From: Mobula hypostoma
Lineage: Eukaryota
NCBI RefSeq assembly: GCF_963921235.1
Contig: NC_086107.1
Location: 112,842,001-112,906,000 of the forward strand
Direction: 5' to 3'
DNA length: 64,000 bases
Below, piece after piece: positions 1-64,000 of the stretch. Positions within the stretch are counted from its first letter, which is position 1, and the number at the start of each line of letters is the position of its first letter. The position numbers and the translations under genes are program-made. The notes beneath the pieces are model-generated. The model saw nothing but the letters and a program-made list of their open reading frames with translations. It was not told the origin of the DNA and did no database searches.

Positions 1-3000
1 CACTGTACAAACTATCTCATTAAATGCGAATCAAACCTCTTCTGAAGCAGGCTCAGGAACATAGAGCATCAGAGTCAGGTGTATTATTGAGTTATAGAGA
101 ACCACAGCACAGAAACAGACCCTTCAGCCCATCTAGTCTGTGGCAGACTGTTATACTGCCTCGTCTCATTGATCAGAACATGGACCATAGACCTCCATGC
201 CCCTCCAATGCATGTACTTAGTCACGCTTTAATTAAACATTGCAACCGAACCCACATCCACCACTTGTGCTGGCAGCTTGTTCCACACTTGCACCATCCT
301 GAGTGAGGAAGATCCCCCTCTGGTTCCCCTTAAATGTTTCACCTTTCACCCTTAACATATGGACTAGTTCGAGTCTCATCCAACACGGACTGAAAAAGCC
401 TGCTTGCATTTACCCTATCTATACCCCTCCATCAAATCTCTCCTCATTCGCCGATGTTCCAGGGAACAAAGTTCGAATCTACTGATGCTTTGCTGCACGC
501 TTGAGTGCTTAGTGGGGGAGTGCCGATTTTTGCTGGTTGTGGGGGGGGGGGGGAGAGGGGAGGACCGATACTTTGCTGCTGCTTATGTGTGGGAAGAAGG
601 GGCTGGGAGGAGCTTTGGGGAATCTAACATTTAACTATCATTCATTGTTTGGGGCACACCTCTGTTTTCGTGGATGTTTGCGAAGAAGAATTTCAGGATG
701 TATATTGCATACACTTCTCTGACATTAAATATACCTACTGAACTATTGAAACCTATTCAACCTTTCCCTACAACTCAGGTCCTCAAGTCCAGGCAATGTC
801 CCTGTAAATAATCTCTGCACTCCTTCAATCCCACTGCTAACCTTTCTGCAGGTAGGTGACCACAACTGCACATCGCACTCCAACTCCGGCCTAACCGATG
901 TCTCACACAACGTAACATCACTGACATATGTTGTGAAATCTGCTGTCTTGCAGCAGTACAGTGCAAGGTATAAAAATTACGATAAGCTGCAGCAAGTAGG
1001 CCATATAATCTCTTGAATTAGTATTACACACAGTATCATAGTTAATCTGATCTTTGGCTTCAATACTTTCCTCTCACCCTCATAACCACCAATTCTCCAA
1101 CAGTTCAAAACTTTCTCTCAACCTCAGCTAAAAATAAACTCAAGTGACTCATCACTTATCATTTTCTGATTCCAAAGACTGCCTTGAGTTTCAGAAAACA
1201 GATTCCTCCCCATCTCTGCCTTGTAATCAAATAATTTTTCTGAGACTACTCAGAAGCAGAGATGCTTACTAAGATGCATACCTTCTTCAGCACACATCTA
1301 ATTTTTATATGTATTTGATATTCAAAAAATACTTTATGCTAATTTATATTAAAAAAGGAAAAGTTTTATGCAAATTTTATATTCAAAAGAGTAAAAAATA
1401 TTTATTCCATTCCCCAGTATTCTCTTCACCCAGTGCAATCTCTGTTAACCATACCAGGATCAGCCACATCATGTCTGCTACTGTGTTCCAACCCAACCTC
1501 AGAACAAGGCAGTCTATTGAAGTGGGCAATATCTTACCATTTTGAAAATGTGCAAGACTAATTCAGTTAGTTTGGTGACAATCTGCAAGTTGGTAGTTTT
1601 ACACAGAGGTCAACATACCCCCCACTCAGAGGCTGACATCTCATTTCACCTGGAATGCAAGCCTCAATGTCCGATTGCAGGGACCTCAATATTTCAGGCA
1701 GGATGTAAAGCAAACACCCATAGATGAAGAACAAGCATCTAACCCACTGCACATTTTGGTTTCAATTTATGAAACTGTCCCTAGGGAAGCAGAATTTTTG
1801 ATTGAGAATATTGGAAAAGAAATGTGGGGCATGTGGCTCCAAACGATGGATGTTGAAGGGTCTTGTCCCAAAAGGTCGACTGTTTATTCTTTTCTACAGA
1901 CGCTGCCTAACCTGCATCTTATGTGGCCTGCTGAGTTCCTCCAGAATTTTGTGAGTTGCCCTACTGCTCTACTTCACCATTCCCATTTCCCGCTCTCACC
2001 TTATCTCCTTACCTACCCATCACCTCCCTCTGGTGCTCCTTCCCCCTTCCCTTTCTTCCACAGCCTTCTGTCCTCTATCGGATTCCCCCTTCTCCAGTCC
2101 TTTATCTCTTTCATCAATCGACTTCTCAGCTCTTTACTTCACCCTTGCCCCTCTCTCGGTTTCACCTATCGCCTACTACCTTGTAGTTCTTCCTCCCCTC
2201 CCTCCACCTTCTTACACAGACTTATCTCTTTTTTCAGTCCTGAAGAAGGGTCTCAGCCCGGAAGGTCGACTGTTTACTCTTTCCCACAGATGCTGCCTGG
2301 CCTCTTGTGTTCCTCCAGCATTTTGTGTGAGTGTTGCTATGACACATGATCTTGTTCTATTTTCCTTAACATCTGCCGGACGATGCTGAGGATGTTCTAC
2401 AAGTCTGTGGTGGCCAGTGCGATCATGTTTGCTGTTGTGTGCTGGGACAGCAGGCTGAGGGTAGCAGACACCAACAGAATCAACAAACTCATTCACAAGG
2501 CCAGTGATGTTGTGGGGATGGAACTGGACTCCCTGACGGTGGTGTCTGAAAAAGAGGATGCTGTCCAAATTGCACGCCATTTTGGACAATGTCTCCCCTC
2601 CACTACATAATGTACTGGGTGGGCACAGGAGTACATTCAGCCAGAGACTCATTCCACCGAGATGCAACACAGAGCGTCACAGGAAGTCATTCCTGCCTGT
2701 GGCCATCAAACTTTACAACTCCTCCCTTGGAGGGTCAGACACCCTGAGCCAATAGGCTGGTCCTGGACTTATTTCCTGGCATAATTTACATATTACTATT
2801 TAACTATTTATAGTTTTATTACTATTTAATTATTTATGGTGCAACTGTAACAGAAACCAATTTTCCCCGGGATCAATAAAGTATGGCTATGACTAAGAAG
2901 TGAGTGGAAAATAAACCTTCAGTAAGCATTTTATCCTCCAAGTGGACCAAATTGTTATGATTTGGAGGCTTGTATGCTTCAATGACATGGAGAGCTATGT

Positions 3001-4144
3001 TGGCTGGAGTCACGGCTTTATCCTTTGGCTCTTGGTGGGGTCACCTACGCCAAACAGGTCAAAGGGTAGAGGCCAGACTAAGAGTGGAGCATCCATCCTC
3101 CAGTTTTGGGGGTTCAGCTCAGGGTCAACAACCCTGACTGAGAAAATAAATTGGTTGAAGAAACAGCAATGAAGAATCCTTCCACATCTGAGTCTCCACC
3201 CCAGACTTGCATGACTGACAGTGGTGAAAACAGAGAGGAAGTTACTGGTATAATGAATGAAACCCTGAGCATCCCCAGAGATGGAGGACCTTCACTGCTG
3301 CCCTAAACGACAGCAGCATAACCAGTAGTAAGTAAGCATCTTATTCCTCCATAAGGAATGATGAAAAGGTGATCCTGATTAAATTGCAATCATGATCCCT
3401 GCCACATTACAGAAGTATTTTACATTGCCCATTTCTTCCCTCACCAGCCCATCCATCATTTGTCCTACTGAAAGACTTTCACTGGGACAGCACATCCTCT
3501 GACAGGCTGCCAAAGAGGCCAGGTGCAAGTCTATTTGTGAGTTTCTTGTGCTACGTGGAGTGTACGGCACAGCAAAAGGCAATTCAGCTATAGATGTTGC
3601 TGACATTCATATTCTATTCCAACTTCCTGCAATATTTTCACATTTATCACTACAGTCCTCTACTCCCTTTTCCTGTTTCCCTTTAGATGTGTCTATTCAA
3701 TCGCAACCTTTCTTTGCGATAGCAAATCCCACCACTCCTTAGATAAATAACTCCCCATATGGCTTCCAAATGAATATTTTATCCTGAGGCTCTGGCTTGC
3801 TCCATCCCACAGTGGAAATATCCTCTGATTTCAAAAAGAAACATTGCAATTCCAAATAATTTTGAAAAGGCATATGTGGACAGCTATTACAAAACAGGCA
3901 CACTGATAGGCAACCATCCTTTGAATACTTGTTCTTCTCCTTTCTCAAAGGTCTCTGTATCCTTTCCTTTATATAGTAGCCAATGCTGCACACAGCATTT
4001 CAAGTGCCATCTATTTCATGCTTGATGTAAATTTAGCACAACTTCAGTAGGGTTTCTGGCTCTATGCTACTAGTAATAAATGTAGAGAAGTTGGTTTGCT
4101 TTCTACGTCCTGTGCCAATAACCTGATCAGTCCATACTTTTAAG

Positions 4145-4740
4145 ACCATAAGGTACAGGAGCAGAATTAGACCATATGGCCCATCGAGTCTGCTCCACCA
4201 TTTCATCATAGCTGATCTATTTTCCCTCTCAGGCCCAATCTCCTGCCTGCTCCCCATATCCCTTCATGCCCTGACTAATCAAGAGACTATCAACCTCTCC
4301 CTTAAATATACTCAATGACTTAGCCTCCACAGCCACCTGTGGCAATGAATTCCACAAATTCACCACTCTCCAGCTAGAGAAATTCTTCCTCATCTCTGTT
4401 CTAAAGGGACAACCCTCTATTCTGAGGCTGTATCCCCTGGTCTTAGACTCCCCCTCAGAATAGAAGATCGTCCCTTTAGAACAGAGAATATACTTCGATT
4501 GTGCCTGAGGTATTAAACATTTCAGGTTATTTGGACTTTATAGACAACCTTCCCACATCCACTCTATCAAGGCCTTTCAACATTCAATAGATCTCAATGA
4601 GATCAACCCTTATTCTTCTGAATTCCAGTGAGAATAGGCCCAGAGACATCAAACATTCCTCAAATGACAAGCTTTTCAATCCCAGAATCATTTTCATGCA
4701 CCTCCTTTGAGCCGTCTCCAACGACAGCATATCCTTTCCA
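4145..4740 (-). mobile_element. CR1 3' fragment
   Basis: Similar by eye to 58025-58712. Further minus-strand CR1 pieces at about 90-900, 10130-10640, 38752-39140 and 45808-46835. Confidence 0.8.
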
Positions 4741-5329
4741 AACTTTTGTTTATATTTTCCATGTACTGTACATTTTATTTTTTAAAACCATGAAAATGTG
4801 ATGTATAATTGGTATTCAAATTCATTTGCCAGTGAGCTGTCCATTGTTGTTGGTTTGTACTCCATCCTAGAGCTAATAATGACCAACTGCATCACCCTAT
4901 GCATACAGTTCAGTGAAATCCAAAAATATTCTTGACAAGTCTAACCTTTAAATAAATCAATTATATGAAGCTGACTTTCAGTTCTGTTTAATGCAGCAGA
5001 AGCAGCTGCACTCTAGTGAGAAGGCAAAGCAGAGAAGCAATCTACTCACTGGCATTGATATCATCGCTATTAAACAAATATATTTTGGTCCATTACTGGC
5101 TTAGTTCAGGAATGTTTACTACCAAGGTGAAGCCACCCTCAGGGTATATTCTGTCAGGGTAGTCTCCAACCTGATGGCATTATTATCGATTTCACCTTCT
5201 CGTAAAAAACCTTTTCCCTTCCCCTCCCCCTCTTCTATTCCCCACTCTCTGGCCTTTTACCTCTTCTCACTTGCCTATCATTTCCCCCTGGTCATCTCCT
5301 CCTTCCTATTCTCCTATGCCCTCAAGCTT

Positions 5330-5912
5330 GTCATAGTCATAGTCATACTTTATTGATCCCAGGGGAAATTGGTTTTCATTACAGTTGCACCATAAATAAT
5401 AAATAGTAATAAAAACATAAATAGTTAAATAGTAATATGTAAATTATGCCAGTAAATTATGAAATAAGTCCAGGACCAGCCTATTGGCTCAGGGTGTCTG
5501 ACCCTCCAAGGGAGGAGTTGTAAAGTTTGATGGCCACAGGTAGGAGTGACTTCCTATGACGCTCTGTGTTGCATCTCGGTGGAATGAGTCTCTGGCTGAA
5601 TGTACTCCTGTGCCCACCCAGTACATTATGTAGTGGATGGGAGACATTGTCCAAGATGGCATGCAACTTGGACAGCATCCTCTTTTCAGACACCACCGAC
5701 GGAGAGTCCAGTTCCATCCCCACAACATCACTGGCCTCTGTTGGCATCTGCTACCCTCAGCCTGCTGCCCCAGCACACAACAGCAAACATGATAACACTG
5801 GCCACCACAGACTTGTAGAACATCCTCAGCATCGTCCGGCAGATGTTGAAGGACCTCAGTCTCCTCAGGAAATAGAGACGGCTCTGACCCTTCTTGTAGA
5901 CAGCCTCAGTGT
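5330..5912 (-). mobile_element. Young Rex1-type LINE 3' fragment with (ATGACT)n tail
   Basis: KKGQSRLYFLRRLRSFNI...LPVAIKLYNSS. Near-identical copies at about 2367-2895 (+), 14220-14446 (+), 19955-20105 (-), 48538-48780 (+) and 56520-56980 (-). Confidence 0.85.
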
Positions 5913-6333
5913 CCTCAAGTCCTCCTTCCCCTTCTCCCCCCACCCCGGTTCACCTATCACCTTCTAGCTAGCCTCCTTCCCTTTCCTCTCCACCTCCTTT
6001 TCCTTCACACTTCCTTCTCGTTCCTGATGAAGGGTCTCAGCCCAAAACGTCGACTGTTTATTCATTTCCATAGATGCTGCCTGCCCTGCTGAGCTTCTCC
6101 AGTGCTTTGTCTGCGTTGCTCAGTGTTACACAAAAATTGGGCATATATGATTTTTTTTTAAAAATCAAGATACAAAGTTTGGTCTATAAAATCCAAATAA
6201 CCTGAAATGTTTAATACCTCAGGCACAATTCTCTTGTTAAAGTTTACCACCAACACCAAAAACTTATAGGTCCAATCAGTAGTTACAAGTTCCTTTTGAA
6301 AACTACATGTAACTTTTAAGAATATTGCATGTA

Positions 6334-7393
6334 CAGTGCCTTGTAAAAGTATTCAACCCCCAATCCTTTGGTTGTAATACTCATTTATGTGACAAGGGAT
6401 TTTGATCAATTTAACTGAGAATTTTTATTTGTGAATCACGTTCCGTTTTTCACAGTAGAGCCCCAAAAAACTGGGAAAATTGTAAAGCATGACAAATTAA
6501 AAATTCAAAATCTGAAATGTCAGAAGTTCAAAAGTATTCATCCTCCTTTCCTCAGTACTTAGTTGAACTACCTCTTACAGCTATTACAGCCAGTTGTCTT
6601 TTTGGACAAGTCTCTGTTAGCTTCGCTAGATTTGCCCATCTCTCCTTGCAAAATTGCTCAAGCGGCAGTGGACAGCAAACTTGCGGTCTTGCCAGGGATG
6701 TTCAATTGGGTTAAGGTCAGGACCTCAACTGGGCCACTCAAGGATATTAATTTTCTTCATTTGAAGCCACTCTATGGTTGCTCTGGCAGTGTGCTTTGGG
6801 TCGTTAATCTGCTGAAAGACGAACTCTATTACCATTTGCCTGATTTGTCTTGAATGTTCTTTCCTCTTTATTTTGGTTTGGCCTGTTGAAAATCTACCAT
6901 ACTGTCAGACCTTGCAGAGAGAGGGGGTATTTATTCAGGTGATCCTCCAAATTTCTACATCAACAAATCGGGCGAGTTGGCAAGGTAGTGTACGGTATTG
7001 AACCTGAGGAAAATTAGCGTAGTAATTACAAAAGGGATGAATACTTTTTCAGCCTGACAATTTTGGTTTTTAATTTTGAACACATTGTTGATGTTTTGAT
7101 TTGAAATGATGCACAATGTTTTGCCAGTGGTGTAGCAGCATCCGCACCGAACTTCAAGGCGAGTGGTCCCGGGTTCGAATCCGACCAGCTCCTTGCAACT
7201 TTTCATCCGTGCCGGGTTGAGCGCCGAGCTAGCAACTTAGTCTCGTTAAAAAACAGACAAAAATGGTAAATGGCAAGGTTGCTGCCCGATGTGCCAGAAG
7301 GCGTGGAGAGGGATAACAATGTGTTGCAAATTAGCTCAAAATAATTTTTAATGTAGAAAATAAGTAAAATGTGAATACCTTTTCAATGCACTG
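6334..7393 (-). mobile_element. Internally deleted Tc1-like DNA transposon
   Basis: TA-flanked TIRs CAGTGCCTTGTAAAAGTATTCA / TGAATACCTTTTCAATGCACTG, inner repeats near 6530 and 7035, and minus-strand remnant ILEWPS*GPDLNPIEH at about 6697-6750. Confidence 0.88.
7120..7315 (+). mobile_element. tRNA-derived SINE nested in the Tc1-like element
   Basis: TGGTGTAGCAG A box, GGTTCGAATCC B box, probable TSD acaatgt. Confidence 0.75.
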
Positions 7394-7641
7394 TATAAAA
7401 GTATGACATTTATATAGTTGAAATTTAATACCATCATGTTCTATGGTGAAAACTTTGAAACATTTTCCAGATTTTATTCACGGGGACATGCAAGAGAACC
7501 TTCATCCACCAGGCTTTGGGAAGGACCCAGTCGGAACAGTAAACAAGCTTTTACAAAATGATCAGTTAACAGGAATCAATTTGCACAAAAGGAGGGAATG
7601 CTTCAATGATGAAAAGATGGAGCGCCCCCATGATCACTTAC

Positions 7642-7743
7642 CCGGCTCAGCCTGGAAACAGCCAACGAGACACACGTCTTGAATTCATCTGGGTTCTTCT
7701 TGCTCAGACAAGTGATAAGACTGGTAGCAGCTGTCACTACACC
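7642..7743 (-). CDS. AP2A1: AP-2 alpha coding exon 6 ([34 protein letters not shown])
   Basis: ttgcag acceptor, gtaagt donor, 102 bp. TCL..KKNPD.FKTCVS is closer to AP2A1 than AP2A2; the paralog call is less certain than the family call. Confidence 0.93.
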
Positions 7744-7988
7744 CTGCAAGGAATGCAAAGAATGAACAAAGGTTTCTGTGAAACAGGTTCAATGCATGTA
7801 GATGCTCCAAGATTTGGAGAGTTAACTTGTGTTTGGACCAGCAAGCTTTGGCCTAGCGCACAATATTTCTTGGTCGAAGTCAATCCAAATGGGAGCAGAA
7901 CTTGGCCACTTGGTCCACTGAGTGTGCAGCACCATTCCATTATGGTTGATTTATTGCTCCTCTCCCAAAATTAGCAGCTCTTTAGCAT

Positions 7989-8669
7989 CGCAAACACGAG
8001 GAAATTTGCAGATGCTGGAAAGTCAAGCAACACACATCAAAGTTGCTGGTGAATGCAGCAGGCCAGGCAGCATCCCTAGGAAGAGGTACAGTTGACGTTT
8101 CGGGCCAAGACCCTCCGTCCGCCAGAGAAAGCAGGATCTCCCAGTGGCCACACGTTTTAATTCCACGTCCCATTCTGACATGTCTATCCATGGCCTCCTC
8201 TACTGTAAAGATGAAGCCACACTCAGTTTGGAGGAACAACACCTTATATTCCGTCTGGGTAGCCTCCAACCTGATGGCATGAACATTGACTTCTCAAACT
8301 TCCGCTAATGCCCCACTTCCCCCCGTACCCCATCTGTTATTTATATACACATTCTTTCTTTTTCTCCCTCTGCCCCTCACTATACCCCTTGCCCATCCTC
8401 TGGGTTTTCCCCCACTCCCTGGGCCTCCTGTCCCATGATCCTCTCATATTCCTTTTGCCAATCACCTGTCCAGCTCTTGGCTCCATCCCTCCCCCTCCTG
8501 TCTTCTCCTATCGTTTTAGATTTCCCCTTCCCCCTCCCACTTTCAAATCTCTTACTAGCTCTTCTTTCAGTTAGTCCTGACGAAGGATCTCGGCCCGAAA
8601 CATCGACTGTACCTCTTCCTAGAGATGCTGCCTGGCCTGCTGCGTTCACCAGCAACTTTGATGTGTGTT
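7989..8669 (+). mobile_element. Truncated Penelope-like element: inverted terminal copy, GIY-YIG C-terminal remnant, 3' terminus
   Basis: Encodes LPVATRFNSTSHSDMSIHGLLYCKDEATLSLEEQHLIFRLGSLQPDGMNIDFSNFR* (about 8138-8308). TSD gcagctctttagcat at 7974-7988 and 8670-8684. Confidence 0.85.
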
Positions 8670-9624
8670 GCAGCTCTTTAGCATATTGTTTGTTCCTGAG
8701 TGTCACATTAAACCCCATTTTTTTCTATTCCAGTTATTCAGGAAGCAACTGAATGATTGCATGATACTATTTTATCAGGCAGTTTGAAGTCTTGGTCAAA
8801 CTTCAACCAAATGCCCTATGAGAGATGTTAACAAAGGAAAACTCATTATAATACTCTTGCAAATTTCTACAGATGTACCATGGAGATCATTCGACTGGTT
8901 GCATCACTGTCTGGTATGGAGGTGCCATTGGACAGGATCAGAAAAAGCTGCAGAAAGTTGTAAACCCAGCCAGCTCCACCACAGGCGCGAGCCTCCCCAG
9001 CATCGAGGGCATTTTCAAAAAGGTGCTGCCTCAAAAAGGCAGCATCTGTCATTAAGGACATTCCTTCTTCCCATTGCTACCATCAAGGTGGTGGTCCAGG
9101 AGCCTGACAACACACTCAACATTTTCGGAACAGTTTCTTCACCACCACCATCAGATTTCAAAGATTTAATGTACATTTACGCAGTATACAACCCCGGGAT
9201 TCATCTTCCACAGACAACCACAAAGAACACCATGAATAGGCAATGAACCCATGTACACTACATTGCTCTTTCTGCACCAATTTAGTATTACAATTTATAA
9301 TTTTAGAATATACCAGTGATATTAAACTCAATTCTGATTTTGCCTGCAGAACAATGTTATCCCTTCGATGCAAGTGATACCAAAAGAATTGCAACTTAGA
9401 AAAGGTCAATATTCATTTAATTTTTCTCCGTCAGTATTTCCTCAATTTAAGCAGAGAAAAACTATTTAATTATGGAATTTCACTTTATGACACCACTATG
9501 GTCAACCAAAATTCCAATGACAAACGTGCATCTGAATCCAGAGAAAATATTCCTTAATGCTTTTAGAACATGGTCACAAGAGGTAACCAAAGACTAAATT
9601 ATTGTCACATACACCAACTTGTTT

Positions 9625-9825
9625 GTGTTATTCCTCTTGGCTCCTTGTGGCACATTGGGCAGCCATTTCTTTAGCATTTTGTCCTTTTTTTTTTAAACGA
9701 GGCCGTGTTGCTAGCTCGAAACTCAGCACAGCACAGATGGAAATCATGCAAGGAGCCAGCCGAATTCAAACCCAGGACCGCTCGCCTTGAAGTCTAATGC
9801 TGATGCCACTACACTACCGGCTGAC
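9625..9825 (-). mobile_element. tRNA-derived SINE (same head and tail as the 7120 copy)
   Basis: The reverse complement aligns by eye to 7120-7315. Confidence 0.7.
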
Positions 9826-11279
9826 TTATACATCACGGTGCAATGAAATTCCTTGTTTGTGTGAAGCTCACAAAGATAACACAAAACACGGCAATAACAA
9901 ACACAATTATGAGTACCGATTAGCAGAAGGCTGCAAAGATTGTAGTGCAGTCTGAAGTAGTGCAAATCAAAAATTGTCGAAATGACAACAGTGGAATAAC
10001 AGAGGTAGGGTTGAGAGAACGAGAATGTGGCAGCACCATCAGGAAGTGGGTGTGAAAGACGTTCAGGAGTCTGATAGCTGTGGGAAAGCAACTATTCTAG
10101 ATTTCTAGGCTTTCTTGCAGAAAGCAGACCGTAAGACATAGGAGCAGATTTAGGCCACTCAGCCCAGAGTCTGCTCCACCATTCCATCAGGGCTGATTTA
10201 TTATCCCTTCTCAAACCTATTCTTCTGCCTTCTCCCCATAACCTTTAAAACCCCGAATAAACAGGAACCTATCCACCTCCACTTCAAATATACTCAATGA
10301 CTTGGCCTCCACAACTATCCGTGGTAATGAATTCCACACATTCACCACCCTCTGGCTAAAGAAATTCCTCTTCATCTCTAAATGGATGTTCTACATGAAT
10401 ATCCCTCTATTCTGAGGCTGTGCCCTCTGGTCCTAGATTTACCCATTATAGGAAACATCCTCTCCATATTCACTCTAACTCGGCCTTTCAATATTCGATA
10501 GGTTTCAATGCGAGCCCCCCACCCCCGCCATTCTTCTAAACTCCAGCAAGTACAGGTACAGAGCCAAACTCTTCTCATATGTTAACCCTTTCATTCCTGG
10601 AATCATTCCCATGAATTTCCTCTGGACCCTCTCCAATACCAGCACACAGAAGAGAGAAAAAGAGAATGTCCAGGATGGTAGTTGTCCTTGACAATATTAC
10701 TAGCTTTCCCGAGCAATGCACTGTGAAGATGAAGTAGGTGGAATGAAGCAATGAGCCCATGATGGACTGGGCCGTGTTTACTACATGCTCACATCAGGCT
10801 GGGACATAACCCATCAGAAAACTTTCTACAGCATGTCTCTAGAAGCTCCACAGAATTGTCACTGACATGCCAAGCATTCTCAGACACCCAAGGAAATAAG
10901 TATGTCAACCCATTAGTGTGAAGGGACCAGGTGAGGTTGATGGCAACATCTATGCCAAGCAAACTGAAGCTGTTGGCCATTTCTACAGTAGCTCTGTTGA
11001 TGAGGAAGTGGCTTTATTCGCACCCAGCTTCCTTAGGTCAACCACCGACTCTTTCACCTTGCTGATGTTAAGGGTTAGGATACTGTTCCAACACCATCAT
11101 CATCTCTACAACACTCCATTACTAAATGACAATAAACGAGGACCGAGTGTCCTCATAATCTAATCTAATCTCGGTTGAAAAGGACAAGGTTTTATTCACC
11201 AGTCCACTTCCTTATGTCAACAACTGACTCTTTCAACCCATGACATGAGGCTGCAAAACAAGAGCCCATGATTTTACAG

Positions 11280-12880
11280 CAAAGGTACCGACGTGGATAG
11301 AAGATCGGCTGACTGGCAGGAGGCAAAGAGTGGGAATAAAGGGGCCCTCTCTGCTTGGCTGCTGGTGACTAGTGGTATTCTGCAAGGGTCAGTATTGGGA
11401 CCGCCTCCTTTTCATGTTATATGTCAATGATTTTAATGACAGAATTAATGGCTTTATGGCCGATCTTATGGATTGTACGAAGATAGGCAGAAGGGCTGGT
11501 AGAGCTGAGGAAGCAAAGAGTCTGCAGATGGACTTACACAAAATAGGAGAATGGTCAAAGAAATAGTAGCTGGAATACAGTGTCGGGAAGTGTGTGGTCA
11601 TGCACTTTAGTAGAAGAAATAAAGGCACAGGGAGAAAATTTGGAAATAAGAGTTGCAAAGGGACTTGGGACTACTTGTGCAGGACTCCTGAAAGGTTAAC
11701 TTGTAGGCTGAGTCAGTAGTAAGGAAGGCAAATGCATTGTTAGCATTCATTTCAAGGGGACTAGAACATAAAAGCAAGGATGCAAGGTTGAGAATAAAGC
11801 ACTGGTGAGGCCTCACTTGGAGTATTGTAAGCAGTTCTGGGCCACTTGTCTAAGAAAGGATATACTGAAACTGGAGAGGTTTCAGTGAAGGTTCACAAAA
11901 ATGATTCCACGATTGAACGCCTTGGCATATGAAGAATGTTTGATGGCTCTGGGCCTGTATTCATTAGAATTCAGAAGGATGAAGGCTGACCTCATTGAAA
12001 CTTATCAAATGGTGAAAGGCCTTGATATAGCAGATGTGGAGAGGATGTTTCCTATTGTGGAAGAGTCTAACACCAGAGGACACAGCCTCAGAATAGAGGG
12101 GCATCCTTTTAGAACAGAGATGCGGAGGAATATCTTTTGCCAGAGGGTGGTGACTCTGTGGAATTCATTGTCACAGGTGGCTATGGAGGCCAAGTCATTG
12201 GGTATATAAAAGGAAGGGGTTAATAGGTTCTTGATTAGTCAAGGCATGAAGGGATATGGGAAGAAGGCAAGAGATTGGGGCTGAAAGGAAAAAAGGATCG
12301 CCGTGATGAAATGGTGGAGTAGACTCAATGGGCCAAATGGGCAAATTCTGTTCCTATGTCTCATGGATGTAATGCTGAGGCTTTACAAGTCATTTGTCAG
12401 GCTGCACTTAAGAATATTGAGAGTAGTTTTGGATCATTTATCTAAGGAAAGATGTACTGGCATTGGAGACGGTCAGTGTAAGTTCACAAGCATGACCCTA
12501 GGAACAAAAGAGTGAACATTTGAGGTGCATTTGATAGCCCTGACCTGTACTCACTGGAGTTTAGAAGAATGGTGGGGGAGGAGGAAGGAAGGGGAATCTC
12601 ATTAAAACCTATTATATATTGAAAGGCCTAGACAGAGTCGATGTTTCCTATATTGGGTGAGACTAGGACCAGAGCCCTTTAGAGCAGAGATGAGGAGGAA
12701 TTTCTTTAGACAAAGGGTGGTGAATCTGTGGAATTCATTGTCACAGGTGGCTATGGAGGCCAAGTCACTGGGTATACTTAAAGCGGAGGTTGATAGGTTC
12801 TGATTAGTAAGGGCGTCAAAGGTTCAGGAGAATGGAGTTAGAAGGATAATAAATCAGCTCTAATGGAAGGGCAGTCTTAT
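11280..12880 (+). mobile_element. Two tandem degenerate CR1 3' fragments
   Basis: ORFs 11372-11566 and 11901-12209 (LGLYSLEFRRM..DLIETY). The second copy begins near 12366. Confidence 0.85.
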
Positions 12881-13167
12881 GATCATAAGGTTTCCTGTAC
12901 TCCATCTCATCATTATTGTTGATGCGGCCAATAACTATGGTTTCATTGGCAAACTTGCAGATCAAGTTTGCACTGTACCTGGCCTTACAGTCAAGTATAT
13001 ATAAAAGGAACACTCCACTGCAGCTTGTGGCATTACTTTATGATAAATAGAATAGAACTGCAACAGATCTAGCAGCTCAAATCTCGACATCCATGAGCCT
13101 TTAAAGCCCATCAACACCAAGCGAAATGCAATCCACAACCTGAAATTCCAAAAGTCTATTGTTAGGG

Positions 13168-13247
13168 CAGGAGATCCCAACCTGAGGTCCATAGACCCCT
13201 TGCTTAATGGTATTGGTCCATGGCATAAAAAAGGTTGGGATCCCCTG
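13168..13247. mobile_element. 80-bp hAT-type MITE
   Basis: TIRs CAGGAGATCCCAACCT / AGGTTGGGATCCCCTG with an exact 8-bp TSD tgttaggg (13160-13167, 13248-13255). Related decayed copies near 20998, 28196 and 38672. Confidence 0.85.
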
Positions 13248-16200
13248 TGTTAGGGAATCAATCCTCATTCAATCAGGACAGAATGGTATGCCAGGAGATA
13301 GAAAGATATAGCTAAAATTGAGCTCCCAATCCAATAGAATACTTGCATGCCAAGCAATAAAAAAACCCAGCACATAGTACAGGTTACCACACTATGTTAC
13401 AGCATGTTACTAAGGTTCAGTGTTTATGGATTTGGACTACGTACTTTTTCAGTCTTATGGTTCTATATTCTGTGTTTTCACCCATTCTTTTTCTTTGTGC
13501 GGGGGTGGGGCAGGGGGTTTTAGGTGGGGGGGTGCCCATGTTCTTGGTAGTGTAGTGTGTGGAGGGAGCGGGATTCGGAGGATTTGATGTTTGCACTGTC
13601 GTTATTTTTGTGCAGAGGGGTGGGTGGGTTTGTTGTTTCTCTGACCTTTCTTTGGTTCATCTGGAGAATAAGAATCTCAGAGTTGGATACTGTGTTCATA
13701 CCTAGACAATAAACGAACCTTTCGAGCAAGCCAAATGATCACACCATCAGCAGGTTAGATCAAAATTCTAAATTCCTGACATGACCAATTTGAAGAGTGG
13801 AAAATCATTAAAATAAGTTCTGGGCATGCTATGTCGGTATCGGACACATGGTGACACTTGCAGGCCGCCCAAAGCACGTATTCGGACTTCATTGGTTGTT
13901 GACGCAAACACACTTCACTGTATGTTTCAATCACAAACAAAAGAAAATCTGCAGATGCCAGAAATCCAAGCAACAAAGAATGCTGAAGGAACTCAGCAGG
14001 CAGCATCTACGGAAAAAAGTACAGTCAATGTTTCGGGCCACGACCCTTCGTCAGGACTGGGAAGAAAAGATGAGTCAGAGTAAGAAAGTGGGAGGAGAGG
14101 AGGGAAAACCACAAGGTGGTAGGTGAAACTTGGGGGGGGGGGAAGGAGGGAGAAGTAAAGAGGTGGAAAGTTGATTGGTGAAAGAGATGAGAGATACAGG
14201 GCTAGAACAAGGCTGCCCTGCTCATTCCACCGAGATGCAACACAGAGCGCCACAGGAAGTCATTCCTGCCTGTGGCCATCAAACTTTACAACTCCTCCCT
14301 TGGAGGGTCAGACACCCTGAGCCAATAGGCTGGTCCTGGACTTATTTCCTGGCATAATTTACATATTACTATTTAATTATTTATGGTGCAACTGTAACGA
14401 AAACCAATTTCCCCCGGGATCAATAAAGTATGACTATGACTATGACGTTGATTTCTTGAAGTTCCGGTAATGCACCCCCGCCTTCACCATTCCCCTCTCT
14501 CACCTTATCTCCTTACCTGCCCACCACCTCCCTTCTGGTGCTCCTCTGCCTTTCCTTTCTTCTTTCTCTTGTCCTCTGCCATTAGACTCTCCCTTCTCTA
14601 GCCCTGTATCTCCTTCACCAATCAACTTCCCAGTTCTTTACTTCAATCCCCACCCCCGGTTTCACCCATCACCTTGTGGGTCTTCCTCCCCTCCCACCCC
14701 ACCTTCTTATTCTGCCTCATCTTTTTTTCTCACCAGCCCTGATGAAGGGTCTTGGCCCAAAACATCGACTCATAGATGCTGCCTGCCCTGCTGTGTTCCT
14801 CCAGCATTGTGTGTATGCCACTGTATGTTTCGATGTACACGTGACAAGTAAAGCTCATTTTAGCGTTCTACCTTTCTCAAACAGTTATCAGGAGAAAGCT
14901 CCAAGAATACCTCCACCCTCAATGAAAGAGGCCCAATATGAGTCTCAAGTGCAAGGTTAATGCACTCACAACTGCATTTAACTCAGAGTTTGGAGTGGAT
15001 AACCCATCTTGGCTTCCTCATGAGTTGTCTTGTCTTCAGTCAATGTAACGCTCCATAGTGTCAAGAATAGTGACAGTATGGGATGCAAAAAAGGTTATAA
15101 AGGCACACATCAATGTTTGTACAACAGAACTAGCTACACCTCTTGACAATTACAACACCGGCATCTACCCGATCAGGTAGAAAACTTTGCAGGCACATCT
15201 TGTCCATGGAGAGCAGCCAAAATCTAATAAGGTGAAATACTACCAGGTCTGTAGTTAATCATTACCAAATTAATGAAAGCTGCAGCAATTAGTCACAAAT
15301 AACCAGTTTACTGATACCCTGTTTAGGTTCTGCCAAGAAGATAGGCCTAAAATACATCACAGATTCACACAAACATGATCCAGGTATCAGATTTATTTAT
15401 CACATGTACATTGAAACATACAATGAAATGCATCGTTTGTGTTAACAACCAACACACCCAAGGATGTGCTGGAGGCAGCCCGTAAGTTTTGTCATATATT
15501 CTGGCATCAAAATAACATGCTTACAATAGGGGAAATTCCAGGGGCAATGTGAATGAGGCTGACTGTGGCATGAGGGACTTGGGTAAAAATGTAGCCAGTG
15601 AGTATCAAGTGAGAATATTCCAGTGGTTGGAGTCATACCTTACACAAAGGAGGACAATTTTGGCTGATGGAGGGCAGTCACTCTACCTACAGGACAAAGA
15701 CGCAGTTCAGTCCAAGTCGAGGCTACTATAGTGATGAGAGTCTCTCCACAAAGTCATAAATGCAGACATCTAATCATTGCACAACAGATAATTCCATTTG
15801 CAACTCCTCAGAAAATGCAGTAACTCATGCCTGGATGCCACTAAACCTAGATTATGTTCAGGCATGGGTGATAAGTGACAAGCAACATCTGTGTTACAAA
15901 ACTGGCATTTCCTATCTCTAGTAACAGAAGGTCTAACCACCCATCGTTGTCCTTCAGCACATAACAATTGTTCGATTCCCCGCCTTCAACTTCCTGAGGT
16001 CACCACTGAAAACTTTAGCTATAACAGCTGATCAGAAATGGGATATCCTGCAGCAAATGTCACCCCCCCCACCCACATTTCTGATGCCCAAAAATCTACA
16101 AGGTGCATCCAGATGTGCTGAAATGCTCTGGATTGGCCCAACTCCAACAACAGAAGACTCTAAAACAACATGTCCACGTCACTGGCTATCCATCCACCAC

Positions 16201-16545
16201 CCTTAATGTTCTTTCCATCACAAATGCAATGCATAGATACCCTACTGTAAAAAATATTTAAAATAGATCACAAGATATAGAATTCCAGTGGGTATGTCAA
16301 CTGGAGATACAGCATTGACTATGGACCCATTGAATACTGAAGCAAAAGGTTCTGCTTAGCAGTTGAGAATGAGACCCTTCAATGATATTTCTCTCCTTCA
16401 AATGTTTGGGTAATTACAGCTTCTGACTGAAGAACCACTAATTTCTTGGCCTTACTGTTTGTACACCGGAAGGAGAAATGGCCAAATAAGCTTAAATTAA
16501 TCAATTTATACAGAAGAAAAGAAACAGAGGTAACATGTTGCTTAC

Positions 16546-16675
16546 CAGATGCTGATCATTCAGTAAGTGCACAACTCGGGATGTCCACTCTCCCATGGGT
16601 ACCAAATCCGGGGAAGTCTTGTAGAGACGCAGCAGACACAAGGCAGCGCTCTGTTTCACACTATCCATTGTATCA
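16546..16675 (-). CDS. AP2A1: AP-2 alpha coding exon 5 ([43 protein letters not shown])
   Basis: gtcag acceptor, gtaag donor, 130 bp, frame continuous with exon 4. Confidence 0.95.
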
Positions 16676-17250
16676 CTGACAACACGGCGTCAAAAAGTTC
16701 AATGTCAGTAATGAACCAGAAAGCAACAGAAAAGTACAGGTGTTGTAAATCTAAAACTAACAAATGTGAGGAACATTCAGCATGTCAGACAGTATCTAAT
16801 TAGTTTCAGGTCAAAAAGTCTTTGTCAAGACCATAAAAGGGCTGATAAAATGGTATTTAAGTAGCAGGGTAGATGTCAGAAGAGGTGGATATAAAGAGAA
16901 TATCTGTGATAGGGCAAGACTCGGTTGCCACATGTATGTAGGGGTTGTCCAATTAAATAGATTGTTGGAGCTGCTATCAAATGGATCATTGGATGCTGCC
17001 ATCAAAAAAACTAAAGGTACTTCAAGGTGAAACGTTAACTCAGCTTCTTTCTTTTTTTTGTAATATAATTTTTATTGAATTTTCAAAAAGAATACATGAA
17101 AAAAAGAATCTACCCTCCCCCCTCCCCTTAACCCCCCCCCATATATAGTCCTACCTAAAAAGAAAGAAAAAGAAAAAAAAAAGAACCGCCTGGGTATTGG
17201 AAGGTTTCCACATGCTCCATGGGATTCAAAATAAATTTGGTATAATTATT

Positions 17251-17478
17251 GCAACATACATCAAAGTTGCTGGTGAACGCAGCAGGCCAGGCAGCATCTC
17301 TAGGAAGAAGCGCAGTCGACGTTTCAGGCCGAGACCCTTCGTCAGGACTAACTGACGAAGGGTCTCGGCCTGAAACGTCGACTGCGCTTCTTCCTAGAGA
17401 TGCTGCCTGGCCTGCTGCGTTCACCAGCAACTTTGATGTATGTTGCTTGAATTTCCAGCATCTGCAGAATTCCTGTTG
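17251..17478. mobile_element. Penelope-like terminal fragment forming a perfect 95-bp inverted repeat, nested in the L1 3'UTR
   Basis: Arms 17251-17345 and 17352-17446. 15-bp TSD tttggtataattatt at 17236-17250 and 17479-17493. Confidence 0.88.
17314..17349 (-). ncRNA. Minimal type I hammerhead ribozyme motif (predicted), sense to the AP2A1 pre-mRNA
   Basis: Minus strand AGTC-CTGACGA-A-GGG-TCTCGG-CCT-GAAAC-GTC-GACT. Confidence 0.7.
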
Positions 17479-20400
17479 TTTGGTATAATTATTCGTTACT
17501 TTCCCCAAGTGACCAAAATCTTTATCGGAGCACTTAAATATGCCATCCTATCTTTTGTAAATACGGGCGCCAAATATTCAAAAATGTTACATATTTATCT
17601 CTTAAATTATAAGTAATTTTTTCAAGTGGAATAGAACTGGCCATTTCATTATTCCAACGATCCATACTTAAATACGAATCAGATTTCCAAGTAACTGCTA
17701 TAGTCTTCTTAGCTACTGCCAATGCAATTTTTATAAATTCTTTCTGATATTTATTCAATTTAAGTTTCGGTTTTATCCCTTCAATATCACCTAATAAAAA
17801 TAATACAGGGTTATGTGGAAGTTGAGTTGCAGTAATTTGTTCCAATAAGACTCTTAAATTTATCCAAAAGGGTTGAATTTTAAAACAAGACCAAGTAGAA
17901 TGTAAAAAAGTACCAATTTCTTGATTACACCGAAAACATTTATCAGATAGATTTGAATTTAATCTATTTATTTTTTGCGGTGTAATATATAATTGGTGTA
18001 AAAAATTATATCGTACTAATCTAAGTCGAACATTTATTGTATTTGTCATACTGTCAAGACAAAGTCTTGACCAATTAGTTTCATCAATATTAAGATCTGT
18101 TTCCCATTTTTGCTTTGACTTATGGGTTCCTTGTTTAATTGTCTGTTCTTGAATTAAATTATACATACAAGAAATAATTTTTTTAATTTTCCCTCTTTGA
18201 ATTAAAATTTCAATTTCATTAGGTTTTGGCAAAAACGTTGTTTGACCCAGCTAACCTTTTAAGTAAGCCCTTAATTGAAAGTAACAAAAGAAAGTATTAT
18301 TAGATATTTTATACTTATCCTTTAATTGTTCAAATGACATCAATATACCTCGTTCAAAACAATCTCCTATAAATTTAATCCCTTTTTGGTACCAATTGTA
18401 TAAAAGTTGATCGTCCATTGTAAAAGGAATAAGTCTATTTTGGAACAAAGGTCTCCTTGCTAATAGAGATTTCTGTGTTTCATTATCAACATTTATCTTA
18501 TTCCATAGATCAATCAAATGTGTTAATATAGGAGATTCTTTCTTTTCCTGTATCGATTTAGATTCCCATTTATATATAAAATCTTCAGGTCTATTTTCTC
18601 CTATCTTGTCCAGTTCTATTTTAATCCATGCTGGTTTTCAATCATCGAAGAAAGATGCAATAAATCTAAGTTGATTTGCTTTATAATAGTTTTTAAAATT
18701 TGGAAGTTGTAACCCTCCTAACCCAAATTTACATGTCAATTTTTCCAATGATATTCTTGACATTTTACCTTTCCAAAGAAATTTTCTCACACATTTATTT
18801 AACTCTTGAAAAAATTTCTGTGGCAATTGTATTGGTAATGTTTGAAACAAATACTGTAATCTAGGAAAAATATTCATTTTTACAACATTGACTCTACCTA
18901 CTAATGTTATTGGTAATATCATCCATTTGTCAAGATCTTCTTGAATTTTTTTAAATAGTGGTAAATAATTAAATTTATATAAATTCTTTACATCATTATC
19001 AAGTCTTATACCTAAATACTTTATACCATTTACCGGCCATCTAAATTGGGTTACTAATCGACATTGACTATAGTCTCCTTTAGTAAGAGGTAAAATTTCA
19101 CTTTTATCCCAATTTATTTTGTAACCTGATACCTTCCCATATTCATCCAATCTAGAAGATAATTTATGTAACGAATGTTGTGGATTTGTTAACTCAGCTT
19201 CTTTCTATGAATGCTACCTGATCTGCAGTGTGTTACTAGCATTTTGTTTATGTTGCATTTGAAAGTCTTTGCACATGATCTGATATTATTAAATTGTAGT
19301 ATTTGGTTTAATGCAAAGTTACATCAAGCACTCCAAGGGCTGTCCCAGCATTGGTTAGTCATTGGATTTTAATTGTCCCTTTCTTAAATAGAAGCCATAT
19401 TTGTGCACGCAGTTAAAAAATAGAGCCCCAATACACCCCAGCAGATACCCAATGACATGCAGGTTGCTTCTTTTTAATGAGTTAAAGTTGCCCCAGGTGA
19501 GTTAAAGTGCCAGGTCTAATATCACCTCCCTGAACAAGGCACAGCAGCGCCTCCACTTCCGAAGAAGACTGAGGCAAGCAAGGCTCCCACCCATCTTAAC
19601 TACGATTACAAGAACGTCATTAAGAGTGTCCTGACAAGTTGCATCTCCATCTGGTACGGGAGCATCACACCAGAAGTCCCTACAAAGGACTGAAGGACTG
19701 TGAGAACGACTGAGAGGATTATTGGGGGGGGGGGGGTAAGGTCTTCATACCATCCAACAGGGACATTTATGCTATACCACCAAACACTGACAAGGCAATT
19801 CATTCACTTTTACCAGTTTCTGAAGACCACGTCAGCATTAACATGCCATCTACCCCATGTTGGAAACCACTGTCTTTTTAAAATGATTTTTTAATATATA
19901 AGATTTGTACTTTTAATGAACATGTATTTTTCACAATCATTGGCAGAAAGCTGCATAGTCATAGTCATACTTTATTGATCCCGGGGGAAACTGGTCTTCA
20001 TTACAGTTGCACCATAATTAATAAATAGTAAAAAAACCATAAATAGTTAAATAGTAATATGTAAATTATGCCAGGAAGTAAGTCCAGGACCAGCCTATTG
20101 GCTCTGTTTATCTGTTTATCAACTTTCTCATTCTTCATTGGCCAAGTACCTGCACAATACCCAAATGATGCAATTGTTTTAATTATTTAGCCTATTGATT
20201 TATCTCTATCCAAGGAAATTCTCTCATCTTATCCATAAAAGTTTGATTTCTCAAAAGTGCCATCATTTATTCCTTTGTCTTAAACCCCTTAACTGCAATC
20301 CCCCTCAGCATTGTTTCTCAACTCTATTTAATTTGCTTAATACTTGCATGTTTGTTTGAATTCTAAAATAATGAAATCTTGGAATTAAGACTGCTCGCTG

Positions 20401-20636
20401 TTTTTGGCTCCCCGAAAAACCCAAAGGATCAGAAATTAAACAGTGATCCTACACCCATAACACAAATCACCCTTCTCAGGTGGAAATGCTTAATGAGGGA
20501 CAGATGGAGAATCATTTATGACCAGAAATAAAAGGTTGAAATACTCCACTTCATTTTCTGTAGCACATTGGACAGAGAAAAATCTTTTATCCTAACTAAA
20601 AATACCAACAGCAGACGCAGTTGAGGACATACATAC

Positions 20637-20830
20637 CCAGCTACCAGGATTTTGGGAATCTCAGAAGCGAATGCCTCGGCCATTTCTCTGCTGCCGACAT
20701 TTGCAATGCAGTGCAGAGCGAGGCACATGAAGATAGGGTTACGGCTGGCCAAGTCGTTCTTGATGGCATTGTTAATCAGACGGATCAGCTCACTGTTGGA
20801 ATTTACCAGCACAGAGATGAAAAGGTAACC
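20637..20830 (-). CDS. AP2A1: AP-2 alpha coding exon 4 ([65 protein letters not shown])
   Basis: Lies within ORF 20516..20977. tttcag acceptor, gtatgt donor, 194 bp. Confidence 0.95.
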
Positions 20831-22535
20831 CTGAAAACACAAAAACACATATCCAAGGCTGGATTTGAAAAGGACAGCCATGGTATAACTGACCAATTTT
20901 GTGGCCTCAGAAGCTCTGGTAGCTGACATGACAGGGGAATTGCAAATAAACCACAAAGCTCTAGTTAAAAGGCACAATACAATTTAGATTCTCAACACAG
21001 GAGTTCCTGACCTTCCTTATGCCATAGACCCCAGGTTGAGAACTCTTGTTCTAAAACAAGATTTGGTGCACAGAAGGATCACTAACCTTAAATCTCTGTC
21101 AATGCTTAAGTGACCGGAACAAATTGTTGGCATCTTGATAGTTTTACCAAACTGCTAGTCAGCTGATGTTAAGATATGAAACATTGATTTATTTAGAGAT
21201 ACAGTGAGGAATAACCCCATCAGAGCCACACCGCCCAGCAACCTCCAACAGCCCCAATTTAACCCCAACCTAATCATGGGACAATTTACAATGACCAATT
21301 AACCTGCCAACTAATACATCCTTGGAAACTGGAGCACCTGGAGGAAACCCATGCATTCCTTGAGGAGGACGTACAGAGCATGCCAGGATTGAACTCCGAA
21401 CTCCAACACCCCAAGCCGTAATAGCGTCGCGCTAACTGCTACACTATCATGGATGTATGGTCAATAATAATAATCTGGAATATTATTTTATGTCAAGCCA
21501 TAGTATAAAAGCTGGCACTTATGGAATCAAGATAAATACACACTGGATGCAAAGGAGAAAACTCTGACATATCCAGCACGTTGCACACATCAATGTCAGA
21601 TTGTCATAATACACCCCAGCTAAACCAAGGGAGTCAAATCTCAAAAATTCACAGACATCAATAAATTAGTAGCTTGACTTGTGAATAGATAAACTGAGGA
21701 ATAATTTGAAACAGCTTTTCCTGCTATCCTGGCCAATATTTCGCTCTCAAACTTAAAAACTTAAATAGTTGCCTCTGATCATTATCTCAGCTCTACGCAA
21801 GACTGCACTATGTACAACATGGTTATAACCTCTCTTTGTACACAGCAGTGAGTACACAAGTGTTTTGCAATATGAGGGAAATTACATAAAGGGAAGATCT
21901 GTCTTTAGGAAGTCTGTGTGCAGCCTAATTATGAGAACAGATTAACTGTGCTATCCTTCTCAGTTGAAGAATATGTGACCCCTATGTTTTGAGTTGAGAC
22001 ATTAAGCAGAAATACTCTATTGAGACAAGCACTTGCTTTTAAATTTTATTTAGCTCTACAACGCGGAATACGCCCTTTCAGCCCTTCAAGTCACGGTGAC
22101 CCAGCAACCCCTGACAAATCCGATTAACCCTATCCTAATCACGGGACAATTTACAATGACCAATTAACCTGCCTGGTATGTCTTTAAACCCACACATTCC
22201 ATGGGGAAGATGTAGAGACTCCTTACAGAACGGCACCAGAATCAAACTCCAAACTCTGGAACGTCTCAAGTTCTCATAACATCGCGCTAACCACTAAGCT
22301 ATGTTGCCAACCCCAGACTTTTTTTGGAAAGACAATTGCTAATCAGAAATCTTGCCTAGTCTCAAGCTTCCAATTCTGATTAGTGAACTGAATAAAATGG
22401 GTGTGCAAGGGGAATGAATTTGATTGGCTGGTATCACCAGACAACCACTTTCCTTGAGATCTAACTTTCTGTCTAAAACAATCACACTACAATAACCCTT
22501 CCCACAGGTTTAATCAATCATAAACAAATACTCAC

Positions 22536-22678
22536 AATCTGCTTCTCGGTGTATTTATTAGAACTGAGCAGATTGACAGCCTCCATGTGGCCAAAATCAA
22601 TGTCATGGCCGAGCAGGAAGATGAAGAGCAGCTTGCAGACATACTTTTTCTTACTGTAACCATCCAGTGCCTTATCTC
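22536..22678 (-). CDS. AP2A1: AP-2 alpha coding exon 3 ([48 protein letters not shown])
   Basis: tttatag acceptor, gtgagt donor, 143 bp. SSNKY is the AP2A1-type reading. Confidence 0.95.
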
Positions 22679-25600
22679 CTATAAATCAGAAAAGAGAATT
22701 TCTCAGAAAGGTACAGAATGTGCAGCGAGCCAAAGGACAATACCTCATTTACTTATTTAGAATAGTCTCTTCAAGCCACGCCATCCTACAGCCCCCAATT
22801 TAACCCTAGCCTAATCCCCGGACAATTTACAATGAACAATTCACTTACTAATTGGTAGGTCCTTGGAATGTGGGAGGAAACAAAAGCACTTGGAGGAAGC
22901 CCACATATTCTACGCAGAGGACATACAAACTCCTTACGGAAGACACCAGGATTGAACTCCGACGCCCTAAGCTGTAATAACATCATGCTAACAGCTACTC
23001 AACCGTAACAATCATATCAGAGGGATAGTAGGTGAGAAGGCTGATTACCCCAAATTCCCAATTCTGATTCGGCCCAGTACCTCACAGGTAAAGCCCTCCC
23101 AACCACTGAGCACATCTACATGAAACGCTGTCGGAGGAAAGCAGCGTCCTTTAGCAAAGATCCTCACTACTCAGGTCAGGCTCTTTTCTGGCTGCCGCCA
23201 TCAGGCAGAAAGTACAAGAGCGGCAAGGCTCACAACACCAGATCAAGAACAGTTACTACCGTTCAACCAGCAGGCTCACGAATAAAAGAGGATAATTACA
23301 CTCATCTATTGAGCTGTTCCCACAACCAATGATTTCACTTTAATTTAAGGGCTATTTATCTTGTTATTTCCTGCTTTTGTTATTTATTGCTATTTATTTA
23401 TAGTTGCATTTGCAGAGTTTGTTCTTGCTCTTTCATTGAGCCTGTTTACAGTTACTATTCTATAGATTTGCTGGGTATGCCTGAGTACAAAAGAGCCTAA
23501 TAAACCAACAATTGCCGCCAAAGGTCACAGTTGAGAAAACAGTCAATTAGGCAAGAGCCATCTTCAGCCCCTTCATTACAAATAGATAAGTTTATTCAGA
23601 TTTCTGTATTTTTTCCTTCCTCCTCCCCCCACACCTTGCCCTGAATCCTAGTCACACTATCTAGAGTCTAGTAGAAAGTCAGGCTCTAGTCAAATAGTTT
23701 ACCCAAATAGAGACTTTTTTTTCCAAGAAACCAGCTGACTCATGACTAAAACAGGAAGCCCAAATGTGAAGGGAAATTGCTGTTTTCTCTCAGTTCCATG
23801 AATTGACCGCACTTAAATCTTAGGTGGACAGGATAAAGAACAATATAGGAAACTAAAAATTGTGCTGACCCACTGTGTTTGGAGGAGGGAGCCAGTCCCA
23901 CGTTTACTAGTAAACTGCAGCAATTATGAGCTTGCTTCTACTGCAGTGGTGAGAATTACAACACCAGCTCAGTTCCTTGATTTTAATATCTTAAATAATT
24001 TCCCAATTCTGGCTTCTGCTACGTTCTAGAATAGTACAACACTGAAAACTACTCTCCCTTCAGCAAAAGAAGGTAGATACAGAAATAAAAAAAATTTTAA
24101 AAACTCAAATTTTTCAGAAGATACTTCTTGGAAACTTTTTAGTTTCCTCAGGTATCTTGCCTCCACTGAACCACAACCTTCCTCAGTCTTTGTCAATCCC
24201 CACTGGCAGGTTATCCCATTACAGAAATAAAACCGAAAACACTTGTCAGGCTGGAGAGAGAAACAAACGTTCTACGTTCAAGATTGTTTACCATCTTTTC
24301 CTGTACACAAGTGTAAAGGAGAATTAAGTAATCGTTATTCTGGATCTGATGCAGCACAAAAGATAAAGAATAATAATTTAAAAAAACACAATAAATATAA
24401 ATACATAAGCTAGCTTCTATACCTACATTGACTATATGTCCATAAAGTGACACTAGCTGTACGTATGGTGACTGACAGGAAATAAAGTTATGGTGGTGTA
24501 GGTGGGTGGAAGTGCTGATCAGCCTTACTGCTTGGTGAAAGGAACTGTTTTTGAGTCTGGTGGTCTTGGTGTGGATGCTACATAGCCTCCTCTCTAATGG
24601 GAGTGGGTCAAACAGTCCATGAGTAGGGTGGGTGGGATCTTTCATGATGATGTTAGCCCTTTTTTCCGGCACCTTATAGTATGGTTGAAGACTAGTCCTA
24701 TGCACATTTAGACTGGTTTAGCTGTAATGGGCCTTTTTATTTCCCCCCTTTCTTTTCTTTCTCTTAATAACTGTTTGATAAAACTGAAATTGGTAGATAT
24801 GCTTTCTTTATAACTTTATGCTGGTGTATGATTTGTCATTTCTTGGCAGTACTCCCACAGCATTCGCTCCAATTGAGGTTCTGTTAATCTGAACATCCCA
24901 ACTTTCCTGTTTGGTTGAAACACTAAATCATGCAGAACCTAGACATATAAAGGTGGTCTTCTCATCACTGAGTCATGTGACTGTTAGCAGAGATAGCTAT
25001 CGCGCCAAGTTTGCATATGAGCCTGGTGAGAGGGTTTCATAAATTTTTATATTCCTTTACAAAATCCAGTTATTTCTTTGACAGCACCCAGGTAAATCCT
25101 CTACCCATCTCACTTGTCTTCCCCAACCCAAGGAAGCAGTAAAACAGGCCAACACCCTGGATGCCACAAAAATAGAAGTGGTGGAACATGATGCAGGGTT
25201 TGAGTTGAAAGATCAACTATTCCTTACGTTTCCTCCCACCCCTCCCACGTACGCTGGCTGACACTCCAACAGATTTAGTCAGGGAACATCTGCAGAAAGA
25301 GAAAAAAAATTCAGAACACCTTAACTACCACCTCAGAAAAGATGCACTATGTGGGGAGCCTTTGATTTAAGCTCCTTGGTGTCAGTTTTGGCAATCTTTT
25401 ACCAGCTAAGCCACCAGGAAGCACTCAGTTTTCCTCTTCCTAAAGTTCATTCAGTTCTGCTACACGCTCCTAGAAGACAGCGGCGCGGCTAATGTAGATG
25501 AACTGGACACACTGATGAGGGAGAGGGAGAAGTGGAGAGTCCATCATCGTGCCCGACGCCGGCTGCCTAGGCCTGAGTCGACGTCGTAGCAGTAGTAGTA

Positions 25601-28425
25601 GTGCTACAGCCAACCTAATGAGCAAGAGCACACATTCATAAGATTGGGAAGTGTTACTATGTAAAGAGGTAGTTGAGAAGCAAGAGAGTTGCTTGCTTAG
25701 GATTTGAAAGGGCTGGAAAATGTAAAGCAAACTAAAAGTTTCAACCATTGAAATGAAGTGTCACTTGCTGTCATGACGGCATGAATATCAATATCGCCTT
25801 CCGGTGCTTTTCCCTTCCCCTTTCCCTTTTCTATTCCCAACTCTAGCCTCTTACCTCTTCTCCTCACCTGCCTATCATCTCCCCTTAGTGCCCCTCTCCC
25901 CCCGCTTTCTCCCATGGTCCACTCCTCCCCCATCAGATTCATTCTTCTCCAACCCTTTACTTTTCCCGTCTGCCCGGCTTCACCTATCACCTTCTAGCTA
26001 GTCCTCTTTCCCCTCCCCACAGCTTTTTATTCTGGCCTCTTTCCTCTTCCTTGTCAGTCCTAATGAAGAGTCTCTGCCTGAAATGTCCACTGTTTATTCA
26101 GTTCCACAGGTGTTGCCTGATCTGCCAAGTTCCTTCAGGAAGTTGCTCTGAATTTCCAGCACCTGCAGAATTGTTTGTGTTCATGGCATTTTTTATCTCT
26201 TTCATAGATTCTGCTGTGCCTGTTATGTGCTTCCAGCAGCTTTATTTTCACTTTTCCCAGAACAGGAGAAACATTAGACACAGACTACACTAGAAATGGA
26301 CAAATTTTAAATGAATTTGATTTGATTTGATAGCGGTATACCTGATAAGAGGCACAGATGGAGCGGACAGTCAGAGACTTTTTCCCAGGGCTGAAGTGAC
26401 TAATGTTAGCGAGGTGGAGGTACATCTCTAGCAAAGAAGGTGTAAGGTGCTCCTTCCCTCTGCTAGCTTACAGGTCACACTTGAGCAAGGTGCAACACCG
26501 CCCCCCCCCCCCCCCCAAGATCAGGATCACAGGAAACCATAGGAGCAGGTGGTAAATCATCATAAGGGCAGCTGGCACATATCAGGGAGCGTTGGGTATG
26601 GGGCTAGCAAACGCATCCTGTAAAAACCCAGAGTTACAAAATTGCCAACAGAAGTTCCAAAAGCCTCAACCCTGAGACAGGAAGGACCGTCGAAGAGTGC
26701 TGCACTTAGGGACAACTCTAAAGACTGGCTCAGGACAAAGGACTCTGGCAAGCTGCTGTCAGTGGCCTATGCCCAGTAGGACCAGTGAGCTTAAAACAAG
26801 AACAATCTCAGGCACATGGATGAAAGAAAAATGGAGGGTGATAGGGGACGGAAAGGTTAGATTGATTTTCAAGAGTATTGTAAAAAATCGACACAACATC
26901 GTGCTCCCAAGGGTCTAATGTGCTGTATAATTCTATGTTCTAATCTGCAGAAACATTAGTTCAAGTCTGCAATCCAAGGGATACCTCCCGTGGAAAACAA
27001 TGAAATTTCCATTGTGGATTCAAATGCATATCAGATGGGCTTTTTCCCCCACAAGAGATTATAAAATATTAGCAACTGGTGACAGGAAGTATGTTGAGTT
27101 CAAATTGGCTTGGGAGAAATGCTTGACACAGGGTCCATGGTTCTCAAAATGGCCGCTTCCCTCAGGGTCATTTCTAGGTTTCGAGGCAGACTAATTGACA
27201 GATAATGGATGGCCATAATTTCACAACAATTCCATTATCACTAGGATAAAAGGCAAGGTAGTTGGACCTTAATCTATTTTGTTTTGCTGCATGGTTGAAT
27301 TGGAAGGAGGTTAGAATGCAATTAATTTCCCAGTGAAGCACATTACCTTCTATTTGACATTGCTAATCAGATGAGATGTTCCAGTTTCAGATTTCAGGCA
27401 AGGGGACAGGGATAGTCTAGTATATATTAACATTGTTAAAAAGAAAGGATATTATGTGGAGGAACTCAATAGGCCTGGCAGCATCCATGGAAAAGAGTGA
27501 ACAGTCGATGTTTCAGGCTGAGTCCCTCCATCAGGAACCACAATGGGTTTCACTCCTGCATCTAATAAAGTGGCTATTAAGTATATATTCCTACAGAAAC
27601 TAATAGCTTTAACTAATATTACTATTGCTTAAAATGTCCAATACAGACACGGGCCATGGAAACGGTTTACATCAACACCTACACTTCACAAACCTGCCCC
27701 CACCCCATATTCTTCTGTTCTCTGCTGCACAACATGTTTATCTAGCTTCCCCTTAAAGGTATTTGACTCAACAACAGCTGTGGTAACGAGTTCCACTTGA
27801 GGAAATACAGACATGGTATTTTTTTAATTTGTCAGTTTGTTTTTTATTTTCTGAATGTACTGTTCTTTCCATTAATTTCCAAGACAATGGCAATTCGTAA
27901 GGAGACCTTCCTCATCATTTTCCAATCAAGAGTCTTTGTCTGTCCACACACTATCAGGAGGTGCATAAATGTGAACAGTGGATCTCTGTGCTTAGAGAAG
28001 ATGGTGTCATAGTTAATCGAGAATAGCAAATAGCCTCCACCTTGTAGCTCACTAGATAGCATGATTGCAATTACTACCTGAGGCAAGGAAGAATATAATT
28101 TCCACAGAAGTGCTAGTGTGTACCTTTTGCAATAGATTTTACACCATCCAGTGTCACTGCCAGATAAGACCAAGTACTTCGGCCAAGAGCTACAACACGG
28201 GATCCCAACCTGGGGCACGCGGACCCCTTCCATAACGGCATTAAAAAAAGATTGGGAACCCGAGCTACTGGGACCCAAGAATCACACATCCTTTTACACT
28301 CTATTGATGCTGCTTCTGTAAGTAGCGAAGTTGTGGAGTTCTTGCCAGGTTTGTGGTCAGTCACCAAATTCGATCAACTTAATCAGTTCTAAAAGGGCAT
28401 CCAATCGACAAATGGGTACTCATAC

Positions 28426-28494
28426 CTTTGAACTTTGATCGGATGTTAGCCAGTTCCTTGTTAATGCGTTTAATTTCAGCTTCTTTACTTTTAC
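28426..28494 (-). CDS. AP2A1: AP-2 alpha coding exon 2 ([23 protein letters not shown])
   Basis: tttcag acceptor, gtatga donor, 69 bp, in frame with exon 1. Confidence 0.95.
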
Positions 28495-31389
28495 CTGAAA
28501 AGAAAGGAGAAAACAATGAGCAATCAGGATAAACAACCACTCCTCCCTCCCCATTATCCTCAAGACAGGTGACCCCCAGGGCTGTATGCTGAGCCCAATG
28601 CTATACATACTGCTCACACACGAATGCAGAGTCAAACACCCAAGTAATCACAATGTCAAGCTCACTGATAACCCGACAGTGGTGGGGCTCAATACTAACA
28701 ATGAGGTCTACAGAGAAGAGGAGGAAGAGTTTGAAGCCTGCTACCAGGCAAACCAATGTCAACAAGATAAAAGAGACGGTTACTGACTTCAGGAGAACTC
28801 ACACCACTCACACTCCTCTTTACATCAGTGGCACAGCAGTGGAAACCGCCAGTAGTTTCAAACTTCGGAGAGTGCACATTTCGCACAACCTCTCATGGTC
28901 CCAGAACACGTCCTCCAGAGTCAGGAAAGTTCAACAACGCCTCTCATTTCTGAAGAGGCTGAAGGGAACTGACTTTGCACATCTATACTCATTTCTACAG
29001 ATGCACAGTAGAGAGCATCCCAACAAGCTGGATCACTGCGCGGTATGGAGACTGCACTGCGGTGGACATGAAGCCTCTATAATGAGTAGTCAAAAATGCA
29101 CAATGGACCACCAGCACCAGCCTACCTGCCAGCAAGAACATATATACAGAAAAGGACCAGTAACATCATGAAGGATCCCACTCACCCTGCTCATGGACTG
29201 TTTGTTCCACTCCCATCTGGGAGAAGGCTAGGTAGCATCCATGCCAGAACTACCAGGCTCGAAACAGTTACTTCCCACAAACAGTAAGGCTCCACCCACT
29301 AACCCACTTCTCCAACACCACTACTGTATCATTTCCTGTCAGTCATCTTCTGCACTGACACTCCACTATCTACTGTCACTTTATAGATGTACAATCAATG
29401 TAAATAAGCTACCTTACATAATTATATATTTAAAACACGAGAGAGAGTCTGCAGATGCTGGAAATCCAAAGCAAAACACACAAAATGTTTGAGGAACTGA
29501 AGTGATCATGCAGTATCTATGGAAAAGGGTAAACAATCGACGTTCCGGGCCAAGGCCCTTTATCAGGCTGAGAATGAAAGGGGTAAGATGCCAAAACTTT
29601 CCTTCACAGTCCTGATGAAGGACTTGGCCCAAAAAGTCGACTGATTACTCTTTTCCATAGAGGCTGCCTGACCTGCTGAGTATTTATATTTAAATAGTTT
29701 CTTAATTATTATGTTCTTTATCTTACTATGGTTTTTGTGCTGCATCAGATCCGAAGTAACAATTATTTTGTTCTACTTTACACTTGTGTACTGGAAATGA
29801 CATTAAATAATCTTGAATCTTGACGTACTTAGAGCAGTGTGGTGATAATAGTAAGAGGTGAAAATCATGAGCTGTTTTGATAAGCAGGGTGAATGAACTT
29901 CTACAAGCAAGATGATTATGCAGCTAACATGGATTAACTTTATTGGAAAAAAATGTAACAATCAAAAGTGCACAGCCTGAACCATTATCTCTTAAACAAT
30001 ATGCTTCAATTATGTCATATCCACTTCTTAAGGATCTAACAAATTAGTCTATACAGCAATACAGGGTTTTATAAATTACAAGAGAAGATAGCAGGTATTG
30101 GTATGTAGTGGTGCGACAAGGCCCCGAGTCCCTAGTGCAAAGAACGACCCAATGTTTGGACGATTTAAACACCAGGCCAGTGGTTTGAAAAGGTAGGGTG
30201 GTGGGACCAGAGGCAGGGGTCAGGCTGGATCAGCTCACTGTTCTGCAACATTTGCTCCGCTCTTCGCTTCAGTGGGGCTGAGGCTCTGGGACGTGTTGCG
30301 CGGAGGCTGAGGGCCTGCTCCATCTGCGTGTCTGCAGGCTCCGCGATATTTGCTCTGCTACGTGCTGAACTGAAGCTGAGGCTGTGGGCCTACTCTGGGC
30401 TTCATGTCTGGGGGCTCTGCGACATTTACTCGGCTATGTACTGAACTGAGGTTGAGGGTTTCGTGTCTGAGGACTCGATTTCGTTCTAAATGTTATTGGT
30501 TTACTTTTATTGTTTGCACGATTTATTATTTGTTTCCTTTCTCTGTGTATTGGGTGTTTGTTGTTTTTTTTTATAAAATGGATTCTTTGGGGCTTCTTGT
30601 TTCATGGTTGTCTATAAGGAGAAAAATCTTAAGGTTGTATAATGTATACATAGATAATAAATGTACTTTGAACTTTCAGGTAAGAAATTCTACAGGTTTC
30701 AAATTTTTTAATTGTGCAAACATTGACACAATACATGAGGGAGTAGAAGGTCTACACATCAGCTTAGGATGTATGGCAAGATCTCATAACTAAAGTCTAT
30801 TACCTACATAGACAACAGCTCTTCTCACCTCTAATTATATATATTTTTAAAAGATCAGAGGTACCCAGATATTGGAAATCACTGACCAGAGTGATATTAA
30901 GAAACATCTTGTGCCCCAGGTAAAATTTGACACCACTTTCAAGAAATTATGTGTTTACATGTAAATTTTAATTACATCACAAAAGTGGCTCAAGTATAAT
31001 AGATTACTGTGAAATGAAAAGCTTGACTCAGGATTCAAGTTTATTTATCAACTGCATCTTGAAACATACGGTGAAATGCATCGTTTGCTTTACCAACCGA
31101 CATCCCCAAGGATGTGCTGGAGGCAGCCCGCAAGTGTTGCCACACATTCCAGCACCAATGTAGCATGCTCGCAATGCTCGGCACAACAACATGACCACAC
31201 AACCAAACACAGCAAGCATTAAAACAACAGCAAAACAAGCTCTGTTCCTCCCACCCACCCATATACACAGTTATCGAACCCCAGGACAAGCCATCTTCCT
31301 TGGCCTCCAGTGGACGAGTCACCAGTTTCGCAAATCCGGGTCTGTGGGCATCTTGGTTGAAGAAATTAATCAAGGTGAAAGCAAAATTC

Positions 31390-31920
31390 CTTGTTTTCTC
31401 CAGATGACAATGATGTTGCGGTGTTCACTGAACTTGGCAGTTAGCTTGTAGACATTTCATCATCAGTTGAGATGACATCCTCAGTGCGCAGTTGTTGTTG
31501 TTTCTCTCTGGGAGTGCTCGCATTTAAACAGCCCCCCCTCCCACCCTATTTGCTACCCCTTCAATTGACCTTTGAATTCTATTGGCTTGCATTTCTCTGG
31601 CTCTTAGGGGTTTGTCAACTTCAAAGTGTTTCTTAACACAGTCATTAGAAGAGAACCACGCTTTTAAAACTTTCCGTGCCTGCCTCATGTGTTTGCCTGC
31701 GCCAGAAGCTCTGGTGTGTCCTTCGCGGCCTTCACCTACCCAGATGAGCGACAGTAGGCTGTGTCTCCGCACGGCCAGTTTATGCTCCTTAAAAGAGTTG
31801 AGAGCTTAAGTCCTGTCTGGATAACGTAGTTCTCGTTGCAGTCTGCACAGGTGATCCTGTTAGAACTTTTTGCTGCCTATGTGAACCAACATATGGGTCA
31901 GAATTTGATATTCTATAGTA
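31390..31920 (-). mobile_element. Second, unrelated Penelope-like element remnant (GIY-YIG region plus hammerhead-like terminus)
   Basis: Minus-strand RITCADCNENYVIQTG...KEHKLAVRRH and LKAWFSS. Terminal CTGAGGA-T-GTCATC-TCAACT-GATGAT-GAAATGTC at about 31451-31484. Confidence 0.7.
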
Positions 31921-34036
31921 CAATAGAATATCTCTTTCCTCAATGCGTACATCTCAACCTAGTTACCAGCTGAATCTCTTGGTTTAATAGATATGGAAAG
32001 ACAGGATTTAAAAATTCTTTGTGCATTTAAATGAAGAATTTTACATTTAAAATAGATCCAGATTTCCCAAAGACTACCTTGTAAAAGCCTCTTGCAGTGT
32101 AGATTGGAGTGAAGTTTCCCAGGTAGAATTTCCATCTAAGCTGATATCGTTGCACACGTGCAATACATAAAAACCAAAATACTTCCAGCTGTATTACAGT
32201 GGTGGACCCGTATCAGGAGGCCCAGGAGGGGTGCCACGGTACCACACAGTTGGTGTGACAGTATTACAGCTCAGGTCTCTGGGCGAGGAAATAAAGCATC
32301 AGCCATGGTACTCAGCGATGACCTGGTCGATAACACATCCGTGGATGCTGATTGGCAACCAACATTTAACAAATGAAATGCTGCCAACACTCTTGACCTG
32401 CACTGAACCATGAAATTGGGCTCTGGAGAGCCGTATTAGAATTATGCCAGAGCAAGTCACTGCTTGCAGGAAAGGGGGAAGAGAGAGTAAAGAAGGAGGA
32501 AAAACTAAAAAAAAACGAGGAGAGGGCAAAAAAGTTATTAACCTTTATTTTCGCAAGCAATTTTTCTTTTAGAGAAAAACAACTCAATGCAGCAGAATCC
32601 ACCAAATTCCAGCAATAACTCACCCTCCCCCAAGACTTTCACATCAAGCATCTCAATCACTACATCCTCCTTACTCAGTGAGCTGAAGGAAATGGAGTGG
32701 GCCTTTTAGCCTCTGTTAGGATGTACTACATCACCTCCACCTCCAGAATAAATAACAGCACTGAAAACAAGCTTGCCGACATATTCCAGACAACCGTCCC
32801 CCTATAGAGCTCCTCTTTGATTCCCAAGGGTAGCTTTGTTCCTGGGCGGCGAAATCTCGAAGGAAACATCCTAAGCTCAACACACTGATGCAATCACGAG
32901 GAAGGCACGCCAGTATACTTCATCAGGAGTTTGAGGAGATGTGGTATGGAATTGCCAGCAATTAACACCATCATTCCCACAGTCCTGATTGAAAAGCTAC
33001 AGAACCTAGGCCTCTGTACCTCCCTCTGCAACTAGACCCTAACTGGAAGACCACATTCTGTGCAGAATGTCAATAACATCTCTGTCTCGCTCCTCGCTGA
33101 CAATCAACACTGGCGCACCACAGGAATGTGTGCTTAGCCCACTGCTCTACCCTTTCTATACCCCATGGGTGGCTAGGCATAGCTCAAATGGCATCTATAA
33201 ATTACAACCACTATTGGCAGAATTTCAGATGGTGGCAAAAGGGCGGACCGGAGCGAGATATACCAGTTATCTGAGAGTGGTATCGCAACAACAACCTCGC
33301 AGGCAATGTCAGTGAGATCAAAGAGCTGGTTATTGACATCAGGAAGGGGAAGTCAGGGGAACACAAACCAATCCTCAGAGGGATCTGAAGATCTAACCTG
33401 GATGAAACATATTGATGCAGCTATAAAGGAGGCAAGAAAATGGGTACATTTCATTAGGGGTTTGAGGAGACTTGGTGTGTCAACTAAAACATGCGAAAAC
33501 TTCTACAAATATACCGTGGCGAGCATTCTGACTGGCTGCACCACCGTCTGGTATGGGGTGGGCGGGGGGGCTAATGCATAAGATTGAAATAGGTTGAAGA
33601 AACTTGTAAAATTAGTCAGCTTCATCATGGATACCGACTCTCCATAGCATCCAAGACATCTTCATGGAGCGATGCCTCAAAAAGACAGCATCCATCATTA
33701 AGGATATCCACCACCCAGGACATACCCTCTTCACACTGTTACTGTCAGGAAGGAGGTACAGAAGCCCAAAGGCACACACTCAGTGGTTCAGGAACAGCTT
33801 CTTCCCCTCTGCCATCTAATTTCTAAATGGACACTGAACTCACAAACACTACCTCACTACTTTTTTTTTTAATTTCTGTTTCTTTGCAGTGATTATTTTA
33901 ACTTAACTATTTAATAGACATGTATGTACTTACTATAACTCAGTTTTTTTCCTATATTTATCACGTATTTCAGAGTACTGCTGCCATAAAGTTAACAAAT
34001 TAAGACATATGCCAGTGTTATTAAATCTAATTACGA

Positions 34037-34960
34037 TTCTAATTGATGGCTTTGTGGTCAAGTTTGTGAATGATAAAATGGGTGGAGGGGTAGGTAGTTT
34101 TGAGGAAGCAGAGGTGCTACAGAAGGACTTAGACAGATTAGGAGAATGGGCAGAGAAATGGCAGATGGCATACAGTGCTGGGAAGTGTATGGTCATGCCC
34201 TTTGGTAGAAAGAATAGCAGGAATAAGTGAAAAACTTAAAAATCTTAGGTGTAAAGGGACTTGGGAGTCCTCAGGCAGGATTCCCTAAAGGTTAATTTGC
34301 AGGTTGAGACAGTGGCAAGGAAGGCAAATGCAATGTTAGCATTCATTTCAACAGGACTAGAATATAAAAGCAAGGATGTAATGTTGAAGCTTTACAAGGC
34401 ACCGGTGAGGCCTCACTTGGAGTATGGTGAGCAGTCTTGTGCCCCTTATCTAAGAAGGGACGTGCTGATGTTGGAGAGGTTTCAAAGGAGGTTCACAAAA
34501 ATGATTCCGGAATTGAAATGCTTATCTTATGAGGAGTGTTTAATGTCTCTGAGCCTGCACTGGGGGAGGAGGGTACATCTTACTGAAACTTAACAAAAGT
34601 TGAAAGGCCTCTATAGAGTGGACAGGGAGAGGATGTTTCCTATGGTGGGGAAATCTAAGATTAAAGGACGTAGCCTCAGAAAAGAGGGATGTCCATTTAG
34701 AAAAGAGATGAGCAGGAATTTCTTTAGCCAGAGTGGTGAATCTGTAGAATTCATTGCCACAGGCTGCTGTGGAGGCCAAGTCTCTAAGTATATTTAAGAA
34801 AGAGGTTGATAGATTCTTGATTAGTCAGGGCATCAAGTGATACAGGGAGAAGGCAGGAGATTGGGGCCGAGAGGGAAATAGTTCATCCATGATGAAATGC
34901 CGGGGCAGACTCGATGGGCCAATTAACCTAATTCTGCTCCTACATCTTACGGTCTTATGC
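34037..34960 (+). mobile_element. CR1 LINE 3' fragment
   Basis: LQKDLDRLGEWAEKWQM and LYKAPVRPHLEYG. Confidence 0.88.
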
Positions 34961-37009
34961 TCAAAGACTCTAGCAAATTCCTCCAGATACACAATGAAGA
35001 GCTCTCCGACTGGTTGCATCACTGTTTGGTATGGAGGCTCCAAAGCAAAAGATCGAAAGAGACTGTAAAGGGTTGTAGATTCAGCCAGCTCCATCATGGG
35101 CACAACTCTCCCCATTATTAAGAAAAATCTTCAGAAGCTGGTGCATCAAATAGGAAGTATTCATCATTAAGGACCCTCACCATCTGGGACATGCCCTCTT
35201 CTTATTACTGTCATCAGGGAGGTGGTACAGGAATCCGAAGACACACTCAATGGTTTAGGAACAGCTTCTTCCTGTCTGCCATCAGATTTCTAAAAGTCCT
35301 ATGAATAGATCACTGAGTCCCCTTTTGCACTAAATTCGTAATTTTTGTCTTGTACTGCTGCCACAAAACAATAAATTTGTGAGTATATGTCAGTAATAAT
35401 AAATCCGATTCTGATCCTGATCTGAAACAACAGAAGCATCCTAATCAAACAGCTTTTCATCACTACCTAACCAGATTAAGTCTTACTGTGTCAACTTACG
35501 TCATTACAAGCATTTACTCGGCCAATGTAATCTATTTAGACTATGGCTGGACTTTACCAGCCTGTGACATATCAAAATTATATCATCCTCTGTAGAAACC
35601 ACCTGTTCCAATAAATGCTATTATTTTGTATTCCAAATTGTTGCATTTAACACTTAGATTGCACTCTTTTGGCTCACCATCTTAGAATTGATAACTGAAT
35701 CCCTTATCCCCAGAATCAATTACCTACTGCACACCATCCATACTAGCTCCAACACAGACGGTCCCAAGCCCATCTGCGAAAGGAGGAGTGTTGGGCATGA
35801 GGCTCACAACCCCATCCCATGAAAACCCAGTGCAAAAGAAACACCAGAAGCTCTAGAGAGAGGAAGGGTACACCAGGATGGGCTACACCTGGGGACAACG
35901 TGAAAGACTGGCCCAGGACAGAGGATTTTGGTGAACTGCTGTCAGCGACCTACAGCCATAGATGTGATGGGTTGAAGTATGTCCTCTCCGCACTAAGCTT
36001 ATCACTACAGCGGATCCAACATTGATATTCAAATAAACCACACGAAGTGCTGGAGGATCTCAGCAGGTCAAGCAGTAATTAGAAATAAACAAACAAACAG
36101 TCAACATTTTGGGCTAAGACCTCCTTCAGTCCTGAACAGGAGGCTCGGCCCAAAACATTGACTGGTTATTCATTTCCATAGATGCTGCCTGACCTCCTGA
36201 GATCCTCCAGCATTTTGTGTTGCTTTGGATTTCCAGCACCTGTAGACTTATTATATTTAGATATTCAAGTTTTTCTTTAAAATCTCCATCTCATAATCTC
36301 ATCTTTGATCTTTGCCTACCTTAATGTTATCTCTTAAACTATGGATTTCCTCACACTTTACTCCTAAAACTCTTCAGATTGAACATATAAAATACAATTC
36401 TGATATGAACTAACTGTGGTACAGTAGCAACAGTTAGCGCAATGTTGTACAAGATCGAGCTTCAATTCCTGCCGTTGTCTCTGAGCAGCTTGTATTTTCT
36501 CCCCCTGACGTCATGGATTTCCTCCAGGTCCTCCGACATTCCAAAGATGCACGGTTAGGGCTAGTGAGTTGTGGCGACGCTAGGTTAGCACCGGAAGTGT
36601 GGCGACACTTGCGGGCAACCCAGCACAATCCTCACTGATTTGACTTGATACAAACAATGCATTTCTCTGTTCTGAAGTATTCGTGACAAAGCTGATCTCT
36701 ATTTTATCTTTTAAGATGCAGGCATTCTCTCATTTCTCAGGCAATGGGATTTTCAGTTTAAGAACTGAAGCTTAATTTCCCAGCTCCCATGGCAACACCC
36801 AAGAATTTCATCTGTCTCCCCTGGTATGGTCACCATATAAAGCTTTTCTTCCCCCTATTTTCCGACACAGACAAAACCCCCTCATGGATGGCTGTGAAAA
36901 CAGAACACTTTTACCAGAGGAGGGGCTTCATTCTCCCTCAATCCTGCAAGTTGTTGTGTCTTTGTCCATTGATTCTTTCACCACGTACCCATACTAAAAG
37001 GACAACTTA

Positions 37010-37655
37010 TGGTCCGGTGCTCCCAACGCAGCCTCCTCTACATTGGCGAGACCCATTGTAAGTTGGTGGACCACTTAGTCGAGCACCACTGCACCATACA
37101 TCACAAGTGAGACTTCCTGGCAGCAAAACATATTAATTTCAATTCCTATTCTGACATGTCAGTCCATGGTGTCCTCTTGTGCCAAGATGAGGCCACCCTC
37201 AGGGTGGAGGAGCAGTACCTTATATTCCACTGGGTAGCCTCCAACCTGATGGCACCAATATCAATTTCTCTTCCCGGTAAACAAATCCTACCTCCCACCC
37301 CCCATTCCTCACTGACCTCCTGCTTCTTCTCAGCTGCCTATTACTTACCCCAGGTCACCTCCTCCTTCCCTTTCTCCGATGGTCCATTCTCCCTTCTTAT
37401 TAGATTCCTTCCTCTCCAGCCCTCGACCGTTCTCACCGACATGATTTCACCTATCACCTTCCATCTAGCCTCCCCCCCCCCCACTTTTTTTTATTGTGGC
37501 ATCTTCCCCCTTCCTTCTCAGTCCGGAAGAACGGTCTGAGCCCAAAACATCAAGTGCTTATTCATTTTCATAGATGCTGCCTGACCTGCCGAGTTCCTCC
37601 CGCATTTTGTGTGTGTTGCTTTGGATCTCCAGCATCTGCAGACTCCCTCGTGTTT
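37010..37655 (+). mobile_element. Degenerate Penelope-like element with GIY-YIG endonuclease remnant
   Basis: CSQRSLLYIGET at about 37018-37053 and EEQYLIFH downstream, followed by the same terminal sequence with a decayed hammerhead motif. Confidence 0.8.
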
Positions 37656-37735
37656 ACAATTAATGGTAGTCTGTCTTTGGGATGTGGGAGTTAACTGGAA
37701 TATTGGGGTGGGGGATAACCTACATGGTTACGGGG

Positions 37736-38089
37736 TGTAGGAGCTACGTATCTACTTTCTGTCTGTGTTGTGTGGTGTAATCTGTCATGTGGGTTGGGGT
37801 GTGGTAGAAGCAAATGAGTATAGTTACACTATTTCAGTTCAGCCGCTAATTACACTTAGTACTATCGCTAATTAGAATGCTTAGTTATGCTGAGATTGCT
37901 ATATTTATAATTTAGTTTCGTTAGTTTTCAATTGATGCAAGGTCGTTCGCTTTTGCTGGTTTCTTAATAAGGGATCGAACTTACTTTTTCGGTTTGGAAA
38001 TTCATTATCGGGAAGTGCGTTATACAGTGTCAAGTACCCTGGTTTAGTCTTTCAGTGGTTTTAAGTTGTCTTACCAAGTACCTGCTACG
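37736..38089. mobile_element. Probable short solo LTR inserted into a SINE
   Basis: TGTAG...CTACG ends, imperfect 5-bp TSD cgggg/caggg. The host SINE continues on both sides. Confidence 0.5.
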
Positions 38090-41000
38090 CAGGGAGAATG
38101 TGAGAACTCCGTACAGCACATATCACACACCTGACTCACGATGGTGCAAACCAGCAGCCCGAACTGCTGCCATTGCCATGACTACTATTTATAGTTCAAC
38201 TGACAGAAAAAGATAATGAGATTATTATAATATTGCTGTTTGTAAGGGCTTGATGTGAAAAAATACTGGTCTCCATTTCTAACAGCGATTCAGAGAAAAC
38301 TTAAGGGAACTCTGACAAGACATTTTAGTAATGAGACAAGGGCAGGTCAATGTTTCTTTTGAACAAAGGTGATTTAGAATTTAAATTTTAGAGCACAGTG
38401 TACAAAATTATGCAAGGACCAGTCTAGGCAAGCAAGAAGGACCCACATCTCATATCAGAGAATTCAATAGCTACAGGTCATAGATATAAAGTAAACGGCA
38501 AAAGGTTGGATATCAAGGAAAGGCGGGGGGTTGAGAATCCCCTCCCCCCAGAAGGTGTGGGGCTCTGGATCTTTCTCTGCCTGAATGAGTGACAACATTC
38601 TTTTTCACACTTGCAGACTGACAAATGACAATAAGGTACACTGAATCTGGAATCTGAAGAAGCTGAAGAGAAGCAGTTCCCAACCTGGGATCCACGGACC
38701 ACTCAGTTAACGATAGGGGTTCACAGTATAAAAATGGTTGGGAACTCCTGCTCTAGAACACAGAACAGGATAACACAAGAACGGGTCCTTCGGCCCACAA
38801 TATTGTACAGAACCAGCAAAGTAGTAAAATCAACCCCCCCCCCCAAAAAAAACTAATTCCTCCTACCTACATAATGTCCATGTCTCCCCGTCTTCCCCAC
38901 ATCCATGTGCCTCTCTAAACATCTCTTAAAAGCCTCCAATGTATTTGCCTCTACCACCATACCAGGCAGCACATTTCAGGCAAACACAACTCTGAGTAAA
39001 ATAACTTACCCCTCACATTCCCCTCTGAAACTAACCCCCCTCCTCACCTTCAATGCACGCCCCCTGGTATTAGACATTTCTACCCTGGGAAAAAGATACT
39101 CCTTGTCTACTCTATCTCCGCCTCTCAATCTTATATACCTCTACCTTAAGGAGGCAGATTCCCTCATATATTTAATGTAGCTTGATGGGCTGTAACCAGA
39201 GGCTACGGGAAGGTGGGAAGGATCAATAATTTTGTTTTGGCCTGCAAAGCTGAGAGGCAGAATAGATTCCATGTTCTAAATCTCACTGATTTGAAGTCTA
39301 AAGATCAAAGCAAATTTACTATCAAAGTATATATACCATCCTGACATTCGTTTCCTTGCGGGCATTCACAGAACAAAGAAATACAATAGAATCAATGATA
39401 AAACTGCACATAAAGACTGACAAACAACCAATGTGCAAAAGACAAACTGCACAAACAAAAAAAAATCATAATAACAGATAAACAGATTGATAACTAACTA
39501 AACTAACACTGAAAACACGAGTTGTAGAGACCTTGAAAGTGAGTCCATAGGATGTGGGATCAGATCAGTGTTGAGTTGAGCGACGTCTCCTACACTGGTT
39601 CAGGAGCCTGATACTTGACGGGTAGTAACTGTTCCTGAACCTGGTGTATGGGACCTAAAGCTCAAGGCGTGCACACACTGCCGTCCGTCTGCACTCACAA
39701 CTGTGCAAGTGAACTCCCACCAGCTTAATAATAGCACCCAGAATTAGTGACACAGCTGATGTGCCAATGAGTCTTCAACAATGGATGCAACTTGGGATCT
39801 TTGATCTTTAATTACAGTTTTGATCAAAAGATTTGCTATTCTCCTCAGGAAATTGGTTTCCATCCATATAAACCAGGGCAGCTGCAGTCACAATTCTCAG
39901 CGACTAGTGTGCAAACATATGCAGAGAATTCATGGACTGATGTACTGCCACATTTTAAACAGACCCAATGAAAAATCGACAGAGACACCAATCTATATGC
40001 TGCAGAAGTAGAACAGTTGACCACTTTCTAGCTTTTTCCCTACAAATTTGGTCCCAAACTTCCAGTTATTTTCTGACACTCTTTCACTTATTTCAATATT
40101 GAGCCAGAAAAAATGGTGCCAGGGGTCTTTTTTGCAGACCCAGGCAACTTCTTCCAGTTTGCCTACAAAACAGCTTATTCCTCCTTTATCATGCCTTTCC
40201 TTTCTTTTCAAGGTGGCTGGGGTCCTGTCGGAGTCCGTGATCTACAGCTGCAGCTCAAACTAGACTTCTCCACAGGCGGTGGGTTCTTGCAGCCTGGAAG
40301 ACGTGTGCCTTTGGGGTGCGGCCCTGTGGACATCCCAGTTCCTCGTCAAGTGAAGTGTCACAGGAGACCGAAACATCGGGGTAGCAGGCGGTGTGCGCTG
40401 CTGTGGAAGGCCCCTGCACCAGCGATCCTCTCGCTCTCTCTCAAGGGTGAATGAGAGGCTGCTGGCCACTTGCATTTGTTGCAGGAGCGACCTCTCTCCC
40501 CCTCGCTAGTGAGAGAGCGCCTGTCTGAGATACCGAAGTGTTGGGATGGACTGTAGTTTTCTGACAGTCTCTTCGGGGGCTTTGCTATTGCTTGCATGGT
40601 GGGGGGAGTGGCTCGATACTTTTGCTGGAGCGAGTGGCGGGGTAGGGGAAGGGGGAGGATCAATGCTTTTGCTGTGGCTTGTACATGGGAGGGGAGAGGT
40701 AGGGCTTTGGGGTTCTGACATTTTTGTCATTTATTCTTTGGGGATTTATTTCTGTTTCGCAGATGTCTGCAAAGAGTAAGAATTTCAGCTTTTATGCTGT
40801 ATATATTCTCTGACATCAAACTGAACCAGTGAACCACTTTAAAGCCCTCAGAAATAGTAAGGAATATTATTGGCACATTTGAAATAGAAAGATTAGCTTT
40901 ATTTGTCACTCGTGCATCAAAACATACAGTGAAGTGTGTTGTTTTGCCTCAGCGATCAACACTGTCTGAGGATGTGCTGGACTGCAGATGTTCCCACACT

Positions 41001-44000
41001 TCTGGCGAAAGCGGAACATGCCCACAGCTTACCAATCCTAACCTCAATGTCTGCGCAATGTCTCTGGAGCAACCGGAGGAAACCCTCACGTGCATGGGGA
41101 GAACAGAGTAGAAAAGGCAGATCTCAATACTGGCAGTGGCCCTGTAGATGATCTGCCATATTCCTCAACTTATTCAGAGATACAACACGGTAACAGGTCC
41201 TTCTGCATTGGCGCTGCTCAATTACATCCATGGGGGCAACTAACCTACTAACCGGAAAGTCTTTGGAACATGGAGGGAAACCGGCGCACCCAGAGGAAAC
41301 CCATATGGTCAAGGGGGAGAACGTACAAACTCCTTACAGGCCACGGTGGGAAATGAACCCAGGTCGTTGGCACTGTAGTAATGTTACACTACCATCAGCA
41401 GCCCACAATACTGAGCTGAACATCAGATTCAGGTTTAATATCACCAGCATATGTCATGAAATTTGCAGCAGCATTACAATGCAATACATAATAATAGGGA
41501 AAAAAAATATATTTTTTAACTTGTTAAAATAAATAGAAATAATAAAGTAGTGAGGCAGCGTGCATGGGTTCAATGTCCATTCAGAAATCAGATGACAGAG
41601 GGGAAGAAGCTGTTCCTGAATCACTGAGTGTGTCTCTTTAGGCTTCTGTACCTCCTTCCCGATGTAGCAATGAGAAGAGGGCATGTTCTGGGTGGTGGGG
41701 GTCCTTATAAGATGGATAATCCCTTTTTGAGGTGCCATTCCTTGAAGATGCCCTCGATACTATGGAGGTTAGTACCCATGACGGAGCCGACCGAGTTTAC
41801 AAATCCCTGCAGCTCATTTCAATCCTATGGAGTAGTCCCCCTCCATACCAGACAGTAATGCATATTCCCACCTTCACCCCTCCTTTTCTGCGGTAAGCTT
41901 GCCAAGCTCGCACAGATGGGGGAAGTCTTTGAGCAAATATAGTGCCCCCATCCACCAAGTGAAAGATGGAATGTCATGATTTACCAGTGGGCTTACAATG
42001 AAGCAAGGTGGAAGAAATGTGAAGAGATCATATAGCTCAGTTGAAGATCCATTTTATTCAGAAAGGGCAAGACGAGGGAACACACACCAATCCTCACTGA
42101 GGGATCAGAAGTGGAGAGAGTGAGCAATTTCAAGTTCCTGGGTGTCAATATCTCTTGAGGATCTATCCTGGTCCCAACATATCGATGCAGCTACAAAGAA
42201 AGCACAACAGTGGCTATGTTTCATCAGGAGTTTGAGGAGATTTGGTTTGTCACCTCAAACACTCAAAAACTTCTATTAATGTACCTTGGGAGAGCATTCT
42301 GACTGGCTACATCATTGTCTGGTCCAGGAGGTGAGTGGGGAGGGGAGAACAACTGCAACGGATTGAAGTCAACTGCACAGAGTTGTAAACTTAGTCTGCT
42401 CCATCATGAGAATCAGCCTCCATAGTATCCAAGACATCTTCAAGGAGCAATACATCAAAAAAGATGGTGTCCATCATTAAGGACCCCCACCACCCAGGCC
42501 CCCTTCTCAGTGCTATCATCAGGAAGGAAGTACAGAAGCCCGAAGGTACACACTCAATGACTCAGGAACAGCTTCGTCCCCTCAGCCATCCAATTTTTGA
42601 ATGGACACTGAATCCACGAACTCTACCTCACTACTTTTTTTATGGCTATTTTTCATTACTTATTTAACTATTTGATTTACATATATACTTACTGTAATTC
42701 AGTTTTTCCCCCTCTCTATTATATTTTGTATTGTACTGCTGCCACAAAGACAACAAATTTCACGACATACGCTAGTGATATTAAACCCGAATCTGATTAC
42801 ACGTTTCTAAATGCAGAATATTCACTGAAGGTGTATTTTGGTAGCTAATGAAACAAATCAAAACAGCAAACTTGTGCAGACTTACAGGAAACTAACAAAA
42901 GCACACATAGCAGATCTGAACAAACAACCTCCAAAGGACTTTGGCTCAGCAACTTTGCTAAATGAAAACACTAATGCAGACAGTGGGATGTCCCAATAAC
43001 AAGTTTGTGATTACTCTTGGGGAACTCGGAACAACTGGTAAATGCTGGCATATATGTCCCTGCTAACCTGGAATCACTCAAATCATAAAAGTGTTTAAGG
43101 TGCCCTCTTTTCATCGTTACCATCAGGAAGGAGATACAGAAGCCTGAAGGTACACACTCAGCGATTCAGGAACAGCTTCTTCCCCTTCTGCCATCTGATT
43201 TCTGAATGGACATTGAACCCCTGAGCACTACCTCACTAGTTTATTATGCTTCTGTTTTGCACTATTTTTAATTTAACTATTTAATACACATATACACTTA
43301 CTGTCATTGATTTTTTCCCTATGTTTATCATGTATTGCCACTAAGTTAACAAATTTCACCAGTGATATTAAGCCTGATTCTGGCCCCTTTTAATACACAC
43401 TGACGCAGGCCATCAATAAAGTATTGCTGGAGCTTGCAATCTGCACCATTGCAAAATAAATAGGGTACAGTTCTAAAACACAAAAGGGAGTAAATGTTAT
43501 GGCAGAACTGGAGAAGTGTACAGTCATTATCATTTTTGAGTGGTCTCAGTAAAGAGCTGTACTTGTAACTCTGATGCTGATGGTCAAGGTTCAATACTAT
43601 TGAGAAATAAGGAAGGGCACGCTCTACACCAGGACTGCAGTCGCTTCCAGTGCATTAACCACAGATTTTTTGACGAATGCAGTCAACAACCTCATAACAT
43701 CCTGACCAATTTGATCTTACTAGATTATCAGACGTTCTACAGCATTAACCAGAGTGAGCAATCTCATTGTTTTGTACAAAGCACTCAAGGGGACTGAAAA
43801 CCTCGCTTTTGCCCTTGTGGTAGTCTCCCTACATCAATTCAGCTTTTGGCACCTTATTCAGTGACAGATCCTGCATTTTGGGCATCAGTTCTCGTTTATC
43901 TGCAACATCTCCAGGCCTGCTCTAAATTCCTGGTTCAGGGAAGATATACAATGAACAAATGTAAGAATTAGATAAGGCTGTCATGAGGAGAGGGGGGAGA

Positions 44001-44497
44001 GAGGCAAGAGGCAACCGCCCTCGATCTACTGCCCTAAATAGCGGCATCCCTGGTCCTTCTAAAATGGAAGTGCTGTGCCCACAACAAGGGGCATGCCACC
44101 AAAACCCTCCCAACAGGGCACGATTGTCCACATTTGTTGAGCACAACAGGGACCTCCTGGGCAAGGAGGAGGGAGCAGGAGTGGACTCCACCTCCAGCCT
44201 CCACTCTCTCTCCCTCACACAGAGGGAGTGAAGTCAGTCCAAGGAAACGCTCCAGAGCACTACCAGCACCATGGGGTGTGACGGCACTCCGCGGCATCAC
44301 CGTGGAAACCGTGCAACCCCCAAACCCAAACCCAACCCCTTGTAATGCCCCAATAAAAATATATGATGCACAGATTAATACTGGTTAATTAAAAGGGAAG
44401 GGACTGATCAACATTAAGGAGAGGGCAGATGAATTATAAATGAGCTGAAGGACGCCCCCACCCACTCCCCCAAAAAAATATATCTGTAGGCACTCAC

Positions 44498-44564
44498 AGT
44501 TCCTAATGTCAGAGATAAACACCGCCAGCCCCCTCATCCCATCGCCTTTAGACACCGCGGGCAT
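44498..44564 (-). CDS. AP2A1: AP-2 complex subunit alpha, coding exon 1 ([22 protein letters not shown])
   Basis: Manual minus-strand translation matches the conserved alpha-adaptin N-terminus. ATG at 44564-44562, GTGAGT donor after 44498, 67 bp, phase 1. Confidence 0.95.
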
Positions 44565-45450
44565 CTTCTCGGGTTACAATCTACCGCCTCAGCCAAGAGA
44601 ATCGGGCGGAAGGCAGCGAGCGAGCGGGCGGCCGCGGTCTCTTACAATGAGAATTTCACACCAGGCCTCGGTCTGCCTGTCACTGGGCGCCTGGATCAGC
44701 AGGCCGGAACTGGGTGGAAACCAAGCCGCCCAACCTTCATCCCCTTCCGCCGGCCTTGTTGGGCAATATAAACGTCAATCATAGAGTTCTGTTGTCTAAT
44801 TAGTTAAAATCAACGTCACTCACTGTAAATCACAAATACTATTGGTTTATCAAACTTGAGTGTACTGTCAACCCTCCGTCACAGCTCATTGGTTACATGG
44901 TGCGTCAATGCGCATATTCTAAATTTTTATTGGACTGTGTCAGCATCAATCAACACGGGCTCTGGAATCTATTTGCTAAAAAGGGATTGTACCACTTGGT
45001 GGGTGGGATCTACTCATACTTTCTTCCGTGAGTGAGCAAAACAATTGTCTGTCAAAATATTCGGAACTCTAATTGGCTGGTATGATGATCATGGGGTGGG
45101 TGTAATGTTGGAGCCGTGAAGTCGGGAATGAGGCGCGGAGGCGGGAAGACAGGATGGAGCTTGATGTCACTGGACGAATTATCAATTTGAACAAAAAGTT
45201 AACATCGCGTTTGTTTTTAAACATATGGTAAATAATATTTTCCATGCAGCGGCCATTACAAATGCGATGCATTTTGATTGGACGATAAACGACATCGTAA
45301 CGGAAGTACCGCCCTCCTAAAAAATCGCTGAATGGTTAGTAAATCTGCCAATAACTAAAGTCCTGCTTGATGATTGTGCGGGAGGCCTGTCAATCAATCA
45401 TGCGGCGGCCCCTTGACGGTGGGAGGACTGGAATTAATATAATGAAACTT
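44565..45450 (-). promoter_or_regulatory. AP2A1 5'UTR and CpG-enriched promoter with CCAAT, PBX/PKNOX-like, ETS and YY1-like motifs
   Basis: Local CpG enrichment immediately upstream of the ATG. ATTGG at 44841, 44888, 44929, 45072, 45277; CCAAT at 45348; CGGAAGT at 45301; CTGTCAATCA at 45387-45396; GCGGCCATT near 45249. Confidence 0.75.
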
Positions 45451-46476
45451 TCTTCATTCTCCGGAGGTTCGGAGTTGTTGCAGTGATCAATATTATTCCC
45501 AGACCAACATTAACTGGTGCAAAAGGGGTCATGAATTGGTTCGAATACGAGCCCCATGTACTGAATTAACAGTGTAGAAACTAGCCATTTGGCCTAATGC
45601 TCAAATTATGTAGAGTATGGAAACCCAGTTTCCTCATTCATTCAAACAACATTTGACTAGTGCATTTGAGTGCACAAACCTTGTGCATTTGACTAGTTTC
45701 TCTTTAAATATGTCTATGCCATTCACATCGATTGTGAGAGGGCTTTCTACGTGCTCACTTCTCTGGATAAAGCTTTCTCAGGAATCTCATTGGCTTTATT
45801 AAGGACTATAGAGTCACAGAACAGTACAGCACAGAAACAAGCCATTGGGTCCATCTATTCCATGCCGAACCGTTTCAGCTGCCTACTCCATCAATCTGCA
45901 GCAGGACCATAGACCTCCGTACCCCTACCAGGCGTGTACCTTCTCTTAAAGGTTGAAATCAAGCTCGCATGCACCAGTTGTGCTGGCAGCTCATTTCACA
46001 CTCTCACAACCCTCTGAGTGAAGGAGTTTCTCCTCATGTTCCCCTTAAACTTTTCACCCTTAAACCATGACTTTTGGTTGTAGTCCCACCCAACATCAGC
46101 GGGAAAAGCCTGCTTGCATTTACCCTATCTATATCCCTCATAATTTTGTATACCACTGTCAAATCTCCTCTCAATCTTCTGCTTTCCAAGGAATAAGGTC
46201 CTAACCTATTCAATCTTATAATTCAGGTTCTTCAAACCTTGCAACATCCTTGTAAATTTTCTCTGTACTCTTTCAACCATATTTACATCTTTTCTGTGAG
46301 TAGGTAACCAAAACTGCACACAATACTCCAAATTAGGCTTCACCAGTATCTAATGTTGAAGTTGTCTAACATCCCATCTCCTGTACGCAATACTTTGAAT
46401 GTGCCAACAGCTTTCTTTACGACCCTGTCTATCTGTGACGCCACTTTCAACAAATTACGGACCTGTATTCCTAGAT

Positions 46477-46742
46477 TAGTCGGCTGGTGGTGCAACGAGA
46501 TCAGTGCCAGGCTCGAGAACGGAGGTTCCCGAGTACGATCTAGTGACAAACCGCCCCCGTGCGCGCTCTCCATCCGCGCCGGGTTGATGTCGAGCTCGCA
46601 ACTCGGCCTCGTAAAATAATACTGCGAAATGTCTGTGTGAGGAGTGGTGCCCCACACAGCCTTTCGAACTGTGCCTTGTAAGGCATGAAAATGCTCGATG
46701 CTGGCCTCTCAGGTCTGAGTCGATGTCGTCATCATCATCATC
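46477..46742 (+). mobile_element. tRNA-derived SINE with RTE-like 3' tail and (CAT)n end
   Basis: A/B-box-like head. TSD attcctagat at 46467-46476 and 46743-46752. Inserted in a CR1 remnant. Confidence 0.8.
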
Positions 46743-48158
46743 ATTCCTAGATCCCTTTGTTCTACCACACTCCTCAGTGCCCTACCGTTCACTGTGTAAG
46801 CCCGACCCTAGTTGGTCCTACTAAAGTGCAACAACAGGCAAGGCTTCTACTCTAATACTACTCTCACGTTTTTAATTCAGTCCCAAATGACCAGTTCTCA
46901 TCAAAATAACAATTGTATGTTTATCTCATCAAAAATAGATTCAAAAGATTCTAAGATTCAAAGGTTGAAAGTACATTTATTATCAAATAATGGATGAATT
47001 ATACAGCCTTGAGATTTGTCTGCTTACTGGCAGCCACAAAGCAAGAAACCTGAAGAACCCAATTAAAGAAAAAAAAGACCAACACCCAATGTGTAAGAGA
47101 AAGAAAAAGATGACAAATCATGCAAACAATTGAAGTGAACAGCTACATTCCGAACCAAATTGAGTCCTCAGATCGGAACCCCAGAGTAGGCCCAAAGCCT
47201 CACTTATCAGTTCATCATTTTAGTGGGCATGGTGCAGAGCAGTCGGGGCAGTCATCATACCCTCAACACCATGGAGAAAGGAGTGCTCATCATGGAGAAT
47301 GAGCGAAATCGGCTCCTGCCCCGGATCTTGTCACTCTTGTCTTTTCAGTCTATCTGGGCCAGTGTTTAAACTGACCAAACGATGGAAAAGTAAAAGTCTC
47401 TGGTGCCCAGGAGAGAGGAGTGAACATTGTGGAGAGCAAGCAAAATCATTCTCGCCTCTGATCTGGGGTGGCGGTTACATAGTCTAAACAGCGGATCGTA
47501 CCTCGCACTAGGATCTAACTACGGCAAAGGAACCGGGATCTTCTAACTGATTCCTCATCTTTTTTTCCTCCAGTCCTGCTGAAGGTTCTCAGCCCGAAAC
47601 GTCGACTGTACTCTTTTCTCTAGATGGTGCCTGGCCTACTGAGTTCCCCTAGCAGTGTAGATGTCTTGGCTACTATGGAGGCTAGTACCTATGATGGAGC
47701 TGACTAATTTTATAGCTCTCTGCAGCTTACTTTGATCCTGTGCAGTAGAGCCACCCCTCGCCCCCAATACCAGATGGCGATGCAGGGGGATTAACAAGCA
47801 AAAAACTAAATAGAACTAAGGTACAGTTTTGACAAGGTCTATCTGAATGGTGGAACAGGGCTTGAGGAATGGTGGGTCAAGACGCATCTGAGGAAGACAA
47901 TAGGAGTCAACATTTCAGGTCAAGCCCCTTCATATACATCCAAGTTCACATATATCCTAAATGATCCTAAATATATTCAATGACTAAAAATCCACGTTTC
48001 ATTACCCCTCAAAACTAATCAATAAGCTTCAAGGGCTTGGCCTCAATACCTCCTTGTGAAAGTCGGATCCTTCAATTCCTCACTTGCAGACCCCAGTCAG
48101 TTCAGATTGGCAACAACATCTCCACATTCTCCATCAGCACAGGAGCTCCCTGCTCTAC

Positions 48159-48885
48159 TGTCAGGGCACTGGAGCAGGGATCCAATCGCAGACCCAGTAC
48201 TGCGCACACAGTGATATTAATTGAGTAACAAATCCCAAGGTGCAAACCAGGTCAGCGTCAAAGTTCAGGCAGAGATCAGAACATCCATAGAAATTCAAAA
48301 ACCAGAATCGGGAAACGGGCAGAGTCAATATTCAGACAGACAGAGTACAGGTACAAATACTGGAAAGGTTTAGGAAAACTCACTGGCACAATCTGGCAAC
48401 AAACAGGTGAAAACACAGGATGGAAATACACTAACAATAAACAGAGAGGCAGATGATAGGTGGAGCACAATGAGACACAGGTGGCGGCAATACAGCTAAT
48501 AATGAGAAACAGGTGAGAGACGGAGTAATACAGGGGCCAACACAGAGCGTCATAGGAAGTCATTCCTGCCTGTGGCCATCAAACTTTACAACTCCTCCCT
48601 TGGAGGGTCAGACACCCCGAGGCAATAGGCTGGTCCTGGACTTATTTCCTGGCATAATTTACATATTATTATTTAATTATTTATGGTTTTATATTGCTAT
48701 ATCTATTCTTGGTTGGTGCAACTGTAACGAAACCCAATTTCCCTTGGGATCAATAAAGTATGACTATGACTATGACTATGAGTAGAACAGGAGCGGGGAC
48801 AGAAGCACATGGCAATACAAAACCACAGACTGACAGCTAGGGGGAAAACACACAAAAAGACAGAGTTCAACTGGAGGTACGGACA
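48159..48885. mobile_element. Solo LTR inserted in a Rex1-type RT region and itself interrupted by a LINE 3' end
   Basis: TGTC...GACA termini. 5-bp TSD tctac at 48154-48158 and 48886-48890. Confidence 0.8.
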
Positions 48886-49644
48886 TCTACTCGTTTTACA
48901 CTTATGACTATGTGGGCTAAGCACAGCCATATTCACGTTCGATGACGACACCACTGTTGTCGGGCAAATCAAAGATGGTGACGAATCAGCCTATAGGAGA
49001 GAGATTGAAAATCTGGCTCAGTGGTGCCACGACAACAAGCTTTCACTCAACGTCAAGGAGCTGATTATTGATTTCAGGGAACCAGATATCCATCAACTAG
49101 TACTCACTGGAGGATCAGAGATGGAGAAGATCAGCAACTTTAAATTCCTTGGTGTTATTATTGTGGAGGACCTGTCCTGGGCCCAGCACGTAAGTACAAT
49201 TATGAAGAAAACATGGCAGCACCTCTACTTCCTTAGGATTTTGTGAAGATTTGGAATGACGTCTAAAACATTGACGAATTTCTATAGATGTGTAGCGGAG
49301 AGTGTATTGATTAGCTGTATTACACCTATATGGAAACACCAATGCCTTGAACGCCAAAGCCTACAGAAAGAAGTGGGCACGGCTCAGTCCATCGCAGGTA
49401 AAGACCTCCCCACATCTACGTGCAGCGTTGTCGCAGGAAACAGCACCAACCATCAGGGACCCCACCACCCAGGTCACACTCTCTTCTCACTGCTGTCATC
49501 AGGAAGAAGGTACAGGAGCCTCAGGACCCACAACACCAGGTTCAGAAACCTTATTACCTCACTGCTGTCAGGCTTTTGAATCAAAGGGGATAACTTCACT
49601 CGCTCTCTCACTGAAATGTTCCCACAGCCAATGGACTTACTTTC

Positions 49645-49880
49645 TAAACACAAAATAATCTGCAGATGCTGGGTTCAAAGCAACACTCACAACACGCTGG
49701 AGGAACTCAGCAGGTCGGGCAGCATCCGTGGAAATGATGAGTCGACGTTTCGGGCCGGAACCCTTCGTCAGGACCCCTTCCCTCTTCAGTCCTGACGAAG
49801 GGTTCCGGCCCGAAACGTCGACTCATCATTTCCACGGATGCTGCCCGACCTGCTGAGTTCCTCCAGCGTGTTGTGAGTGT
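49645..49880. mobile_element. Penelope-like terminal fragment forming a perfect 92-bp inverted repeat
   Basis: Arms 49683-49774 and 49789-49880. 11-bp TSD gacttactttc at 49634-49644 and 49881-49891. Confidence 0.88.
49788..49823 (+). ncRNA. Minimal type I hammerhead ribozyme motif (predicted)
   Basis: AGTC-CTGACGA-A-GGG-TTCCGG-CCC-GAAAC-GTC-GACT. Core boxes present, stem I AGUC/GACU, stem II GGG/CCC, palindromic ACGU in place of stem III. Predicted cut after 49819. Confidence 0.75.
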
Positions 49881-51811
49881 GACTTACTTTCAAGGACTCT
49901 TCAGCTCATATTCTTGATATTTATTGCTTATTTATTTTTTTTTCTTTTTATATTTGCACAGTTTGTTGTCTTTTGAACACTGGTTGAACGCCCAGTTGAT
50001 GTGGTCTTTCATTGATTCTAATATTGTTATTATTCCATTATGGATTTATTGAGATTGCCTGCCAAAAAATGAATCTCAGGGTTGTACGTGGCGACGTGTA
50101 CGTACTTTGATAATAAATTAACTTTGACTTGACTTTGACTTTTGACCCTCCTATGGGGAAAAGACCTTCAAAGATTTACAATCCACTGATTGACCCGATT
50201 GTCCTTACAAGCACACCTGTTTTCCTCATGTTCTTCAGGGATGAAAAATGTTGCTGTTGAACCCTTAACTGTGGAGCATAGGCCATTGTTAACCTCCCAT
50301 CCCCATCGTCCTCGGTTCTGAGCCAGTTTCTTGAGGGTGGACTAGGAGCTCATCTGTTTTTCTGATATTCTTCAGGGGATGAAAAATGGCTTTGCTACAA
50401 ATGCCTCTGCGTTGACTCATAACTATCTTTGAAAATGACCCAGCAAATGAGTCAAATTAGAATCGGAATCAGGTTTATAATTACCAACATATGTGTTGTC
50501 TTGTGGCAGCAGTACAGTGCAAGAAATTTTAAAAAATATCTGTAATTGCAATCATTAACTAAATAGTGGGAAGGTGGGATAGTGAGGTCATGTTCATGGG
50601 TTTATGGGCTGTTCAGAAATCTGATGGCAGAGGGGGAGGAGCCATTCTTAAAGGTCAGGTGGGGATCTTCAGGCTCCTGTACCTCCGACTCAACATGCTG
50701 ACACCCAGGAACTTGAAGCAGCTCACCTCTTCCACCTCTGACCTTTCAATGAGGTCTGGTGTGCGTTCTCCCACCTTTCCCTTCCTGAAGGGCACAATCA
50801 GTTCCCTTGGCCTTGCTGACTTTGAGTGTGAGATTGTTATTGCGACACCACTCGACCAGCTGATCTAGCTCTACCCGGACACCTCCCTGTTTGCACTTGA
50901 GACTCTGCCAGCAGCAGAGGTGTCATCAGTGAACGTTCAGATGGTGTTTGAGCTGTGCCTAGACACAGTTGTGAGTGTTGTGACTATTAATCATGGTTGG
51001 CACCGAAATATGTGGCGACACTTATGAGCTGCACCTGGGGTGTATCTTTAGATTGCATTAACTGTCAGTGCAAACAATGGCTTTCACTGTATGTTTCGAT
51101 GTCTTCGTCTTCTTAACCCCATCACCCCTTCTGGGACCTAGGCTGCCAATATCAGCTCTCTTTGTTCTGGGTAAGTCTTTCATTTTGCCCTAGGTATCTT
51201 CTTGGTGAGGATCCTTCCTCTCCTAGGGATGAGATCTTTGCAGCTTCTTCTGGCATTTCTGTAGCTCTGGGTTTTTACAGGATAGGTTTGCTAGCCCCAT
51301 CCCCAACCGTCCACCTTTCATACTCGGGCTTAGGACTGTCCAAGGCAGGGTTACGTTTCCATTTACACGTGATAAATAAAATGAATCTGAGTCTGGATAA
51401 AATGGTCCTCAACTCCTTCAGTGCCAGCTTGACGCTTGCCAGTGGTGGAATGTAGACTGCATCCGGGATGATGGTGGAGAACTCCCTCGGCCAATAGAAT
51501 GGAGGACACTTGAATGCCAAGTGTTCCAGATAGTAATGCTAGCATTGCCAGTGTGTTCAAATCCTGTGAGAAAGCAGAATCAAAGAGAAGAATCTCATGA
51601 TTTGTTGGATACTGGAAAGAACATTTCCTTTTCAGAAGAGGTTGACAATCTCCCCACCACCGAGCACATCCACAAGGAACGCTGCCTCAAGAAAGCAGCA
51701 TCTATCATTGGGGACCTTCACTCCCTGGACCATGTTCTCTTCTCGCCTCTGCCATCAGGAAGGAAGTACATGAGCCTTCGGTCCCACTCTACCAGGTTCA
51801 TTCACCTCTGC

Positions 51812-52658
51812 TGTTACATACCTTGTGACTGTCTTATGAGGATGATGTAATGGTCTTGTGCAGGTCACATGATGTAATTTTCCCGCCGATGTGAGGTCAC
51901 GTGATGACCTGTTCTCACCAGGTATATAAAAAGGGAGACCCTTGGTGTGACGCAGTTAGTTTTTCAGTTCAGTTTTGTGTTAGTTCGTCAGTTACCCCGT
52001 ATTGCTGCGTATTTGTTTTATGACGCAGTTTCGTTTTAAAACGGAGTTTTCCTGTCTATTTTAAGGTGCAAGGATTGTGCCGGCAATTTCACAAATCACT
52101 GCCAGCTTTGTTGGTATATCTTTGATTTTCCTTTTCAGTAGTATGGGAGGGTGAAGACTTTGTCAAAGTACGGGACCTGAAGGATTGAAAGAAGTTGGTG
52201 TCGTTCGGCAGTTTAATAAAGGATCGACGTTATTGAGTCTTCGGTAAAGAAGTAATGACCTGCATCGGAGGTAACTCCTGCCAAAAGAGCAAGGAAGTTC
52301 GTGCAGGGTTCGCTCACCAGAAAAAGGTCAGTTCCTTTTAAGCTGTTTATTTCCTTGGTCGTGAATCCTTTGGACAGAACCAGCAGAAACGTCGCGTTCA
52401 TGAAGAAATCTTTCTCCAGAAAAGTCTCTCCTCATTGACTGTGTAATTCACTTGGACTTTCGAATTTACCACTTTAAGAACTGTTTTTGAATTTACCCTT
52501 TTAGGAACTGTTCCAGAGTTGCCGTATAGCAGTTAACTTCTGGTTAAATTAGTCGTTTGAATATTTTTCACTATTGTTGATCAGAGTTTAATAAATGTTT
52601 GTTTGTTTTTATAAAACCTGACTCAATTGATATACTCATTGTTGCCAGTCACATGGCA
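51812..52658 (+). mobile_element. Solo LTR (Gypsy-like)
   Basis: TG...CA ends, 4-bp TSD ctgc, TATATAAAA near 51923, AATAAA near 52590. Confidence 0.8.
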
Positions 52659-52673
52659 CTGCTAATTAAATTT

Positions 52674-52927
52674 TTTAGGCTGGCTGGTGGCGCAGTGACA
52701 TCAGCGGGACTCCGGGGCGAAGGTTCCCGAGTTCGAATCCAGTCGGGCCGCTCCCGGGCACGCTTTCCATCCGTGCCGGGTTGAGTGTCAAGCTCACAAC
52801 TCGGCCTCGTAAAAATAAACTGCGTTGTGAGAAGGACGTGGGGGACCTCTCACAGAATCTTTCCTCCAAGACAACCACTTGAAAAAGTGGTCGCCGAGGC
52901 TCTGGTAGAGTATGGCACACAAAAAAG
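52674..52927 (+). mobile_element. tRNA-derived SINE (same head and core)
   Basis: TGGCGCAGTG A box, GAGTTCGAATCC B box. TSD taattaaattt at 52663-52673 and 52928-52938. Confidence 0.8.
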
Positions 52928-53763
52928 TAATTAAATTTGCTGGTGACACTACACTGATAGGCCTAATCTCAAATAATAATGAGGCAACCTACAGAGAGAA
53001 AGTCATCACCCTGACACAGTGGTGTCAAGAAAACAACCTCTCCCTCAATGTCACAAAAACAAAGGAGCTGGTTGTGGACTACAGGAGGAATGGAGACAGG
53101 CTAACCCCTATTGATATCAATGGATCTGGGGTTGAGAGGGTGAACAGCTTTAAGTTCCTCGGCATCCACATCACCGAGGATCTTACGTGGTCTGTACATA
53201 CCGACCGTGAGGTGATAAAGGCACAACAACACCTCTTTCACCTCAGACGGTTGGAGAAGTTTGGTGTGGGCCCCCAAATTCTAAGAACTTTCTGTAGGGG
53301 CACAACTGAGAGCATCCTGACTGGCTGCATCACTGCCTGGTATGGGAGCTGTACTTCCCTCAATTGCAGGACTCTGCAGAGAGTGGTGCGGACAGCCCAG
53401 CGCATCTGTAGGTGTGAACTTCCCACTATTCAGGACATTTATAGAGACAGGTGTGTAAAAAGGGCCCAAAGGATCATTGGGGACCCAAGCCACCCCAACC
53501 ACAAACTGTTCCAGCTGCTGCCATCCGGGAAACGGTACCGCAGCATAAAAGCCAGGACCAACAGGCTCCGGGACAGCTTCTTCCACCAGACCATCAGGCT
53601 GATTAACTCATGCTGCACAACTGTATTTCAATGTTATATTGACTATTCTGTTGTACATAATATTTATTATAAATTATAAATTGCACATTGCACATTTAGA
53701 TGGCGACGTAATGTAAAGATTCTTACTCCTGAATGATTAAGCAATAAAGTCAATTCAATTCAA
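52928..53763 (+). mobile_element. Rex1/Babar-type LINE 3' fragment
   Basis: IKFAGDTT, KTKELVVDYRR, FKFLGIHITEDLTWS, ESILTGCITAWYG and a (CAATT)n tail. Confidence 0.85.
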
Positions 53764-54225
53764 ATCTAAACCAACTAATTTATTTTATAGCTGCATGGAC
53801 CAACCATTGCTCTGAGCAGGAAATTTTAGCTCAGTCTGAAAACTGCGCAGCACTTTAAATGTTTGTTTTAGTAATATACATAGTATGAAAATTGAAAAAT
53901 CACATACTTTTGATTTTATTTATTAATTGAAAGGTATAATGAAATACAGTGCAACAAAGAAAATCTTACACATTTCATAAACTTTTTCTAGCTGCATCCA
54001 ATTCCAGCAGCGTGGCAACAAAGGCTATGTGTGTGGGAGCATTTCAGTTACTGTGCGGCCACACCCCCATGCAGTTTAGAGAGAACAGTAGTTATTACCC
54101 TACATCCATCAGGCTCCTGAACCAGCATAGATAACTTCACTCATCTCAACAATGAAATGATGCCACAACCTATGGACTCTACAACTCAAGTTCTCAGTAC
54201 CATTTATTCGATTACTTAGTTATTA

Positions 54226-54815
54226 CACTGGACAACAATTTTTTCAAAAGTGTTGTTTACTCAGAATTTTTTTGTTCATGATAGATTGCTTGAAGCTGAG
54301 TACAAATATAATTTCAGTCTACTTGTAAATGTAGGGATTTGGAGGAGAAACAAGAAATTAACTTTTGTAGAATGTAATGTGTTTAATTGCAATAGTTCAA
54401 CTAAGTTAAAAATGTTTTATTGATGATTTTCATTTGTACTCAGTGTCTGATGCTTCTCACTTAAGTGCCCAGCATTGATGGAGTCCAGTTGCCCTGATAC
54501 CGTTTCTCCATAACCGCAATATCCTGGTGAAACCTTTCACCGTGCTCCTCACTGACAGCACCAAGATTTACAAGGAAGAAGTCTAAATGGGAATGTAGAA
54601 AATGAACCTTTATTGACATGTACTTCATGGTCTTGTGTGCTTGAAGCATGATGTCAACCAGCTTGTTGTTTGGTTGGTGCTCTGTAGTTGCCAAGGAAAT
54701 TTTCAACAACATCCTTGAATTCTTTCCATGTGATTTTCTCCACTCCCATTAGAAGTTCTTAGAATTGCCTGCCAGTGATGACCTGCTTGATTTGTGGACG
54801 AACAAAACATGCTTT
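54226..54815 (-). mobile_element. DNA transposon remnant, probably Chapaev3/CMC type (transposase C-terminus plus one end)
   Basis: ORF 54461-54712 MSIKVHFLHSHLDFF..NLGAVSEEHGERFHQDI..MEKRYQG. Putative terminus TTA|CACTG at 54223-54230. Superfamily assigned from recall of the motif. Confidence 0.6.
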
Positions 54816-54977
54816 CAGATTGATTTATCACATATACATGTTAACATTCAGAGAAATGCATCACTTTGCATTAACACCCAGCACAATCTAAAGATGAAGT
54901 GGGGAAAGCCTGCAGAAGAGCCGCACTTTCTGGCACCAACAGAGCTCAGCAGCACAACACATCTAAGCAGAATCAAA

Positions 54978-55526
54978 CAACACACATCAAAGATGCTGGT
55001 GAACGCAGCAGACCAGGCAGCATCTCGAGGAAGAGGTACAGTCGACGTTTCAGGCCGAGACCCTTCGTCAGGACTAACTGAAGCAAGAGCTAGTAAGAGA
55101 TTTGAAAGTGGGAGGGGGAGGGGGAGGGGGAGATCCAAAATGATAGGAGAAGACAGGAGGGGGAGGGATAGAGCCGAGAGCTGGACAGGTGATTGGCAAA
55201 AGGGATACGAGAGGATCATGGGACAGGAGACCCAGGGAGAAGGAAAAGGGGGGGGGAACCCAGAGGATGGGCAAGGGGTGTAGTCAGAGGGACAGAGGGA
55301 GAAAAAGGAGAGAGAGGAAAAGAATGTGTGTATATAAATAAATAATGGGTGGGGTACGAGGGGGAGGTGGGGCATTAGCGGAAGTTAGAGAAGTCAATGT
55401 TCATGCAGGGTCTCGGCCCAAAACGTCGACTGTACCTCTTCCTAGAGATGCTGCCTGGCCTGCTGCATTTACCAGCCAATTTGATGTGTGTTGCTTGAAC
55501 TTCCAGCATCTGCAGAATTCCTCGTG
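54978..55526 (-). mobile_element. Truncated Penelope-like element with inverted terminal copy (same subfamily as 7989-8669)
   Basis: Contains the MNIDFSNFR* end of the ORF and the polypyrimidine 3' region. TSD taagcagaatcaaa at 54964-54977 and 55527-55540. Confidence 0.85.
55040..55075 (-). ncRNA. Minimal type I hammerhead ribozyme motif (predicted)
   Basis: Same 36-nt motif as 17314-17349. Confidence 0.7.
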
Positions 55527-58024
55527 TAAGCAGAATCAAAGGTGTGGATGAATTAGCATACAGGAGGGAGATTGAAAACTTGGCTGACATATGTCATAAC
55601 AACAGCCTCTCACTCAATGTCAGCAAGACCAAAGAATTGATTGTAGGCTTCAGGGGAGGGAAACCAGAGGTCCACGAGCCAGTCCTCATTGGAGGATCAG
55701 AGGTGGAGAGGGTCAGCAAATTTAAATTCCTCGGTGTTTTTATTTCGGAGGACCTGTCCTGGGTCCTGCACAACAGCACCTCTACTTCCTTAGTAGTTTT
55801 GAAGATTCGGCATGACATCTAAAGCTTTGACAAACTTCTATAGATGTCTAGTGGAGGATATATTGACTGGCTACATCATGGCCTGGGATGGAAACAATAA
55901 TGTTTTTGAATGGAAAACCCCCGCTAAAAGGTAGTGAATTCGGCCCAGTACATCAGGGGCAAAACCCTCCCAACCAATGAGCACATCTACATGAAACACT
56001 GTCATAGGAAAGCAGCATTCATCACCAGAGATCCCTCACCACCCAGGCCATGCCCTCTTCTTGTTGCCGCCATTAGTTAGAAGGTACGAGAGCCTCAGGA
56101 CTCGCACCACCAGGTTCAAGAACAGTTACTACCCCTCAACCATCAGGCTCTCGAACAAAAGGGGACAACTACACTCACTTGTCCATCCACAACCAGTGAT
56201 CTCACTTTAAGGACTCTTTATCTTGTGTTCTCATTATTTATTTCTATTTATTTACATTTGCATTTGCACAGTGTGTTGTCTTCTGCACTCTGGTTGATCT
56301 TTCATTGATCCTGTTATAGTTACTATTCTATAGATTTGCTGAGAATGTCCATAGGAAAACGAAACTGAAGGTTGTACATGGTAACATATATGTACTTTGA
56401 TAATAAAATTTACTTTGAACTTTGAAATATTGATCAGATTTACCATTTACCACCTGTAGTATCTGAGAATCAATGCTGCCCATTTTGAAAGCCAGCATCA
56501 GCCAGTCTTTCATCTTTCTCATAGTCATAGTCATGGTCATACTTTATTGATCCCGAGGGAAATTGGGTTTCATTACAGTTGCACCAACCAAGAATAGAGT
56601 ATAGATATAGCAATATAAAACCATAAATAATTAAATAATAATATGTAAATTATGCCAGGAAATAAGTCCAGGACCAGCCTATTGGCTCAGGGTGTCTGAC
56701 CCTCCAAGGGAGGAGTTGTAAAGTTTGATGGCCACAGGCAGGAGTGACTTCCTATGACGATCTGTGCTGCATCTCGGTGGAATGAGTCTCTGGCTGAATG
56801 TACTCCTGTGCCCAACCAGTACATTATATAGTGGATGGGAGACATTGTCCAAGATGGCATGCAACTTGGACAGCATCCTCTTTTCAGACACCACCGTCAG
56901 AGAGTCCAGTTCCATCCCCACAACATCACTGGCCTTACGAATGAGTTTGTTTTTTCTGTTGGTGTCTGCTACCCTCAGCAAAGGCTGCTCTACTAATTTC
57001 TCCCGTCATAATAGAGGACTTAATGTTTATCCAAACTCTTATCCTTCTGCCGTGTTTTACTTCCCACTCTCTTAACCTGTGGGTTTACTTTGCTACTGGT
57101 TTGCACCTCATCTTTGCGTTGACAGCAGATTTGGACACATAACACCGTCTTCTCATCAAAGCCATTGATAAAAATGAGGGAAAAAAGCTGAGGCCTATAA
57201 GCCGGTGGTATCCCATTAACTACAGCCTGCCAACTCTAAGTCAAGTCAAATTCCCAGCCCTGGAGGACACCTACAGCTCTCGCTGCCTAAGGAAAGCTAC
57301 AAGCATCTGTAAGGACAATACACACCCATGCAATCATCTGTTTGAACTTCTTCCATCTGGCAGACGTTATAAGATTTTCTATGCCCGCACTTCCAGACTG
57401 AAAAATAGCCTTTTCCCCAGAGCTATAATTGCTCTGAACCAATCGATCAAGTATCATCCATAAATCTGTTATATTGCCACTTTAATACGGTTTTGTGGCT
57501 GTCATGCATCTGAGTTGTGCTTTTGTACTGCTGGACAGTGCTTGCACTGGCTGGTTACTTGATTTTATTTATTGTTTATTTTATTTGTTGTTTTATAGCA
57601 TTGAGTACGAGAATTACAAACTCATTTTCACTGTATAGGTGCATGACAACTGTACTATGCAATGACAATAAAGATATTTCATTTCATTTTATTTATCATC
57701 ATTCAAATTTATACATGCATATAATGTATATAACCATATAACGTACTGTATATAGAAATGATATGCAGTGGAGTCTCCTGCCTGATGGTAGAAAGTCAAA
57801 GAGGATGCTGGATGGATGGGTGGGATCCTTCATACACAATACAATGTTGGAACCAATGCAGGGCAGTAGCAGAGCGGTTACGGCAATCGCTTTGCAATGC
57901 CAGTGGTCAACCGATTGGAGTTCAGTCCCCACTGCTGTCTGTAAGGAGTTTGTACGTTCACCGCTGTCACGGGGTGGGTTTCCTCCATGTTAAAATACTT
58001 AGGGTTAGTGAGTTGTGAGTGTGT

Positions 58025-58712
58025 TATAAGACCATAAGACAAAGGAGCAGAAGTCGGCCATTCAGCCCATCGAGTCTGCTCCACCATTTTATCATGAGCT
58101 GATCCATTTTATCCTATTTAGTCCCACTGCCCCGCCTTCTCACCATAACCTTTGATGCCCTGGCTACTCAGATATCTATCAATCTCCGCCTTAAATACAC
58201 CCAATGACTTGGCCTCCACTGCTGCCCGTGGCAACAAATTCCATAGATTCACCACCTTCTGACTAAAAAAATTTCTTCGCATTTCTGTTCTGAATGGGCG
58301 CCCTTCAATCCTTAAGTCATGCCCTCTCGTACTAGACTCCCCCATCATGAGAAACAACTTTGCCACATCCACTCTGTCCATGCCTTTCAACATTCGAAAT
58401 GTTTCTATGAGGTCTCCCCTCATTCTTCTAAACTCCAAGGAATACAGTCCAAGAGCGGACAAACGTTCTTCATATGTCAACCCTCTCATTCCCGGAATCA
58501 TTCTAGTGAATCTTCTCTGTAACCTCTCCAACATCAGCACATCCTTTCTGAAATAAGGAGACCAAAACTGCCCACAGTACTCCAAGTGAGGTCTCACCAG
58601 CGCCTTGTAGAGCCTCAACATCACATCCTATACTCTATTCCTCTAGAAGTGAATGCCAACATTGCATTCGCCTTCTTCACCACCGACTCAAACCTGGAGG
58701 TTAACCTTAAGG
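58025..58712 (-). mobile_element. CR1 LINE 3' fragment
   Basis: ORF 58118-58624 [13 protein letters not shown]...RMRGDLIETF. Confidence 0.9.
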
Positions 58713-58819
58713 GTTATGTTGGTGTTGGAAGCATGGCAGCCTACCCCAGAACAACCTTGGACTGCTTTGGTCGTTGACGCAAATAACGCATTTCGCTGTA
58801 TATTCTGATATTTCGGTGC

Positions 58820-59242
58820 TCTTCTTTTGCCCGTTACGCCGCTGGCGTTCAGGGCAGCAATGAAGGTCCTCCATCTCTGGTGGTGTTCAGGGCTTCCTTC
58901 ATCGTGTCAGTTGCTTCTTTTGGTTTTCACTACCGTCAGTCATGCAAGTCGCAGGTAGAGATTCAGGAATACCGTCACACTCAGATGTAGAAGGATTCTT
59001 CATTGCTGTTTCTGTAACAGGATTGTTTGACCGGTCAGGGTTGTTAGCCCTGAGCTGAACCCCTGAACATGGAGGACCGGTGGATCACTCTTAGTTTGAC
59101 CTTTGCCCTTTGACCTGTTTGGCATGGTTGACTCTACCAAGAGCCAAAGCATAAAGCCCTCACTCCAGCCATCATAGCTCTCTGGGTCATTGAGGTACGC
59201 AAGCCTCCAATCTCTACGACAAGGTTGTGGTCCTTTTGGAGG
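58820..59242 (-). mobile_element. Non-autonomous RTE derivative (5' leader fused to 3' tail)
   Basis: GGACCACAACCTTGTC...GAGCTATG...GGTAGAGTC leader resembling BovB/Expander 5' regions, then a short RTE-like tail. Homologous copies at about 2935-3335 (+) and 61932-62130 (+). Confidence 0.55.
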
Positions 59243-59397
59243 AATGTTTCAATGTACAATGTTCAATGTTCAAGGTAAAGTTAATCTTCTTCATCTTTAA
59301 TGTGTTTATCCTTTCTCTGTTTTCTGTCTACTTATTAATTCTTATCCTGGTTATGTCACCTCTCCAATCTCAGTCCTGGTGCAGGGTTTCAGCCTAA

Positions 59398-60077
59398 AGG
59401 CTGATTTATACTTCTGCATAGTAGCCTACAGCGTAGCCTATGCAAGTGGCCTACGCCATTGTAAGCACCTATACTTGTGCGTTGGTGTGTCTACGTTGCT
59501 CTGCAATTCACTGCCAAAACGCTAGTTGGCAGTGGGGTTTCTATGCCACTGTGTTGAGTTTCTTCGTGTTGAAACTCAGGACGAAGAAACTCAAACTTCA
59601 AACAATGACGACTGAAATTGAAGGAGGGTGAATTTTCTGTGCTTGTCCGACCACTAAGAGACATGGACAAGGAAATGTATTTCAAAAATTTTTGGATGTC
59701 GGCTGGTAGATTTGATGATTTGGTTCATCATCTCCAACCATTTATTTTGCATCAGTGTATGCACAGTATACTCAGAGACTGGCAACCACCATTCAAGTTT
59801 TAGCTTCAGGTGGAAGTCAACAGGCTGTAGCAGCTAGCTACAAACTGGCGTCAAGCACAGGGTCCTCCATATGTTCGGAGGTCTGTAAAGCTTTGGAAGC
59901 TATTGCAGTGTGGGAGGAAATGCGATGCTACCAAACGGACCAATCACAGTTGCTGTGGTCTGCATCGCCACAACGCGTAGTTACATTTTTGGGGAGGTGC
60001 ACGTCAGGCTACGGCATAGGGTACATGGCTATGCCGTACCTACAGCGTAGATTTGATGCAGAAATATAAATTGGCCT
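59398..60077 (+). mobile_element. Non-autonomous PIF/Harbinger element
   Basis: TIRs AGGCTGATTTATACTTCTGCAT / ATGCAGAAATATAAATTGGCCT with TAA TSDs at 59395-59397 and 60078-60080. Transposase N-terminal remnants [16 protein letters not shown] and [20 protein letters not shown]. Confidence 0.85.
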
Positions 60078-60299
60078 TAACACGTTGACAATTCCTTCCC
60101 CCTCCTTCCCTCAAGATTCTGTTCGAACTGCTGAGTTCCTTCAGCAGGTTGTTAGTTGCTATTAATTCTCAGTCAACATTATTATTATTTATTATTCCCA
60201 ATTCTGTGAGCCTTAATTTTCCAAGGAACTGGAATTTGTCTGCCAAGTGCTAATTAGAGCGTATTTGTCAGCTCCCCAGATTGCCTGGTGTTACCTATT

Positions 60300-60550
60300 T
60301 ACAGTAGCATAGCGGTTAGTGCAACGGTTTACAGTGTCAGTAATACCAATTCCCGCTGCTGTCTGTAAAGAGTTTGTGCATTCTCCTCATGACCGCGTGG
60401 GTTTCCTCCCATTTTCCAAAGATGTTCGGTTGTGGTTGGGGTTAGGAGTTGTTGGCATGCTATGTTGGTGTCTGAAGTGTGGTGACACTTGGGGGCTTCC
60501 CCCAAGCACAATCCTCAGACTGTGTTGGTCGTTGACACAAACAATGCAAC
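60300..60550 (+). mobile_element. SINE with V-SINE/HE1-like core
   Basis: GTAGCATAGCGGTTAG head and ctgtaaagagtttgtgcattctcc core. Related copies at about 21190-21450, 22040-22310, 22750-23010 and 41170-41395 (-), and 36418-36700 and 57860-58020 (+). Confidence 0.55.
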
Positions 60551-61194
60551 TCACCTTCTCTTTTACCCCATTCTTCCTCCATGGGTCAGTCCGGTTTCAA
60601 ATCTTCACTGGAAGATTTCATGTCCAACATTGTAATTTCAATCACCAGCCACCAGAGGGCACTGTGTGGCAAACCGTGTTACAGTCTGTCTTTAACTAAC
60701 AATTGCCAAAACGGTCAAATATTTTGAGGAGCATTTAAGTTCATAAGTCTTGCACATACGTTTGCAATTAATAATTGAGAAACCCTAACCCAGACAAAAT
60801 AGTGCTGAGAAACACACACAGAATGCAGGAGGAACTCAGCAAGTCTGGCAACATCTGCGGGGGGGAGTAAGCAGTCGACATTTCGGGCACAGACTCTTCA
60901 TCAGAACTGGGAAGAGAGGGGGAAGGGGAAGAAGAACAAGCTGGAAAGTGATAGGTGAGACTAGATGAGGGGGAAGGTGGGTGGCTGGTGCAGTAAGAAG
61001 CTGGGAGGTGATTGTTTGGAGAGGTAGCTCACTGAGTTCCTCCAACATTCTGTGTGTATTTCTCAAGATTTCCAGCTTCTGCAGAATCTCTTGTGTTTAA
61101 AATAGAAGTGACCCTAATATGCACAAAATCTGAGTTAGCACTTTCATAAAGCTTCTTCTCATTTTCATCGATCAAGCCAACACTCTTCGTGCAA

Positions 61195-61755
61195 AAACTC
61201 CACCCCACCTCACCCACACAGTCCTCCATCCCAAACGAAAACCTCTATCCCACCACCACACACCCCTCCCCATCCCAAACCAGAACCGTTATCCCACAAA
61301 TCAAACACCCCTCCCCATCCCAAACCAGAACCTCCATCTCCATCCCACCACCACACACCCTTCCCCATCCCAAACCAGAACCTCCATCTCCATCCCACCA
61401 CCACACACCCCTCCCCATCCCAAACCAGAACCTCCATCTCCATCCCACCACCAAACACCCCTCCCCATCCCAAACCAAACCCATATCCCACTTCACCACA
61501 CACTCCTCCCCATCCCAAACCAAAACCTCCATCCCTTCACCACACACCCCTCCCCATCCCAAACCAGAACGTCCATCTCTATCCTACCACCACACACCCC
61601 TCTCCATCCCAAACCAGAATCTCCATCCCACTTCACCACACACCCCTCCAAACCATCCCAAACCAGAATCTCCATCCCACTACCACACACTCCTCCCCAT
61701 CCCAAACCAGAACCTTCATCCCACTTCACCATGCCCCTCCCCATCCCAAACCATG
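61195..61755. repeat. C/A-rich minisatellite, unit about 42-50 bp
   Basis: caaacca recurs at 61321, 61371, 61421 and 61471 (period 50). Core ccctccccatcccaaaccagaacc. Confidence 0.9.
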
Positions 61756-62157
61756 CTCAGTATATAGCTCCTGGAACACCAAAATATTGATCTTAAAATT
61801 CTCATCACTTACAAATCATTCAAAGGTTTCGTGCTTCCCCCCCCCCCCCCCACCACCACCTCCTCTAGTCCTCTTTCTTCAGGGATCTCTCCATCTTTCT
61901 TCAGGGTTCACTCTTGTCTTCCTGATTTTACCTCCAAGAGGACCACAACCTTGTTGTAGGGGTTGGAAGCCTGCTGGCTGGGGTCAGAGCTTTCTGCTTT
62001 GGCTCCAGATAGGGTCACCCACAGCAAGCAGGTCAAAGGGTATAGGCCAGACTAAGAGGGTCCACCTGTTCTCCAGGTTCGGGGGTTCAGCTCAGGGCTA
62101 ACAACCCCAACTGGTCAAACAAAACTGCTGAGGGCTAGATCGTGGTATTCAAGGCCT

Positions 62158-62490
62158 ACTACTACGTCGACTCAGGCCTAGGGGGCCGGCGTCGGGCACG
62201 ATGACGGACTCTCCACTTCTCCCTCTCCTTCATCAGTGTGTTCAGTTCATCTACATTAGCCATGCCATAGTCTTGAGAGGACGCCCAGGGTTCATCCTCC
62301 CATGCCTGGGCTCCCATATGATGACCAGGCTGGCAGGTAGCTCGGGGTGGCATAGAAAGTGCCCCGCTAGTTGCAGTCTTCTCACCTCGATTTTAGTGGT
62401 GAGCATCGGTAGGTTGTTATAGAGCTCGACGTTCGTCATGTGCTGTTGCCAACTCACGTCAAGAGCCATCCGGAGCACTCGTGTATAGTG
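62158..62490 (-). mobile_element. RTE-clade LINE 3' fragment
   Basis: MLRMALDVSWQQHMTNVELY...RRLQLAGH...GRP and an (AGT)n tail. A second 3' copy lies at about 25470-25602 (+). Confidence 0.8.
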
Positions 62491-62710
62491 TATTCAAGGC
62501 CAGTGATCCAGAACTATACGAGATGTTCAGGTGCAGACCACAGAAGGCTATCTTAAGAGCAAAAAAAAAGATTCTATTTGAGGTCAGAGATGGAATTGGA
62601 TGCATGTCAGCTCTGGCAGGGTTTGCAAAGCATACAAAGCATTATGAATGACAGTGAGGCATCTCTTCCAGATGAGCTCAATGCCTTTTATGTGCGCTTT
62701 GAAAGGAGAA

Positions 62711-63630
62711 ATGAGTAAGTATGCAAATGATACTAAAATAGGTGGAGTTGTGGATAATGAAGTTGGTTTTCAAAGCTTGCAGAGAGATTTAGGCCAGTTA
62801 GAAGAGTGGGCTGAAAGATGGCAGATGGAGTTTAATGCTGATAAATGTGAGGTGTTACATTTTGGTAGGACTAATCAAAGTAGGACATACATGGTAAATG
62901 GTAGGGTATTGAAGAATGCAGTAGAACAGAGGGATCTAGGAATAATGGTGCATAGTTCCCTGAAGGTGGAATCTCATGTGGATAGGGTGGTGAAGAAAGC
63001 TTTTGGTATGCTGGCCTTTATAAATCAGAGCATTGAGTATTGGAGTTGGGGTGTAATGTTGAAATTGTACAAGGCATTGGTAAGGCCAAATTTGGAGTAT
63101 TGTGTACAGTTTTGGTCACCGAATTGTAGGAAAGATGTCAACAAAATAGAGAGAGTACAGAGAAGATTTACTAGAATGTTATCTGGGTTTCATCACCTAC
63201 GTTACAGAGAAAGGTTGAACAAGTTGGGTCTTTATTCTTTGGAGCGCAGAAGGTTGAGGGGGGACTTGATAGAGGTATTTAAAATTATGAGGGGGATCGA
63301 TAGAGTTGACGTGGATAGGCTTTTTCCATTGAGAGTGGGGGAGATTCAAATAAGAGGACATAAGTTGAGAGTTAAAGGGCAAAAGTTTAGGGGTAACATG
63401 AGGGGGAACTTCTTTACTCAGAGAGTGGTAGCTGTGTGGAATGAGCTTCCAGCAGAAGTGGTTGAGGCAGGTTCGATGTTGTCGTTTAAAGTTAAATTGG
63501 ATAGATATATGGACAGGAAAGGAATGGAGGGTTATGGGCTGAGTGCAGGTCGGTGGGCGTAAGAGTTTGGCACGGACTAGAAGGGCTGAGATGGTCTGTT
63601 TCCGTGCTGTAGTTGTTATATGGTTATATG
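62711..63630 (+). mobile_element. CR1 LINE 3' fragment (RT C-terminus, still open reading frame)
   Basis: KYANDTKIGG, LYKALVRPNLEYCVQFWSP, RLRGDLIEVFKI, FFTQRVV..WN.LP and a (GTTATATG)2 tail. Confidence 0.92.
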
Positions 63631-64000
63631 GAAATTAAACTAAATCTACGTGAATCCCTCCAGCATCTGGTGACCCTGTGACCTCTGTCTTGGAAGCGGA
63701 CCTGAGAAGGGTGAATCCTCGCAAGGCGTCAGGCCCTGATGATGTAGATGGCTGGGGTCTGAAAACCTTTGCCAACCAACTGGTGGGGGTGTTTTGTCAC
63801 TGCTCCAGTCAGAGGTTCCCACCCGTTTCAGGATGAGCGGCCTCAATGACTGTCACCCAGTGGCACTCACATCTACTGCGATGAAGTGCTTTGAGAGGTT
63901 GGTCATGCTGGAATCAACTGCTGCCTAAGCAAAGGCCTGGACCCGCTGCAATTTGCCTATCACCACAATAGGTCTACAGTGGATGCAATCTCACTGGCTC

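Follow-up and report, generated by a model that had tools for sequence, protein, structure and literature searches.

The window (the entire 64-kb stretch of DNA analyzed here) encompasses, on the minus strand, what short motifs indicate to be the first five coding exons of an AP-2 alpha adaptin gene (near 44540, 28470, 22670, 20790 and 16670), and one of these exons yields a Pfam Adaptin_N match. The introns in this part of the gene (16600-44570, minus strand), of 16, 6, 2 and 4 kb, are filled with repeats. Also present are a broken LINE ORF2 at 17534-19204 (minus strand), presumably of the L1/Tx1 type by resemblance; other LINE reverse-transcriptase ends with long open frames at 52909-53679 (weak Pfam RVT_1 match), 58118-58627 and 62648-63562 (no Pfam match); a young repeat family with six copies that are 85-94% alike (2363-2898, 5331-5853, 14221-14446, 19954-20104, 48538-48782 and 56518-56979); and a tandem repeat array of ~630 bp with a C-rich strand (61130-61760).

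Dispersed across the same DNA is a 36-nt motif that the first-pass annotation described as a recurring minimal hammerhead ribozyme. The motif is real: when up to 3 mismatches are allowed, the window yields 11 matches compared to 0 in 100 dinucleotide shuffles, and the exact pattern occurs, as reported, at 49788-49823 (+), 17314-17349 (-) and 55040-55075 (-), the two minus-strand copies carrying G-U rather than G-C at pair 10.1-11.1. The 49788 copy lies ~5.2 kb upstream of the adaptin start codon, and many other copies are intronic. Its parts are listed below, with the numbering taken from established hammerhead knowledge and from the covered parts of PMC4209133.

49788..49823, plus strand: intact minimal type I hammerhead, from the pattern scan
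49788-49791 with 49820-49823, plus strand: stem I, 4 bp
49792-49798, plus strand: CUGACGA box
49799, plus strand: extra A
49800-49803 with 49808-49811, plus strand: stem II, 4 bp, with a 4-nt loop
49812-49815, plus strand: GAAA
49815-49818, plus strand: palindromic ACGU, no loop 3
49819, plus strand: C17, the predicted cut falling after this base

The CUGANGA, GAAA and NUH core elements come in the type I order, and the original view of stem III as a palindrome in need of a partner is upheld by ACGU as the majority sequence and by the lack of loop 3. An extra A separates positions 9 and 10.1 in 21 of 22 copies; the 10.1-11.1 pair is G-C in 10, G-U in 4 and other in 1 of 15 copies; and hammerhead position 7 is C in 8, U in 8 and A in 4 of 20 copies, the motif containing no conserved ATG. 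With every feature listed for that class found, the window motif is, judged by its sequence, the minimal hammerhead (min-HHR) of Penelope-like elements (PLEs). The covariation in stems I and II that the first-pass annotation put forward as a check is not seen: among 15 copies, which are related subfamilies from one window and hence of low power, none of the 8 pairs shows a two-sided change, and stem pairing (88%) equals that in the shuffled control, so that the structure is argued from the core boxes and from analogy. In the predicted fold, the monomer forms a rod (-11.9 kcal/mol) whose CUGACG box is base-paired with the cut site, and the active double hammerhead is predicted at -14.7 kcal/mol compared to -23.8 kcal/mol for two inactive monomer rods, in models that leave out the tertiary core. 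This predicted preference for inactive rods would fit a need for protein help, as in the anole element discussed below. Neither single motifs nor arms stand out by folding z-score (-0.31 to -1.60, two positive).

An ungapped scan over 31 positions (N7 and loop II left out) gives 22 hits, of which 20 score 23-31, above the best score (21) in 30 simulated control windows, whereas those at 47940 (-) and 59372 (+) score 20, the chance level. A BLAST search with six arms as seeds finds 25 intervals that correspond to 24 arms, or ~25 with the weak 59372 copy. All 18 positions previously listed as decayed or truncated hold a copy, the one at 59371 being the weakest. The three copies named as intact do match, but this list overlooked the mirror partners of two of them, 49740-49775 (-), which is intact, and 17352-17383 (+), which is core-intact. 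Likewise, the estimate of one motif per ~3 kb stands as a density of copies (~25 arms in 64 kb, one per 2.6 kb) but not of insertions, which number only ~16. That repeat annotation would miss the motif proved correct for Rfam, with no hammerhead family in the window at E up to 1; the published PLE hammerheads came from a structure descriptor rather than Rfam (PMC4209133, covered parts). The single Rfam match in the window, a microRNA, was judged to be due to chance. The exact pattern has 0 matches in viral contigs and metagenome contigs. The 47860-47940 segment (-) is a very decayed hammerhead-like copy with a chance-level score and different downstream sequence, perhaps from an older PLE family.

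Protein remnants upstream of the motif, as initially pointed out, identify the parent element.

8120..8308, plus strand: C-terminal end of a GIY-YIG domain, 62 aa, 90% identical to Mobula hypostoma LOC134353856
~37010-37280, plus strand: second GIY-YIG remnant, in the single copy 37005..37656

All five longer proteins that match the 8120-8308 frame come from Mobula hypostoma (90%) or Hypanus sabinus (75-83%) and contain a reverse transcriptase (RT), a CX3-4CxxC linker and GIY-YIG; judging by these matches, the host is probably a batoid of the stingray kind. The PLE origin is thus supported by a GIY-YIG remnant that lies directly upstream of the motif and is 75-90% identical to five RT + GIY-YIG proteins. 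The relatives detected by profile search are 750-950 aa long and contain the DKG, YxDD, linker and YIG motifs, with the linker ahead of the YIG motif in 31 of 35 relatives of at least 700 aa and in the 4 ray proteins examined. In close relatives, the YxDD reverse transcriptase precedes GIY-YIG (below the Pfam cut-off); the window itself holds the GIY-YIG end only, and no full-length copy of the element is found in its 64 kb. A CX2-5CxxC linker is a mark of Neptune and Nematis (PMC8557442, covered parts), and the parent is accordingly classed, putatively, as a Neptune-type, endonuclease-bearing PLE, its clade being read from the linker motif alone.

The copies of this element in the window are the following.

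1853..2340, plus strand: two short-ended arms in a head-to-tail partial tandem, each with a decayed hammerhead
5140..6120, plus strand: single short-ended copy from the ORF end, with another repeat (5331-5853) inside; hammerhead 6020-6055
7991..8671: inverted insertion with a 15-bp duplication; tailed arm (-) 7991-8119; short arm (+) with ORF end, UTR and hammerhead 8573-8608
13934..14817: older inverted insertion with a 16-bp duplication (15/16); tailed arm (-); short arm (+) starting at the ORF end; joint occupied by another repeat (14221-14446)
17251..17481: mini insertion; intact hammerhead 17314-17349 in the short arm (-); tailed arm (+) beginning at 17352, its hammerhead without the 5' strand of stem I; arms 88/88 identical, 4-nt microhomology at the joint
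17236-17250 and 17479-17493: 15-bp duplication of the 17251 insert
25774..26181, plus strand: single tailed copy beginning in the last ORF codons; hammerhead 26056-26091 decayed
27457..27538, minus strand: lone truncated copy
29434..29681: old mini insertion with a 10-bp duplication; tailed arm (-), short arm (+) 29607-29681 with its 3' end cut back
36035..36256: old mini insertion with a 9-bp duplication; short arm (-), tailed arm (+), 6-nt microhomology at the joint
37005..37656, plus strand: single tailed copy with GIY-YIG remnant, UTR, decayed hammerhead 37520-37555 and tail
47553..47658, plus strand: lone copy; hammerhead 47572-47607, with a core change
49634..49644, plus strand: left target-site duplication of the 49646 insert, 11/11; the site is present once in the paralogous host repeat 56114-56297
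49646..49774, minus strand: tailed arm of a mini insertion, with a second intact hammerhead (49740-49775); 81/81 identical to the 49775..49880 arm
49775..49880, plus strand: short-ended arm of the same mini insertion, with 13 nt of UTR, hammerhead and ~57 nt
49881..49891, plus strand: right target-site duplication of the 49646 insert
54973..55527: inverted insertion with a 14-bp duplication; short arm (-) with intact hammerhead 55040-55075, UTR and last ORF codons; tailed arm (+) from 55407
59360..59407, plus strand: weak, strongly decayed copy
60808..61098: inverted insertion whose 7-bp duplication is within chance; hammerhead 60873-60908 in the short arm (-), none in the tailed arm (+), which begins at 61032

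Three of the six copies of the young repeat family lie inside or adjoin PLE inserts, and the 17251 insert sits in the 3' part of the broken LINE ORF2. Fragments of the tail region without a hammerhead occur at 19204-19262 (+) and 60115-60156 (+), the latter after a pyrimidine run, which would fit a deletion of the motif.

Sixteen of the ~25 arms form eight head-to-head insertions (7991, 13934, 17251, 29434, 36035, 49646, 54973 and 60808), a structure absent from the first-pass annotation. Flank duplications score 9-15 in seven of these (9-16 bp) and 7 in the eighth, compared to 1 of 156 mismatched-flank controls that reaches 9 and 8 of 156 that reach 7; for five single or tandem copies, the search for target duplications gave scores of 4-6, within chance. 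An empty site is recognizable for the 49646 insert, whose flanks, aligned separately, meet and overlap at one site of a paralogous host repeat, and two contigs of one public run skip this insert. The arms end at two GU-rich points, ~60 and ~96 nt past the cut site, 35-37 nt apart. Every inverted insertion combines one tailed and one short arm (8/8; p 0.004 under free choice for each arm, in a small sample with one short arm cut back), and in 6 of the 8, the short arm extends further 5', neither arm containing the other, which is not significant alone. In 9 tailed arms, the tail forms an 8-bp helix with the segment that precedes the short end, with one two-sided change. Ten of the 16 arms start within approximately -26 to +12 of the first motif base, and none starts at the cleavage site, which implies that the templates were uncleaved; the cDNAs run across the scissile bond. 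Microhomology at the joint amounts to 4 nt (17349), 6 nt (36128) and possibly 6 nt (8119), and none is seen at 49775 and 55406. The arms are identical in the 49646 (81/81) and 17251 (88/88) inserts, and these two inserts (17251-17481 and 49646-49880) differ from other copies by 8-11% and ~19%, respectively; they are either young inserts from variant sources or products of arm-to-arm conversion. The 17251 insert shows no GC bias and its GCG variant recurs in two Mobula gene models, so this variant is probably a subfamily trait rather than a result of GC-biased arm-to-arm conversion.

Dispersed single copies decay at the neutral rate. The core is unchanged in 8 of the 22 copies, and in 4 of those the stems and the palindrome are intact as well, two of the four having G-U at 10.1-11.1. 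G12 is the general base of the hammerhead; this catalytic base lies inside a CpG and is A in 8 of the 22 copies. Across the 22 aligned copies, changes affect 62 of 217 cells at CpG positions, 21 of 284 at non-CpG stem positions, 8 of 187 at non-CpG core positions and 53 of 239 in the spacer just downstream of the cut, a stretch in which the subfamilies differ. The expectation that the core boxes are better conserved than the flank thus holds in direction (8/187 against 53/239), but the size of the contrast is inflated by subfamily differences, a register shift and the non-independence of arms; a Fisher test of the core against the downstream block (p 3e-5) was set aside given the non-independent rows and the register shift in the block. 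All 11 core positions and the stems are common to subfamilies that differ by ~20% around them, and such constancy of the core across ~80%-alike subfamilies points to selection in the source elements.

Three of the four intact copies are locked with an antisense twin inside near-perfect hairpins of ~100 bp (-208 to -213 kcal/mol), and the fourth (55040) is 84% complementary to a partner at a distance of 312 nt. Four copies between the mapped adaptin exons are in the sense orientation, of which only 17349 is intact, and it is hairpin-bound. No intact head-to-tail pairs lie close together within the 64-kb window, and in the sole head-to-tail pair (1853-2340), both motifs are damaged. Most copies are therefore not working ribozymes, and the initial notion of a catalytic repeat family does not apply to the family as it lies in the genome, with 4 of 22 copies intact, G12 lost at the neutral CpG rate, no covariation and no nearby intact head-to-tail pair; 'ribozyme-bearing', also used initially, is the correct wording.

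The very large size of this family, as originally surmised, is supported by the window density and by contig matches. In mapping to the contigs of 4 of 24 listed public runs (85% likeness, region 49600-49920; depths are not copy numbers), two large runs have 25,281 of 21,294,172 and 19,874 of 20,913,867 contigs matching this region, and two runs guessed to be RNA have 5,455 of 1,736,423 and 4,180 of 1,264,532. Some of the matching contigs fall on the flanking host repeat, and the depth is highest over the arms. The motif-bearing PLE family is very abundant in several related organisms. In 40 of the 42 rows of sequence changes, those in 49788-49823 outside loop II are C>T and G>A at CpG and one T>C at the last base. 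Contig ends do not pile up in this mapping, which says nothing about cleavage, since RNA ends are not visible in contigs.

The 5' edge of the hammerhead also has the appearance of a splice acceptor. Stem I opens with AG (or CAG) after a pyrimidine run in 12 of the 14 copies that keep the upstream sequence (one lost, one gap-shifted), and the run followed by CAG (or CAG-TTAG) is seen, for example, at 49787-49789 and 8569-8574; the pyrimidine run is unspecific as splice evidence, the whole UTR being ~80% pyrimidine. The intron known from Drosophila virilis Penelope (PMC2377424) extends as far as the 5' end of helix I (PMC4209133; both as covered). In two Mobula gene models (P0008 and P0009, one of them a STARD3NL isoform), the hammerhead region appears as coding sequence, which suggests exonization or annotation noise, and in one of the two, the motif peptide begins at the position expected for such an acceptor. 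In older copies (~14464 and 37277), the ORF stop is overlapped by a possible donor, and a Hypanus gene model (P0004) continues in another exon at this point. We treat an acceptor at the 5' edge of the motif as a lead only.

The motif is very probably a minimal type I hammerhead in the pseudo-LTR of a Neptune-type PLE that spread in a ray-like cartilaginous fish, maintained by selection in the source lineage, with the dispersed copies being dead-on-arrival stubs that decay neutrally. Selection would keep the motif only in the lineage of active source elements, where the RNA would be cut after GUC, most likely as a protein-assisted dimer in which two pseudo-LTRs pair their ACGU palindromes, the most likely role being the processing of tandem transcripts. 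The stubs would carry the motif only because it is located 60-100 nt upstream of both start points of reverse transcription. As to how the stubs arise, we infer that the endonuclease makes nicks staggered by 9-16 bp, that a cDNA is primed at each nick, one per start site, that both cDNAs stop early, often near the hammerhead 5' edge, and that their 3' ends are joined, sometimes via 4-6 nt of microhomology, to yield a head-to-head insert with one tail. The covered parts of PMC11167929 describe an anole PLE protein that nicks and extends both strands, with two start sites bounding the tail and an uncleaved RNA template, and a hammerhead that cuts only with the protein.

The regular pairing of one tailed with one short arm could reflect an asymmetric dimer of the RT-endonuclease acting in a single event, where the tail site, 35-37 nt downstream of the short site, is always used by one subunit and the short site by the other, the two perhaps positioned one behind the other on the same RNA. 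We put this forward tentatively, as somewhat less than an even prospect: it would explain the single tail (8/8), the shorter reach of tailed arms (6/8) and the private variants common to young arm pairs, but the finding that in vitro the start site did not differ between strands (PMC11167929, covered parts) counts against assigning one start site to each strand. A fold-back, in which a single cDNA or antisense template self-primes at the joint palindrome and a later template jump adds the tail or the longer 5' part, has been proposed for rotifer PLEs (PMC3846280, covered parts) and would account for the complementarity of 4-6 nt at the palindromic joints 17349/17352 and 36128, as well as for the identical arms of the two best-kept mini insertions. 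Plain self-copying is nevertheless insufficient for the 6 of 8 insertions in which the tail and the further 5' sequence are on different arms, so that an extra template jump is required wherever neither arm contains the other; with no microhomology at 49775 or 55406 either, we consider the fold-back rather unlikely. That the compact 220-250 bp inserts, four in number, have inverted ends and target duplications could also suggest ~230-nt palindromes moving whole as a non-autonomous, MITE-like or retrozyme-like unit. This is the least probable of all the readings considered, given that the joint and subfamily sequence differ in each of these inserts, which grade into longer ones that reach the ORF, that tandem arrays are lacking in the window and that stem III is minimal rather than of the canonical retrozyme form.

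With regard to the motif itself, it is unlikely, but not negligibly so, that it is no ribozyme even in the source elements and is kept as a protein-binding or splicing signal. In the anole system, hammerhead mutants did not lower insertion in vitro and no RNA read ends at the cut site (PMC11167929, covered parts), Naiad PLEs thrive without a hammerhead (PMC8557442, covered parts), and stem I begins with an AG preceded by a pyrimidine run, similar to a 3' splice site; yet the anole motif does cut with protein, and all 11 core positions and the stems stay constant across subfamilies that are ~20% different around them. The opposite extreme, a genome rich in functional ribozymes that cleave host or read-through transcripts, could draw on the four intact copies, on related sequence in thousands of contigs from the two runs guessed to be RNA, and on the trans-dimers conceivable at such a copy number. 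We nonetheless deem it very unlikely because G12 and the ACGU palindrome are lost neutrally, three of the four intact copies are sequestered in hairpins, the window has no intact head-to-tail pair, and the rod predicted for the monomer has the core base-paired to the cut site; moreover, min-HHR monomers are inactive and dimers weak (PMC4209133, covered parts). Under the preferred reading, of stubs left by a ribozyme-bearing source lineage, the ribozyme aspect extends a known class to a further host group and a very high density, and the short, often young inserts with sharp ends and target duplications make up a natural dataset in which inverted, one-tailed PLE insertion can be studied by counting. 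If the asymmetric dimer is correct, the stubs record the mechanism of PLE insertion, and many young inserts could test the one-tail rule. Possible side effects on the host would come from near-perfect 100-bp hairpins in introns and from the motif edge that resembles a splice acceptor.

The known systems compared here are taken as described in the covered parts of the papers cited. The inserts share the head-to-head inverted repeat, the tail at one end and the short duplication with the PLEs of PMC3846280 and PMC8557442, and display the PLE hallmark of an inverted, 5'-truncated pseudo-LTR with a tail (35-37 nt, 30-40 bp being typical of the class) and a target duplication. Unlike the inserts in these two papers, both arms in the window are often cut to ~100-140 nt; the presence of exactly one tailed arm in 8 of 8 is, set against them, a feature of the window, and the duplications span 9-16 bp compared to 8-10 bp in the rotifer examples. 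With PAc, a Poseidon element of Anolis carolinensis (Frangieh et al. 2024, PMC11167929), the family shares a hammerhead upstream of two tail-bounding start sites and an uncleaved RNA template, but PAc belongs to the Penelope/Poseidon clade and has its start codon inside the hammerhead, whereas the window family has a Neptune-type linker and no conserved ATG.

Non-LTR retrozymes, reported in one chondrichthyan genome, have the same type I hammerhead and PLE pseudo-LTR origin (PMC7229834; bioRxiv 10.64898/2026.07.22.740005; covered parts). Retrozymes are, however, head-to-tail tandem units with complete hammerheads, whereas the window copies are scattered, most of them single or head-to-head, and include one decayed partial tandem (1853-2340) in which both motifs are damaged.

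The closest match is with the min-HHR of PLEs, for which Cervera and de la Pena 2014 (PMC4209133) reported thousands of dispersed copies in fish, coelacanth and Xenopus, and opposite-strand pairs 100-700 bp apart. Common to these and the window motif are the type I form with no loop 3, the palindromic 15.2-16.2, the extra base at 9/10.1, G10.1-C11.1, the short stem I, the pseudo-LTR location and the mostly dispersed single copies with opposite-strand pairs; stem II comprises 4 bp in the window motif, shorter than the 7-8 bp of schistosomes. The covered text parts of that paper and two of its three supplementary files make no mention of cartilaginous fishes. The window density, if typical of the genome, would be far above the 4,000-9,000 motifs of coelacanth and Xenopus, although the latter were counted with a strict descriptor. 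The motif is not surprising: the hammerhead type, the high copy number and the opposite-strand pairs were all published in 2014, and the window is an ordinary example of an established kind.
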